Part shown: positions 1 through 64,000 of the stretch, piece by piece | Layout of the letters: each line of letters begins with the position of its first letter | How positions within the stretch are numbered: the stretch's first letter is position 1 | Sequence record: OQ417966.1 | Source: Mycobacterium phage prophiT36-1 | Strand: one strand, 5' to 3' | DNA length: 64,000 nt | Translations under genes and position numbers: made by a program | Notes under the pieces: generated by a model | What the model was told of the DNA's origin: nothing | Database searches by the model: none | Seen by the model: the letters and a program-made list of their open reading frames with translations, nothing else

Positions 1-28
1 AGGGGTTCGAGTCCCCTTAGCTCCACCA
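1..28 (+). tRNA. 3' end of a tRNA gene (T-arm GGGGTTCGAGTCCCC, acceptor 3' strand TAGCTCC, discriminator A, CCA); likely attL core of the prophage; 5' part lies off-window
   Basis: Canonical T-stem/loop (TTCGAGT loop) plus 7-nt acceptor strand plus ACCA read directly; an integrase gene follows 75 bp downstream. tRNA identity was not determined. Confidence 0.7.
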
Positions 29-58
29 TATGACCTGCGGAAACGCAGTCAGAAATGG

Positions 59-87
59 TTATCCAACATTTCATCCAACAATGTTGG
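59..87. promoter_or_regulatory. Direct repeat ATCCAACA x2 (61-68, 73-80) overlapping the palindrome CCAACAaTGTTGG (75-87); candidate integrase arm-type / regulatory sites between attL core and int
   Basis: Repeats read directly in the 75-bp tRNA-int spacer. Confidence 0.3.
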
Positions 88-102
88 CGTTAGGATGCCG
101 CC

Positions 103-1221
103 ATGGCGTCCATTCGAACCCGAACCCTCCGCAGCGGTGCCGAGGTGTTCGATGTGACCTATCGCCATGAGGGGCGGCAGCTTTCGATCACGTGGGAGGA
201 CCGTCCGAGTGCCGAGGCATTCATGGCTGCAGTCGCCGCTCACGGGCACCAGCGGGCATGCGAGCTCTATCAGCTGAGCCCGGTCGCCCGGCAGCGCAAT
301 GAGGCCAAGATGACGGTGGCGGAGTGGGTAAAGCACCACATCGATCACCTGACGGGCCTCGACGAGTACACGATCTACAAGTACAACTCTTTCCTGGAGA
401 ATGACATCGCTCCCTTGCTGGGGCAGATTCCTCTCGATGAACTGTCGGAAGAGGACATCTCGCGATGGGTCAAAAATCTGGAGGAGACGCCGACCAAACG
501 CGGGGGGAAGATCAGCGCGAAGACGCTCCGCAACAAGTATGGCTTCCTGTCTGGCGCGCTCAACGCTGCCGTGCCGAAACGCATCCCCAGCAACCCTGCT
601 GCGGGCCGCAAGCTAAAACGGGCGGGCGGCGATGAAGACGACGATCACGACATCCAGATGCTCACACACGAGCAGTTCGACCTTTTGCAGGACTCGACCA
701 CTGAATACTGGCGCGAATTCCAGGAGTTCCTCGTCGCGTCCGGATGCCGGTGGAGTGAGGCGACAGCCCTGCAGCCAGCCGAACACATCGACAAGCGCAA
801 GGGAACGGTCAAGATTCGTCAGGCGTGGAAGTACTCGCCTGGCAAGGGGTACTACCTCGGTCCTCCGAAGACGAAACGCTCACGGCGCGAAATCGACGTC
901 CCTGATCACATTCTCTCGCGAGTGGACTTTTCGAGTGAATGGATGTTCGTGAATCGTGATGGCGGGCCAATCCGGTATCACGGTTACAAGCGCCGCGTCT
1001 GGGATAAGGCTATCGGGCGCTCAGAATTGAATCCGAAACCAACACCGCACGATTTACGCCACACATGTGCCTCATGGCTGTTGTTGGCAGGTGTTCCGAT
1101 TACCGTGGTGTCCCGTCATCTGGGCCACGAGAATATCCAAATCACTGTTGACACATACGGAGACGTCGATCGGGCCAGTAGCAGGGCTGTCGCCGATTTC
1201 ATGAGTAAGACTCTCCGCTGA
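103..1221 (+). CDS. int: Tyrosine integrase (phage integrase family site-specific recombinase)
   Basis: C-terminal catalytic region HDLRHTCASWLLLAGVPITVVSRHLGHENIQITVDTYGDV (R..HxxR..Y) and position next to the tRNA. Confidence 0.95.
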   Translation: MASIRTRTLRSGAEVFDVTYRHEGRQLSITWEDRPSAEAFMAAVAAHGHQRACELYQLSPVARQRNEAKMTVAEWVKHHIDHLTGLDEYTIYKYNSFLENDIAPLLGQIPLDELSEEDISRWVKNLEETPTKRGGKISAKTLRNKYGFLSGALNAAVPKRIPSNPAAGRKLKRAGGDEDDDHDIQMLTHEQFDLLQDSTTEYWREFQEFLVASGCRWSEATALQPAEHIDKRKGTVKIRQAWKYSPGKGYYLGPPKTKRSRREIDVPDHILSRVDFSSEWMFVNRDGGPIRYHGYKRRVWDKAIGRSELNPKPTPHDLRHTCASWLLLAGVPITVVSRHLGHENIQITVDTYGDVDRASSRAVADFMSKTLR

Positions 1222-1335
1222 GACCAGATCGTTACCTAAATTCAAGGGTTTCGGTCGGATGACAGGGTGTAACGTTTTGTTCACTCCGGGGTGTGTCTAA
1301 CTTCTAATTCCTTTAATTCACAAAGGTTTTCGCTG

Positions 1336-2070
1336 ATGCCTGCTGCTCTAATCACGTTTACCCTCGTCGCGGTCTGTTGGTCTCTGTGGATCAGGCGCGT
1401 GACTTGGACCCGCCGTATGGAAGTCGCCGCCACCCTCAACATCGCGTTGCAGGGTGCGGCGATTTTTCTTATGTCCCCGTTGGCATCTCGAACACTAGGG
1501 GTTTGGTTGCACGCACCAACCGGGTGTTGGAACCTTGAGGATCTGATCGGCCACGATTGCTATGTTGTTGCAGCGTCGGCGCTTTGCTACCACATGATTA
1601 TCCGTTTGGATCAGGAGCAGTTGAAACGGCGGTTCAAGCTCCACGTGGAGCTGCCCGCGACCCTCTGTCTACCGATCATGCTGGCGTTGTTCACTATCGG
1701 TAACAGCGTCAAGATCTACCACGATGACTTCTTTCGCGTCGTTGCGGACCTTTCGCTCATCGCCTATTGGATCGTGCTTTGCGGAACACTGATGTACCTG
1801 CTGGGTTACAGCATCTACTCGCTGATACCGATGTGGCGGGACCGGCCGGCGATCCGTGGGCTATGTGGGTCTTACATGCTGGCCGCAGGGTTCGGCATGG
1901 CCGCGTGTGCGGTCAGGATCGCAACGACGTTCCTACCTGCTGAGATGCAAGATACTGCAGCGGCTTCGCTGCCGGTGTGGCTCCTTGCGTGCTCGTGCGG
2001 GTTCGGGTTCGCCGCAATCTCAGCTCACTCCTGGTTGGAGAAGGGTCGACTTACGGGGCGGGTGTATTAG
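1336..2070 (+). CDS. Polytopic integral membrane protein (about 6-7 TM helices), unknown function; sits between int and the repressor-like gene
   Basis: Long hydrophobic segments (LITFTLVAVCWSLWI, AATLNIALQGAAIFLM, LCLPIMLALFTIG, LIAYWIVLCGTLMYLLGYSIY, LAAGFGMAACAV, LPVWLLACSCGFGFAAI); start taken at the internal Met of ORF 1291-2070. Confidence 0.6.
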   Translation: MPAALITFTLVAVCWSLWIRRVTWTRRMEVAATLNIALQGAAIFLMSPLASRTLGVWLHAPTGCWNLEDLIGHDCYVVAASALCYHMIIRLDQEQLKRRFKLHVELPATLCLPIMLALFTIGNSVKIYHDDFFRVVADLSLIAYWIVLCGTLMYLLGYSIYSLIPMWRDRPAIRGLCGSYMLAAGFGMAACAVRIATTFLPAEMQDTAAASLPVWLLACSCGFGFAAISAHSWLEKGRLTGRVY

Positions 2071-2455
2071 GGCTGAAGGTGTCGGGGTGGATTGGCGTGC
2101 GTTTCGTCTTCTTGGCGGGCCGCGCCTTGGTCTCCGTGCGGCCCTGGGCTTTTGGGCTGACGGAGCCCCCGGTGAATCCGGGGAAGCCTGGTTGCGGCTC
2201 GGTGATGCCGAACTCTACGAGCAGATTGAAGTAGCCCTCGTCGCCTAGTTGGTAATGGGCGGCGATGAGTCGCAGTTCTTCGGCGTTCGGGAAGTCGTCA
2301 GCGTCTTTCCGGCCGGGGGTGCGCTTGTCGCCGCGGTATTGCCATGCGGTCAGTCCGGCTGCTTCGTGGACCTGGGTGACGGTGAGGTCGCTTCCGACTA
2401 TCTCGGCTTGCAGGAACGTTTTCAGGTCACGTCCTCTGCGGTCACTTCTCGGCAT
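2051..2455 (-). CDS. HTH DNA-binding protein, candidate immunity repressor (divergent from the Cro-like gene)
   Basis: HTH-like segment DLTVTQVHEAAGLTAWQY; divergent arrangement with an operator-bearing intergenic region; low-complexity C-terminal tail lowers confidence. Confidence 0.5.
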   Translation of the reverse strand: MPRSDRRGRDLKTFLQAEIVGSDLTVTQVHEAAGLTAWQYRGDKRTPGRKDADDFPNAEELRLIAAHYQLGDEGYFNLLVEFGITEPQPGFPGFTGGSVSPKAQGRTETKARPAKKTKRTPIHPDTFSPNTPAP

Positions 2456-2592
2456 ACCGGAATGCTATCCCGGATTTCCGGAACCCGTCAAAGTTTCGTG
2501 ACATGCGGAAACGTACCGACTGAACGCGACACGATTCCGGATTTCCGGAATGTAATGCCGGAATTCCGATATGCGGTGCTACTGTTCCTGAC
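2455..2592. promoter_or_regulatory. Divergent promoter/operator region: two copies of TTCCGGATTTCCGGAA (about 2468-2483 and 2535-2550), a palindromic GCCGGAATTCCG (about 2557-2568) and a CCGGAA half-site at about 2457
   Basis: Repeated or palindromic motifs read directly between the divergent HTH genes. Confidence 0.55.
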
Positions 2593-2868
2593 GTGAGCTA
2601 CGGACTGGAATGGCAGCCGCAGGGTGTGCGGAACACCTTGGCCACCAACAACATTGAGACTGTCGCTGAACTAGCGAGATTCCTTGGCGTCGGATCATCG
2701 ACCGTCTATGACGCGTTCGACCGCAACTGGGCGGGACGGGCGACGCCGACGCTGATCGATGCCATGTGCCAGAAGTTCGGCATTCCCATGAGCCAGATCG
2801 TCGTCGAACCGATGACAAAGGCCCGGCCGAAGCAGATCCGGGCGCGGCGGGCGGTGACTGTCGTATGA
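2593..2868 (+). CDS. Cro/XRE-like helix-turn-helix transcriptional regulator
   Basis: HTH motif IETVAELARFLGVGSSTVYDAF; 91 aa; divergent from the repressor-like gene. Confidence 0.75.
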   Translation: MSYGLEWQPQGVRNTLATNNIETVAELARFLGVGSSTVYDAFDRNWAGRATPTLIDAMCQKFGIPMSQIVVEPMTKARPKQIRARRAVTVV

Positions 2869-3155
2869 GCGCGCGCATTGAGACGTACTCATTGGCGCAG
2901 GTTGTGGCTGACGTGCTGCCCGAGGAATGGACAGATGGTGAGCGCTGGTTGCGGCGACGACTGAATCGCGGCGAGATCGAGGGCTACAGGGTCGGCCGTG
3001 AGTGGCGATTCACGAAGGCCCAAGTTGATGCGCTGATCGCGCACTTCACTAACGCCAAGACGGAGGTGGTCGCGCCCGCGGAAGATACCGAGTCCGAGGC
3101 GCCGCTGGCGCTCGGTCTCTCCGCGCGATCACGTCGACGGCTGGTGAACGCATGA
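2865..3155 (+). CDS. Excisionase-family HTH DNA-binding protein (Xis-like)
   Basis: SLAQVADVL...GEIEGYRVGREWRFTKAQVDALI matches the excisionase/MerR-like wHTH pattern; ATGA start-stop overlap with the upstream gene. Confidence 0.65.
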   Translation: MSARIETYSLAQVVADVLPEEWTDGERWLRRRLNRGEIEGYRVGREWRFTKAQVDALIAHFTNAKTEVVAPAEDTESEAPLALGLSARSRRRLVNA

Positions 3156-3529
3156 CCGCCCGCCCGGAAACGCTCGAGGCAGCATTGGCGGCACTCGACC
3201 GCGTGAGCGCCGATCGCGATCGGCTGCTGCAGAAGTTGGACGCCGAGCCGGATTCGAAGAAGCTCGCGGGTGAGCTGATCTCAATGATCGGTACCTACTA
3301 CAACGCTGCCAACAGCGGTGATCAGCGGGTGCTGATTCTGAATCTCGGTCAACTGCTGCGGCAGTCCGGCGCGCTCATCGATGCGTTGACGACCGAGCTC
3401 AAGCACTGCGCCGACGCCGAGTGCGCGGCGCGCGATGAGCGCGACGCGCTGCAGGAGCGGGTCGCGGAGCTTTCCGACGAAGTCGCGGATCTGCGGGTGC
3501 GTGAGTGCGCCAGATCGGTGTCGCTGTGA
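3152..3529 (+). CDS. hypothetical protein (early gene, coiled-coil-like)
   Basis: ATGA coupling to upstream gene; protein-like composition. Confidence 0.5.
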   Translation: MTARPETLEAALAALDRVSADRDRLLQKLDAEPDSKKLAGELISMIGTYYNAANSGDQRVLILNLGQLLRQSGALIDALTTELKHCADAECAARDERDALQERVAELSDEVADLRVRECARSVSL

Positions 3530-3789
3530 TCGCGGCGGATAGCGCTCTGGGAATCGTATTCGGCTTGGCTGTCGAGTTCCTGCGTGGCGCAGCGTCTTCC
3601 ACGGCAACGGTATGTCAGCGGCTGGCTGAGCAGCGCGGCGGCCCCGTGGAGGTGTCGCACGCCGACCTGGAGTCGCATGTCTACTCCAGCCTGGCTGGGC
3701 CGGGTGGATTGAGTTCCTCCGTCGCCGAGGCATTCGCGGAATGTGTCGCCGCTGACCTGCTGGATGAGTACCGCATCACCAAGAAGTAG
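3505..3789 (+). CDS. hypothetical protein (start uncertain)
   Basis: ORF in the + gene array; an internal GTG start is possible. Confidence 0.35.
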   Translation: MRQIGVAVIAADSALGIVFGLAVEFLRGAASSTATVCQRLAEQRGGPVEVSHADLESHVYSSLAGPGGLSSSVAEAFAECVAADLLDEYRITKK

Positions 3790-3819
3790 GCCCCGCTGCT
3801 GGAACAGCGGGGCCAGGCA

Positions 3820-4131
3820 ATGGATCACAACGACGAAAGGAACCCAATGCCAACCATGGAGTCTACCCACGAGATCAAGGAACGCGAGGACGGCGCACTG
3901 GTCGCGTACGTCGAGCGGGCGCTGGGGCCGAGTCAGGTGGGTGTTGCGTTGCCGCACCCGGCCGGTGATGGACGGCTGATGATCCTGTGGGACGAGCAGG
4001 CCCAGAGTGTGGAATTCTCGGCGCACGCTGCCGGTTCACGTTGCGACGAGAAGGCGCGGGAAGCCGCCCGCCAGCTGCTCGAATTTCACGCTGCAATCAT
4101 CGCGCGTCTTGTTGCGGCGGTGGAGAAGTGA
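3820..4131 (+). CDS. hypothetical protein
   Basis: ORF with upstream purine-rich stretch; coupled to the next gene. Confidence 0.5.
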   Translation: MDHNDERNPMPTMESTHEIKEREDGALVAYVERALGPSQVGVALPHPAGDGRLMILWDEQAQSVEFSAHAAGSRCDEKAREAARQLLEFHAAIIARLVAAVEK

Positions 4132-4517
4132 GCGCCACGGCAGTGCGGCGCGTTCTGATCGGGATGCTCACGGGCGCGGTGCTGGCAATGGCTGCGGTCG
4201 GGTACGCCCAGCGCGCGCATGCCGCACCGAACGACGGCTGCGAGACAGTGAGCTGGGGCCTGTTCGGCAGCCAGTTGCGAACGATCTGCGACGGCCCGAA
4301 ACGCCCTGACGGCAGTTGGATTCGGGAGCGCCGGATTTGGACGGCCGCCGGCTGGGTGCGGGGCAGCACCTACTGCGGCTACTACTCGTGCACTCGCGGC
4401 GAGGGCTACTACCGCCAGGAAAGCACGCAGGGCTACGAGAAGTACCTGGTGTTCGAATACAACGTGGTTCCCGGTGAGCCGGATTGGCTGCCGGCTGGAA
4501 CGGTGGTCGTCCGGTGA
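4128..4517 (+). CDS. Small secreted Cys-containing protein (signal peptide ...AMAAVGYAQRAHA-A)
   Basis: GTGA start overlap; N-terminal signal peptide; Cys in a CE..ICDG..YCGYYSCTRG pattern. Confidence 0.55.
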   Translation: MSATAVRRVLIGMLTGAVLAMAAVGYAQRAHAAPNDGCETVSWGLFGSQLRTICDGPKRPDGSWIRERRIWTAAGWVRGSTYCGYYSCTRGEGYYRQESTQGYEKYLVFEYNVVPGEPDWLPAGTVVVR

Positions 4518-4771
4518 CGGCGCTGCAGCCGGTTTGGACACCGGACGATTTCGATGACACCTGCGCTGCGGTGGCTCTGCAGGAGCCGGTGATGCTGCCG
4601 GTGCAGAACCGGGCGCAACTGCTGGACAAGGTGTTGGCGGAGCTGCAGATCGAGGTCGAGCGCCCCTCTGTGGTGCCGCCCGCGACCAGGGGACGTCGGT
4701 ACCGAGGGCAGCACCGCGCCAACAAGTTCCGCCTGACCGTCGCGGATCTTCGGGACGGCGGTGCCCGATGA
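4514..4771 (+). CDS. hypothetical protein
   Basis: GTGA overlap coupling. Confidence 0.45.
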   Translation: MTALQPVWTPDDFDDTCAAVALQEPVMLPVQNRAQLLDKVLAELQIEVERPSVVPPATRGRRYRGQHRANKFRLTVADLRDGGAR

Positions 4772-5055
4772 GCGGGGAACCTATTGGCGAGGTTGAACTC
4801 AGCAGCGGCGCCGTCTACGTCTGGGTCAGCTTGGACTCGGGCAAGACGATCATGCGTATCAGCGACCGGCATGGCCGAAGTGATGCCGGGGCAATGAGGC
4901 CGGACGAGATCGCGAAAGTCGTTGAGCTGCTGGAGCGGGCTCGGCAGGTTGCGCCTGCAATCCTGGCCGCTCACAAGGTGCGCCAGCGCGCCGTCATGAC
5001 TGCCGAAGCCACGTACGAGCGGATCGTGGCGAGAGCAGTAGGCGGTGCTCGGTGA
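4768..5055 (+). CDS. hypothetical protein
   Basis: ATGA overlap coupling. Confidence 0.5.
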   Translation: MSGEPIGEVELSSGAVYVWVSLDSGKTIMRISDRHGRSDAGAMRPDEIAKVVELLERARQVAPAILAAHKVRQRAVMTAEATYERIVARAVGGAR

Positions 5056-5324
5056 GGCGGCCAGGGGTGGATCAGTCGTACGAAACCGACCTCGATCGTG
5101 TGGCTGAGGATGCGCTCGACCTTGTCGAAAGGCTTCGTGAGGACGATCCACGCCGGGTGTTTGAGCAGCTTCGGCTCCTGGCAGAGCTGCACCCGGCCAA
5201 GTATGCGCAGATCACTATGACGCTCGCGGCGTTCGTCAATCCCGACGAGGGCACGGTTGCGTTACAGCGCCGGGTCGACGCCATCGCAGAAAACCGCGCT
5301 CGCCTCTCGGTGTTGGCGTCATGA
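5052..5324 (+). CDS. hypothetical protein
   Basis: GTGA overlap coupling. Confidence 0.45.
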   Translation: MRRPGVDQSYETDLDRVAEDALDLVERLREDDPRRVFEQLRLLAELHPAKYAQITMTLAAFVNPDEGTVALQRRVDAIAENRARLSVLAS

Positions 5325-5506
5325 CGCGCGCACTGGCGGTCGCCGCCTGGGTGTTCGGGCTGGTGGCGTGGGCCGCACTCGTCATGTTCTGCATCGAACT
5401 GTTTGCGGTCGCCCTGTTGCTTTGCGCCGCATCGATCTTGCTGTGGGGCTTCCGGCTTTACCCGGACCCTGCCGACCAATCAGAAGAGACAGGGGTGAAC
5501 CAGTGA
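5321..5506 (+). CDS. Small membrane protein (2 TM)
   Basis: ATGA overlap; hydrophobic ALAVAAWVFGLVAWAALVMFCIELFAVALLLCAASILLWGF. Confidence 0.5.
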   Translation: MTRALAVAAWVFGLVAWAALVMFCIELFAVALLLCAASILLWGFRLYPDPADQSEETGVNQ

Positions 5507-5658
5507 TGGCGTACGAGTTCGAGGCCGAGGAGTGGCGCGCTGCCACGCACACGATGACGGAAATGGAGCGCGCCGCAGCAGATGTCGCGCGACGCGGAGC
5601 GCTCGGCATGGCCGGTGACCGCACCGACGCTCTCGACGAAGTGAGGAGCTACCAGTGA
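5506..5658 (+). CDS. hypothetical small protein (50 aa)
   Basis: In-frame ATG overlapping the upstream stop (GTGATG); coupled to the next gene. Confidence 0.35.
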   Translation: MAYEFEAEEWRAATHTMTEMERAAADVARRGALGMAGDRTDALDEVRSYQ

Positions 5659-6662
5659 CCGATACCCCGTTTTGGGCCAACTATGCCGAGATGGCTGGCG
5701 ACTACAAGGATCGTGACGAGTGGCTTGAGTTGCGGCGCACTGGTATCGGTTCGTCGGACTGCTCAGCAGTTCTCGGGATGGGCAAGTACGGTTCGCCGTT
5801 CTCCGTATGGGTGGAGAAGACAGGCCGAGCCCGCCCGGAGGACGAGACCGAGGCGATGATGTGGGGCACGCTGCTGGAGCCCGTCATTCGCGAGGAGTTG
5901 GCTCGCCGCCTCAACGTGGAAATCGTTGAGTGCAAGACGCTTCGGTCGTTGGTGCGGCCCTGGCAGCTGTACAACCCGGACGGTCTGATCCTCTCGCTCA
6001 ACGCCCTCGTAGAGATCAAAAATGCGTCGGCGTGGCTGGCATCTGACTGGGAAGACCAGGTGCCAGATCACGCGGAACTGCAGGTGCAGCACGGGATGGC
6101 GGTCACGGGCGCTGACGGGGCTTACGTGGCCGGCCTGGTGGGTGGAAACCGGTTGCGCTGGGAGTACATCCCGCGTGATGAGGACCTGATCGCGACGATC
6201 AATCAGGCCGAGCAGCACTTATGGGAGACGTACATCATCCCCGATGTCGCACCGCCGATCGACGGTTCGGACGCAACCGCGGAGGCCATCGCCGCACGCT
6301 GGCCGCGGCAGCCGGGAGTGGAGCTGATCGCAGAAGACCCCGCCTCGGTTGCCGATGCCGTCTCGGCCTATCGCTGCGCCCTCGCGCAGGAGAAGGCGTC
6401 GAAGGTGGCCAAAGCAGAAGCGGTGAACCGGTTAGCTGCGCTACTGCAGGGCGCTGACCTGCTCACCGATGAGGTGGGCAACAAACTGGTCGCACTCAAA
6501 CGAGGCCAGTTCCGAGAGAAGGAATTCCGCGCCGAGGAGCCTGACGCGGACCTGTGGCTCCACAAGGTCGAGGTCGTCGACCGCGACCTCCTCAAGTCCG
6601 AAAACCCCGAGCTATATCGGCGTTTTCAATCCACATCCATCTACATACCGAAAGGGAAATAA
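5655..6662 (+). CDS. YqaJ/lambda-exo-like recombination exonuclease (RecE-like, PD-(D/E)XK)
   Basis: GIGSSDCSAVLG...PFSVW...EIKN motifs of the YqaJ viral recombinase exonuclease domain; immediately upstream of recT. Confidence 0.8.
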   Translation: MTDTPFWANYAEMAGDYKDRDEWLELRRTGIGSSDCSAVLGMGKYGSPFSVWVEKTGRARPEDETEAMMWGTLLEPVIREELARRLNVEIVECKTLRSLVRPWQLYNPDGLILSLNALVEIKNASAWLASDWEDQVPDHAELQVQHGMAVTGADGAYVAGLVGGNRLRWEYIPRDEDLIATINQAEQHLWETYIIPDVAPPIDGSDATAEAIAARWPRQPGVELIAEDPASVADAVSAYRCALAQEKASKVAKAEAVNRLAALLQGADLLTDEVGNKLVALKRGQFREKEFRAEEPDADLWLHKVEVVDRDLLKSENPELYRRFQSTSIYIPKGK

Positions 6663-6667
6663 CCACC

Positions 6668-7732
6668 ATGGCAAGAGATCTGGCACGACGCGCACAGCAG
6701 TCGGTCGCCCAGCAGGGCGGCGGCGAGTCACTACAGACTCAGCTCGCGAAGATGGAGACGCAGTTTCAACGGGCCATGCCGCGAGGAGTGGAAGCCGTAC
6801 AGCTGATCCGCGACGTGATGACGTGTGTGAAGCAGACGCCGAAGCTGGCAGAGTGCGACCCGGTATCTGTGTTGGGTTCTGCGATGACATGCGCACAGCT
6901 AGGTTTGCGCCCGGGTGTGGGTGCATTGGGCCACGCGTGGATCTTGCCTTTCTGGGACAGCAAGACTCGCGGCCAAAAGGCCCAACTGATCATCGGATAC
7001 AAGGGCTACGTCGAGCTCGGTCACCGCTCCGAGCAGATCGCGTCACTGCACTCGCGGATCGTGTACAGCAACGATCAGTTCGAGGTCGAATACGGTGCGG
7101 CCGAGGATAAATGGGTGCACCGCCCGAACCTGGACGGCCCACGGGGAGATGCCCGCCTGTTCTACGCGGTTGGGCGTCTAGCCAACGGCGGTTACTCGCT
7201 GACCGACCCGATGACGGTCGCGGACATGGAGGAACATCGAGACAAGTTCGCCATGGCCAAGACCCGCGAAGGCAAGATCATCGGTCCGTGGTCGGATCAT
7301 TTCGACGCCATGGGCAAAAAGACGATGCTGTTGCGGCTGATGGCGTTGATGCCGAAGTCGACGGAGATCCAGCGGGCCATCGACAACGACGGCAGTGTGC
7401 GCCTGGATCTTTCTGAGGGTGCGATCGACAGCCCGACCCATATCGACGGTGAGGTTGTCGGTGAGCCGGTGGACGAACCGACACCCGAGCGGGAGTCAAT
7501 CGATGTTCGCGGCCCAGTCGAGGACGTCATGATGGCGACGGGTCAGCAGCTGGCCCGGCTGGCGCAGATCCGGAAAGAGCAGGGCTTCGGCGGTGACGAT
7601 TCCGGCTGGTTCGACTACGTGCTGTCGGCTACCCAGGCACGGGTCAGCCGGGATCAGGATCTCACACAGGAACAGGCGCAGGCGTTGATCGACCTCTTCA
7701 ACGACGACGTGAAGCAGGAGGCCGGCAAGTGA
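6668..7732 (+). CDS. recT: RecT-family single-strand annealing recombinase
   Basis: RecT-like core (LGLRPGVGALGHAWILPF...IIGYKGYVEL...YSNDQFEVEYG); purine-rich upstream stretch gaaagggaaataacc. Confidence 0.85.
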   Translation: MARDLARRAQQSVAQQGGGESLQTQLAKMETQFQRAMPRGVEAVQLIRDVMTCVKQTPKLAECDPVSVLGSAMTCAQLGLRPGVGALGHAWILPFWDSKTRGQKAQLIIGYKGYVELGHRSEQIASLHSRIVYSNDQFEVEYGAAEDKWVHRPNLDGPRGDARLFYAVGRLANGGYSLTDPMTVADMEEHRDKFAMAKTREGKIIGPWSDHFDAMGKKTMLLRLMALMPKSTEIQRAIDNDGSVRLDLSEGAIDSPTHIDGEVVGEPVDEPTPERESIDVRGPVEDVMMATGQQLARLAQIRKEQGFGGDDSGWFDYVLSATQARVSRDQDLTQEQAQALIDLFNDDVKQEAGK

Positions 7733-8799
7733 GCATCACCGTAGCAACGAAGAAACTGATCGAAGTCCTGACCGACGCGCTCGCCGTGAGCAATGGGACA
7801 GGTGGAGGGGTTCACCTCACCACTACCCGCGGGCCGTGGCGCGAGGAACCCGGGGACGTGGATCTACTGGTTGCGACATCGACTACCAAGAACGTCCTTG
7901 GGCATACCTGGATTCCGGTCGACGGCCGGATCGACCCGATGGTGTGGCCCTGCCAGTCGGTGAAAGACGTGTTGACGCTGTGCAAGTCGTGGCTGAAGGG
8001 CGACGAACACACCGTCGATATCGATCTGGAATTGGCCGACCCGCCCGAGAACAAGAAGGACGACGGGCACCCCGGGTGGACTATCAAGCTGACCGAGACT
8101 CCAGCACTGTTCGACTCGGACAACACCATTAAGTTCCACGCGCACCACGGTTCTCGGTTCCCCCTCGAACTGGTCGGTCGGATTCGGACAGGCCGGTTCC
8201 CGGTGAGAGACGACTACGAGGAGGTGCCGCTGACATTGTGGTCGGCTGCGGTGTTGTCGCCGCTGGTGAAGGTCGCTAAACGCCGGAACATGCAGATCCA
8301 AATGTTCCGCTCGCCGGAACGACGGCTACAGCTCGTGCAGATCGGCGACACCTGGATCGGTGCGGCCACCCCCGGCGTACCCCTGCCGGGAGACCCGACC
8401 GACGAGCCGAGCATCGAACCGGTACTGGGCGCAGAAGACGACCTCGTTGCCGCGTTGAAGGAGATGGAGCGCAGCGGCATCTCCGTCTCAGTCGAGAACC
8501 CGCAAGGCGTGCTTGGCGAGGTCGTGGCTGACGCGGCCGACAAGTTGGCCGGCGGTGCCGGCTCGCGGGAGCTGTTGCGGCAGGCCGTGGAGCTGATAAC
8601 CAGCACACAATTCGTGTCGGCCGCCAACCTGCAGCGCAGGCTCAACGTCGGATTCGCAAAGGCTGAATGGATTCTCGCCGAGCTGACCGCGGCAGGAATC
8701 GTGACAGCGGCCGAGGGTACCAGCGCACGTAAGGCACTGTTCGGGCCCGCTCAGGTGGCCGAGGCGCTCCAAGCGCTCGAGAACGTGAGCGAGCAGTGA
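7729..8799 (+). CDS. hypothetical protein with C-terminal FtsK-gamma-like winged-helix domain
   Basis: C-terminus ELITSTQFVSAANLQRRLNVGFAKAEWILAELTAAGIV matches the FtsK gamma domain signature (S.LQRRL.IGY.RAARL...E..GIV); no P-loop in the N-terminal part. Confidence 0.6.
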   Translation: MSITVATKKLIEVLTDALAVSNGTGGGVHLTTTRGPWREEPGDVDLLVATSTTKNVLGHTWIPVDGRIDPMVWPCQSVKDVLTLCKSWLKGDEHTVDIDLELADPPENKKDDGHPGWTIKLTETPALFDSDNTIKFHAHHGSRFPLELVGRIRTGRFPVRDDYEEVPLTLWSAAVLSPLVKVAKRRNMQIQMFRSPERRLQLVQIGDTWIGAATPGVPLPGDPTDEPSIEPVLGAEDDLVAALKEMERSGISVSVENPQGVLGEVVADAADKLAGGAGSRELLRQAVELITSTQFVSAANLQRRLNVGFAKAEWILAELTAAGIVTAAEGTSARKALFGPAQVAEALQALENVSEQ

Positions 8800-9227
8800 C
8801 CACGCCGACGCTGCCAGACACCTCCGAGGCGGTGTTCTTCGTTCCGGGCAAGCCCGCCCCACAGGGCAGCAAGAAACATGTCGGCCGTGGGGTCCTCGTC
8901 GAAGTGTCGAAAGGGGTTGGGCCGTGGCGTGAACGGGTGGCGCTGGTCGCTCACGGGGCGATGGCGGGCAGGCCGATGTTCGACGGGCCGGTGTCGGTCA
9001 CGCTGCAATTCGTCCTGCCACGGCCGAAATCCACGCCGAAGACCCGGACACCGGCGGCGACCAAGCGGCCCGACTTGGACAAGCTGGAACGCGCGATCCT
9101 CGACGCCCTCACCGATGTGTGTTTCTCCGACGACTCGCAGGTGGTGAGCCTGTCCGGGTACAAGCGGATCGCCGAGTTGGGGGAGACGGCCGGGGTCGAG
9201 GTCCGCGTAGAGGGCTTCGGATCATGA
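8796..9227 (+). CDS. rusA: RusA-family Holliday junction resolvase
   Basis: GKPAPQGSKK...RPDLDKLERAILDALTDVCFSDDSQVV, typical RusA motifs. Confidence 0.85.
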   Translation: MTTPTLPDTSEAVFFVPGKPAPQGSKKHVGRGVLVEVSKGVGPWRERVALVAHGAMAGRPMFDGPVSVTLQFVLPRPKSTPKTRTPAATKRPDLDKLERAILDALTDVCFSDDSQVVSLSGYKRIAELGETAGVEVRVEGFGS

Positions 9228-9466
9228 GCCTGAGGTGGCGCGGGCACAGCGAGATCCTCGGCGCACTGTTCGCGGTCGGGTTGCGCGGCACGTACGTGGT
9301 TCAGAGCGTCGGCCGCGAATGGATCCTGCAGGGTGTCGGGCACGACGGCCTGCCCATGCTGGCATTGCCCGCGGAGGGGAAGGCGTTCGCCGCGTTGCAT
9401 ACCGCGCAGCTGTACGCAATCGAGCTCGATGGCGCGCACGCTGAAGCCCAGGCATCGGGGGTGTGA
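9224..9466 (+). CDS. hypothetical protein
   Basis: ATGA overlap. Confidence 0.4.
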   Translation: MSLRWRGHSEILGALFAVGLRGTYVVQSVGREWILQGVGHDGLPMLALPAEGKAFAALHTAQLYAIELDGAHAEAQASGV

Positions 9467-9798
9467 CAGTGGCGCAACTCGGAGACACCCTCAACGCGAT
9501 CGACCGCGGCGCAGTGCTGGGCATCCTCGGCGCAGCCGACACCGTGCTGGCCACCAAGCAGCTCGCCGAACGGCAGAGCAAGGCACTCATCACGATCCGG
9601 GAACTACACAGGCCGATCAATTTGGTCACCTGCGCGGAGTGCGGCGACACCACCGATGGCTGCGTATGCGACGAGGAGACGGTGTCCACCATCTCTCGGG
9701 CGGTTTGTGAGGAGTGCGGCCAGGACGAAGACGGGGAGTGGACCGAGCACCCGTGCGCGACAGTCCGCGCGATCGACGAGGCAGGTGCGCGATGCTGA
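9463..9798 (+). CDS. Cys-rich small protein (putative zinc-binding)
   Basis: CAECGDTTDGCVCDE...CEECGQDEDGEW...C pattern; GTG start overlapping upstream stop. Confidence 0.45.
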   Translation: MTVAQLGDTLNAIDRGAVLGILGAADTVLATKQLAERQSKALITIRELHRPINLVTCAECGDTTDGCVCDEETVSTISRAVCEECGQDEDGEWTEHPCATVRAIDEAGARC

Positions 9799-10313
9799 CC
9801 GATGACCAGCGCTGGCTGCTGCGGATGGTCGGCGGGTGGACAATGCGTGACTGCCTCATCGGTCCTGCAGGTGTCACCCGTTTGATGCAGTCCTGCTACG
9901 GCGGCACGCGACTGCCTGTCGACGGATACCCCGCTCACATCAAGGGATTTGAGTGCGGACACGGCAAGATCGTGTCGAGGGGCATCCCCGTCGTCACCGT
10001 GACTACTGCACAGCTGAACAAGTACGCGCGCTCCCTGCCGGCCGAGCTTGTCGCCGAGATGCGCGAGTGCGCCACCGCCGCGCAGCGCAACAACCTACTT
10101 CGCCACCAGTTCTGCCACTGCGGGAGTGAACCGTGCGGGTACGCGTACATGGGTGATCGCTTTTGCCCGCCGACTGAGCAGCAGGAAGCCGACGCCAAGG
10201 CCGAGTTCTGGCGCTGTGAGGACTGGACAGAAGACTTGCTCGACCGTGCGCTCGGGTTCACCACCGAGGAGGAGCTGGTCGGGCAGCTGGAGCTGTTCGG
10301 AGTCGGTGCATGA
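9792..10313 (+). CDS. Cys/His-rich hypothetical protein
   Basis: FECGHGK...FCHCGSEPCGYAYMGDRFC; coupled start. Confidence 0.45.
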   Translation: MLTDDQRWLLRMVGGWTMRDCLIGPAGVTRLMQSCYGGTRLPVDGYPAHIKGFECGHGKIVSRGIPVVTVTTAQLNKYARSLPAELVAEMRECATAAQRNNLLRHQFCHCGSEPCGYAYMGDRFCPPTEQQEADAKAEFWRCEDWTEDLLDRALGFTTEEELVGQLELFGVGA

Positions 10314-10441
10314 CAGACAACCCGATCTGCATCTGCGGTGACCACTTCTCGCAGCACGTCGGCGACATCAACCCCAAGTCGGTGCTGTCCGACTGCCCCG
10401 GATTCGAGGCCGACCCGAAAGCGAACGGAGACAACCAATGA
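10310..10441 (+). CDS. very small Cys/His-containing protein (43 aa)
   Basis: ATG overlapping the upstream stop; its stop overlaps the next ATG (ATGA); sequence MTDNPICICGDHFSQH...DCPGF. Confidence 0.3.
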   Translation: MTDNPICICGDHFSQHVGDINPKSVLSDCPGFEADPKANGDNQ

Positions 10442-11049
10442 CGATCTACTGCTACGACACCGAGTTCTTGGAAGACGGCAAGACGATTGAGCTGATATCG
10501 ATCGGCATCGTCTGCGAGGACGGCCGCGAGTACTACGCGGTGAACCACGACATGCCGCACGACAGGATCAGCAGGAACGACTGGCTGTGTCAGAACGTGG
10601 TCCCGCACCTGCCGCTACGCAGCTCCGGGCTCAAAGGAAAGAGCCCGCGCAGGTCCGGTGGGGGATCATGGCTCTGGTCGCTTGACGACCACTCGACTCT
10701 GGTGAAACCGAAGTGGGTGATTGCCAACGAGGTTCGTGAGTTTCTGCTGCAGGGTGTTGACCTGGAAACACCCGGGGTGCTGCCTGAGCGACCGGAGCTG
10801 TGGGCGTACTACACCGCCTACGACCATGTGGCCCTCACTCAGCTTTGGGGTCGAATGATCAACCTGCCCAAGGGCATCCCGATGTACACCCGCGATCTCA
10901 AGCAGGAAATGGACCGACTCCGCATCGGCAGCGACGCTGTGTCAAAGCCAGAGAACGAGCACGACGCTCTGGCTGATGCACGTTGGAACATGGCAATGCT
11001 GCATAAGCTGCGCGCGGTGGCGGCCGGGGCCGCGGAGGTGCCTTTCTGA
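10438..11049 (+). CDS. DnaQ-like (DEDDh) 3'-5' exonuclease
   Basis: N-terminal YDTEF (Exo I) and C-terminal HDALADA (Exo III with His) motifs. Confidence 0.7.
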   Translation: MTIYCYDTEFLEDGKTIELISIGIVCEDGREYYAVNHDMPHDRISRNDWLCQNVVPHLPLRSSGLKGKSPRRSGGGSWLWSLDDHSTLVKPKWVIANEVREFLLQGVDLETPGVLPERPELWAYYTAYDHVALTQLWGRMINLPKGIPMYTRDLKQEMDRLRIGSDAVSKPENEHDALADARWNMAMLHKLRAVAAGAAEVPF

Positions 11050-12026
11050 TGGGTGATAAGACCGGCATCGAATGGACCGACGCCACATGGAATCCGGTAA
11101 CCGGTTGCGACAAGGTGTCTCCCGGCTGCGATCACTGTTACGCCGAGACATTCGCAGAGCGTTGGCGCGGCACGCGGGGGCACTATTTCGAGACCGGATT
11201 CGATGTGCAGCCGCGGCCCGACAAGCTCGCCTTGCCGCTGCGCTGGACCAAGCCGCGCAAGGTGTTCGTCAATTCGATGTCAGATCTATTCCACGACAGG
11301 GTGCCTGATGAGTACATCGCCCGCGTGTTCGCAGTGATGGCGCTGGCAGAGCAGCACACATTCCAGCTGCTCACCAAACGCCACGGCCGGATGAAATCGC
11401 TACTCCGATGCAGACCGTTTCAACAGCAGGTATGGGAGGCATGGAGCACGTTGGACACACCCAAGGGGTGCCCAACTTTGGAGTATGCGGAGTACCCCGA
11501 CTGGCCACTGCCCAATGTCTGGCTGGGCGTGAGCGCTGAGGATCAGAAACGCGCCGACCTCCGCATCCCCGCGCTGCTCGACACCCCGGCCGCAGTGCGG
11601 TTCGTCAGTGCCGAGCCGCTTCTCGGGCCGATCGACCTACATGCCGACCCGATCGGGAAAGACTCGGTGTTCTGGATCGGGCACCTCGACTGGGTGATCG
11701 TCGGCGGCGAATCCGGTCCGAGCGCAAGGCCGATGCATCCCGATTGGGCCCGCTCGCTACGCGATCAGTGCATCGGGGCCGGGGTGCCGTTCCTGTTCAA
11801 ACAGTGGGGCGATTGGGTGCCGGAACGCCTGGGGCTTCACGGGTGCAACGCACCTGCGGCGTTCCTGTCAACCGGCGGTCAGGTGCGACTGCTGGTTGAC
11901 GGCAAGCCCGCGCACGCACCGTTTGCGCCGGCCGGTGACATGACCATCCGCCGCGTCGGCAAGAAGCGCGCCGGGCGGGAGCTGGACGGGCGCACCTGGG
12001 ACCAATACCCCGAGGTGGTGGCGTAA
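11049..12026 (+). CDS. Phage Gp37/Gp68 family protein (DUF5131)
   Basis: N-terminal GIEWTDATWNPVTGC...SPGCDHCYAE signature of the Gp37Gp68 family. Confidence 0.8.
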   Translation: MGDKTGIEWTDATWNPVTGCDKVSPGCDHCYAETFAERWRGTRGHYFETGFDVQPRPDKLALPLRWTKPRKVFVNSMSDLFHDRVPDEYIARVFAVMALAEQHTFQLLTKRHGRMKSLLRCRPFQQQVWEAWSTLDTPKGCPTLEYAEYPDWPLPNVWLGVSAEDQKRADLRIPALLDTPAAVRFVSAEPLLGPIDLHADPIGKDSVFWIGHLDWVIVGGESGPSARPMHPDWARSLRDQCIGAGVPFLFKQWGDWVPERLGLHGCNAPAAFLSTGGQVRLLVDGKPAHAPFAPAGDMTIRRVGKKRAGRELDGRTWDQYPEVVA

Positions 12027-12286
12027 TGCCCGATCCTCTCTTTACGGCGGCGCAGCTGCTCGAGTCCCACGGCTACGCGGTCGTGGAGTTGCCGAAGCCG
12101 GTTGGGGTCAACGGCACTGACAACACGGTGTGGCTGAGTGACCCGTACATCGAGCAGGAATTCAACGGTGACATAACCGTTTCCGACAGGCTGGGTCTCG
12201 ACGTCGACCAGCTGGAGGATGTCGCCGGCGCGCTGCTCGCCGCTGCCCGGCGGCATCAGGAGGAGGTGCGGCGATGGGGTGGGTGA
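12026..12286 (+). CDS. hypothetical protein
   Basis: Coupled ORF in array. Confidence 0.4.
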   Translation: MPDPLFTAAQLLESHGYAVVELPKPVGVNGTDNTVWLSDPYIEQEFNGDITVSDRLGLDVDQLEDVAGALLAAARRHQEEVRRWGG

Positions 12287-12540
12287 AGATCCCATGCGCT
12301 GAGCGCGACCAGGTCAAGGCTGACCACGACCTAGTGCCGTTCGCGAGTTGTACCGACCTCGGCGCCCAGTTTCACAGCGAGCCAGAGATGTTCATTGAGT
12401 GGGGCGACCGCGGAACCGACACCTCCGTGCTGCGTGACTTCCGATACCCGGAACTCCCGAGCGAGGACCCTGCCGTTGTCCGGCCGGACCGAAAACCCTG
12501 CGAACACTATCGATTTGAGGAGGATGGATGCCCCGACTGA
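12274..12540 (+). CDS. hypothetical protein
   Basis: ORF in array. Confidence 0.35.
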   Translation: MGWVKIPCAERDQVKADHDLVPFASCTDLGAQFHSEPEMFIEWGDRGTDTSVLRDFRYPELPSEDPAVVRPDRKPCEHYRFEEDGCPD

Positions 12541-12875
12541 TGTCTGTCTCGTTAACCGAAGCCGCTGTGGTTGCGCGCACGAAAACCGTTACCCGCCGGA
12601 TGGGTTGGCTCAACCTGAAGCCGGGGGATCGACTGACTCTGTGTCGGAAGGTGATGGGCCGCAAGAAGGACGAACCATTGGTGCGCCTTGTCGACGTCGA
12701 AGTGGTATCCGTCTACCGGCAGCAGTTGAACGCCATTACCCGGGAAGATGTTGCCCGCGAGGGGTTCCCCGGCTGGACGTCCGGGCGATTCGTCAAGTTC
12801 TTCTGCGACTCGCACAAGGGGTGCGAGCCGTGGAGCGCGGTCACTCGCATTGAGTGGAGGTACTTGGATGCCTGA
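12528..12875 (+). CDS. hypothetical protein (possible ASCH-like fold; start uncertain)
   Basis: KTVTRR...LKPGDRL...VVSV pattern is faintly ASCH-like; weak. Confidence 0.35.
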   Translation: MPRLMSVSLTEAAVVARTKTVTRRMGWLNLKPGDRLTLCRKVMGRKKDEPLVRLVDVEVVSVYRQQLNAITREDVAREGFPGWTSGRFVKFFCDSHKGCEPWSAVTRIEWRYLDA

Positions 12876-13257
12876 AATCACCGAGCGCATCGAGGGAATC
12901 ATGCGCGAGCACCAATTTTCGCGATGGCGATCGTTCAGCAACGGCAACGAGATCCTTCGTTGCGCGAAGTGCAAGACAGATTTCGGGAAGCTGGCAGGGA
13001 CGCCCCGACCCAGTGACCCCGACCCGTACACGCTGTGGTCCAACCACATCGCCCCGTTTGTCGCGAACGCGGTTGTCGAAACCCTTGGCTTAAAACCGGA
13101 GTACGCCGCGTGCATCGAGATCGACGGCGAAGTGCTCTTGCTCGGGAACGACCGATGGCTGAGTCACGGCATGGCCGCCTCCGACATGTGGCACCAGGCT
13201 CCGGGCAGCTTCGTCGGTACCGCGCTTGTCTCGCAGTGGGAACGTTCCAATGCCTGA
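12868..13257 (+). CDS. hypothetical protein with N-terminal C-x2-C
   Basis: ORF in array; LRCAKCKTDF. Confidence 0.4.
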   Translation: MPEITERIEGIMREHQFSRWRSFSNGNEILRCAKCKTDFGKLAGTPRPSDPDPYTLWSNHIAPFVANAVVETLGLKPEYAACIEIDGEVLLLGNDRWLSHGMAASDMWHQAPGSFVGTALVSQWERSNA

Positions 13258-13436
13258 GCTCGCCATATGGCAGCCGTAGCGGGGAAGTGGCGTGATGGGT
13301 GAGCTGCCGCGGGTGTTGTTCACGTATGCCGAATGCCGCGCTCTGGGCCGCTGCACGTACTGCGGTTGGCACCCACCTACGCAGGGCCACCACCCGAATT
13401 GCCCACGCCCACAGAAACGGAAGGGACGCCGCACCA

Positions 13437-14396
13437 ATGGGTGACACCGCCGACCTGCTCGCACTGCTCCAGCGGCATTACATCAAGCCCGGCGCACCGC
13501 TGCCCGGCGGAGTGTTCCTGCCCGAGGTCGGATGGAACCCGGCCGGCGGAGCGTCGGGCCGGGACGGCGGCTGCGACGCCATCTACGTCGGATTCACCAG
13601 CAGCAGCGGCCGGATACTTGTCGGCCACGAACTCAAGGTGTCCCGCGCCGACTGGCTCAACGAACTCAACAAGCCCGGCAAGGCCGACCCATGGTGCGAC
13701 CAATGCCACCAATGGTGGCTCGTCGTCAACGACCCCAACATCGTCCACGACGGCGAGCTACCGCCCGGGTGGGGACTCATGTCGCCCGGAAAATCCAAGA
13801 CCCGCATGCAAATCGTCGTCAAAGCCGATATCCGGCGCGACCACCAACCGTCCTGGCTGGCTGTCCGTTCGATCATGGCCCGCCAGGACACCCTGCGCGC
13901 CCAAGCCATCAACCGGGCCCGCGACGATGCCCACCGCGCAGCCTCCACAGAAGTGAACGAGCGCGTCGAACAGCGCATCAAGCACGAACTTGCCAGGGCG
14001 GCCGATAACGGGCATCTCGCAGAAGTGACACGTACACGGTTCCGCGCACTGGAGAAGGCTCTCGGCCACCAAATCGACTGGGACGACGGGTCGCCCGCGT
14101 ACTTCAACGTTGTCAAGCTCGGCGAGATCGAACAGATCCGTGAGGTGCTCGCCCAGACCCGATCGGTCAAGGCCGCGGTGCGCCGGCTGTCGGGTGCGGC
14201 GACCGGGTACCGGATCGACGACCTGCAGCGCGCTCTCGACAACATGCGCGAAGCGCTCACCGGACTCGACGCCAGCCCGCCCGCCGCACCGCCGCCTGCG
14301 GAATCACGACGGAATATCTCGCCACCGAAACGGCCAGTCTCCACATGCAAGCCGGTTCTATCGGCGCCAGATCTGTTCAGCGAGCTCGGCTTATGA
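13437..14396 (+). CDS. PD-(D/E)XK nuclease superfamily protein (MmcB-like)
   Basis: GGCDAIYVGF...GHELKVSRADWLNE matches the D...(E)xK catalytic pattern; purine-rich stretch aaacggaaggga upstream of ATG 13437. Confidence 0.5.
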   Translation: MGDTADLLALLQRHYIKPGAPLPGGVFLPEVGWNPAGGASGRDGGCDAIYVGFTSSSGRILVGHELKVSRADWLNELNKPGKADPWCDQCHQWWLVVNDPNIVHDGELPPGWGLMSPGKSKTRMQIVVKADIRRDHQPSWLAVRSIMARQDTLRAQAINRARDDAHRAASTEVNERVEQRIKHELARAADNGHLAEVTRTRFRALEKALGHQIDWDDGSPAYFNVVKLGEIEQIREVLAQTRSVKAAVRRLSGAATGYRIDDLQRALDNMREALTGLDASPPAAPPPAESRRNISPPKRPVSTCKPVLSAPDLFSELGL

Positions 14397-14569
14397 CCGA
14401 CGTATGTGGTTGGTGGGTCGCGGGGGCGCCATGTGACTGCGCACTCGACGAAGGCCACGACGGCGACCACATGTGCTCATGCGGCCAAACCTTCGGCAGC
14501 CGAACACGCCTCCGGATTCTGCCGCCTGGCGTGGTGCCCCTTCCCGACGATCTGAAAGGCCACCGCTGA
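14393..14569 (+). CDS. small Cys/His-rich protein
   Basis: ATGA overlap; CDCALDEGHDGDHMCSCGQTFG. Confidence 0.4.
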   Translation: MTDVCGWWVAGAPCDCALDEGHDGDHMCSCGQTFGSRTRLRILPPGVVPLPDDLKGHR

Positions 14570-14862
14570 TGCGTCAACTCAACTGGCAGGCCCGCGCAGT
14601 GTGCCGGGACGAAGACCCCGAGCTGTTCTTCCCTGACCCGTCCGACACCGTGACCGCGCGGCAAGCGCAGGCGGTGTGCGCGAAATGTCCTGTAAGGCCG
14701 CAGTGCCGGGTCGCCGCCAGCGCGAGACGCGAACCGTACGGGATCTGGGGCGGCGTCAACCGCGAGCTGGACGCGGACAGACGACGCGCCGCCTTTTCAC
14801 CCCCGACGAATGAAATCAGCACACCGCCCACCACCCCATCGATCGCAGAGGCAGCACAGTGA
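14569..14862 (+). CDS. whiB: WhiB-family Fe-S transcription factor
   Basis: Four conserved Cys (AVC...AVCAKCPVRPQC) and the GIWGG turn. Confidence 0.85.
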   Translation: MRQLNWQARAVCRDEDPELFFPDPSDTVTARQAQAVCAKCPVRPQCRVAASARREPYGIWGGVNRELDADRRRAAFSPPTNEISTPPTTPSIAEAAQ

Positions 14863-15992
14863 CGACCCGCGAGTACGCCAAAAACCTGTTCGCCCAATGG
14901 TCCGACGACGACTTCTGCAACCAACCGATCTTCGACAAGCTGTTCTTCCAGGTCCTCAACGGGCAGCGCGCCGTCAATGCCGCCGGCATCCAGCCGATCA
15001 ACTTCACCCGCTGGCGCAAGGCCATGCGCGACGGCGACCACCTGCCCGCCGTGGGCGACCTGCAGGCCGCGCTGGTGCGCATGGAGCGCCGAGGCTTCGT
15101 GTTCACCGACGAGGACACGGGGGAGGTGCTGGTGCGGTCCCGGATCCGCCGCGACGAACTCGACAAGCAGCCCACCATGTTCCTGGCCGCGCTGCGCCTC
15201 CTGGCCGTCATCGACTCGCCCAAGTTCGCCGCCGTGCTCGCCGACGAGCTCGACCGTATGGACGTCCCGGAAGTGAAGGGGGACAAGGACTACGCCAAGC
15301 GTCTGCGCGACTCCCTCAACGACACCCACCGGGCGGCCCGCGCACACCTCAAGACCCTGGCCGACGGATACCCGCAGCCGTTCCCAGAACCGTTCGACGG
15401 ACTCACCGAGGGACCCTCCCAGGGACCCACCCCTAGACCCTCTACGGGACCCACCCAAGGACTCACCTCGGGAGGGTCTACGGGACCCACCCCGCGACCT
15501 GGGGAAACAGGACCCACCCCGGGACCCTCCCCGAGACCCACCCAGGGACCCTCGGGTTCTGGTTCAGGTTCAGGTTCTCTCACCTTGGTAACTACTCAAG
15601 TGGGGGGTACGCGTGCGCGCGCACACGAAACCGCCGAACCCACACCAGCACCAGACGAACCCCCCACACGATGCAAAGCCCACCGCGACTACCCCGACGC
15701 CATCGAGGACAACTGCGGCCCCTGCGCCAACTTCCGCAAGGCACACGAACGCTGGACCGAACACCAAACACGCGCCCAAGCCCAAGCCAGGGCCGACGCC
15801 CTCCACCAAGCCGCCCAACTCCGCGCCCACGCCATCGCCGCCTGCGACCTCTGCGACCCAGACGGCTACCTCCCCGGCACCAGCACCGTCTGCAACCACA
15901 ACCCCACCCAAGCCGAAACCAACGCCCGCGGACGCCAACTTGTCCACGCCGCACTCCGCAGCCGAACCCAGCAGGAGACCGACGATGCGTAA
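14859..15992 (+). CDS. hypothetical protein with central Pro/Thr/Gly-rich tandem repeat and C-terminal Cys motif
   Basis: GTGA overlap; repeat GPTPRPSTGPTQG...; C-terminal AACDLCDPDGYLPG. Confidence 0.5.
   Translation: MTTREYAKNLFAQWSDDDFCNQPIFDKLFFQVLNGQRAVNAAGIQPINFTRWRKAMRDGDHLPAVGDLQAALVRMERRGFVFTDEDTGEVLVRSRIRRDELDKQPTMFLAALRLLAVIDSPKFAAVLADELDRMDVPEVKGDKDYAKRLRDSLNDTHRAARAHLKTLADGYPQPFPEPFDGLTEGPSQGPTPRPSTGPTQGLTSGGSTGPTPRPGETGPTPGPSPRPTQGPSGSGSGSGSLTLVTTQVGGTRARAHETAEPTPAPDEPPTRCKAHRDYPDAIEDNCGPCANFRKAHERWTEHQTRAQAQARADALHQAAQLRAHAIAACDLCDPDGYLPGTSTVCNHNPTQAETNARGRQLVHAALRSRTQQETDDA
15420..15590 (+). repeat. Imperfect tandem nucleotide repeats (GGGACCCACCCC-type units) encoding the P/T/G-rich linker
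   Basis: Repeated gggacccacccc / gacccacccagggaccc units read directly. Confidence 0.6.
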
Positions 15993-16269
15993 CCCCTACG
16001 ACCCCTGGGCCGACGAACGCGCACAAGCCCAACCCGACCTCACCGACATCGCCCAAGCCGAAGCCATAAGCGCCTGCCAGCTCTGCGACACCCACGGCCA
16101 CCGAGATGGACTCCCATGCCGCCACATCGACCACGCCGCAGCCGCCAAACGAGGACTCGCCACCATCCGCGCCCAAATGGGCTGGAACACCCCCACAGGC
16201 ACAACCACCCCACAAACCAGCCAAAAACCGCCCCACGACGCCACCAGCAGCCAAAAAACACGCCTGTAA
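15985..16269 (+). CDS. hypothetical protein, paralogous Cys motif to the upstream gene, P/T-rich tail
   Basis: ISACQLCDTHGHRDGLPCRHIDH resembles the upstream gene's CDLCDPDGY motif; ATG overlaps the upstream stop. Confidence 0.4.
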   Translation: MRNPYDPWADERAQAQPDLTDIAQAEAISACQLCDTHGHRDGLPCRHIDHAAAAKRGLATIRAQMGWNTPTGTTTPQTSQKPPHDATSSQKTRL

Positions 16270-16355
16270 CTCACCCCCACCACCCCAAAACCCCGAACCA
16301 TCAACCATCCAGCCCAAACCCCAGCCAGCACCCCCAACAAAGAAAATCCACCACC

Positions 16356-16844
16356 ATGCCGCCAGTCATGAACCGCCAAGGCTCAAACCAACGCGCCGAA
16401 AAAGCCTGGCAGCTCCACATCGCCGGACGCACATGGCGCGAAGTCGCCGAGGTCACGGGCTTCAAATCGCCCCAATCGGCCCAGAAAGCCGCCATGGCGT
16501 GGCTCAAGAAGAACCCGCCGTCCACCCTCGAAATCGCGCGCCGCGCGAACGGTGACGGCATCCGCCAGGTTCGCGGAATGCTGATGGAGACCATGGCGAA
16601 AGCCAAGGCCAAGGGGGAGCACCGCACCGTTTCTGAGCTGGGCCGCGCCGTGCTCGACAGCTACGAGAAGGAGGCGAAGCTGTGGGGTCTGTTCGTCGTT
16701 GTGCCTGAGGAGGTCAACGTGAACGTCACGACCGCCGTGGCGGTGCTGGAGCGAGCGGAGGCCGAGCTACTGGCACTGGCTGCGTCGGGCCGGTCGGCTA
16801 TCTCGGCCCAGCCCGTCATCGACGCCGAGGTGGTCGAGCCGTGA
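16356..16844 (+). CDS. putative HTH DNA-binding protein
   Basis: WREVAEVTGFKSPQSAQKAAMAWLKK HTH-like segment. Confidence 0.45.
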   Translation: MPPVMNRQGSNQRAEKAWQLHIAGRTWREVAEVTGFKSPQSAQKAAMAWLKKNPPSTLEIARRANGDGIRQVRGMLMETMAKAKAKGEHRTVSELGRAVLDSYEKEAKLWGLFVVVPEEVNVNVTTAVAVLERAEAELLALAASGRSAISAQPVIDAEVVEP

Positions 16845-24443: not shown

Positions 24444-25670
24444 GTGCCCGAATACACGCAGCTTGCCGTCGATGACCTGTACACCTTCAAAGGCAACCCG
24501 CGCCGCGGTGATGTCAGCCAGATCGCCGTGTCGTTGACCAAGCACGGCCAGTACCGGCCGATCGTGGTTAACCGGGGCAGCCAGACTGGCCGCCGCAACG
24601 AGGTGCTGGCCGGGAACCACACGTTGATGGCTGCACGGTCGCTCGGCTGGACCACGATTGATGTCGGGATAGTGGATGTCGACGAGGACACCGCGCGCTC
24701 GATCGTGGCGGCCGATAACCGGCTGGCCGACCTGGGTGAGTACGACACCTCCGACCTGTATCAGCTGTTGTCGTCGATCGAGGACTTGGGCGGAACCGGT
24801 TACGGGCTCGAGGATTTGTTGGCGATGGAGCGTGATCTGTTCCCGCCGGAGCCGCTGACCGATCCGGATGATGTTCCGCCGGCGCCGGAGTTGCCGGTGT
24901 CGCGGCCGGGTCAGTTGTGGTCGTTGGGGGAGCATCGGCTGCTGGTCGGATCGGCGACCGATCTGGAGGGTGTGCGGGCGCTGTGTGGTGACGTGCAGCC
25001 GGATTGCGTGTGGACCGATCCGCCCTATGGCGTTGACTATGTGGGGAAGACGAAGGCGGCGTTGCGGATCCAAAACGACGTGACTGGTGGGCTGTTCGAG
25101 TTGCTGAAGGCGGCGTTCGATGTGGTGGCCGCGGTGGCCCGGCCGGGCGCCCCGGTGTACGTGGCTCACGCCGACACCGAGCGCACAACGTTCGAGTCCG
25201 CGATGGAAAGCGCCGGGCTGCAAGTGCGACAGAACCTGGTGTGGGTGAAGAACATGATGGCCCTTGGCCGTTCGGACTACCAGTACCGGCACGAGCCCAT
25301 CCTGTACGGGTTCGCCCCGGGCGGCGAGGGCCGATTGGGTCGCGGCGGCGAGCGCTGGTTCGGCGACAACAAGTCCACCACGGTGTTTGAGGTGGACAAG
25401 CCTGCCCGCAACGCCGAACACCCGACGATGAAGCCCGTCGCGCTGATCGAGGCGATGCTGGCCAACAGTCTGCGTCCGGGCGGCGTGGTGCTGGACCCGT
25501 TCTCCGGCTCGGGGTCCACGCTGATTGCCGCCCATGGCCGTCTGTCCCGTTGCTTCGGTGTGGAATTGGACCCCCGGTATGCTGACGTGATCTTGCGGCG
25601 GTTCGAAGAGCACACGGGCATCGTGCCGGACCTCGACGGCGAGCCGGTGTCGTTCGCGGGCGCAGCCTGA
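24444..25670 (+). CDS. ParB-like nuclease domain / DNA methyltransferase fusion (beta-class N6-adenine or N4-cytosine MTase)
   Basis: N-terminal ParB/Srx motif VLAGNHTLMAARSLG; MTase motif IV DPPYG (VWTDPPYGVDY) precedes motif I DPFSGSGST. Confidence 0.85.
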   Translation: MPEYTQLAVDDLYTFKGNPRRGDVSQIAVSLTKHGQYRPIVVNRGSQTGRRNEVLAGNHTLMAARSLGWTTIDVGIVDVDEDTARSIVAADNRLADLGEYDTSDLYQLLSSIEDLGGTGYGLEDLLAMERDLFPPEPLTDPDDVPPAPELPVSRPGQLWSLGEHRLLVGSATDLEGVRALCGDVQPDCVWTDPPYGVDYVGKTKAALRIQNDVTGGLFELLKAAFDVVAAVARPGAPVYVAHADTERTTFESAMESAGLQVRQNLVWVKNMMALGRSDYQYRHEPILYGFAPGGEGRLGRGGERWFGDNKSTTVFEVDKPARNAEHPTMKPVALIEAMLANSLRPGGVVLDPFSGSGSTLIAAHGRLSRCFGVELDPRYADVILRRFEEHTGIVPDLDGEPVSFAGAA

Positions 25671-25674
25671 CTTC

Positions 25675-27204
25675 ATGTCTGCGGTGTTGAGTTTGGCGGC
25701 TGCCCGGTATGTGCGGGTGGCACGCGCCCGCCGACGGCCGGGGAGCCCTGCTGAGTTGGCGCGCCGGCTCGACACGAAGTTCCGTGTTACACCGACGATC
25801 CGGCTGCTGTCGGACCTCGCGGTGCGATCGGTCAGGGAGCCGGATCAGCGAGATGTTGTCAGCACTCCGCCGCGGACGGGGAAGTCGCAGTCGCTGGCGA
25901 TCTGGACGCCCGCCTGGGCGTTGGGCGAAAACCCGGATCTGAAGATTGTGATCGTGTCGTACTCGGATGAGTTGGCGCAGACGCATTCTCGTGAGGTCCG
26001 CAAGATCATCAACGAGCACGCCGAGTTCCTGGGCTACCGGCTGGCGCGCGATAAGACGTCGGTGGGTCAGTGGCGGGTGGAGGGCCACCAGGGTGGCGTG
26101 CTGGCCACCGGTATCAACTCGGGTGTGACGGGTTTCGGTGCCGACCTGATGATCATCGACGACCCGGTCAAGGATGCGGCGGAAGCCGACTCGAAGGCGC
26201 ATCGGCGGCGTGTGCTCAACGAGTACCAATCGACGTTGTCGACGCGTGTGCACCCGGGCTGCTCCGTCGTAGTGGTGATGACGCGCTGGCATGAGGAGGA
26301 TTTGGCCGGCGCGCTGCTGAAGCAGGAGCCGGATCGGTGGCGGCGCACCAACATCCCTGCCGTCTCGGACCCGAAGATCCCCGACGCGCTCTGTCGGCCT
26401 GCTGGAGTGGCGATGATCAGCGCGTTGGGCTTCACGGCCGAGCATTTCGCGGCGACACGGCGCACCGTGGGGGAACGGGTGTGGTTCGCACTGTATTGCG
26501 GCGAGCCCACGGCACCAGCCGGCGGGCTGGTCAAGCAGAAATGGCTCGATGATGGGCGGCTCCTACTCGCGCCGTCGCGGCCGGTGTTCACTGTGGTGGC
26601 GGTAGACCCATCCGATAGCGGGTCGGGCGACTCGTGCGGTTTGGTCGCGACATCGCTCACCGGGCAGGGCGTGGTGGCGTTGATCGCCGACAAGTCCAAG
26701 CCGATGACATCAGACGAGTGGGCGCGTGAGTCCGTGCAGTTGGCGATCGACGTGGGGGCCAGCGAGATCGCGGTAGAAGGATTCGCGGCCCGCGAGACCT
26801 ACACGCGGGTGGTCAAGGAAGCGATCACCCGCGCTGAAGAGAACGGCGCACTGAACCGGCCGATCACGGTGTCGTCGTGGCCGCCGAAGGGCCGACCGCG
26901 CGTAGGCGATGCGGTAGCCCGCTCGGCCGCGCTGCTGCAGGCATTGGAGGTCGGGACGTGCCGCCTAGCCGGGCATTTCCCCGAGTTCGAGACAAAGGCG
27001 GTCGCATGGCAGGCTGGCCAGCACCAGCCGGACAGCCTGGCAGCGTTGGTGATTGGACACGATGTCTGCGTGCACTCGGCCGGGTTGGAGTGGGACATCT
27101 CAGCGCCGCTGGTCGACGGCGCACTCGGCCCGACTGCTCGCACTGCTGGCCCCACTGGTTCGGTAGTGGACCTCACCGATTGGATGTCACGCAAGATCAG
27201 CTGA
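25675..27204 (+). CDS. terL: Terminase large subunit
   Basis: Walker A VVSTPPRTGKSQS, Walker B DLMIIDDP; followed by the portal gene. Confidence 0.85.
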   Translation: MSAVLSLAAARYVRVARARRRPGSPAELARRLDTKFRVTPTIRLLSDLAVRSVREPDQRDVVSTPPRTGKSQSLAIWTPAWALGENPDLKIVIVSYSDELAQTHSREVRKIINEHAEFLGYRLARDKTSVGQWRVEGHQGGVLATGINSGVTGFGADLMIIDDPVKDAAEADSKAHRRRVLNEYQSTLSTRVHPGCSVVVVMTRWHEEDLAGALLKQEPDRWRRTNIPAVSDPKIPDALCRPAGVAMISALGFTAEHFAATRRTVGERVWFALYCGEPTAPAGGLVKQKWLDDGRLLLAPSRPVFTVVAVDPSDSGSGDSCGLVATSLTGQGVVALIADKSKPMTSDEWARESVQLAIDVGASEIAVEGFAARETYTRVVKEAITRAEENGALNRPITVSSWPPKGRPRVGDAVARSAALLQALEVGTCRLAGHFPEFETKAVAWQAGQHQPDSLAALVIGHDVCVHSAGLEWDISAPLVDGALGPTARTAGPTGSVVDLTDWMSRKIS

Positions 27205-27244
27205 AGCTCCTGGCCTTGAGGGTTGACCGTGAGATGCTCGTGGC

Positions 27245-27553
27245 GTGGATGCGGACAACACGGAGAAGGTTGCAGTACAGGATCTCGTCGAGGGAGATGT
27301 GGTTCTGCATCCCGAGCGCCATATGTGGATGCGGGTCATCGGTATCTTCGACGGACCGGAGACCGTTCACCGGTATGAGCAGGGCAAGGAACCAACTGAG
27401 ACACGCAGGTTACACCGGCAGCTCAAGATGGACCCGATCCACCGCCTAGAGGTCGAAACGCCAACGCCGTTCTACCTCGACTACCGAGACGCGGGTGTAT
27501 TGGAGCTGATTACCCGATGGAGGGGCGGTGACCTGCCGTCGCAGCAGTTCTGA
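27245..27553 (+). CDS. hypothetical protein
   Basis: ORF between terL and portal. Confidence 0.4.
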   Translation: MDADNTEKVAVQDLVEGDVVLHPERHMWMRVIGIFDGPETVHRYEQGKEPTETRRLHRQLKMDPIHRLEVETPTPFYLDYRDAGVLELITRWRGGDLPSQQF

Positions 27554-27584
27554 CTCGTCACCGTGCGGGCGTACGTTCCTGGCC

Positions 27585-27839
27585 ATGGCCTCGGAAACCA
27601 TCGATGAACGTTTGGCGGCTCTGCCGGATGCGGCGCTGGGCTTCGCGCTCGGCGTGCGGGTGAGTAGCCCGCAGTCTGTGTCAAACGTTGGGCAGGTGTC
27701 GACGCTGATCGTCGAGTTGCAACGCCGCGGTGTCTACCAGGACATGCTGGCGGTGTTGGATCCTGAGTTGGCGGCGCGGATCGAGTTGTTGGACAGCGCA
27801 GATCGCGGCCAGCGCTGGGCCCGTACGGGCCGCAGGTGA
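27585..27839 (+). CDS. hypothetical protein
   Basis: ORF in array. Confidence 0.4.
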   Translation: MASETIDERLAALPDAALGFALGVRVSSPQSVSNVGQVSTLIVELQRRGVYQDMLAVLDPELAARIELLDSADRGQRWARTGRR

Positions 27840-27926
27840 CCCACATCACCTGCAACGTAACGGTTTAGGGTTTCGGCGCGTTCTGAATCGTGTGCCACTG
27901 GTCGGCCGGTTTACCGTGGCGATCAT

Positions 27927-28481
27927 GTGGTCGATGAACTCGATTCCGGTGCGCGCGGTTTGACGACGCCAGAGCGGTGGGAACCCGATACACAGATGGT
28001 TGCGGCGGTGCTTTCGTCCCCGAAATCGTTCCGCAAGATGACCGAGATGTGCGATCAGGACCGAGCCTGGCTCGTTGCTGGACTCACGGCCGCGGGTATG
28101 ACGGCCCAAGACATCGCTGCTCGAACTGGCTGCAGCTTGCGCCTCATCCGCGCGATCCGCGCCGAGGACATGACGCAGGCGTTCGTGGTCGCCCAGCGGG
28201 AGGCGCGCGAGGTCAGCGACGAACTGCGTTTGGAACGCATCGAACTCACGGCCACCCGACACGAGGCGGATCAGTCCAAGGCCGAAGCAGCGCGTCTGCG
28301 CACGCAGATAGATCAGCTTATCGATGCCCACCTGGCTGGCACGCTCACGTTGTTCCGTTGCGGGCACGCGCAAGTCAAGTACAACGTGTACGAGCACGGC
28401 GGCCGCAAGTTCTGCCGCGAATGCGCGCGACTACGCAAGCAGGAGCAGCGCAAATCTAAGCGTCTAACTGCGGTGTCCTAA
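27927..28481 (+). CDS. HTH plus coiled-coil plus C-terminal zinc-ribbon protein
   Basis: HTH MTAQDIAARTGCSLRLIRAIR; coiled-coil RLERIELTATRHEADQSKAEAARLRTQIDQL; C..H...C..C ribbon. Confidence 0.5.
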   Translation: MVDELDSGARGLTTPERWEPDTQMVAAVLSSPKSFRKMTEMCDQDRAWLVAGLTAAGMTAQDIAARTGCSLRLIRAIRAEDMTQAFVVAQREAREVSDELRLERIELTATRHEADQSKAEAARLRTQIDQLIDAHLAGTLTLFRCGHAQVKYNVYEHGGRKFCRECARLRKQEQRKSKRLTAVS

Positions 28482-28539
28482 TTCTGTAGGACAGTTTCAG
28501 CGGGATAGGTTTCACCCCTTGGCCTTAGCGTCGGCCACC

Positions 28540-28965
28540 ATGAACCTTGGTCTCGGACTCACCGTCCTGATCCTCGTCATCTACGTGCTCGCTGTGATGC
28601 GACTCGTGCGGCTGATCAACTACGACACCATCCTGGATCCTGTGCGGCTGTGGATCGCTCACCGCGCGAATCTGGCGATGATCGCCGCCGATGAGGCGCG
28701 AACGGCCGGCCATCCGGTCACCGCGCAATCGCACACCCGCCGGATGGCGCGCTGGAACCTGCTGGCCGAATTCATCGGATGCCCCTGGTGCGTGGGTTTT
28801 TGGCTGTCGCTGGCCGCCGCGGTGGTGCCAGTGCATGTGATCGGCTGGCCGTGGTGGGCTGTCTTCGGTGTGGCGCTGGCTTGTTCGTATGTCGTCGGGC
28901 TGGCCTCGCCGCTGACGGCCGACGAAATGGAGATCGTCAGCCGCGACGCGGACGCCGACCAGTAA
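28540..28965 (+). CDS. Integral membrane protein (4 TM)
   Basis: Hydrophobic helices GLGLTVLILVIYVLAVM, WCVGFWLSLAAAVVPVHVIGWPWWAVFGVALACSYVVGLA. Confidence 0.55.
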   Translation: MNLGLGLTVLILVIYVLAVMRLVRLINYDTILDPVRLWIAHRANLAMIAADEARTAGHPVTAQSHTRRMARWNLLAEFIGCPWCVGFWLSLAAAVVPVHVIGWPWWAVFGVALACSYVVGLASPLTADEMEIVSRDADADQ

Positions 28966-28992
28966 ACACCCTGCACAGTTACCGTCTGCGAC

Positions 28993-30894
28993 GTGGCCGC
29001 CCCAGACTTGCGTGTTGTTCGACGCCGTAGAGGCGACGCGTTGACGGCCTCTGCGCCGCGCGCCCTGATCGCAGCGAGCACCCCTGTAACCAACTCGGCC
29101 CAGATCTTCCAGGCCGGATCGGTCGGCCGCAGGAACAACTGGCAGGCCGAAGCCTGGGAGCTGTACCGGGCAGTCGGTGAGCTGCGCTACTACGTTGGAT
29201 GGCGGGCCAACTCATGCTCACGAGTCCGATTCGTTGCATCCGAAATCGACGCCGACACCGGTGAGCCAACCGGAAGCATCGCCGAGGACAACCGTGAGGG
29301 ACAACGGGTCACCGAGATCGTCCGCCAGATCGCCGGCGGCAGGCTAGGGCAGGCGCAGCTGACTCGACGTGCCGCCGAATCGTTGACGGTCCCGGGTGAG
29401 CTGTGGATCGCGATCCTGATGCGGACCGAGGGCACCGGCCCAAACCAGAGGCAGGTGGCCAAGTGGTACGCGGTCACGCGCAAAGAGATTGAACAAGGCC
29501 CGCGAAGCAACACCGTGACGATCAAGCTGCCTGACGGCACAAAGCACGTGTTCGATCAGAGCAAGGGCGACGGCATGTTCCGGGTGTGGAACCCCGACGC
29601 CGAAGACGCTTCACTGCCTGACTCGCCTGTGCAGGCGTGCTTGGACTCTCTGCGCGAGATCGTGCGCACCACGAAAAAGATCAAGAACGCGGACAACTCG
29701 CGCCTGCTGAACAACGGACTGCTGTTCGTGCCGTCGGAAGCGACATTGCCCGATCAGCAGTCGCCGGTTGCGGCCGATAAACCCGGCGACTCGGCTCCGC
29801 AGCTGCAACAGGGCCGCCGAGTCGCAGCTTCTCTGCAGCAGATGATCGTTCAGGTCGCCGAGACCGCATCCAAGGACGAGAACAGCATGGCCGCCCTGGT
29901 CCCGATTGTCGCGGCTGTGCCCGGCGATCACCTAGCGAAGATCAATCACCTTGAGTTCGGCAAGGACGTTACCGACACGGCGCTGAACACTCGGGAGAAG
30001 GCGATCGCCCGGCTAGCGACGGGGTTGGACATGTCCCGGGAGCGGCTGCTCGGTCTGAGTACTGGAAACCATTGGTCCGCATGGGCTATCGATGATCAGG
30101 ACGTGCAAGTGCACATCAAGCCCGTCATGGAAATCATCTGTCATGCCATCTACGAGTCGGTTCTTCGCGGGATGTTGATTGATGAGGGAATCGAACCTGA
30201 CAAATACATTCTCTGGTACGACGCATCGGCCCTGACGTCCGATCCGGATCTGACCGACGAGACAAAGGACGCGTTCGAGAAGGGCGCGGTTACAAGCGAA
30301 TACCTGGTACGGACCTATGGGATTCCTGATGACGCAATGTATGACTTCACCAATTTGGAGGGCTGGCAGCAGTGGGCGCAGGACAGGGTGAGTCAAGATC
30401 CCACGCTGCTGCGTGAACTGCTGCCGCTACTGGACAGTTCGGTGCAGGGCATCGAGTTCCCTGAGCCCGTTGCAGCGCTGCCACCCGGACAAGACGGCGG
30501 GGAAGATGACGCGTCGGGTGCTGAGCAGCAGCAGGAACCGGACACCGAGGACGACGGCAGCGGTGTGCAGGCCAGCGCGCGGGCCAACGTGGAACTTGCG
30601 GTGGTGGATCTGATGGTGGGCCGCGCTCTCGAGTTGGCCGGCAAGCGGCGCGTCCGCACGAATGATCGTGAGCAGCACGCGCGGCTCAAAGGCATCCCGA
30701 CGCACGAATATCACCGGTACATGGGCCCGGTCGATGAACCGGACGTGTCGCGGCTTATCAAGGGATGGGACAGCATCTTGAGTGATTCGGCGTTGTCGGG
30801 GCTGGGGATTGATCCGGAGCACGTTCGGGCGAGCGTGCTCAGGATCGCGCGGCAGAAACTCACCCGCGAAGTCGTCGACGGGCAGGTGCTCTGA
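28993..30894 (+). CDS. Portal protein
   Basis: 633-aa protein directly after terL and before the MuF-like gene; Asp/Glu-rich C-terminus; synteny-based call. Confidence 0.7.
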   Translation: MAAPDLRVVRRRRGDALTASAPRALIAASTPVTNSAQIFQAGSVGRRNNWQAEAWELYRAVGELRYYVGWRANSCSRVRFVASEIDADTGEPTGSIAEDNREGQRVTEIVRQIAGGRLGQAQLTRRAAESLTVPGELWIAILMRTEGTGPNQRQVAKWYAVTRKEIEQGPRSNTVTIKLPDGTKHVFDQSKGDGMFRVWNPDAEDASLPDSPVQACLDSLREIVRTTKKIKNADNSRLLNNGLLFVPSEATLPDQQSPVAADKPGDSAPQLQQGRRVAASLQQMIVQVAETASKDENSMAALVPIVAAVPGDHLAKINHLEFGKDVTDTALNTREKAIARLATGLDMSRERLLGLSTGNHWSAWAIDDQDVQVHIKPVMEIICHAIYESVLRGMLIDEGIEPDKYILWYDASALTSDPDLTDETKDAFEKGAVTSEYLVRTYGIPDDAMYDFTNLEGWQQWAQDRVSQDPTLLRELLPLLDSSVQGIEFPEPVAALPPGQDGGEDDASGAEQQQEPDTEDDGSGVQASARANVELAVVDLMVGRALELAGKRRVRTNDREQHARLKGIPTHEYHRYMGPVDEPDVSRLIKGWDSILSDSALSGLGIDPEHVRASVLRIARQKLTREVVDGQVL

Positions 30895-33251
30895 TGTGGC
30901 CTGAGCGTGGGGAGGCGCTGTCCCGGACGATCGAGGCCGAAGCAGCGATCAGCGACCTGTACGCAGAGACGTTGCGGCGCTGGGCACCCGAGGCGCGCGC
31001 CGCTGTGCTGCCCGCACTGACCGCGGCAGCTGCGTTACCCCCGGACCCTGACGCCGTCGCGCAGACCCAAAGCATGTGGGACCAGCACTCCGAAGCCATC
31101 ATCATGACCGGCCTCGGCATCTTGTGGGCGGCATCGGTGTACGAAGCCACGATCGGCCTGGGTGGCACGGTAGCCGACGTGGTCGTGCCCGACCTCGACA
31201 CCGTGGTGCTGGCCATCGTGCTCGGCTCGCTGCTCATGTCCGGCAAGGAAATCGCTGCCGCCGTCGCCCATGTCGAAGCTAACCCGGCGCTCGCCGCTGC
31301 GCGCGATGACTTCCTGGCCAGCCGCCGCGACAATATCGCGGCTACACCCGCGATGGTGCGCGCCAAGATGGAAGCCGCGCTCGCCGAGCCAGCGCTGACC
31401 TTGTCAGTGACCCCCGAGGACCGACCGGAGGTGTTGCGCGCCAGGGCTGCCGAAGTCCTGGAGCCGTCGTCAAACGAAATGCGTGACCTGGCCCGCCAGC
31501 GCGGGTACCAGGCCGCCGATGTGCTCAACAACGCGGTTGTCGCCGCTGCGGCGCAGTCGGAAGAGTCCGCAGGGCTGGAGAAGACGTGGATCTGCACTCT
31601 CGATGGCAAGACCCGGCCGTCGCATTGGGCCGCTGACGGGCAGCGAGTGCCGCTTAAGGGGCACTTCACCGTTGGCGGTGAGCAGCTGTTCGTCCCGGGC
31701 GATATGTCGGCTTCTCCCGCGGAGTGGAAGAACTGCCGGTGCCGCGTCGGCATTCTCGCGGCCGGCGAAGAGCTGCCGGACGAGGTCGATCGGCACACTG
31801 AGCGCCTCGACGGCCGGGATTCGGTGGCAGTCAACCGTGATGGGCGCGCCCAGGCAGAGGAAATTGAGCGCCGAGACAAGGCGGGCAATGTGCGTGCCCG
31901 TGACACCGAGGACGGTATCGGGCGCGTGGCGTCCGGCGGCTGGGCCGCATCGAGTGAACAGGAGTACGAAATGGCTGAAGACACAGGGACCTATTTGACG
32001 TTTACCGACGCGCTATTCGCGGTGACCGGTACTCCGACGTCGGATGGTCGGATGCTTGCAGCCGACATTGAGCTAGCCTTCCGCGACACCCCTATGCCGC
32101 TGCAGTGGTGCGAGAAAATGGAAGGCGGCCACTACGGGTCCGTCACCGTGGGAGTCATCGAGGCGATTCGGTTCAAAGACGGCGAGGTTCGTGCGGACGG
32201 CTACATGCTCAACAACGACAACGCCATCAAAGCGATCGACCTAGTGAGTCATGGTGTGTGCAATCCGTCCGTCGATCTGGGTGATGTCACGATGGTCGCC
32301 ACATACCAAGACGGCACAGTAGTGACAGAGGAAAACTACGACCCCGACCGCGAGATGTTCGCCACTACAACGGCTGCCGAAGTACTCGCCACCACCATCG
32401 TGGCCATCCCTGCATTCGGGCAGACAAGGATTGCCCTGAACGCCGAACGCGAGGCGCGCGACAAGGCACTGGTCGCGTCGATGGCCGCCAAATTCCAACC
32501 ACGCGTGTACGCCCCTGTCTTGTTCTCCGACCCCGGGCTCGCTGGACCCACTCCGCTGTCCATCGACCCCGAAACGGGGCGGATCTTCGGTCACGTCGCC
32601 ACCTTCAAAGAAAAGCATCGTTCCGTTGGCCTCGGACATATCTCGCCTCCGCGGTCGCACACCGGCTATGCGCACTTCCACTCCTCGCCACCGGTGCGCC
32701 TTTCCGATGGCACTGAACTATCGGTGGGTCGGCTGACCGTGGGCATCGGACACGCACCGGTGTCTGGAGTGAGCAACGCAGAAGCTCAGGCGCACTACGA
32801 CAACGCCGAGGCGTGCTTTGCGCTCGTACGAGCAGGCGAGGACGCGCACGGAATTTGGGTGTCGGGTGTCGCGGCTCCGTGGGCCACGCAGGAGAAGATC
32901 GAGATGGGCTTGGCTGCACCACTGTCGGGTGACTGGCGGCCCTACGGTGGTTCGCTGGAGCTTGTTGCCGTGCTGGCAGTCAACACACCAGGATTCCTGT
33001 GCCGCAGAACAACCGACTCACAAGGCAACCCGTTGTCGTTGGTGGCTTCCATGTCGCCGCGCACGGGAGCATCCGGCACTACAGCGCTGTCTCGCGATGA
33101 CATCAAGGCTGCCGTCACCGAAGCCTTGGCCGAATCCGCCCATGCTGCCAAGCGGGCCGCGCTGCTCACGCGTGCGACATTGGCCGTTGGGGATCTGCCG
33201 CGGGAGCCATCGCCGGCCGAGCGGATGAGCCAACTGCTGGAGCGTGCCTGA
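30894..33251 (+). CDS. Head morphogenesis MuF-like domain fused to putative capsid maturation protease
   Basis: MuF/SPP1-gp7 motif TWICTLDGKTRPSHWAADGQRVPLKGHF; large C-terminal extension at the prohead-protease position. Confidence 0.7.
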   Translation: MWPERGEALSRTIEAEAAISDLYAETLRRWAPEARAAVLPALTAAAALPPDPDAVAQTQSMWDQHSEAIIMTGLGILWAASVYEATIGLGGTVADVVVPDLDTVVLAIVLGSLLMSGKEIAAAVAHVEANPALAAARDDFLASRRDNIAATPAMVRAKMEAALAEPALTLSVTPEDRPEVLRARAAEVLEPSSNEMRDLARQRGYQAADVLNNAVVAAAAQSEESAGLEKTWICTLDGKTRPSHWAADGQRVPLKGHFTVGGEQLFVPGDMSASPAEWKNCRCRVGILAAGEELPDEVDRHTERLDGRDSVAVNRDGRAQAEEIERRDKAGNVRARDTEDGIGRVASGGWAASSEQEYEMAEDTGTYLTFTDALFAVTGTPTSDGRMLAADIELAFRDTPMPLQWCEKMEGGHYGSVTVGVIEAIRFKDGEVRADGYMLNNDNAIKAIDLVSHGVCNPSVDLGDVTMVATYQDGTVVTEENYDPDREMFATTTAAEVLATTIVAIPAFGQTRIALNAEREARDKALVASMAAKFQPRVYAPVLFSDPGLAGPTPLSIDPETGRIFGHVATFKEKHRSVGLGHISPPRSHTGYAHFHSSPPVRLSDGTELSVGRLTVGIGHAPVSGVSNAEAQAHYDNAEACFALVRAGEDAHGIWVSGVAAPWATQEKIEMGLAAPLSGDWRPYGGSLELVAVLAVNTPGFLCRRTTDSQGNPLSLVASMSPRTGASGTTALSRDDIKAAVTEALAESAHAAKRAALLTRATLAVGDLPREPSPAERMSQLLERA

Positions 33252-33628
33252 TGGGGTGCGGATGCCGCAGGGGCACACGCGCCGGTTCGGTCACGTCTTC
33301 CGGTGCGACGGTGCAGAGTTTCGAATACACCGCGCCAGATAAGACGGTCACTTCGTTCCTGACGCTCATCGAGGCCAAGAAGGAACAACGCCGAAATGGT
33401 GGCGGCACCATCAAGCTCATCACCAGCTGAGTTTCTTAAAGGCTGTTAACCGCAGAGGGATTCCCGCAGGTCTTTGACCTGCGGGTTTCTCTTTTGGTGG
33501 CTGCTACTCGAAAAGCGTGTGCACGCACCGTCTCTACGTTCTGCGGCCAAGAGAGTTCCTGTCATGCGCTATGTGCCGGGGAGCGATCGAACAGACCGAG
33601 AGTTTCACTCTGAGAACAGGAGCACGCA

Positions 33629-35413
33629 GTGAAGTTCGACAAGCTGCCCGATCCGCTGCCCGCCACCGTCGCCGAGCTCAACGAGCTGGCTGCCACTGTG
33701 ACAGCGGAGATCCGGGTATTCCAGGCCCGCGCCGCCGCCAACGACGAGTTCAGCGCTGAGGAGACTGAGCGTTTCGAGTACTTGCTCGACAGCCGCGACA
33801 AGGTTGTGACCGAGCGCGATTCGATCGCCGCCGCCGATCAGGCACAGACCGAGAACCTCAACGCCCTACTCGACCGCGCGAATGCCGCGACCGAGAAGCC
33901 CGCGGCCGAGCCAGAGGCCGACACCGTGACAGACAGCGAGGCAGCCCCCGCAGACGGTGACGGTGGTGCTGAAGCGGAAGTGGTGGCAGAGGCCGAAGCC
34001 GCCACCGCGGCAGCTGCCGCGGAATCGGAAACCGTCACCGCTGCCGCAGGTTCGGGCCGTCAGGTCGAGTTCGCAGGCGCGGTCCGCAACAGTGAGATCC
34101 CTTCCGGTACCCCCGGCGGTGAGACGCCCAAGGGCTGGGACATGCTGCAGTCGGCGCCGAAGTACGCCGAGTTCGGCACCGAGAAGGTCGGTTTCGCCGA
34201 GATTGCTCAGTCGATTGCCTCTGTAAGTGCAGGGTCCGTCTCGGGCCGTCAGCGCACCGGCACGAGCCCTGACGGCAACTACGCGACCCAGGCGATCGCC
34301 CGCCTGACGCGGCCGGCTCCGGAGATTCCGGCGCCTGCCAATGAGCATGAGGCGCTCGCGGTTCTGGATGCCATCGGCCGCGACATCCCGGGTCACGGCC
34401 CGGCGAACGCGAAGGGCTTGGTCGCTGCTGGTGGTTGGTGCGCCCCGTCGCAGCAGGTCTACACGTTCTGCGGTGTGCCCGAGGCGTCGAATCTGCTGTC
34501 GCTGCCGGACTTCCCGTTCGACTTCTCTCGCGGCGGTGTTCGCGTCCCGATCAGCCCCGATGTGTCGGCGCTGCTGGACAATCTGTGGCACTTCACCGAA
34601 GCCGAGCTCGAGGCTGTCAATGCCCAGGGCGATCCGACCGCGGTCAAGAAGCTCATCGAGTTGCCGTGCCCGGACGAGTTTCTCGAGTGGCGCCTGGAGG
34701 CGATCGGTTGGGCGGCCAAGGCCGGCATCTTGATGCGCCAAGCCTGGCCCGAGGCGATCGAGAACGCATTGCAGCAGATCCAGGTTGCCCACCAGCACCG
34801 TGTCTCGCAGATCTCTATCGGCAAGATGGTCGCTGGGTCGGGCACTCCGATAGCGGTTCCTGCCGGGGCGGTGCTGGGAGCAACTAGTGGCGTTCTCAAC
34901 GGTCTGGCGCTGCAGGCGTCGAACCTTCGGTACAACAAGGGGCTCGCGGACAACGCCACTATCGAAGGCGTTGCGCCGGTGTGGTTCCGTGAGGTGCTGC
35001 GAGCCGACCTTGCGCTGCGTGAGGGCAAGGAATTCCTGGCCGTCACCAACGCGGAGATCGACAACTGGCTGGCGGTCCGCGACATCTACCTGCAGTACGT
35101 GGTGGATTGGCAGACCCGCGGCGCGGGCCAGCCCGGCAACATGGCCACGGTGGTGTACCCGGCCACGGTTGACGTGATGCTGTATCCGGCCGGCACCTGG
35201 TTCCGAACCATGAACAACGTCATCACCTTGGGTGTGCAGTACCCGCTGCAGCAGTTGCAGCTCAACCAGTACACCCACGTGTTCACCGAGGACTCGCTGC
35301 AGGTGGGCAAGCGTTGCGACCAGTCGATCATCGTGCGGCTGCCGATCTGCGTGTCCGGTGCTATCGGCGCTCGTCAGACCGTGGCGTGCAACACGCCGCC
35401 TGCGACCCCGTAG
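33629..35413 (+). CDS. Major capsid protein with N-terminal scaffold-like Ala/Glu-rich domain
   Basis: Position after the protease; N-terminal about 150 aa coiled-coil, acidic; strong hairpin just downstream. Confidence 0.6.
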   Translation: MKFDKLPDPLPATVAELNELAATVTAEIRVFQARAAANDEFSAEETERFEYLLDSRDKVVTERDSIAAADQAQTENLNALLDRANAATEKPAAEPEADTVTDSEAAPADGDGGAEAEVVAEAEAATAAAAAESETVTAAAGSGRQVEFAGAVRNSEIPSGTPGGETPKGWDMLQSAPKYAEFGTEKVGFAEIAQSIASVSAGSVSGRQRTGTSPDGNYATQAIARLTRPAPEIPAPANEHEALAVLDAIGRDIPGHGPANAKGLVAAGGWCAPSQQVYTFCGVPEASNLLSLPDFPFDFSRGGVRVPISPDVSALLDNLWHFTEAELEAVNAQGDPTAVKKLIELPCPDEFLEWRLEAIGWAAKAGILMRQAWPEAIENALQQIQVAHQHRVSQISIGKMVAGSGTPIAVPAGAVLGATSGVLNGLALQASNLRYNKGLADNATIEGVAPVWFREVLRADLALREGKEFLAVTNAEIDNWLAVRDIYLQYVVDWQTRGAGQPGNMATVVYPATVDVMLYPAGTWFRTMNNVITLGVQYPLQQLQLNQYTHVFTEDSLQVGKRCDQSIIVRLPICVSGAIGARQTVACNTPPATP

Positions 35414-35440
35414 CGGACCCCGGCGAATCGCATTGGACGA

Positions 35441-35487
35441 GGCGGGCGGACGTGAACAACCGAGGCATTCACGTCCGCCCGCCTTCC
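35441..35487 (+). terminator. Stem-loop (16-bp perfect stem GGCGGGCGGACGTGAA / TTCACGTCCGCCCGCC) after the capsid gene
   Basis: Read directly. Confidence 0.55.
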
Positions 35488-35509
35488 CGGCAGAGAGGAA
35501 TCGCGCCAC

Positions 35510-36283
35510 ATGACCGCAGCACTATCCCCGGTGCAGTTTGACGCACCGTTGGTCAACCCAGCACCCAACGGGCTCGTCGCTGCCACCCAATGGGTCGACG
35601 AGAGCGGACCGCTGCGCTGGCTGCCGTCTGGTGTCGAGTTCCGGGTCTTCAACTACGGCGGCGGCACCCAGTTCGGCGTCTGGAGCGCACCATGGAACGC
35701 CACCGAGTCTGAGCTCAAACCCGCCGACGTCAAAAAGGGTGAGCGTCCTGCCTTCCCAGATGCCTTCATTGCGCAGACCACGTACTCATCTGACGACTGC
35801 AGTCTGCTCAAGCGGAGCCGCGATGAGATCCGGGTCCGGGCACAGCAAGTACACCGCGTGCTGGAGCCTATCCAGACGGAGAAGACGCTCGCGGCCCGCA
35901 TGCTGCTCGATGCCGGGACGCCTGCGGCTAAGACGGGAATCGTGGCAGCTATCGGCGCCATCGAGGGGCTGATCGCGGACACCGGCACAGTCGGGGTCAT
36001 TCACGCGTCGGCGGAGTTGGCCGCCCCTGCCGCACAGGCGAATCTGATCCGCTACAACAACGGCCGGCTGGTTTCACCGCTGGGTAACACCTGGGTGTTC
36101 GGCGGCGGCTACGTCTCGGCGCTGGGCTCCAAGCTGATCGCCACCAGCCCCACCTACGGATGGCGCGGACCAGTGGAGCTGCGCGATGCGCCGAGCCTGC
36201 AGCACAACGAATTCAAGGCCATCGCCGAGCGGTCGCTGGTCGTCGGATATGAGGCGCTGATCGGCGCCGTGAACATCACGTAG
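35510..36283 (+). CDS. virion structural protein (hypothetical; capsid-associated or connector)
   Basis: Position in the head-tail connector block. Confidence 0.45.
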   Translation: MTAALSPVQFDAPLVNPAPNGLVAATQWVDESGPLRWLPSGVEFRVFNYGGGTQFGVWSAPWNATESELKPADVKKGERPAFPDAFIAQTTYSSDDCSLLKRSRDEIRVRAQQVHRVLEPIQTEKTLAARMLLDAGTPAAKTGIVAAIGAIEGLIADTGTVGVIHASAELAAPAAQANLIRYNNGRLVSPLGNTWVFGGGYVSALGSKLIATSPTYGWRGPVELRDAPSLQHNEFKAIAERSLVVGYEALIGAVNIT

Positions 36284-36297
36284 AAGGGTTGGACGTT

Positions 36298-36834
36298 ATG
36301 CCTGCTGGTGTGGAGGTTGTGGTCAAGGAGGGCTTCGCCACCATCGATTTCGTCGACGGGACGCTGCGCGGCCCCGGATTGGCCAAGCTGCTGGAAGTCG
36401 GCACACCGCCCGAGGCCATCGAGAAACTGACCCGCGAGGGTCCGCGCGCTGTCTACGTAGTGCCAGAAGGCAATGCCCGCGAGGCCGGACTGCTCGACGA
36501 AGTGGACGCCGATGACTCCAACGATGGACCACCGCCAGCAGCAATGACCGACGCGACCACGGGCGACGACGGCTCGGGCGCGGCGTTGCCGCTCGCTGAA
36601 CCGGTTTCGACCGACGCCGAAGGTACAGCCATCGGCGACCCCACCCAGGAGCCGCTTCCTACAGGTGATTTCGCGCCGAAGGCTTGGCCAGAGGGCGATC
36701 CTGAGTTGGACTGGAAGCGGCCGCAGCTCGATGCCTATGCCGCGTCCAAGGGGCTGGACACCAAGGAGCTGCCCAACAAGGAAGCAGTGTTCGCGGCCAT
36801 CGCTAAGCACGCTTCAGAGGCGATGAACTCGTGA
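36298..36834 (+). CDS. head-tail connector region protein (hypothetical)
   Basis: Position only; acidic central region. Confidence 0.4.
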   Translation: MPAGVEVVVKEGFATIDFVDGTLRGPGLAKLLEVGTPPEAIEKLTREGPRAVYVVPEGNAREAGLLDEVDADDSNDGPPPAAMTDATTGDDGSGAALPLAEPVSTDAEGTAIGDPTQEPLPTGDFAPKAWPEGDPELDWKRPQLDAYAASKGLDTKELPNKEAVFAAIAKHASEAMNS

Positions 36835-37094
36835 GCGATCTGTTTACCCGGGAGTTCTGGAAGGACGCGGTGGAGCGCACCGTGAGTTCTGCGGCACAAG
36901 GGTTCCTTGTAGGTGGCGGTCTCGGTGTTGGTGCCGAAGCTACGCAATCTGTTGACGCCCGGTACTTTCCGTGGCTTGCCGCGGCCAGCGTCGCGGGCGG
37001 TATGGCAGCGGCGAGCTTCGCCAAGTGCCTGGCCGCAGTGCATGTCGGCGAGCGTGGGACTGCCTCACTACATCGGCGAAGGTCACTCGAGTGA
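36831..37094 (+). CDS. hypothetical protein (connector block)
   Basis: GTGA coupling. Confidence 0.4.
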   Translation: MSDLFTREFWKDAVERTVSSAAQGFLVGGGLGVGAEATQSVDARYFPWLAAASVAGGMAAASFAKCLAAVHVGERGTASLHRRRSLE

Positions 37095-37342
37095 GCCCAG
37101 ACCAGATCCAGGCCATTGGCGGAGTCATCGTCGCCATCCTGACCGCCTGGCAGGGGCTGACCACGCGACGCGTCCGGAATCTCGAAACCCATGTGAAGGC
37201 CGTCGAAACCGAACGAGACAAGCTCAGCTCCAAACTGCGCGTTGCTGTCCGTTATATCCGTGAGTGGATGGAGTGGGCGCGCCAACACGCGCCCGGCAAG
37301 CCAACTCCGGCGGTCCCGGCCGAATTACGCGAAGAGATCTGA
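37091..37342 (+). CDS. small protein with one TM helix and coiled-coil
   Basis: GTGA coupling; IGGVIVAILTAWQGL. Confidence 0.4.
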   Translation: MSPDQIQAIGGVIVAILTAWQGLTTRRVRNLETHVKAVETERDKLSSKLRVAVRYIREWMEWARQHAPGKPTPAVPAELREEI

Positions 37343-37429
37343 TGCACCCCGCCCTTTTACTGTTCGCCGCAGCCTCGGAAAACGTAATGGACCGGCGCGA
37401 AGCGCCTGATAGCAGGAGGAAGCCAGCAC

Positions 37430-38488
37430 ATGGCATTCGCAGTCGTTAAGGGCTATGCGCTCCGCGTGACCAAGGTGGATTCGTGCGGTCTGCCCATCCA
37501 GGGCAACGCCAACCGCATCGTCACCGAGGGATTCATTCGGGTCAACCTGGATCCGAATATGAAGGAAGCCAACGAGATCACCCAAGAGACCGCCGCGGGC
37601 AAGGAGTGTATCAGTGATCGCACCCCGGCCGAACGCCGTTGGTGGAACACCGAACTGCAGCTGTGCGGCGTTGACCCCGACCTGTGGTCGCTGATCCTCG
37701 GCTGGGCGCGGGTGCTCGACCATGAGGGCAACCCGATCGGCGTGATCGACAGCAAGTCCGTCGATGACAAGTCGGGCGTCATGTTCGAGATCTGGACTGG
37801 CGGCCAGGGCGACGACGACTGCCCCGAGCCGCTGGATGACTCGATCTTCTCCGCGGCGGCATCCGGACGCCAATACGGCTATCTCGCTTTTGCGGGCAAT
37901 GAGTTCGTCTCGGGCGCAATCCCTGTTGGCGCCGAAGCGTCGAACTTCACCTTGACGGGTCGCACGATCGCGCCCAAGCGCTGGGGACGGGGCCCGTATA
38001 ACGTGGCCGCGATCGACCCCGCCGGCACACCGGGGCGTCTGCTGGTTCCCATGTACAGCAAGGACTCGGACAACCACCTGATCCTGTTCCGGACCCCGGT
38101 GCCGCCGCCGGCGCCCACCGAGGGTGCGTGCGAGCTGGCGGTGCAGTCGATCTTTACCGGTCCGGGTAAGGCGTACTTCGGTGTGGACGCCGCTGATGTG
38201 GCTCCGCCGCAGCCGATCTGCAAGGCCAAGACGTACACCGTCGCGGTTACCGGCACCGGGAACTGGAAGGCCAAGGTCGGCACTGAGCCGACCGCCGACA
38301 TCGCGGCCACCGCGCTGCCCGCGGCGGTGCAGTCGGCGATCGAGGCGCTGCCCAACGTCGAGGTGGGCCAGGTCCAGGTGTCCGGTACGGCAGGCAGCTA
38401 CACCGTGAAGCTCGACCCGGCTCTGGGGGCGCTTAGCGCCGACAGCACGGGCCTGACTGGCGGTGCCGCCACCGTCACACCGGCGTAG
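37430..38488 (+). CDS. Major tail subunit-like protein with C-terminal Ig-like domain
   Basis: 352-aa abundant-protein-like ORF; C-terminal Ig-like repeat region (TYTVAVTGTGNWKAKV...SYTVKLDPALG); strong hairpin immediately downstream. Confidence 0.5.
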   Translation: MAFAVVKGYALRVTKVDSCGLPIQGNANRIVTEGFIRVNLDPNMKEANEITQETAAGKECISDRTPAERRWWNTELQLCGVDPDLWSLILGWARVLDHEGNPIGVIDSKSVDDKSGVMFEIWTGGQGDDDCPEPLDDSIFSAAASGRQYGYLAFAGNEFVSGAIPVGAEASNFTLTGRTIAPKRWGRGPYNVAAIDPAGTPGRLLVPMYSKDSDNHLILFRTPVPPPAPTEGACELAVQSIFTGPGKAYFGVDAADVAPPQPICKAKTYTVAVTGTGNWKAKVGTEPTADIAATALPAAVQSAIEALPNVEVGQVQVSGTAGSYTVKLDPALGALSADSTGLTGGAATVTPA

Positions 38489-38502
38489 GGGAGCAGGCGA
38501 GC

Positions 38503-38537
38503 GAAACGCCCGGGGTGTCACGGCCCCCGGGCGTTTC
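38503..38537 (+). terminator. Stem-loop GAAACGCCCGGGG...CCCCGGGCGTTTC (13-bp perfect stem)
   Basis: Read directly after gene 37430-38488. Confidence 0.55.
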
Positions 38538-38566
38538 GTCATGTGTAAGCACCCCCGACTCCTACC

Positions 38567-39319
38567 GTGTGCCCCATGTCCTGCGATTGGCCGATCGATC
38601 GGAGCTGTCTGCCGCCGCTGCCCGAACTCGGCACCAGCCCGACCGCGGAGGAACAAGCGGCCCACAACCTGGAACTGATGCGGCGCAGCAACGCCGAAGA
38701 CATTGCCGTGCACGTGCTGTGGGCGCTGTCCGGCCGCCAGTTCGGCGCCTGCCCGACCACAGCGCGGCCCTGTCGCTCCTACGCGCAGGGATTCGGATAC
38801 AGCTCGACCGTTCTGACACTCGATGCCGGCCAATGGGTGAACTGGCCGTGTGGCTGTATCGGGGGCTGCTCGGTCACGGGCCCGCGGGTAGTGCATCTGC
38901 CGGGCCCGGTCGCGTCGATCACCGACGTGCGGATCGACGGCGCGGTGCTCGATGACTCCGGTTACCAGCTGGAGGGAAACGCCCTGTACCGCAAGGACGG
39001 TGCATGGCCTAGCCAAGATCTCGGCAGGCCGCTCGGGGAGCCCGGAACCTGGTCGGTAACCTACGCACGCGGCAACCCCGTACCAGCTGGCGTCGACAAA
39101 CTGGTAGGCCAACTGGCCCGCGAATTTGTTGCCGCCTGCGATGACGAAGACACATGCCGCCTGCCGCGCACCGTGGTGGCCACCACCCGCCGCGGTGTGA
39201 GCCACGAATTCGATCCGACAAAGATCCTCGCCGCAGGCAAGACGGGGCTAAGCGAGGTGGACCTGTGGCTGTCCGCGGTCAATCCGCATCGACTCCAGCA
39301 GGCACCGGAGGTGCTGTGA
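38567..39319 (+). CDS. virion structural protein (hypothetical), Cys-rich N-terminus
   Basis: Position in the tail assembly block. Confidence 0.4.
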   Translation: MCPMSCDWPIDRSCLPPLPELGTSPTAEEQAAHNLELMRRSNAEDIAVHVLWALSGRQFGACPTTARPCRSYAQGFGYSSTVLTLDAGQWVNWPCGCIGGCSVTGPRVVHLPGPVASITDVRIDGAVLDDSGYQLEGNALYRKDGAWPSQDLGRPLGEPGTWSVTYARGNPVPAGVDKLVGQLAREFVAACDDEDTCRLPRTVVATTRRGVSHEFDPTKILAAGKTGLSEVDLWLSAVNPHRLQQAPEVL

Positions 39320-39858
39320 ATCCCCACGATCCAGCCTCCGACATCGTCAACGAGTTCATCAACGCGATGAAAAAGGCCTTCAACCCGGCAGATTCGGTCC
39401 AACCGCCGCTCGGTGGCGGCTCCAAGGATGTGCGGTTCTTCGCCGGCGACGGGCCGCTGCCGCTGTCCGTTTGGGATCCCGAGCACGGACCGGCAACGGG
39501 CTGCAAAGAGCCGCTGCTCTGGGTGCGGGTGGATCGCCGATACCGCAGCCGGCGCAGTGATTTTCCCGCTGCCTACGTTGCCGCCCGGGATTGCAAGACC
39601 GCAGATGTGGTGCGGGCACTGGCGGTCGAGATCGGTATCGCACGGTGCGCGGACATGTCAGCCAAACCGAAGTGGCCGGTGCTCGAATCGGAGGCCGAGA
39701 TCAGCCTGGATGACTCGTTCCGGATCGAAACGGCGTTGTGTCTGGCGGCCACCGCGCTGACGAAGCCCGATCGTGCAGTAGCCACCGATACCATCGCGCC
39801 GCAAGGGCCCGAGGGCGGGCTGATCGCGTGGACCGGTATGGCCTACGTGTCGCTATGA
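39316..39858 (+). CDS. hypothetical structural protein
   Basis: GTG overlap coupling. Confidence 0.4.
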   Translation: MNPHDPASDIVNEFINAMKKAFNPADSVQPPLGGGSKDVRFFAGDGPLPLSVWDPEHGPATGCKEPLLWVRVDRRYRSRRSDFPAAYVAARDCKTADVVRALAVEIGIARCADMSAKPKWPVLESEAEISLDDSFRIETALCLAATALTKPDRAVATDTIAPQGPEGGLIAWTGMAYVSL

Positions 39859-39871
39859 GAGAGGGTGCGCT

Positions 39872-40219
39872 GTGGGGCATTACGTCACGATCGAGGGAAG
39901 CCTGACACCGACCACGGTTCTGGCGCGGGGTGTGCGCAAGACAGTGGCCGTCACCGACGAGGTCCGCAAGCTGGTGCAGATCGGTGGCGCCGTCGTGGTG
40001 GACGGCAGCCTCGACGAACCTGAAGCCCCCAGCGGCGAGGCCAGCAGCGAAAGCACCGCGCAAGCCGAAACAGCGGAGGAGACCGAGCCGGATTCCGCTG
40101 CCGACAGCCCGCACACCGAGGCCGACACGGAGACCTCGGCCAAGCGTGTCCGCGGCGCACGCCGGTCGCCGACCGCCGACTCGGACGCACCGCAGACGCA
40201 GCCCGATGGCGCGAGTTAG
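39872..40219 (+). CDS. hypothetical acidic protein
   Basis: ORF in array. Confidence 0.35.
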   Translation: MGHYVTIEGSLTPTTVLARGVRKTVAVTDEVRKLVQIGGAVVVDGSLDEPEAPSGEASSESTAQAETAEETEPDSAADSPHTEADTETSAKRVRGARRSPTADSDAPQTQPDGAS

Positions 40220-40610
40220 AGGGCGCTTCGAGCTTCACGAACGAGAGCTCAACGACCAGACCCGGTCTTTCGGCCGGCGCCGGATGGCGTCCCTGCAGCG
40301 CCGTATCGCCAACCAGGCACGCGTCGACGCCCCCGTTCGCACCGGCAACCTCGGCCGCCAGGTCAACGAGGGACACATCGGTTTCACCGGCCCCCGAACG
40401 ATTTCCGGCAGCGTCGGCAACAACGCCCGCTACGCGCTATACGTCCACGAGGGCTCGCGGCCTCACCTCATCCGGCCACGCAACGCCAAAGCGCTGCGGT
40501 TCCAGATAGGCGGGCGCACGGTGTTCGCAAAGCTGGTGCACCACCCGGGAACGAAGGCGCGACCATTTCTGCGCAACGCCGGAATGCGAGTGGCATCGCG
40601 GGAACGCTGA
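40206..40610 (+). CDS. HK97 gp10-family tail component / head-tail joining protein
   Basis: RTGNLGRQVNEGHIGFTGPRTISGSVGNNARYALYVHEGSRPHLI resembles the Phage_HK97_gp10 family pattern. Confidence 0.5.
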   Translation: MARVRGRFELHERELNDQTRSFGRRRMASLQRRIANQARVDAPVRTGNLGRQVNEGHIGFTGPRTISGSVGNNARYALYVHEGSRPHLIRPRNAKALRFQIGGRTVFAKLVHHPGTKARPFLRNAGMRVASRER

Positions 40611-40669
40611 CCAACTATTCACTGCGAGTGAATCGTTCGGCTGCACCCCTGCTCGGCACGCTACGCGCC

Positions 40670-41176
40670 ATGACCACACCCGCCTCGGAACCTCTCCAGC
40701 CGTCCGCCCCTGCACCGGCCGAACCGGCAGCAGCCGGCGCCGTCGAACAAGATGTCATCGCGCCTAATACGCAGGTAGTCACTGAACCAGCTGCCCACGG
40801 TGATGCGCTGCCAGCGGTCCGGGCCAGTACCGAGATAGCGACGCCCAGCGGGTGGCCGCACGAGTTCCTGGAGTTTGGTGGCGACAAGCTCGAAATCCGG
40901 GTTCCCACACCACAGGCCATGTCGGCGCTATCGCTGGGAATGGGCAAGTACGTTCCGGCGAAGATGAAGAACGAGATCAGCGGCCTGTTCATCGCCCGGC
41001 ATCTGTCGGAAGGCACCTACGAGCACGTCTACTCGCGGTTGATGAACCCGGACGACACCGGATACAACGCCAACACCATCGGGGAGCTGATCGGCGCGCT
41101 GCTCAACGAAGGTGTCGAGCAATTCGAAAAGGTATCGAAGGCACCGGAAGCGGTGAACAGCGAGGCCGAGAAGTAG
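40670..41176 (+). CDS. tail assembly chaperone or small major-tail-like protein immediately upstream of TMP
   Basis: Position directly before the tape measure gene; no convincing -1 frameshift partner found. Confidence 0.4.
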   Translation: MTTPASEPLQPSAPAPAEPAAAGAVEQDVIAPNTQVVTEPAAHGDALPAVRASTEIATPSGWPHEFLEFGGDKLEIRVPTPQAMSALSLGMGKYVPAKMKNEISGLFIARHLSEGTYEHVYSRLMNPDDTGYNANTIGELIGALLNEGVEQFEKVSKAPEAVNSEAEK

Positions 41177-41201
41177 CACCCCACCTCGCTAGCTTGAGCC
41201 G

Positions 41202-44200
41202 GTGACCACGCCCGTCGGCTCGATTCGCCTTGATCTGTCGATCGACGGTTCGAACCTTGACGACGAGATCACTGCTGCTGTGCAAAAGCACATGGGGCCC
41301 GCCATGGCGAGGCTTCAAGCGCAGCTTGATCGAATCGAGCGTGAGTATGTCGAGGCCGCGCGTGCGGCTGAAAAGTCCTCCGCTAAGCAGACAGCGGCAG
41401 CCAGGGCCGTTGCCGAAGCGGTCGAGGACATCGGTGACGAGCACACCAAGTCGGCAGCCAAAGCGCGTGCTGGCGAGAGCGTTTCGACACGGTCGATCAA
41501 CGCGACCACCCGGGCCATCCAAAAGCAGACAGCAGCCTGGGAAGCGAACGCGGCGGCGCGGATCGCTGCGGCAGCTGCACCGACCCCGGCCGGACCACCG
41601 CCAGGCGGCGGTAGCCGAGGTGGGGGAGGCGGCGGCTCTGGCGGCGGTGTCAGATGGCATGGCGGCAGGGGAGGTTTCCTTTCCAGCCCCATGGGATTGA
41701 ATGCGATTTCACTCGGTGTCGGCAGCCTTCCGGCCGCGACCACGGCCGTTGTCAACCTCACCGGGGCACTGCAGCAGCTCGTCCAGGTCGGATTCGTTGT
41801 ACCTGGCGTCATCGGCGGCATGGTCTCGTCGATCGGCACCGCGGTGTTGGGGTTCCACGGCCTGTCCGACGCGGTGAAGGCATCGTGGGAGGCCGCGAAG
41901 TCGGGCGACCCGAAGGACATCAAGAAAGCTGCCGAGGCAATGCAGGGCCTTGCCCCGGCGGTCCAGGGCGTCGTCAAGGCCATAGTTTCCGCGCGCCCTC
42001 AGCTGGAGCATCTGCAGCGCGACATCGTGGCGCAGAACATGTTCGAAGGCGTCGATCAGAGCATCACCGAACTGACCGACAAATCGATACCCACCTTGGA
42101 GAAGGGCCTCGGCGGCATATCGAAGGCATGGAACGCCACGTTCAAGGAGCTGGGCCGCGTCGGCGGCCTGGACTCCTCGCAGTCAATCTTGGACAAGCTG
42201 TTCGGCAACACCGCCGACGCGCAGAACCGCGCCAACGCGGCGATCGAACCGCTGATCCACGGTTTCGGCACACTGACTGCCGAGGGCAGCGACTTCCTGC
42301 CGCGTATCGCCGACGGGTTGACCGCTGTCACAAAGCGATTCGACAACTGGATCACCCGGTCGGTGGAGAACGGCAACCTCGACAAATGGATCACCGAAGG
42401 CATCGAGGGTGCCGACCATCTGGGCAACACACTGCTGAACATCGGCAAGATCATCGCCTCGATCACCAAAGCCGCTGGCGGCGACGGCGGTCTGTTGTCC
42501 GCGCTCGACGGCGGGTCCGGCGCGCTGGCCGACTTCCTGGCATCGGACAAGGGCCAAGAGAAGCTGATCAAGTTCTTCACAGAGGGACGCGAGCAGATCA
42601 AGCAGTGGATGCCGATCCTGGGCAACGTCGCCTCGCTCCTTGGCGATGTTTACGACGGCATGAAGCAGTGGACCGCGGTGCTGCTGCCGATCCTCAAAAT
42701 GGTTACCGACCTTCTCAACTCGATGCCAGGCGGCATCTCCGGTGTCGTCACAGCATTCCTGGCGTGGAGAACGATCTCCGGCATTACCTCGGTTCTGTCC
42801 GGGGTAAACAGCATCGGGTCGGCCCTGGACGGTTTACCTGGGAAGGCAGGGACAGCGGCAGGGGGAATCAACAAGGCGCTGGCAGGTCTGGGCATCGGCG
42901 CGGCGGCATTCCAGATCGGCGGCGGCTTGATCAACTCGGATTCGGGGTTGGCGCAGGCCGGAGGGTTCGCCGCCAACATCGGTGGCGGTGCCCTGGCCGG
43001 TGGCCTGATGGGCGGTCCGTGGGGTGCTGCGCTCGGCGCCATGATTGGTGCCGGTGTGTCGTTGTTCGAGCTGTCTCGCAAGCGCCTGGAAGAAGGCAAA
43101 GCCGAGTGGGACAAGTCGTGGCAGGAGCACCATGACAACCCACCGCCGCCGGTTATCTCCCCCAGTGGCATCGACCTCAAGACGATGCTTCCGGTCGACC
43201 GTGGACCGTCGCTGTCGCAAGGCATGCTCGCGCAGATTCAGGCCGGGAAACTTCCGGGGTACAGCATCGGCCCGAACGGCGCGGTGATTGGTCCCGAGGG
43301 TCAACCACTGCCCGGCGTGAACCTGGGCGGCGTGACGCCGTACACCCCCTCGTTCCCGCTACCAACGCTACCGCCCCCTGCTCTGCCTCCACAGAAGCAA
43401 CCGACCACGTTCCTGCCGATACCCGGCGCGACGGGGCAAAACGTGCCCGCCCCGCAAGGAACTAACCTCGGTCAGTTGATCGGCGCCGGTGCGTTGCCCG
43501 AGGTACAGGCCAACGTCCAGAAGTTGGCATCGGACATCCAGGCACTGCCCGAGGGTGAGGTCAAGATCAAAGACCCGTCGCCCGAGGTGATGAAAAACCT
43601 TGAGTCCCTGGATGTCCAGATCACCAAGGTCTCGGAGAACGAGATCCAGGTCAAGGCCAACACCAGTGCGGCACAAGCCCAGGTCGAAGCGTTCATCCTC
43701 AAGTACAAGCAGCAGACGATCACCATGATGATCCAGGCGCAGGGAATGACTCCCGCGGTGCCGCCTGGCCGCGCCGACGGCGGCGTGCTGCCCGGTTGGT
43801 CTCCCGGTGTCGACAACATGCTGGTACCGATGTCCGGCGGCGAGGGCGTGCTCATCCCCGAGGCTGTGCGCGGCCTGGGTGGGGCTGCAGCCATTTACGC
43901 CATCAACAGCCGGTTCCGTAGCGGTCTGTCCCGCAGGGGATACGCCGACGGCGGCGTGGTCGGTGCGGTGGCAGGTATTCCTGGCGTGGATGACAACACC
44001 GAACTCGGAGTGCTGCGACAAATCCGGGACCTGTTGGCCGGCAAGGGCGGAGGTCCGCTGCCCGCGACCTCGGATGCCATCAAGTCCATCGCCTCCGACG
44101 GCGTCGCATCGGCCACTGGCAATTCGCCGGCACGGATGGGGCCATTCGGCACACCGATCAAGGCACGCAATCCCGGCTACGAGGCCGCCGCGGCGGCGAT

Positions 44201-46793
44201 CCAAGCGCTGGGAGGAGATCCGGCGAAGTGGATTGGCGAGGACCCGAGCACCTACCTGCCCCGCGGTATCGGCGGAATCGGTGGTGTGGGTGCCGGCGGA
44301 TACGCGCAGTACGCGGCGCTGCTGTCAAAGTTCGCCAAGAGCGGCAAACTGACAGCCGAACTCGTCGGTGCTGGTCTGGACGCCAATGACCCGGTCATCC
44401 GGGCGATCACCACCGCACGGAACAAGAAACGGGGTGCCCTCGGAGACGACGCTATCGCCGCGCTGGTTGAGCAGATCATCGGCGGCGGCGGATACACCGG
44501 CTCCCTGAACTCGAGTAACAGCGCGCTGATCAGCTCGTTGCAGACGTTCCGTGACAAGCTCGGCAGGACAGCGGTTCCCAACGGCACCGCAATCGCGGCG
44601 CTCCCGGCAGGCGGCGGCCCGAAGGGCTCCAAGTCAGGGCTGCAACCCAACGCGAACCAGCTGTGGGACTTCATTGCCACCAACTTCCCCGAGGTCCGCG
44701 AGATAGGGGGAGTGCGCCAGGACGCTATCTCCGATCACCCGAGCGGCCGCGCATTGGACATCATGGTCGGCCAAAACAAGGAACTCGGCGACCGTATCAA
44801 CGCGGCGTTGCGCGCCAACTACATTGCGCTGGGCCTGGACTCAACAATTTGGCGCGACAAGTGGGAAGACTTCAACGGCAACAGCTCCACCGTCGCCGGA
44901 CACCAGGACCACATCCACGCCAAGGTCGCCGCCGGCGCGGCCACGGGCATGCCCGGATTGCCGATGCCAGGCGGTGCCCCCGGTCTGGCCGGCATGGGCA
45001 GCGGCGTGGTCCCGGTCTACGTGACCAACTTCGACGGCCAAATGCGCGGCATGGGCGACCAAATGCTTGGTGCGCTGTCGCAGTCGGGTGGACTAGCCGC
45101 GTCAAACGTCGCAGGCGACATGATGAGCGCGGTCGCCGGGCTCGGCCAGGAGCCCTGGAACAAGAAGAACGCCAACTACACCGAGCTCAATCAGCTCGTC
45201 AAGGAACGCAACCCGCTGGCACTTGCCAAGGCCATGGGCCTGAATGTCGAAGACTTCACCCGCGCCGGCGGCGACGCAGGAGAACTCACCACCAACGACG
45301 GCAAGGCCTTCGACGCCAGCGGACGCATGTTCTCCGACACAGGCGCCTTACTTGACCGGACATTCACCAGCGTCAACGCCCAACTCAACGCCATGCGTGA
45401 ACAACTCGTCGATGTCATCGAGCAGACCAACGCCAAACTCAACGAGGAAGCGCTGGAGCCGGTCGTCAAGGCGGGTGTGCAATCGGCCCTGGAGAGCTTG
45501 AAGGACAGCGTGAGCGGCCAGATCGGTACCGCCCTGGGGCAGGCGGCTGCACCACCGATCGCCGATGCGGTCCGCAGCGCGATCCCAGCCGACGGCGGCG
45601 GTGGCGGAGCTGCAGCCGGCATCGGCGGCAACATCGCCGGCGCACTCTTCGCCACCGGCGGCCCAGTGTATGGCGGCATCCCGGGCAAGGATTCCGTTCC
45701 GGCGCTGTTAATGCCGAACGAACACGTGCTCACCACCGACGACGTAGCCCGCATGGGTGGGCATGCTGGTGTCTACGCGTTCCGGGCCGCCCTTGCCCGC
45801 CACGGTGGTGTGCGCGGGTTCGCCACCGGCGGCGGAGTCAACGTCAACGACACGGTGGGCGCGGAATTCTTTGGCGTATCGCAGATCCCGATCCTGGGCG
45901 CCATCGTCAACCTGCTGGTTCGTGTGCTGCTACGGGTGCTGGGTGTCGAGATCGAAGCCCGAGACACCCTCAATGAGATGACCGACGAGTTCCGCCAGTT
46001 CCGCGGCGACTTCGAAGCATTCGATGCCAGCGGACGCCTGATGAACGACACCTCCGCGCTCGTCGACCGCTCATCCACCAGCGAGGAAGAAGCAGCACAG
46101 GAACGCATCCGGATCCTCAAGATAGTGATCGAGGCGCTGATCAAATACATCATCGAGAAGGTCATCGTGCCGATCGCGAAAGCCGTTGCCAACGCCGCGA
46201 TCCAAGCGGGAGCATCGGCGGCCGGCGCCGCGGTCAACACCCAAGCACCGGGCGCTGGCGGCATTGTGTCCGCTCTCATCAGCTCAGGTGGGCAGGCGGG
46301 CGTGGACATCATCGCCGAGATCGGCAGCCAGCTCGCCGTCGAGGCGGCAGGGGTGATCATCGACATGCTGGGCGAAGGGCTGCAAAGCTACTTCCCGGAC
46401 ATCGTCAACGCCATCTTCGGTGGCGGGCTGCTGGAGAACCTGATCGCCGCACCGATCACCGCGGCGCTCGAAATTCCGCTGGCCATCATCGGTGCACTCA
46501 GCGGCGGCTTGACAGGCCTGTTCGCGCCGTTGCTGGCCATCCTGGGTGGCGGATCATTCGATCGGGGCGGCCTCGCGCGCGGTGTCGGCATGATGCCCAA
46601 GGCAACGATCCGGCCAGAGCGCGTCCTATCGCCGCAACAGACCATCCTCTTCGAGCGCATGATCGCCGCCCTGGAACGCAACCCTGGCGGCGCCAGCGGC
46701 AACCCCACGTACGTGACCGCGCAGATCAACGTCGAGGGCGGCCCACGAGCGGGCGAGAACGTCCGCGCCGGACTGTTGGAGCTGATGAGCTGA
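41202..46793 (+). CDS. Tape measure protein (1863 aa) with embedded peptidase M15 (VanY-like)-type motif
   Basis: Size, Gly/Ala-rich and coiled regions, position before the minor tail genes; SDHPSGRALDIMV...AGHQDHIHAKV motif at about nt 44700-44930. Confidence 0.85.
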   Translation: MTTPVGSIRLDLSIDGSNLDDEITAAVQKHMGPAMARLQAQLDRIEREYVEAARAAEKSSAKQTAAARAVAEAVEDIGDEHTKSAAKARAGESVSTRSINATTRAIQKQTAAWEANAAARIAAAAAPTPAGPPPGGGSRGGGGGGSGGGVRWHGGRGGFLSSPMGLNAISLGVGSLPAATTAVVNLTGALQQLVQVGFVVPGVIGGMVSSIGTAVLGFHGLSDAVKASWEAAKSGDPKDIKKAAEAMQGLAPAVQGVVKAIVSARPQLEHLQRDIVAQNMFEGVDQSITELTDKSIPTLEKGLGGISKAWNATFKELGRVGGLDSSQSILDKLFGNTADAQNRANAAIEPLIHGFGTLTAEGSDFLPRIADGLTAVTKRFDNWITRSVENGNLDKWITEGIEGADHLGNTLLNIGKIIASITKAAGGDGGLLSALDGGSGALADFLASDKGQEKLIKFFTEGREQIKQWMPILGNVASLLGDVYDGMKQWTAVLLPILKMVTDLLNSMPGGISGVVTAFLAWRTISGITSVLSGVNSIGSALDGLPGKAGTAAGGINKALAGLGIGAAAFQIGGGLINSDSGLAQAGGFAANIGGGALAGGLMGGPWGAALGAMIGAGVSLFELSRKRLEEGKAEWDKSWQEHHDNPPPPVISPSGIDLKTMLPVDRGPSLSQGMLAQIQAGKLPGYSIGPNGAVIGPEGQPLPGVNLGGVTPYTPSFPLPTLPPPALPPQKQPTTFLPIPGATGQNVPAPQGTNLGQLIGAGALPEVQANVQKLASDIQALPEGEVKIKDPSPEVMKNLESLDVQITKVSENEIQVKANTSAAQAQVEAFILKYKQQTITMMIQAQGMTPAVPPGRADGGVLPGWSPGVDNMLVPMSGGEGVLIPEAVRGLGGAAAIYAINSRFRSGLSRRGYADGGVVGAVAGIPGVDDNTELGVLRQIRDLLAGKGGGPLPATSDAIKSIASDGVASATGNSPARMGPFGTPIKARNPGYEAAAAAIQALGGDPAKWIGEDPSTYLPRGIGGIGGVGAGGYAQYAALLSKFAKSGKLTAELVGAGLDANDPVIRAITTARNKKRGALGDDAIAALVEQIIGGGGYTGSLNSSNSALISSLQTFRDKLGRTAVPNGTAIAALPAGGGPKGSKSGLQPNANQLWDFIATNFPEVREIGGVRQDAISDHPSGRALDIMVGQNKELGDRINAALRANYIALGLDSTIWRDKWEDFNGNSSTVAGHQDHIHAKVAAGAATGMPGLPMPGGAPGLAGMGSGVVPVYVTNFDGQMRGMGDQMLGALSQSGGLAASNVAGDMMSAVAGLGQEPWNKKNANYTELNQLVKERNPLALAKAMGLNVEDFTRAGGDAGELTTNDGKAFDASGRMFSDTGALLDRTFTSVNAQLNAMREQLVDVIEQTNAKLNEEALEPVVKAGVQSALESLKDSVSGQIGTALGQAAAPPIADAVRSAIPADGGGGGAAAGIGGNIAGALFATGGPVYGGIPGKDSVPALLMPNEHVLTTDDVARMGGHAGVYAFRAALARHGGVRGFATGGGVNVNDTVGAEFFGVSQIPILGAIVNLLVRVLLRVLGVEIEARDTLNEMTDEFRQFRGDFEAFDASGRLMNDTSALVDRSSTSEEEAAQERIRILKIVIEALIKYIIEKVIVPIAKAVANAAIQAGASAAGAAVNTQAPGAGGIVSALISSGGQAGVDIIAEIGSQLAVEAAGVIIDMLGEGLQSYFPDIVNAIFGGGLLENLIAAPITAALEIPLAIIGALSGGLTGLFAPLLAILGGGSFDRGGLARGVGMMPKATIRPERVLSPQQTILFERMIAALERNPGGASGNPTYVTAQINVEGGPRAGENVRAGLLELMS

Positions 46794-48229
46794 TGGCCTA
46801 CCGCGGATACTTCGCCCTCAACGGCGTGGAGATCGCCAACAGCTCCCGGGTGATCGCGCACCTGGGCCAGGATGTGCCAACCAGCGACATCGGTGTCTTT
46901 GGCGACGATCCGAGCACCGACTGCGCGCTCATCGAATCCACCGAATTTCCGGGGTTCTACGAAATCCCCGACAGCTCCACCGAAGTGAGCCCCGGCCTGC
47001 TCACGCCGCCCAACGGTGCCCGCCGGCTGGGGCCCGGCCTGTTTGAGATCAACGGCACGTGCTGGGGTCCGATCGCGTTCTGCGGCTCGTGCTCCACAAT
47101 CGTCACCTACGATGATTCGTGGCCAGGTCTTCGGGAATTCCTGGGCGACAACATCTATCGACCCGAGCTGGCACCGTGGTACAGCACCGAACTGCCCGAA
47201 TCCACAGAGTTCGGTGGCGTATGGGTGATGAAAATCGACGGCCTGGGAGCAACACCGGTAGAACGGCCCATCACCCAGATGACCGGATCAGGGGCCGCGG
47301 CCGGCCCGCATAGAGACCTGTCACGCACCCTCACGTTCGAGGCGCTGATGATCGCCTGCACTCACGCTGGCGTCGAGTTTGGCATGGACTGGTTGTCCTG
47401 CATCCTGCGGGACACCATCGACGACAACACCAGCGTTCTGCGTTATCTTGCTGCCAGCCCAGCGCATTCGGGCGTCGATCCGGCATCGTTGGTGCGTGAG
47501 GTGCATGGCGTTGTCTTGACCAAAGAGCCGCGGATCATCTCGGAATACAACACCCAGGCCGGCCAGCATCACCAAGCCAACCTGTATCGCATCAGCTGGG
47601 AAATGACGGTGCTCTCGCCCTATGCCTACCTGCCGCAGGTAAGGGTGCCGGTCGACTGGGACGAGATCACCAGGCAGCCGGTCAACTGGGTTCACGCTGC
47701 CGACTGCGAAAAGCCCTCCACCTGTTCGGACATGCCGGTGCTGTTCTCCGCTGACTGCGTGCCCGAGGAGATCGCGATCCTGGACACTCCGCCGCCGGTG
47801 TGCGGCGGGTGCCTGCCGGTCGGCGAGATCGACAAGTACAGCTTCCGTATCCCCACCATGGATTACGCGTTCCGTTGCCGGGACACCGCGGTCAGTATCG
47901 CGATCCGTAACCTCGGCGGGACGCCGTTGACACTGCAAGCGTTTCTGCGGGTGTGCGGCACCGATGTGCGCTGCGAAGACAACCGATTCCCGCTGCAGGT
48001 ATCGGGTCTGCCACCACTGACAGAGCTGGTCCTCGACGGCATCTCGGGGCGCTACTGGGCCATCTATGACGACCGCAAGCACCGCGCCGTCGGGATCGTC
48101 GGCACCCCCAACGGCGCGCCCTGGCGACCACCACGTATCGACCGCGAAACATGCTGGGATTTCATCGTTCAAACAGCTAGCACCTCGCAATTCGAGGTCA
48201 CCATGACACTCACCGATCGGGAGCCGTGA
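46793..48229 (+). CDS. minor tail protein (distal tail / baseplate-like)
   Basis: First gene after TMP, ATGA coupling. Confidence 0.6.
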   Translation: MAYRGYFALNGVEIANSSRVIAHLGQDVPTSDIGVFGDDPSTDCALIESTEFPGFYEIPDSSTEVSPGLLTPPNGARRLGPGLFEINGTCWGPIAFCGSCSTIVTYDDSWPGLREFLGDNIYRPELAPWYSTELPESTEFGGVWVMKIDGLGATPVERPITQMTGSGAAAGPHRDLSRTLTFEALMIACTHAGVEFGMDWLSCILRDTIDDNTSVLRYLAASPAHSGVDPASLVREVHGVVLTKEPRIISEYNTQAGQHHQANLYRISWEMTVLSPYAYLPQVRVPVDWDEITRQPVNWVHAADCEKPSTCSDMPVLFSADCVPEEIAILDTPPPVCGGCLPVGEIDKYSFRIPTMDYAFRCRDTAVSIAIRNLGGTPLTLQAFLRVCGTDVRCEDNRFPLQVSGLPPLTELVLDGISGRYWAIYDDRKHRAVGIVGTPNGAPWRPPRIDRETCWDFIVQTASTSQFEVTMTLTDREP

Positions 48230-48232
48230 GCC

Positions 48233-49270
48233 GTGCCGGTCATCAGCACTGAACAGATCGTGTCGCTGCGCACCGCCAGCGGCAAGCAACTCGACCAATT
48301 CCTGGCCACGCATCAGGAGTCGTTGAAATGGACCCGCGAGCAGCGGCAAGTATCGGTGCTGGAAATGACCGTGCCGAGCGTGATCGACGCCGGCCGCATG
48401 GACATCACACCGTGGCTGCATTGGATCGACGTGTTCGATGATCAGGGCCGCGAGCTGTACTGGTCAGGACCGATCCAGCGGGTCTCAGCTAGCCGCTCAC
48501 GAACCTCCATTTCCGCGCGGGATATGTCGGCGTTGATGACCCGCACCCGCTGCCCGTTGACGAAAAACTGGGATGCAGCCGACCCCTCGAAGATCGCGGG
48601 CGAGCTGTGGGCCGCGATGATCGCCCACCACGGACTGAACACTCGAGCCATCGAACGCGTGGACCCGCGCGGCGACCACTTCGATTTCGAGGCTATCGCC
48701 GACGAGCAGATGATGAGTGCGACGTTCGATCGGCTCGTCGGGCTGGGGCTGCACTGGACAGTCGTGGGCGGTGTGCCCATCCTGGGCCCGGCCCAGCTCA
48801 AATCGATTGTGGCGCTCGGCGAAGACGACTTCACGGGCGGGGAGTTCTCGATCGTGCGTGATGGCAGCCAGACCTACAACGATGTCCTACTGCGCGGCGG
48901 CGACAACCTGGCTCGCGCCAGCGTGCCGATGGGCGGTCTGCGGTTGCAGACGATCAACAACATCGACGACATGTTCGGTGTTTCCAACGTCGACCGCGCA
49001 GCCAAGCAATACGTGCGCTACACCGGGGCCATCAAAGACACCTTGGTGCTCTCTGACGGTGCCGTGCTGCATCCTGATGCTCCGCTAGACATTTCGCAGC
49101 TGATCCCGTCAGTACGGTTCAACGTCGAAGCACTGGGGGTGCTGCAACTGATGGAACTGCAGAACGTCACAGTCACCGGTGACGGAGCCGTGGCGCTCAC
49201 GCTGGCTTCGGTCAACGACGACCTACCGGAACTGGTGGAGATCGCCCAGAAAGGGGCGGTGACACAGTGA
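48233..49270 (+). CDS. minor tail protein
   Basis: Second gene after TMP. Confidence 0.55.
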   Translation: MPVISTEQIVSLRTASGKQLDQFLATHQESLKWTREQRQVSVLEMTVPSVIDAGRMDITPWLHWIDVFDDQGRELYWSGPIQRVSASRSRTSISARDMSALMTRTRCPLTKNWDAADPSKIAGELWAAMIAHHGLNTRAIERVDPRGDHFDFEAIADEQMMSATFDRLVGLGLHWTVVGGVPILGPAQLKSIVALGEDDFTGGEFSIVRDGSQTYNDVLLRGGDNLARASVPMGGLRLQTINNIDDMFGVSNVDRAAKQYVRYTGAIKDTLVLSDGAVLHPDAPLDISQLIPSVRFNVEALGVLQLMELQNVTVTGDGAVALTLASVNDDLPELVEIAQKGAVTQ

Positions 49271-51633
49271 GCCGAGTTCCAGGCCAGGCGCCGCGCACCG
49301 ACCAGGAGTGGACACGCGAGGTGGCGCAGCGGCTCTCAGCACTCGAAAATCCGCGAACAATCCGGGTGGGGAAGTGGGTTCTGTCCGCGGTCGCCGGCCG
49401 ACTCATGGCGACCAGCCCAGGTGAAGTGCTTGAAGTCGGGCAGGAACCGACGCCCGTTGCGGTTGATTTGAGCCAGCGCGGCAGCCAGGTTTCTGAGCAG
49501 GAGATCGCCGAGGCCGTCACGGGCGGCAACGGTAAGACGTTCACCTCGATCACCGACTGGTTGACGGCGAAGTGGTCGGAGCTCTCGAGTACGACGACGA
49601 ATGCGAATACCGGCCTCGGGAACTGGACGTCATGGCTCACCGGGGGTTCGTGGGCCAACGTCGGTGCCGCGGTGTCCGACTTCCTGAGCACCAAGAGCAC
49701 CGCGGCGACTGCCGGAACCAATGCGGCTACGGGGCTGGGCAATTGGACATCGTGGCTCAGTGGTGGATCGTGGGCGAGCATTGCGGCATCTGTTGCTGAT
49801 TTCCTGGGGACGAAATCAACTGCGAACACCGCGGGCACGAATGCCGCAACCGCGATGGCCGACGCGAGCGCCGCGTCGTCGGCGGCCAGTGCCGCGCAGA
49901 CCAGCGTTCAGAGCACGATCGATGCCGGTATTAACGCGATCCGCAACACCCCTGGTGTGGCCGGTCAGGCGGTCGAAGGATTGGCCGAGGCGCTGGCGTC
50001 GATCCCGACCCAGCTGTTCAATCAGTTCGGCGGCAACAATGTGCCCCGGGCATCCCAGGAGCAGGCTAACGCGGCGATGGCTTCGCTGGTCAACACGGTC
50101 AATTCCCAAGGCGCGGCGATCAATGCGCTGCAAAACATCCTCTCCGATGTCGGCGGATTCAGTGCCTCGATCACGTTCCGCCCGGCGGAAACCACCGTAT
50201 TCACCGGTCCGGGCACTGCGCCGTGGACACCTCCGGCATGGGCGGCAGGTGGGTACGGCGAGTATGTGATCGCGCCGGCCGCCGGTGGTGGCGGTGCCGG
50301 TGAAGGCGGCTCGGGAGCATTCGGTGTCGGCGGCTATCCCGGAGCGTGGGCCACCGGCACCTTCCCCATCGAGGCTGGGGCGTATTCGATCTTCGCCGGC
50401 GGCGGCGGTCTGGGCGGGCAAGACGAGGGTTTGGGCTTCGGCGATAACGGCAGCGCTGGTGATACCTCGACGATCACCAGCCCCACCGGCACACCGGTGG
50501 CCACCGTGGCGGGCGGCGCAGGCGGTGAGGGGGCGCGGCGCGGCGGCAGCGGGCAGAACGGGAAAACCATCAGCCCCCAAACCTTGTCGGCGTTCGGGGA
50601 GGCCTTCACCGCCGGATCCGGGGGTACCGGCAACGCGGGCACCGGTGGCGTGGCCGGTGGCGGTGCGGGCGGTAACGGTGGCCTGTTCGGCAACTACACC
50701 AAGGGTGGCACCGGCGGCCCGGCCAAGATCTGGATGCGCGCCCGCGCACCAATCCCGCCGCAGTTCACCGCCATGGGCACCCTGATCTTGCCCACACTCA
50801 AACTCAACACCGGGGTCGCCCAAACCGATTCGATGACCGCGGCCGGGCAGTGGCGCACCATCGCGCCCGGCGGGGCGGCCGGCGGCTACATGCTGATCAT
50901 CCGCGCCAATTCGGGGTTTACCGATTACGTCTATCTGTGGATCTGGGATGTCTCTGGTGTCACGCACTACGAGCTGGGCCGGGTGGCTTCCGGGGTCAAG
51001 TCCGCGTGGAAGACCGGCACGGTCGGGGCGGCGATCCCGTTCAACGCTTTCACCCTGACCTCCGATGCCGCCCGCACCTTCACCGTCGGGGTCAACGGGA
51101 CCGCGTTCGACTCCTACAACGACTCCGGTGCCACTTCCCTGATGGGCGCGGCCTACCGCTCCGGCGGCTGGGCATCCTCGGACCCGGCGCTGCCCGGCTC
51201 GATGTCACAGTTCGCGTTCCTGGACACCGGCACCCCCGCCCGCATCGTTTCAGGCACCATCGCGACCGCCCAAGGCACCAACAGCACCGCCGCCTACGTG
51301 GACCTGACCACTCCCGGGCCTTCGGTCACTCTGAACGTGCCCGCCAGCGGTGAGGTCACTATCGATGTGTCGGCCGCGTACTCCTCCGGCGGGGCTGCCG
51401 CGCAAACCGGATACATGGGCTGTGCGCTCTCGGGCGCCAACACCCGCGCCGCAACCGATGCCACTGCCGCCTACGGGCGCACCGTCACCGCCGGACTGTT
51501 CGGCACCCTGGCGCGCCGCATCCACCTGACCGGCCTGACCCCGGGCACCACCACGTTCAAAGCCGTCTACAAAACCAGCACCAGCACCGCGACCTTCTCC
51601 GACCGCCACATCATCGTCGAACCCAAACCCTAA
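49267..51633 (+). CDS. Glycine-rich minor tail protein with internal about 40-aa tandem repeat
   Basis: GGAGGEGARRGGSGQNGK...GGTGNAGTGGVAGGGAGGNGG; repeat TGLGNWTSWL(T/S)GGSWA...DFL(S/G)TKST at nt about 49590-49860. Confidence 0.65.
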   Translation: MSRVPGQAPRTDQEWTREVAQRLSALENPRTIRVGKWVLSAVAGRLMATSPGEVLEVGQEPTPVAVDLSQRGSQVSEQEIAEAVTGGNGKTFTSITDWLTAKWSELSSTTTNANTGLGNWTSWLTGGSWANVGAAVSDFLSTKSTAATAGTNAATGLGNWTSWLSGGSWASIAASVADFLGTKSTANTAGTNAATAMADASAASSAASAAQTSVQSTIDAGINAIRNTPGVAGQAVEGLAEALASIPTQLFNQFGGNNVPRASQEQANAAMASLVNTVNSQGAAINALQNILSDVGGFSASITFRPAETTVFTGPGTAPWTPPAWAAGGYGEYVIAPAAGGGGAGEGGSGAFGVGGYPGAWATGTFPIEAGAYSIFAGGGGLGGQDEGLGFGDNGSAGDTSTITSPTGTPVATVAGGAGGEGARRGGSGQNGKTISPQTLSAFGEAFTAGSGGTGNAGTGGVAGGGAGGNGGLFGNYTKGGTGGPAKIWMRARAPIPPQFTAMGTLILPTLKLNTGVAQTDSMTAAGQWRTIAPGGAAGGYMLIIRANSGFTDYVYLWIWDVSGVTHYELGRVASGVKSAWKTGTVGAAIPFNAFTLTSDAARTFTVGVNGTAFDSYNDSGATSLMGAAYRSGGWASSDPALPGSMSQFAFLDTGTPARIVSGTIATAQGTNSTAAYVDLTTPGPSVTLNVPASGEVTIDVSAAYSSGGAAAQTGYMGCALSGANTRAATDATAAYGRTVTAGLFGTLARRIHLTGLTPGTTTFKAVYKTSTSTATFSDRHIIVEPKP

Positions 51634-51662
51634 GACCGCACCGCGAAAGGCATAGAGAAATC

Positions 51663-51974
51663 ATGGGATTCACCAACGCGACACCGCTGAAACAGACCAC
51701 CTACCAGGCCATGTACTTCGACGGCACACCGCAGAGCGCCGCGCAGACCTTGATGATGATCGACTCGCTGCTGACCGCCCGCAAGCTGCACTACGGCATC
51801 ATCCACGGTTCCCAAGAAGTAGAAAACCCCACCGCCTGGCGTATCCAACTCGCGCGCCGCGACGGCTCAGCCGAACTCATCGCCCTCGCCGACCGCTGGA
51901 TCGTCGTTTCCTCGACCGGCCAAATCCGCGTACTCACGCCCGCCGACTACCGCGCCGAATTCGCCGTTGAGTGA
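51663..51974 (+). CDS. hypothetical tail-region protein
   Basis: ORF in array. Confidence 0.45.
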   Translation: MGFTNATPLKQTTYQAMYFDGTPQSAAQTLMMIDSLLTARKLHYGIIHGSQEVENPTAWRIQLARRDGSAELIALADRWIVVSSTGQIRVLTPADYRAEFAVE

Positions 51975-52234
51975 CCGGCGCCGGCACCGCTGCTCGCTAC
52001 CCTGCCGCCATGGACGGATACCTGCGCGGTTCGGTGAAGACCCACCCGGACTATCCCGAGAACCCGACCATCGCGCTGCGCAGCGTGTTTGACGACGACG
52101 ACGCCACCGGCTGCAACTCGTGGCTGGTCGTCTCGGCGAGTTCTGGGGCGCTCTATCGCACGGAGTCGTTCGTCGCCGACTGGCCCGACGCAGACGGGCT
52201 GACGTTGACGACCACGCTCACCCCGGCTCCGTAA
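51971..52234 (+). CDS. hypothetical protein
   Basis: GTGA overlap. Confidence 0.35.
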   Translation: MTGAGTAARYPAAMDGYLRGSVKTHPDYPENPTIALRSVFDDDDATGCNSWLVVSASSGALYRTESFVADWPDADGLTLTTTLTPAP

Positions 52235-52244
52235 CCTCACGGTC

Positions 52245-52886
52245 GTGGCGATCACGGAGTACACCGAGCCGAACGTCTGCATCGGGGAGAACCTCACCAC
52301 CGATGCGGCCGGTCAGCTGCGGCTCCAACCGTGGGCGCTGGTACGCCCTGTGGTCGATATCCGGGCACTCTCGGGCGGTGACGGTTCGATCATCGCGCCG
52401 CTGATCGCGCTGCCCGGCAAGCTGCTGATCGACCAGAAAGCGTCCTGGCGCAACGATTCCCCGCTGCCGCAGATGGTGCTGATCCGCGTTACGCGCGGGC
52501 CGCGGTCATGGCTCACCTCGAACCCGAACGCTATCCAATTCCGCGACCGGTGGACTACTGCGATCGACACGGATGCCGCGATGCCGGTGACCACCGGCAT
52601 CTACAACTCCCAGTGCGGATCGGCCTGGGACTTGGGAACGAACAGCGTCGCGGAGCCCAACCCTGGACGACAGTGGCGATGGGCCGACGCCAACAGCATG
52701 GACGAATGGGTGGGCCCGATCGATCCAGGAGCCACGCTCAACCTCTGGTACCGCTGCTATGTGTGGACCCCGCCGCCGTGGTCGAACAACGCGAACAAGA
52801 ATCAGCCGCAGCACGAGGCCCGCGCGAACTGGACGCGCATTGAAATGCGGGCCTTCCCGCAGCAGGGAAATGTGGTGACCGGATGA
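52245..52886 (+). CDS. minor tail / fibre-like protein (paralog of the next gene)
   Basis: C-terminal similarity with the next gene (ARANW/AQARW endings, W-rich). Confidence 0.5.
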   Translation: MAITEYTEPNVCIGENLTTDAAGQLRLQPWALVRPVVDIRALSGGDGSIIAPLIALPGKLLIDQKASWRNDSPLPQMVLIRVTRGPRSWLTSNPNAIQFRDRWTTAIDTDAAMPVTTGIYNSQCGSAWDLGTNSVAEPNPGRQWRWADANSMDEWVGPIDPGATLNLWYRCYVWTPPPWSNNANKNQPQHEARANWTRIEMRAFPQQGNVVTG

Positions 52887-53482
52887 GCATCAAGGTGTGC
52901 ACCTCGGAGTACATGCTCTCCACCGTCAACGGGCTCGACATGAGGCGAAACTGGTTCCCCAGCATCGTCGCTGAGCGATTCCTGCAGTCCAAGAAGGACG
53001 GGCAGATCAGCCGATCACCCGACCCGGTGACGATGATCGACGGTGATCTCACCTACTTCAACAACACCCCAGACCCGGTGTACATCACCGTGCAAGTCAT
53101 CCGGGCTCCCCGCAGCATCGTTGCCCAAAACCCGGGCACCGTAGTGATTCACGACGCCTGGTCCTGGGCTGTCGGCAAGTCGCCCACAGCTGACTTTCCC
53201 TCGGTAATCCAGGACTCATTCGGCGGCAGGGGACAGGTGGACCGACCCGAAAACGCCGCGGACAAGCTGCTGTTCGGACGGTTCTTCGCTGACGGAGACA
53301 GCTCCCAAGCCTGGGTCAACGTCGGCCAACTCGACGCGCAGGATTCCCTGCACTTCCGATACCTGGCCGCTGTCCAAACCCCAGGCGTATGGACCACCCC
53401 TTCAGAGTTCGAGCCGCGCTGGGAAGCACAAGCCCGCTGGACTCGACTGCTGGCGTTCGCGATGCCGATTGGTTCGGCATGA
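52883..53482 (+). CDS. minor tail / fibre-like protein (paralog)
   Basis: ATGA coupling; paralogy with 52245-52886. Confidence 0.5.
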   Translation: MSIKVCTSEYMLSTVNGLDMRRNWFPSIVAERFLQSKKDGQISRSPDPVTMIDGDLTYFNNTPDPVYITVQVIRAPRSIVAQNPGTVVIHDAWSWAVGKSPTADFPSVIQDSFGGRGQVDRPENAADKLLFGRFFADGDSSQAWVNVGQLDAQDSLHFRYLAAVQTPGVWTTPSEFEPRWEAQARWTRLLAFAMPIGSA

Positions 53483-54759
53483 GCGAGCACTTCGGGATCG
53501 TCGGCGACGCCATAGCTCCGCTGCCCTGGATGCAGATGCGCCACCTCAAAGGCGCCGAAGTGCCTTCGGTGTCAAAGTCTTACGACACATCAGGTGGCGG
53601 CAACAAGAACGACGCAGTCCACGCTGTCGTGGTGTCCTGGACGAACAACACACCGATTCCGCAATCGGTCTACGGCATGGTGACCCGGGAGGGCGCCCAG
53701 GTGACGCTGCAGGCACGGTCCCGCGGCTACCTGCTCACCCTCCACGGCCGCGATATCACCGCAACCGCGGCGGTGCCGACATCGTGGGACATGGCCGAGG
53801 TCAGCAAGTTCGGTATCGGCGGCGACATCGGTAAGGGCGGAATCCTGGCTCTCGGCACCGGATTCGGGGTCAGCGAGATCCGGCAGAACTCCGCCAGCAT
53901 CCCGTTGATGCCGCACTGGACCGGCTGGAGCATCGTGGCACCCGGGCAGACGTTCCACGGCCGGGTGGAGGTGCGGTTCCGGACGGACTTCTGGGAGAAC
54001 ACCTCGATCGATGGCGGTGACCAAAACACCGAGTCGGGCTTCATCTCCGGCGGCACCCGACTGGATCTCTACGCCACCCCGGTCATCGGTGAGCCACCTG
54101 TCTTGTCGACCCCCACGGTTGTCGGGATAGAGCACTCGGTGAACAACACCTTCCACACCGACGTCGATGTGCCCGCGGGCACTGCCTTAGGCGACATGCT
54201 TATTGCGGTGGTATCCAACCAGTTCGGGCTCATCAGCGACATCAAGCCCGAGCAGACCGGCTGGACACAGGTCCACGCCCGCGACGGCGGCTGGGAAGAC
54301 GCCCACATGAAGGTGTACGTACGGGCCGCCAAAGCCACCGAACCGGCCTCCTACACGTTCGGCAACGGCCTACTGGCTGAGTCCATCGCACACCTGATCA
54401 CCGTGCGCGGCGCCAACCAGCTGCTCGATGAGGGCTGGCAGTTCGCATCATCGCTACGCAAGAGATGGTGGGAACGCTACGACGGCCATATCTGCCCATC
54501 GATCGACCGCGCCGGACAACTGCTGCTGTTGGTGTCCTACATTCCGCACAACGCGCTCCAAACCACATTCACGCAGACCGTGCCGGCCGGGACGACGGAA
54601 CTGGAGAATGTGGACGGGAACCTGGCATGCAGCGCCGTGGCCGCGCTGCCGAACCCGCCGCGGCCGACAGGGGAGCGCACGTTCGTCGCATCAGAGGAAC
54701 CGTCCTGGGCCGGCCGCTCCATCACGGCATCGATCCTGGTGCCCGGCAAGTTCCAGTAG
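53479..54759 (+). CDS. minor tail protein
   Basis: ATGA coupling; 426 aa. Confidence 0.55.
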   Translation: MSEHFGIVGDAIAPLPWMQMRHLKGAEVPSVSKSYDTSGGGNKNDAVHAVVVSWTNNTPIPQSVYGMVTREGAQVTLQARSRGYLLTLHGRDITATAAVPTSWDMAEVSKFGIGGDIGKGGILALGTGFGVSEIRQNSASIPLMPHWTGWSIVAPGQTFHGRVEVRFRTDFWENTSIDGGDQNTESGFISGGTRLDLYATPVIGEPPVLSTPTVVGIEHSVNNTFHTDVDVPAGTALGDMLIAVVSNQFGLISDIKPEQTGWTQVHARDGGWEDAHMKVYVRAAKATEPASYTFGNGLLAESIAHLITVRGANQLLDEGWQFASSLRKRWWERYDGHICPSIDRAGQLLLLVSYIPHNALQTTFTQTVPAGTTELENVDGNLACSAVAALPNPPRPTGERTFVASEEPSWAGRSITASILVPGKFQ

Positions 54760-54778
54760 TTGCGCCTCGGAGGTTCAC

Positions 54779-55129
54779 ATGTACGACCCGCCAGACAGTT
54801 TCGACGACATGCTCGGTGACGCGGACCTCGTCCCGCAGACGGGCCCGTTCGTCCCGCTCGAAGTCCCCGGTGTCGGGGTCGTCAGGGCGCGCCGGCCGAT
54901 GCCCAACGCCGTGCCGGTGCTGGCCATGTCGGTGAACGCCAAGATCGATGTTGTCGACAAGCAGGGCTACCTGACCTTGTTCCTGCAGAATCACCTGGAA
55001 TCCGGTGAGCACGAACGCATCTTGGTCACCATGATGGGCGGCGAACTGCCGGCCGACAGCATGGGCAGGGTTGCCCGCGCGATAGCGACATGGGGCACGG
55101 CCCGCCCTACCTTGCCGTCATCACGCTAA
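54779..55129 (+). CDS. hypothetical tail-region protein
   Basis: ORF in array. Confidence 0.4.
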   Translation: MYDPPDSFDDMLGDADLVPQTGPFVPLEVPGVGVVRARRPMPNAVPVLAMSVNAKIDVVDKQGYLTLFLQNHLESGEHERILVTMMGGELPADSMGRVARAIATWGTARPTLPSSR

Positions 55130-55134
55130 GTGTG

Positions 55135-55461
55135 ATGGCGGCTACTCACTGGCGGGCGATTCGGACCCGGATGCGGGGCGACGGTATCGCTGATCCGATG
55201 CGGCAGTTGCCGCACATGCACGCACTGATCGACGAAGCCGAGAAGGTGTGGCTGGAGGCCCTGCACACCGGCAACGAGGAAAAGGACAAGCAAGAGCGCG
55301 AGCAGCTGTTGGACCGGCTGTATGCGCCGACCACAGACGACGCCGAGACGCTGAACGGCGACGGATACCAAGCCAAACGCACGCCGCCGCCCGGGTTTGA
55401 AGATCCGGCCGAGGTCGAGGCCAACTTCGATGCGGTCGCGCGGGCTTTCGGCGGCCGGTAG
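55135..55461 (+). CDS. hypothetical protein
   Basis: ORF in array; start uncertain (GTG 55132 or ATG 55135). Confidence 0.35.
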   Translation: MAATHWRAIRTRMRGDGIADPMRQLPHMHALIDEAEKVWLEALHTGNEEKDKQEREQLLDRLYAPTTDDAETLNGDGYQAKRTPPPGFEDPAEVEANFDAVARAFGGR

Positions 55462-55490
55462 TTGCACGCCGCCGCCTTAGCCTGCCCGGC

Positions 55491-55904
55491 ATGGCGAAGG
55501 TGGTCCCGTATCTCGACACGTCGGCCCCGCGCGGCCAGCGCCTCGCACCGGAGATGCGTGAGGAGATAGCCGAAGCCGCGCCGTCGACCCTGAACGATGG
55601 CGCGGTCAAGACAGCGAAGCTGGCCGAAGGAGCAGTCACCGAACTGAAACTGGCTGCCGGAGCGGTTACTTCTCCCAAGATCGCGTCGAAGGGCGTCAAG
55701 GCCGTCAACATCGACGACGCTGCCGTTGGCACACCCCAGCTGGCCGCTGGTGCTGTCACCGCAGCCAAGGCCGGCGTCGGTGTTGTCACCGCCCACGACA
55801 GCGCAGGCAACGCCATCAAGCTCGACGCAGTGCCCATGACCTCGACCGACTACACAGCGCTGACGACCAAAGAACCCAACGTCCTCTACCTGCTGAGCGA
55901 CTGA
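55491..55904 (+). CDS. minor tail protein with GAVT repeats
   Basis: Repeats AEGAVTELKLAAGAVTSPKIA...AAGAVTAAKAGVGVVT. Confidence 0.5.
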   Translation: MAKVVPYLDTSAPRGQRLAPEMREEIAEAAPSTLNDGAVKTAKLAEGAVTELKLAAGAVTSPKIASKGVKAVNIDDAAVGTPQLAAGAVTAAKAGVGVVTAHDSAGNAIKLDAVPMTSTDYTALTTKEPNVLYLLSD

Positions 55905-56602
55905 TGCCCGGTATCTACCTCGGCGGCACCGCTATCAAGGCAATGATGCTCGGCGAGAAGGCCATCACCCGGGCGTATCTCGGCGAAACCCTGGTGTGGT
56001 CAGCGAACCGAATCCGCGACGACTTCAACCGCGCTGACGGCGATCTCGGCGTCAACTGGGTGATCAGCCCCAGCATCGACGGCTATAAGCCCAGTGTGGT
56101 CGGCAATGTGTGCCGCCTCGGAGTGCCGGACGGGCTGCTCTCGCTGCAGCTGAACGGCGCTCACGCCCGCTACGTCGCCACGCTGGACCGCGACGACGGC
56201 TATGTGGAGTTCCGCATCGGCAGCCAGGGTTCAGGGCCGAGCCTAACCGGTGACCTGTGTAGAACCACGATCCTGGGGCGCGGGTCCAACAATGCTGTCA
56301 CCGGTGGCGTTGGGGTGCAAATGGATTCATCGACGCTGCGGATCGTGCGGAGGGCCGGGGTGGACACTGTGGTCAAGACGATCGGCACATTCGGCGCTGG
56401 CGATGTCATCCGGCACAACTTCGTCGGGAACGTGCACACGTTCCGCCGCAACGGCAGCCTGCTCGAAGAGTGGAACGACGAGAACGCCACCGCCCCCAAG
56501 GGAACAGGGAACCGGTCGCTGATCATCTCCGTGCAGGGTTCCAAGGATCTTCTGGGGCCACGCAGGTTTGGCCCCGCGATCGACTACGTGGAGATGGGCT
56601 GA
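55904..56602 (+). CDS. tail fibre-like minor tail protein
   Basis: Last structural ORF; ATGA coupling. Confidence 0.5.
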   Translation: MPGIYLGGTAIKAMMLGEKAITRAYLGETLVWSANRIRDDFNRADGDLGVNWVISPSIDGYKPSVVGNVCRLGVPDGLLSLQLNGAHARYVATLDRDDGYVEFRIGSQGSGPSLTGDLCRTTILGRGSNNAVTGGVGVQMDSSTLRIVRRAGVDTVVKTIGTFGAGDVIRHNFVGNVHTFRRNGSLLEEWNDENATAPKGTGNRSLIISVQGSKDLLGPRRFGPAIDYVEMG

Positions 56603-56832
56603 TGTCGGCCAAGTCCTTCGCGCAGCTCGTCAAGTATCCGCTGTTCTACATCGCGCTGGCCGGGGTCTCGTTCCGGATTGGTTGGTGTGCAGCCCATTAC
56701 GTCAGTGACCGCATGGACAACTTTGATCCAGATATCGGTAGGGGTTATGTTCTGTTGAGACGTTTGTCTTGGAGGTATGTCGATGAGCGATCGAGCGTAT
56801 CGGGTTGTTTACGGAGCTTACGCTGGGCTTGA
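56602..56832 (+). pseudogene. Putative truncated small TM (holin-like?) gene at the prophage / inserted-element junction
   Basis: ATGA-coupled ORF encodes one TM helix (LVKYPLFYIALAGVSFRIGWCAAHYV), then runs into lower-GC DNA and overlaps the start of the first recombinase. Confidence 0.3.
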
Positions 56833-58171
56833 CGCAGCCGAGGTGCAGTTTCCCGGTGTGACCCGATGCCTTCCATCTGTGGAGCAGCAGTTCGGGGATG
56901 GGTTTCCTGTGCTTGTTGATGCCGATGGTTTGCCGGTGGAGGAATCGTTGGCGTTTCTAGTATCGCGGGTAGGGGCATCGACCTCAACATTGGCGCAGTA
57001 CGCACGCGCTTTGATGGGGTTTGTCGAATTCCTGGGCTACCGGGGGGACGCCCGGCTTTTAGATGCGGCGCCCCGTGACTTGACGGCGTACCGGTTGTAC
57101 CGAACGAGGACGGGGGAATCTCCTGTCTCGGAATACTCGTTCCGGGTGGAAGCCTCGGCACTGCGACAGTTCTATGCGTGGGCAGTTGAGACTGGCCTCC
57201 TGGAGCGCTCTCCTGTCAAGCAGTTGTCACGCAATGGCTGGGACAACCTTTCTACCAACAGAATGCGTCATTCTAAGATTCGTCATGTAGATAAGTTTCT
57301 GTACGAAGCACTGCTGCGAGCGGCTGCTCAGGGCAGCGTGGATGCGGGCGTTCGGAGTGCTTCGCTACGGAATGTGGCTGCAATCAAGACATTTGCAACG
57401 ACTGGGCTTCGCCTTGGTGAGCTTGCGAGCCTTCTGACCTTCGATATTGATCATGCTGTCAGATTGCGCCGGGCGCTATCTGTGGAGATGGAGTCGATCA
57501 CAAAGTACCGAGTCAACCGCAATGCGTTGATTCCGTTCTATGCCACAGACGCGATCCGGCGGTATCGAAAACTTGAGCGCCCTAACGTGGTGGTTCGGCA
57601 TCAGCGCGCGTTGGGCAAACGTCTGGACAGTCTTTTTGTGATCAGCGATTTCAATGAATCCACTCGCCGTGTCTCCGGCCGGTGGCGAGGTCGACGGCAC
57701 CAGTATCTGCTGCATTTGGTGCCTGTTGAGCTGCGGTTGAAGGCTGTTTCAGTTAATTCAAATGGCAGCGTGGAGCCGCTGTGTTTGTTCTTGAGCGATA
57801 GCCGAGGGCAAGGGATGACGAGGTCTGGGTGGGAAGGAGTGTTCTCCGAGGTCAGTGATCAGATGATGCGCCAGGATCCGACGGATGGGCGGATCCGGAA
57901 GGTCACCCCGCATGATCTGCGGCATACGTTCGCTATCAATTATTTGAGGGCGGCCCATGGGGAACGGGCCAAAGTGCTCCAGGAGACACCGTTCAAGGAT
58001 GGGCCGCCGCTGCGTGATCCGTTGATCGATCTTCAAGAGCTGTTGGGACATGCGACCGCAGCACAAACGATGCGTTACTTGAGGTATGTCGAGGACATCG
58101 ACCGACTCATTGCGTCGGCTGTTCCCGGCCAGGGTGATGCGGGAGGGGGCGAGCATGCCCCGCAGAAATGA
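56777..58171 (+). CDS. Tyrosine recombinase A (phage integrase family)
   Basis: VTPHDLRHTFAINYLRAAHG...LLGHATAAQTMRYLRYV (HxxR...Y catalytic motifs). Confidence 0.8.
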   Translation: MSMSDRAYRVVYGAYAGLDAAEVQFPGVTRCLPSVEQQFGDGFPVLVDADGLPVEESLAFLVSRVGASTSTLAQYARALMGFVEFLGYRGDARLLDAAPRDLTAYRLYRTRTGESPVSEYSFRVEASALRQFYAWAVETGLLERSPVKQLSRNGWDNLSTNRMRHSKIRHVDKFLYEALLRAAAQGSVDAGVRSASLRNVAAIKTFATTGLRLGELASLLTFDIDHAVRLRRALSVEMESITKYRVNRNALIPFYATDAIRRYRKLERPNVVVRHQRALGKRLDSLFVISDFNESTRRVSGRWRGRRHQYLLHLVPVELRLKAVSVNSNGSVEPLCLFLSDSRGQGMTRSGWEGVFSEVSDQMMRQDPTDGRIRKVTPHDLRHTFAINYLRAAHGERAKVLQETPFKDGPPLRDPLIDLQELLGHATAAQTMRYLRYVEDIDRLIASAVPGQGDAGGGEHAPQK

Positions 58172-60059
58172 ACGCAAGGACCTCGACCGTGAGGGTGTTG
58201 ACGTTGCGCGAGGCGCCGCCGAATCTCGGCCAGCTGCGGTGGGAGTTCGCAGGCTCGCTCAACCGGGCAGGCCCGGCATGCAGGGGACCGCACAGATAGA
58301 TCCCAGCTCATACCAATGCCGCCGTCTGGCGGCCCAGCTGGCCGACCAGTGGGTTGAGATGGCGGCTGGGCGTTCGCGCTCGGTGATCGCCGTTCACCGT
58401 CAGGCGCTTGATAATTTCCTGAAATATGTTGATAAGTTGCATGATTCAGATGTGAGCCTGGATCATGATCCCGCGGTAGTAATGGCGGTGTTTGATGCAT
58501 GGGCCAAGGATCTGATTGCACTGTATGACGAAAATTCGATCATGCCGTACCGGATGTCGAACATCGTCCAGACACAGATGGCTGGTGCTGTTGTCGATGG
58601 GGTGATCACCGACGAGGTGTTGGCAGCATATGCGCGTGGGCCCGCGGTAGTCCCGAAACCGCGAGCACAACCGCTCGACGAGTTCAGTAAAGACGAACTC
58701 AAGCGCATGGTGCTGGCTGCGCGCGCACATATACGAGCAGCTCGAAAGATCAGGGAATGGGCCACGAAAACTATCCGTGCGTACGAATCTGGGAAATTGA
58801 CCCACGCGGATCAACGCTGTCTGGGCCACATGCTGCAGATGGCTACCCGAGGCGAGCGCATCGCCATACAACAGCCGTGGGATGCACATCCGGAGTCGCT
58901 GCGCGATCTCTTCCCCGACGAGGCCTGGTCGCTTTATCAGGCAACAGGCCTGAACGAGACGAAGAATTCAGTTGCCTTGTCCTGCTACCGCGCGACCCTC
59001 GCCCGGCCAATCGACCTGGTTCCTTATCGGGTATTGCTTATGGCAGGCACAGGCGTTGCAGTGGAAGAGATCTCGGCATTGACTGTGTCAGATATCGAAT
59101 GGCTCGAAGATGGCGTCAGAGTGCAGATGACCAAATCGCGAGCCCGGCGGTCAAAAGGACGGTACTTCCCAGGATCCGCTGAGCGCGGTGGCTGGGATGT
59201 TCCCGCGCTTTTGCAGTCGCTGCTGGATTTCACTGAACCGGTCCGCGCGATCGCAGGTGCACAGTTCCAGGACTGCCTGTGGCTATCGTTCAAGACAAAA
59301 AGACAGTCCCACAGTGAATCTGGTTGCGCCCCGGCTCCCGCAGACTTCGGAACCGCCAACTTGGCATCCTGGATCGATTCGGTCAAGACAGTCCACGACA
59401 TGGGCGATATTTCCACCCCACATGACATGCGGCGGATACGTAAGACAAAGGTCGCCCAGCGTGCAATTGATCTGCGTGGCGCAATGGCCGACATCGCTGG
59501 CGATGACCACACCAGCAGAGTCTTCTTCCAGCATTACGGACAGACAACATCGCTGAAAGTGTATTCAGGATCGGTAATTTCGGGCTTCCAAACCTCACTC
59601 GCTGAGGCAGTAAAGACAGGCTTCACTGCCTTCCTGGACAGACGTGCTGCGGTACCGGCGTCGATCTTGACCGAGGCGCTGCCCATCGAGCCCGCTCAGG
59701 CACACAGTCTGCGCTCCGGTGCTCACGACATGGGAGTTGTCGACTGCCAGAACCCGTTTAACTCGCCCTTTACCAAACAAGGCAAGTTATGTGGGTCCGC
59801 GCCCTTATCATGTCTGATGTGCGAGAACGCGGTTGTCTTCACCGACCATCTCCCCAACATCGTGGCGCTTATACAAGCAATGGACAACGCGAAGCGGTCA
59901 CTGGCACCCGATGACTGGATTGCCACCTGGGGGCGGCAATACGCTGCGGCGCAGGCATTGATGTCATCGGTGCCCGAACGAGCTCGCGCCGCCGCGGCGC
60001 GCAAGGCCGCTGCCGCGGTAACAGATCTGCCGGCCTGGTTGGGGCCGGGTAACCAGTGA
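58155..60059 (+). CDS. Tyrosine recombinase B (large, divergent)
   Basis: LMAGTGVAVEEISALTVSDIEW...VQMTKSRARR, PHDMRRIRKT (HxxR), FFQHYGQ (Tyr); overlaps gene A by 17 nt. Confidence 0.65.
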   Translation: MPRRNERKDLDREGVDVARGAAESRPAAVGVRRLAQPGRPGMQGTAQIDPSSYQCRRLAAQLADQWVEMAAGRSRSVIAVHRQALDNFLKYVDKLHDSDVSLDHDPAVVMAVFDAWAKDLIALYDENSIMPYRMSNIVQTQMAGAVVDGVITDEVLAAYARGPAVVPKPRAQPLDEFSKDELKRMVLAARAHIRAARKIREWATKTIRAYESGKLTHADQRCLGHMLQMATRGERIAIQQPWDAHPESLRDLFPDEAWSLYQATGLNETKNSVALSCYRATLARPIDLVPYRVLLMAGTGVAVEEISALTVSDIEWLEDGVRVQMTKSRARRSKGRYFPGSAERGGWDVPALLQSLLDFTEPVRAIAGAQFQDCLWLSFKTKRQSHSESGCAPAPADFGTANLASWIDSVKTVHDMGDISTPHDMRRIRKTKVAQRAIDLRGAMADIAGDDHTSRVFFQHYGQTTSLKVYSGSVISGFQTSLAEAVKTGFTAFLDRRAAVPASILTEALPIEPAQAHSLRSGAHDMGVVDCQNPFNSPFTKQGKLCGSAPLSCLMCENAVVFTDHLPNIVALIQAMDNAKRSLAPDDWIATWGRQYAAAQALMSSVPERARAAAARKAAAAVTDLPAWLGPGNQ

Positions 60060-62542
60060 AGACAGCACAGCTCGGTTCCCCAGGGCCAGTCGCGGCACCG
60101 GTTTCGTCCGACATCTTCGCCGACACCGAAGATGTATTCCTGTCCCGCCCGGACAGGATCGCTGGCGCCCCCGCATGCCTGTTTAGCGAGCAGGTATGGG
60201 ATGCGACGGGTGTGCTGCCTCGGCGCGCTAACATCGGCCGCCATCAATTGCGCATAATCTTTCCGCAGCATCCGGCGTGGTCGCTGCGGTCTCGTGAGAT
60301 TGCGATGACCTTGCTTAACAGCACCGACCCACGGTTGCTCGCACGATCGGTCTCCTTCGGCAGCCGTACGTTCTCCCTGGCGCATGTGCGATCGCGCTGC
60401 GAGACATACAAAACCGTGGCGGCGTGGCAGACAGCTCAAGGCTTACCTGACGACATTTCGGCCTGGGGCGCCCGCGACTGGGTAGCGATGGTCGAAGCCG
60501 AAATCGCCAGGGGCGTCAAAAACGGGACCGTGCGCAATCTCATCTGCGCTATCCGCGACCTTGTCTTCCTTGGGCCCATCTTGACTGGCGGCGGCATCGC
60601 ATCAGACCCATGGAACGGCAAGGCAACGAAACTCATCGCCAAAGGCGCCGTGGCAGGACGAACTGAAGTAATCGCCCCGGCACGTTGGATACCGCTGATA
60701 GGTGCGTGCTGGACATACATCGACACCTTCGCCGAAGACATCCTGAGTCTGCGTGTGAGCCATCAGTGTGACCTGCGCCCCGGCATGCCGGAATGGAGGC
60801 GCCGCTCGGAAGTAAGCGATGACGAGCTGCTCACCGCATACCTGGAGTCCTCCGGTGCCGTTATTCCCGCTAAGACTCGTGACGGTGGCCCGGACCCGAG
60901 CTGGTGGCGCCTATCCAAATTGGTAACCGCCGACCGGTCTTCGGCAATCTTCAAAGAAGACAGGGCAGCGGGGCGCCGCCGCAGAGAGATGGTGTATCAG
61001 GCGCTCGCCAACAACGTGGCCCGTTATGTAGCCCTCACTGCCAGTGAATTCGAAAATCTTTTGGCACAAGGGATTTCCAAGAAACTCGCGGGCAGCGATG
61101 CCGAGACCATAGTACGGATCCAGGGCGCCGACGAGATGCTCGATGCGTGGATTGACGCTGCCAGCAACCGAGTCGCAGTCACGTCCACAGAACTATGCAG
61201 CTCGCCGGGAAAGATCGCTGAAGACGACATCAATTGGGCATTGATGGAACGGATCGTGTTCCGTTCAGAAGGCGTGACTGGCCTGCTCGGGAAGGGCTGG
61301 GCAACCTCTGTCCGCCGCAGGCGCAAACTACTTAAACTCGCCCGCTCAGGCCGAGTTTTCGCATCCGCCAGTGGTGTCGGTGTGATGGGCGTACCGCGCG
61401 ACTGCACTGGCTTCACCCTAGTCGGCGCACCAGGCAGGCAGATCCCTTGGCGGGAATCAATGTCGGACTATGAGGCGCGGTGCGAACTGCGCGCCTTGCG
61501 GGCATCCTGCTATGTCTTCATCGCCGCGATAACAATGATGCGCGACAGTGAGATTCAAGATATGAAGCGAGGCTGTATACGTACCGATTACGGCGTCGCT
61601 TCTGTGAAATCACACCTTTACAAGGGGCGTTCGGGCAAGACGGTCGCACACTGGTGGATCATCGATGAAGTAGCCACAGCAATCAGAGTGCTGGAACGAC
61701 TCAGCTGTCATCCAGAGTATCTGTTCGCACGATTCGTCGACGGAGAACTCGAGAATCCTGAACCCGGTATCAGGTCAGGACTCGAGATTGCGTTTCTGCT
61801 CGATCATTTGGCGGCCACCGGCGCCCGAAGCGGGATCGCACCGGTGCCCGAGGGGCCCGTGATTTCCGCGCGAGCTCTGCGCCGTACCACTGCATCCATC
61901 AGCCGCGAACTGGGAGGCAACGAGCTTGCGGTAAGTCATCAACTCAAACACGCCATCAACTACGGCTACTCGAACGTTACCAGCGCCTATATGGCACCAG
62001 ACCCGGCATGGGCAGACCTGCTCAACACCAACAGGTCCGAGGACAACCTTGAGCACATGGTGACCGTCGTGCAGCAGTCCGCGCGCACCAGCGCCTCCTT
62101 GGCCGGTCGCGGCGGTGAGCGGCTGACCCAACAGATTGCCCAAGCGGTCGAACAGAGCGCAGGCCCTGGATACCCCGGTTCGGTGCTCTCCGATGAGGAG
62201 CTAGCCATCCTGCTGAGAAAAATCGCGCCGCAGATCCGTTTCGGACCTGCCAACGCGTGTCTGTACGACGAAGAGAACGCGCTATGTCGGCGCGATGCCA
62301 CCACCGAAATCCAGGGGCCGCTTCTGGGACTGTGTCAACCGTCGCGCTGCGCAAACTCGGTGATCGGTACCGAACACATGCCTGTGTGGGTCACCGAGTT
62401 GCAGACATTGCAGAAGACCATCGCCAGCCCCCGCGTGAGTCCGCCTCGACGACAGGCACTTTCAGAACGAATCACCGACGTACAGCACGTACTGAGCCAG
62501 CTCCAAACACGACCGCAAGCGGGCGACCATGGGCAGCCGTGA
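60056..62542 (+). CDS. Tyrosine recombinase C (very large, divergent)
   Basis: AITMMRDSEIQDMKRGCI...KSHLYKGRSGK, ARALRRTTA (RxxR in HxxR position), NYGYSNVTSAYM (Tyr); GTGA overlap with gene B. Confidence 0.6.
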   Translation: MKTAQLGSPGPVAAPVSSDIFADTEDVFLSRPDRIAGAPACLFSEQVWDATGVLPRRANIGRHQLRIIFPQHPAWSLRSREIAMTLLNSTDPRLLARSVSFGSRTFSLAHVRSRCETYKTVAAWQTAQGLPDDISAWGARDWVAMVEAEIARGVKNGTVRNLICAIRDLVFLGPILTGGGIASDPWNGKATKLIAKGAVAGRTEVIAPARWIPLIGACWTYIDTFAEDILSLRVSHQCDLRPGMPEWRRRSEVSDDELLTAYLESSGAVIPAKTRDGGPDPSWWRLSKLVTADRSSAIFKEDRAAGRRRREMVYQALANNVARYVALTASEFENLLAQGISKKLAGSDAETIVRIQGADEMLDAWIDAASNRVAVTSTELCSSPGKIAEDDINWALMERIVFRSEGVTGLLGKGWATSVRRRRKLLKLARSGRVFASASGVGVMGVPRDCTGFTLVGAPGRQIPWRESMSDYEARCELRALRASCYVFIAAITMMRDSEIQDMKRGCIRTDYGVASVKSHLYKGRSGKTVAHWWIIDEVATAIRVLERLSCHPEYLFARFVDGELENPEPGIRSGLEIAFLLDHLAATGARSGIAPVPEGPVISARALRRTTASISRELGGNELAVSHQLKHAINYGYSNVTSAYMAPDPAWADLLNTNRSEDNLEHMVTVVQQSARTSASLAGRGGERLTQQIAQAVEQSAGPGYPGSVLSDEELAILLRKIAPQIRFGPANACLYDEENALCRRDATTEIQGPLLGLCQPSRCANSVIGTEHMPVWVTELQTLQKTIASPRVSPPRRQALSERITDVQHVLSQLQTRPQAGDHGQP

Positions 62543-62927
62543 GGAAATCCGTGCCGCGATGGAACGCCTCCTAAACGGCGACGCCCAGCACACCGACGGA
62601 CGCCTAACCAAAACCAACCTTGCGGTAGAAGCCGGCGTGGGTCGGGCGACCCTCTACCGCCAGCACGACCTGATGGCCGAATGGGCGCGCCGCGTCACCG
62701 AATCAGACATCGCCCCACCCGCCGCGTCTGCCGCGGCCACGATCGCACACCTGACCCGACAGCTGGCCGACGAACGCTCCCGCCGCCGCGAATCCGACCG
62801 CATCGCCAACGGCCTGGCCTTCGTGGTAGCCGAGCTCTACCGCGCGCTAGAGGCTCGGACTCCCCCAAATTCTTCACGCGGCACGATCATCCCGATAAAC
62901 GCCAAAACGCGAAGGCGCGCAGACTAG
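62529..62927 (+). CDS. small HTH protein coupled to recombinase C (Tn554 TnpC-like position)
   Basis: LTKTNLAVEAGVGRATLYR HTH; start overlaps the end of gene C. Confidence 0.5.
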   Translation: MGSREEIRAAMERLLNGDAQHTDGRLTKTNLAVEAGVGRATLYRQHDLMAEWARRVTESDIAPPAASAAATIAHLTRQLADERSRRRESDRIANGLAFVVAELYRALEARTPPNSSRGTIIPINAKTRRRAD

Positions 62928-63065
62928 CCTGAGCCCATTTCACATACGAGCGAATGAGTTCATTGCTGATCGAAGCAGTACGGGATTCGTGCGTGGGAGC
63001 GGTGCCCGCCATGAATGGACAGCGCCGGCATCTGATCGGGACCGTTCGAGCGCGACTTACGTGGG

Positions 63066-64000
63066 GAGAGGTTACGTGGCCGACAGCCAGGCACTTCGGA
63101 AAGTTCGGTATGCAGACAAGTTCCGGGGCTATCAGGGCCAGGCTATTGCTATGGCCCGGAAGTATCGGCGCAGCTTCCACGACGAGGACGGCGCGCAGGG
63201 GCTTGATGCCGCATTGGTTTACCACCCCACGGGTACGGGCAAGACAGCCGTCATTGCCGGTCTAACGCACGCGGCACACGAAATCGGCAATGTCCTGGTG
63301 CTGACCACACGCGAAGTCATACGTGATCAACTGGTGCGCGAGCTCAGCGGTGGCCTCTTCATTGACGAGAACAAGTTCGCGCTGCCCATGCGCCACAAAC
63401 TTTCTAAGGTCTGCTTCGCGGTGGCCGAGTCCCGCCAATTACTCGGCACAGCATTAGCGTTGCATGCGGCGACGCGAAAACGCATCCCCGACCAGGTGGT
63501 CCGGGAGTTCAGTCAGCGGCAGTTCGAGCGGCTTGCACCCGAGCCCGACATCGACATCGTGAGCCACTTGCATGAACAGAACTCTGTTCTCATTCTCACC
63601 GTCCAAATGCTGGCCCGCTTGCACCGAGGCCGCACCGGGCAGTCACCGATATACGACGTCTTGCGTCAACACGTAGACCTGGTCGTCTTCGACGAAGGAC
63701 ACTACGAACCTGCACCGCGCTACAGCGAGGCAGTGCGGGATCTAGGGCGCCCTACTGTGCTGTTGACCGCTACCCCTTTCCGTAACGACCTGAAAGCTTT
63801 TCGCATCACACCCGAGCATGTCGACATTTATCGATTCACCCAGGCGGTGCAGCAGCAGCACATCAGAGAAGTCCAGATCGTGCAGCGCACACCGACACGT
63901 GACCCGGACAAGTTCTGCGCCGATGTTCTCGATTTCTGCACATCGGTGTGGGGACCCGATCCAGGGCAGTGGACCCGCCGGATCATTATTCGCTGCGACG
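63066..64000 (+). CDS. SF2 DExH-box helicase (ResIII-like N-terminal domain), 3' end off-window; start uncertain
   Basis: FRGYQGQAI (Q-motif-like), Walker A PTGTGKT, motif II DLVVFDEGHY, motif III LLTATPF; no stop before the window end; an N-terminal frameshift against ORF 62954-63265 is possible. Confidence 0.7.

Follow-up and report, generated by a model that had tools for sequence, protein, structure and literature searches.

The window analysed here is a 64,000-nt stretch of Mycobacterium phage prophiT36-1 (OQ417966.1). Towards its end lie four genes, A to D, all co-directional on the + strand and overlapping by 17, 4 and 14 nt. A sequence-only reading had listed them as overlapping frames of 464, about 634, 828 and 132 aa, and the ORFs were found as described. 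Gene A (56777..58171, +) encodes an ordinary-size tyrosine recombinase of 464 aa (462 aa from 56783), with a Pfam Phage_integrase match (9e-12) and a SAM-like N domain. Its catalytic set is complete (R212, K243, H379..R382, H425, Y434) and invariant across 54 homologues. Gene C (60056..62542, +; 828 aa from a GTG start) carries an N-terminal extension of ~470 aa and a C-terminal Cys4 cluster, and its catalytic set is also complete (R496, K523, R606-x-x-R609, H632, Y645). The RxxR previously noted at the HxxR position is R606-x-x-R609; residue 606 is H in 53 of 55 relatives and R in the mycobacterial branch. The AF2 model of C (pLDDT 78) gave XerA, XerH, Tn1549 Int and Cre as its best PDB matches. 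Both A and C thus present the R-K-H/R-R-H-Y set and the two-domain fold of the tyrosine recombinase superfamily.

Gene B (58155..60059, +) encodes 634 aa from the ATG at 58155. Its frame is open from 58086 and would give 657 aa from the first ATG; databases hold the 634-aa form (P0142). The position of the first catalytic Arg is occupied by V, A or T, K350, R450, H475 and Y484 are conserved, and a Cys4 cluster lies at the C-terminus. In a Foldseek search with the AF2 model (pLDDT 69), the best seven PDB matches were all XerH or XerD chains. On the basis of this model, B is a predicted tyrosine-recombinase-fold protein without the first catalytic Arg. The claim that every gene of the trio has a catalytic signature therefore stands in full for A and C; loss of catalytic residues, which the same reading had named as grounds for abandoning it, is seen for the first Arg of B. 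The small gene D (62529..62927, +; 132 aa) had been called an HTH gene, and it indeed shows an N-terminal helix-turn-helix with weak HTH_7 and TetR_N matches, a conserved HTH block (G24-R44) and a helical tail.

The four genes belong to an insertion whose boundary with the prophage is sharp, at 56744/56745. The prophage prophiT48-1 (OQ417964.1) is 100% identical to the window at the same coordinates in the aligned segments 1-50000 and 40000-56744; past 56744 its sequence runs on into the remainder of gp81, then gp82 and lysin A, in place of the trio. It lacks the insert and therefore represents the empty site. Comparison with its annotation, the junction alignment and the ORF list shows that prophage gene 81 (52 aa in prophiT48-1) has had its last 5 codons cut off and replaced, yielding a hybrid ORF (56602..56832, +) that reads through into the element. 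GC content falls from ~0.65 to 0.56-0.60 near 56500 and stays low through the window end. A chromosomal island present in hundreds of M. abscessus assemblies matches window positions 56742-64000 at 100% identity. Three earlier claims, of a mobile element nested in the prophage, of GC below that of the prophage and of an interrupted prophage gene, are all borne out, and the empty site and element ends that were to be sought were located. We read the four genes as the mobility module of a transposable island of 22.8 kb, situated at its left end; the island has jumped into an M. abscessus prophage.

This insertion was published by Amarh et al. 2023 (PMC9934374) as a “peculiar large insertion” of prophiT36-1, a tandem duplicate of a 22.5-kb segment in which lie three integrase-like genes, a helicase, an AAA ATPase and a TnsA/RpoD-like gene. 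According to that report, prophiT36-1 carries two tandem island copies, and the T36 genome has the island in both chromosome and prophage, with both copies kept. The DNA is the same as the island considered here; it was described without ends, target, distribution or assignment to a mobile-element family, and the tandem duplication lies beyond the reach of the window. The element suggested to be unusual or undescribed is accordingly not wholly undescribed, the insertion being already on record in unclassified form.

Chromosomal identity, together with the published insertion (PMC9934374), places the left 7.26 kb of the island at 56745..64000 (+), the remainder of the full ~22.76 kb lying beyond the window. 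The element thus continues past 62927, where its end had been placed, and the unit is a cargo-carrying island of 22.8 kb instead of a 6-kb trio. The cargo opens with the 5' part of a ResIII/SNF2-type helicase gene (63076..64000, +; 1132 aa in full), assigned by Pfam, PADLOC and identity with positions 10548-11472 of contig L003; the gene extends past the window end. The cargo is of defence type: besides the helicase it encodes a nuclease of the OLD family, a TnsA-N-like protein and an Ntox33 toxin, and its family matches include no relaxase or conjugation genes. In all chromosomal contigs examined, the identical 7.26 kb (100%) sits in the Walker A codons of a tad-type ATPase gene. Two lookups each placed the island at one single site in all 24 long contigs, which could reflect vertical inheritance instead of frequent transposition.

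The last phage-derived sequence, where identity with prophiT48-1 ends, is the hexamer TAGGGG (56739..56744, +), presumed to serve in coupling or crossover at attL; in the chromosomal copy the equivalent position reads CGCGGG, and identity with chromosomal contigs L003-L005 begins at 56742. The left end (56745..56776, +), delimited from chromosomal copies and mycobacterial homologues, contains the terminal inverted repeat TTATGTTC, a palindrome, AGAC-N4-GTCT (56758-56769), and a Shine-Dalgarno GGAGG (56771-56775); just 32 nt lie between the element end and the start codon of gene A. The pattern GG|TTATGTT...AGAC-N3-GTCT is common to the homologues from M. lentiflavum and M. triplex, and contig L007 begins exactly there. 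At the right end, in contig L086, the island closes with GTACATAA followed by CGCGGG, where the ATPase gene resumes; the left-flank hexamer of the chromosomal copy is CGCGGG too. The terminal repeats are imperfect (TTATGTTC...GTACATAA in M. abscessus, TTCTCCAGAC/GTCTGGAGAA in relatives), with an exact part of about 8-10 bp. One contig, L040, preserves naturally joined ends, right end-GGATGG-left end, at 6-bp spacing. The flanking hexamers are unequal in 9 of 14 complete elements and therefore behave as coupling sequences, not target duplications; the two hexamers are identical in 5/14 overall, made up of the chromosomal copy in M. abscessus and 4 of the 13 complete relatives. For that chromosomal copy, a simple 6-bp duplication fits the equal flanking hexamers as well.

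We compared A-D with the proteins of SEs, strand-biased circularizing integrative elements with the operon intA-tfp-intB-srap that have been reported only from Gammaproteobacteria (2023, PMC10214605). SEs encode two tyrosine recombinases (IntA and IntB, both with RHRY), a partner of recombinase fold that is without the full motif (Tfp) and a small HTH protein (Srap). In profile-versus-profile alignment with hhalign, with SE profiles built from just 8-9 sequences, A matched IntA (98.4%, E 8.5e-15), B matched Tfp (95.6%, E 1.1e-8, 465 columns), C matched IntB (98.8%, E 4.4e-17, 546 columns) and D matched Srap (97.3%, E 2.4e-11, 120 columns), and all off-diagonal pairs were insignificant. The relation is visible at the profile level only. 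BLAST-level similarity of A-D to SE proteins was nil, the BLAST/PSI-BLAST criterion of Idola et al. for SE Tfp and Srap orthologue clusters does not group them, the B family profile matched a single SE Tfp sequence weakly (E 0.0025, 12% probability), and tblastn of SE Tfp against all plasmids had only gammaproteobacterial genera among the matches listed. B and Tfp have a common signature (no Arg I, invariant K-x-R, Arg II, Tyr and a Cys cluster), and C and IntB share the full catalytic set plus a Cys cluster. Judged from these profiles, the operon and the SE core operon are distantly homologous. The proposed correspondences draw on Pfam, catalytic residues and hhalign for A (IntA), motifs, AF2/Foldseek and hhalign for B (Tfp), motifs, the AF2 model and hhalign for C (IntB), and HTH matches and hhalign for D (Srap). 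By the same profile comparison the closest family is the SEs, which were not among the candidates named in the sequence-only reading.

The architecture resembles that of SEs as well. Gene order is the same, the co-directional, overlapping frames lie at the left end and are transcribed inward from it, and protein sizes are similar (464, 634, 828 and 132 aa, against 545, 614, 671 and 161 aa in SE-Pda04Ya311; PMC10214605). In both, Arg I is missing from the second protein while the third keeps the whole set, and these two proteins have Cys clusters. SE ends are imperfect inverted repeats 13-19 bp long, separated by a 6-bp spacer when joined (PMC10214605), matching the imperfect terminal repeats and the 6 bp between the joined ends of L040. 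In SEs the left-flank hexamer is carried along and ends up in the right junction at the next site, without true target duplication, and SE movement is possibly copy-out, unlike any other tyrosine-recombinase element (PMC10214605); here too the flanking hexamers often differ, while the right junction in the prophage, which would show the direction of carry-over, lies outside the window. Cargo is present, again without relaxase or conjugation genes among its family matches. The two groups differ in hosts (Actinomycetota plus alphaproteobacterial relatives here, Gammaproteobacteria for SEs), in terminal sequences, which are unrelated (TTATGTTC or TTCTCCAGAC here versus ACCCYTACGATT in SEs), and in the N-terminal region of C, which is longer than that of IntB. 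We estimate a probability of roughly 80% that this is a non-conjugative transposable island of ~22.8 kb, driven by tyrosine recombinases and distantly homologous to SEs, with the region forming its left end and core recombination operon.

Among other families, a Tn554-family transposon (TnpA, TnpB, TnpC) of the actinobacterial branch, with B as an accretion, is the least improbable alternative, although still an unlikely one. That branch pairs a short recombinase with one of abnormal length (611-828 aa) and adds TnpC (Van Houdt et al. 2012, PMC3414803), and the operon here likewise encodes a small and a large recombinase together with a small accessory protein. The hexamers found here behave as coupling sequences without obligatory duplication, a trait shared with Tn554 along with the 6-bp footprint. 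Elements with recombinases of up to 828 aa are on record from actinobacteria including M. abscessus, and the branch occurs in Mycobacterium, Streptomyces and Rhodococcus (PMC3414803). The SE authors also regard TnpC as the counterpart of Srap (PMC10214605). However, when gene content and description are compared, Tn554 has three genes against four here and no Tfp-like gene, whereas B is conserved between the short and long recombinases and matches Tfp, and A-D gave no TnpB- or TnpC-type match in NCBIfam or Pfam. Because of this extra Tfp-like gene the element is not a plain Tn554-type three-gene transposon. The proposed Tn554-like class thus captured the short and long recombinases and the small protein, and missed the additional gene. 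Assignment to the GInts, which are genomic islands carrying three integrases (ginABCD), is less probable still. A GInt has a four-gene 5' operon, then cargo and a short 3' end, and its layout is alike in combining a small helical protein with three integrase-like genes, in having the cargo begin directly behind gene four, and in its imperfect flanking repeats, its defence or fitness cargo (Bardaji et al. 2017, PMC5385486) and its site-specific insertion into genes. Yet hhalign comparison of A-D with GinA-D profiles built on five GInt operons detected no sequence relation (≤10% probability), and in GInts the full motif is present in GinA and in GinB, the second protein (RHRY), and the first Arg is absent from the third, GinC, whereas here the second lacks it and the third is complete.

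We regard membership in the RIT (recombinase-in-trio) elements, one of the classes proposed earlier, as very improbable, the least probable of the readings weighed. Three adjacent, overlapping genes of tyrosine-recombinase type with terminal inverted repeats fit it, but RIT proteins are 315-410 aa long, all with the catalytic Tyr and full motif, and the elements have inverted repeats of 34 bp and carry neither cargo nor a fourth gene (Table 1 notes, PMC10214605). Here the proteins measure 464, 634 and 828 aa, B lacks Arg I, a fourth gene is conserved and the exact terminal repeats are short, about 8 bp, which sets them apart from that description. Scarcely more credible is a junction that is an artefact of assembly or of the record, or a set of ancestral phage genes lost from relatives. 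Such an origin would agree with the finding that the phage-element junction was absent from the two public collections queried (viral contigs and protein lookup) and that the neighbouring tail gene is uninterrupted in all 24 contigs that carry it. Against it, the insertion, along with a second copy elsewhere in the genome, is reported by the prophage record's own authors (PMC9934374), the break falls exactly at the element terminal repeat, likewise at the chromosomal site, and GC is unlike that of the phage. The same trio in related prophages would have pointed to ancestral phage genes, as had been foreseen; the insert is missing from all five compared.

The module is found in at least 119 actinobacterial species, and the A-B-C-D order is kept in ~70 of 80 loci, whose hosts are Actinomycetota except for one suspect MAG. 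Complete relatives are whole elements of 6.0-13.5 kb with inverted ends. Related trios lie on alphaproteobacterial plasmids, with no D detectable in these relatives. We consider it probable, though less firmly so than the homology-based reading of the region itself, that SE-type transposons are not limited to Gammaproteobacteria and that the island represents an ancient sister branch, Actinomycetota-wide and with its trio on alphaproteobacterial plasmids. As parts of this sister-branch reading, and with the same degree of assurance, the branch appears to span cargo-free 6-kb units to the 22.8-kb M. abscessus defence island, the cargo-free units seem to be multi-copy, as judged by assembly breaks, and the branch appears able to form tandem arrays and to hitch-hike in prophages.

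By analogy with SEs and Tn554, A and C would be the two active recombinases, B a recombinase-fold partner, probably an architectural or regulatory subunit, and D a small HTH accessory protein. Together, A-D may synapse the imperfect inverted ends and join left to right, giving a circular copy with a 6-bp spacer between the ends that would insert at sites resembling GGG-N-AAG. With ends so joined and the circle so inserted, the flanking hexamers would therefore be coupling sequences and not a target duplication. The circular intermediate, copy-out instead of excision, strand bias and the individual protein roles are all proposed from these analogies.

Of the tyrosine-recombinase transposons, SEs and GInts are the least well understood; both need four proteins, possibly move by copy-out and were thought to have a narrow host range. 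An actinobacterial sister branch would therefore remove the host-range argument. It would also supply many divergent sequences to reveal the truly conserved features, for which a Tfp-type protein with an invariant Tyr and without the first Arg, and Cys clusters in the two large proteins, are candidates, and its small 6-kb elements would be handy for biochemistry. For M. abscessus, this reading accounts for a common island of subsp. massiliense that interrupts the ATPase of the tad pilus and brings along candidate anti-phage genes, and for the entry of the same island into a prophage relevant to phage therapy.

Comparison of the window with prophiT48-1 (OQ417964.1) gave 100% identity at the same coordinates over segments 1-50000 and 40000-56744, and matches of 96-98% to four further M. 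abscessus prophages likewise ended at 56744. This position in prophiT48-1 lies inside gene 81 (52 aa), downstream of which are gene 82, lysin A, lysin B and a polymorphic-toxin cassette. The phage/element junction in the window reads ...GATATCGGTAGGGG|TTATGTTCTGTTGAGACG.... The sharp break at 56744 and the empty site in prophiT48-1 bear out the sequence-only reading, which had placed the recombinase genes in an insertion that interrupts a prophage gene, and rule out the alternative that they are ancestral phage genes, a case in which the relatives would hold the same genes at the same place. The lower GC content proposed for the element was also recovered: GC drops from ~0.65 in the prophage to 0.56-0.60 near 56500 and remains low through the end of the window. 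Positions 1-56744, identical to prophiT48-1, make up the leftmost 56.7 kb of a prophage of cluster MabL and encode a tyrosine integrase (103-1221), a serine recombinase (18063-18677), a repressor/Cro/excise switch, RecE/RecT, a BrnT toxin-antitoxin pair and a 1863-aa tape measure protein.

The insertion itself has been published. Amarh et al. 2023 (PMC9934374) described prophiT36-1 as a 110,792-bp prophage carrying an inserted 22.5-kb segment in direct tandem duplicate, each copy having 18 genes, among them three integrase-like genes, a helicase, an AAA ATPase and an RpoD/TnsA-like gene; another copy of the tandem is located elsewhere in the T36 genome. Neither the ends nor the target were given, and no mobile-element family was assigned. 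As this description fits throughout, the window corresponds to the left 64 kb of prophiT36-1. The identity of the insertion explains why the phage-element junction was found in none of the viral contigs searched, and why the neighbouring tail gene is uninterrupted in 24/24 contigs carrying it. The left end of the element was likewise missing from these viral contigs, and protein lookup returned no record of a hybrid gp81 protein.

Other M. abscessus assemblies contain window positions 56742-64000 at 100% identity in the chromosome (L003-L005); there, the left end of the island adjoins a tad-type secretion ATPase gene at its Walker A codons (...GGCACGGGCGCGGG|TTATGTTC). Searches for repeats and motifs did not detect the right end inside L003, because the island exceeds the 10-kb flank. 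We reached it by walking downstream with an OLD-like cargo protein into another M. abscessus locus, L086, where the right end reads ...CCGTCTCAACATGTCTGTAGAGACAGCTTGACGTCCGTACATAA|CGCGGGCAAGACCACG and the ATPase gene then continues (G-K-T-T). The split tad/Flp-pilus ATPase gene (Rv3659c-like) is seen at 3618-4304 of L003 and 19145-19729 of L086. The resulting composite of two strains is ~22,756 bp long, so that the 6-kb trio initially regarded as the mobile unit, with its four genes, constitutes only the left end of a ~22.8-kb island. With both ends located, the termini proved to be imperfect inverted repeats, TTATGTTC and GTACATAA, accompanied by subterminal GAGAC/GTCTC motifs. The hexamer CGCGGG is present on both flanks at the chromosomal site, and GGG-N-AAG is common to both known targets, the chromosomal GCGCGGG|CAAGACC and the phage GGTAGGGG|GAAGTAC. 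In the assembly collection, 867 indexed blocks contain the exact D protein and 830 the exact A protein, and for either lookup the island occupied the ATPase site in 24/24 long contigs examined.

The cargo comprises a ResIII/SNF2 helicase (1132 aa) with a C-terminus matching the PADLOC candidate PDC-S71, an HTH_3 regulator, an OLD-family ATPase-TOPRIM nuclease, a TnsA-N-like protein with sigma-70 region 4, an Ntox33 toxin and several small proteins with no family match. No relaxase or conjugation protein was present among the family matches of the cargo.

The four mobility genes were recovered as the sequence-only reading had them. Gene A (56777-58171; 464 aa), gene B (58086-60059; 657 aa when started at the first ATG, or 634 aa from the ATG at 58155, the public-database form P0142), gene C (60056-62542; 828 aa, GTG start) and gene D (62529-62927; 132 aa) are all encoded on the + strand; A and B overlap by 17 nt, B and C by 4 nt, and C and D by 14 nt. 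Pfam assigned A to the tyrosine recombinases (Phage_integrase, 9e-12, together with a SAM-like domain at the N-terminus); integrase matches of B and C were sub-threshold in Pfam and related family searches, and D gave weak helix-turn-helix matches only. Catalytic residues had been assigned to all three recombinase-like proteins, which family alignments upheld for A and C, each with a full set, and corrected for B. Invariant residues are R212, K243, H379-x-x-R382, H425 and Y434 in the A family, and R496, K523, R609, H632, Y645 and four C-terminal cysteines in the C family. The RxxR noted in place of HxxR in C reflects position 606, which is histidine in 53/55 sequences and arginine in the mycobacterial branch. 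The B family has V/A/T where the first arginine is expected, while K350-x-R352, R450, H475, Y484 and four cysteines are conserved. The conserved Cys4 clusters, at residues 735-765 of C and 554-579 of B (657-aa numbering), suggest a C-terminal zinc-binding module in both proteins. Sequence searches of B or C alone against the PDB gave no useful match. The AlphaFold2 models reached pLDDT 69 (B) and 78 (C). Most of their best PDB fold matches were tyrosine recombinases, namely XerH and XerD in the case of B, and XerA, XerH, Tn1549 Int and Cre in that of C; E-values were modest.

Three recorded systems combine several recombinases with a small third or fourth protein: GInts (ginABCD, PMC5385486), SEs (integrative elements with strand-biased circularization; intA-tfp-intB-srap, PMC10214605) and Tn554 (tnpABC). 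We compared the four proteins with reference profiles built from annotated records, namely 8-9 SE modules of gammaproteobacterial plasmids and five GInt operons. Profile-profile alignment matched A to IntA (98.4%, E 8.5e-15, 353 columns), B to Tfp (95.6%, E 1.1e-8, 465 columns), C to IntB (98.8%, E 4.4e-17, 546 columns) and D to Srap (97.3%, E 2.4e-11, 120 columns), and all 12 off-diagonal pairs were insignificant. Like B, Tfp of SEs lacks the first arginine and has an invariant K-x-R, second arginine, tyrosine and Cys cluster; IntB shares the residue signature of C, and the Cys cluster occurs in Tfp and IntB as it does in B and C. Against the GInt profiles no probability exceeded 10%, and GInt membership was rejected. 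Membership in the RIT elements, one of the types to which the sequence-only reading had likened the trio, was likewise rejected on size and composition. Judged by these profiles, the nearest relatives of the island are SEs; beyond homology, we infer the mechanistic steps.

When one genome per species was scanned with the C alignment, 119 species proved to encode a relative, and 80 loci were kept, from Actinomycetota with one labelled exception; genera include Mycobacterium, Mycolicibacterium, Streptomyces, Amycolatopsis, Kitasatospora, Microbacterium, Rhodococcus and Actinoplanes. The sole non-actinobacterial locus (L054), in a MAG labelled Chitinophagaceae with doubtful binning, is probably a contaminant, as its match statistics are those of the Microbacterium loci. 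The A-B-C-D order is held in ~70/80 loci. The C profile retrieved 1596 representatives at E <= 1e-3 and 382 at E <= 1e-30 among 1.84 billion, indicating that C belongs to a distinct family of moderate size rather than being a generic integrase. The module alone makes up several contigs (6.5-7.8 kb), which start or stop at element ends, and we infer that these are multi-copy units that break assemblies. Further actinobacterial plasmids carry four-gene modules, and A-B-C homologues of the same sizes and order are present on the alphaproteobacterial plasmids Tardibacter pHSL3 and Agrobacterium pTi_EHA101, in which no ORF matched the D profile. On pHSL3, two short overlapping tyrosine recombinase genes lie immediately upstream of these homologues.

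Since a brute-force inverted-repeat search over all loci returned only high-GC noise, a motif-anchored search was used instead. The Streptomyces/Rhodococcus branch has TTCTCCAGAC...GTGTCTCA as its left end and GTCTCATGAGACA...GTCTGGAGAA as its right end. A locus of Streptomyces jeddahensis (L040, 12544-14113) contains a natural head-to-tail junction, right end-GGATGG-left end, which sets the spacing of joined ends at 6 bp. After this junction comes a 1.5-kb unit bearing both element ends but no recombinase genes; it may represent a tandemly inserted non-autonomous derivative. In another relative (L033), a lone left end (AATGGG|TTCTCCAGACACTCAG...) is located at 5271, 1.25 kb upstream of a complete 6.0-kb element. 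The flanking hexamers are identical in five and different in nine of 14 complete elements, the M. abscessus one included; the nine unequal pairs argue for coupling sequences, with no duplication made on insertion. Such behaviour has been reported for SEs and Tn554 (PMC10214605). Unequal hexamers are also compatible with Tn916-type heteroduplex resolution. In the prophage, the SE/Tn554 model would place CGCGGG, from the left flank of the chromosomal donor, behind the last right end, with GAAGTACGG next; a plain duplication would put TAGGGG there.

The left end and the start codon of A are just 32 nt apart, and a σ70-type consensus scan found no promoter before this gene. When the ends were joined in silico (window 56745-56776 and L086 19092-19161, with a 6-bp spacer), TTGACG-18 nt-TATGTT was formed, reading into A. 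At the prophage site the flanking phage DNA provides TTGATC-17 nt-TATGTT; the chromosomal site yields no such match. As a lead, the consensus match makes the joined ends a candidate promoter for A.

Because the island splits the ATPase gene exactly in its Walker A codons, strains with the chromosomal copy should lack the tad/Flp-pilus ATPase, as predicted from sequence. Idola et al. (PMC10214605) found tfp-srap blocks in Gammaproteobacteria only. What is new, for an insertion already published, is its placement in an SE-like family outside Gammaproteobacteria, with its ends and target and a wide actinobacterial distribution.
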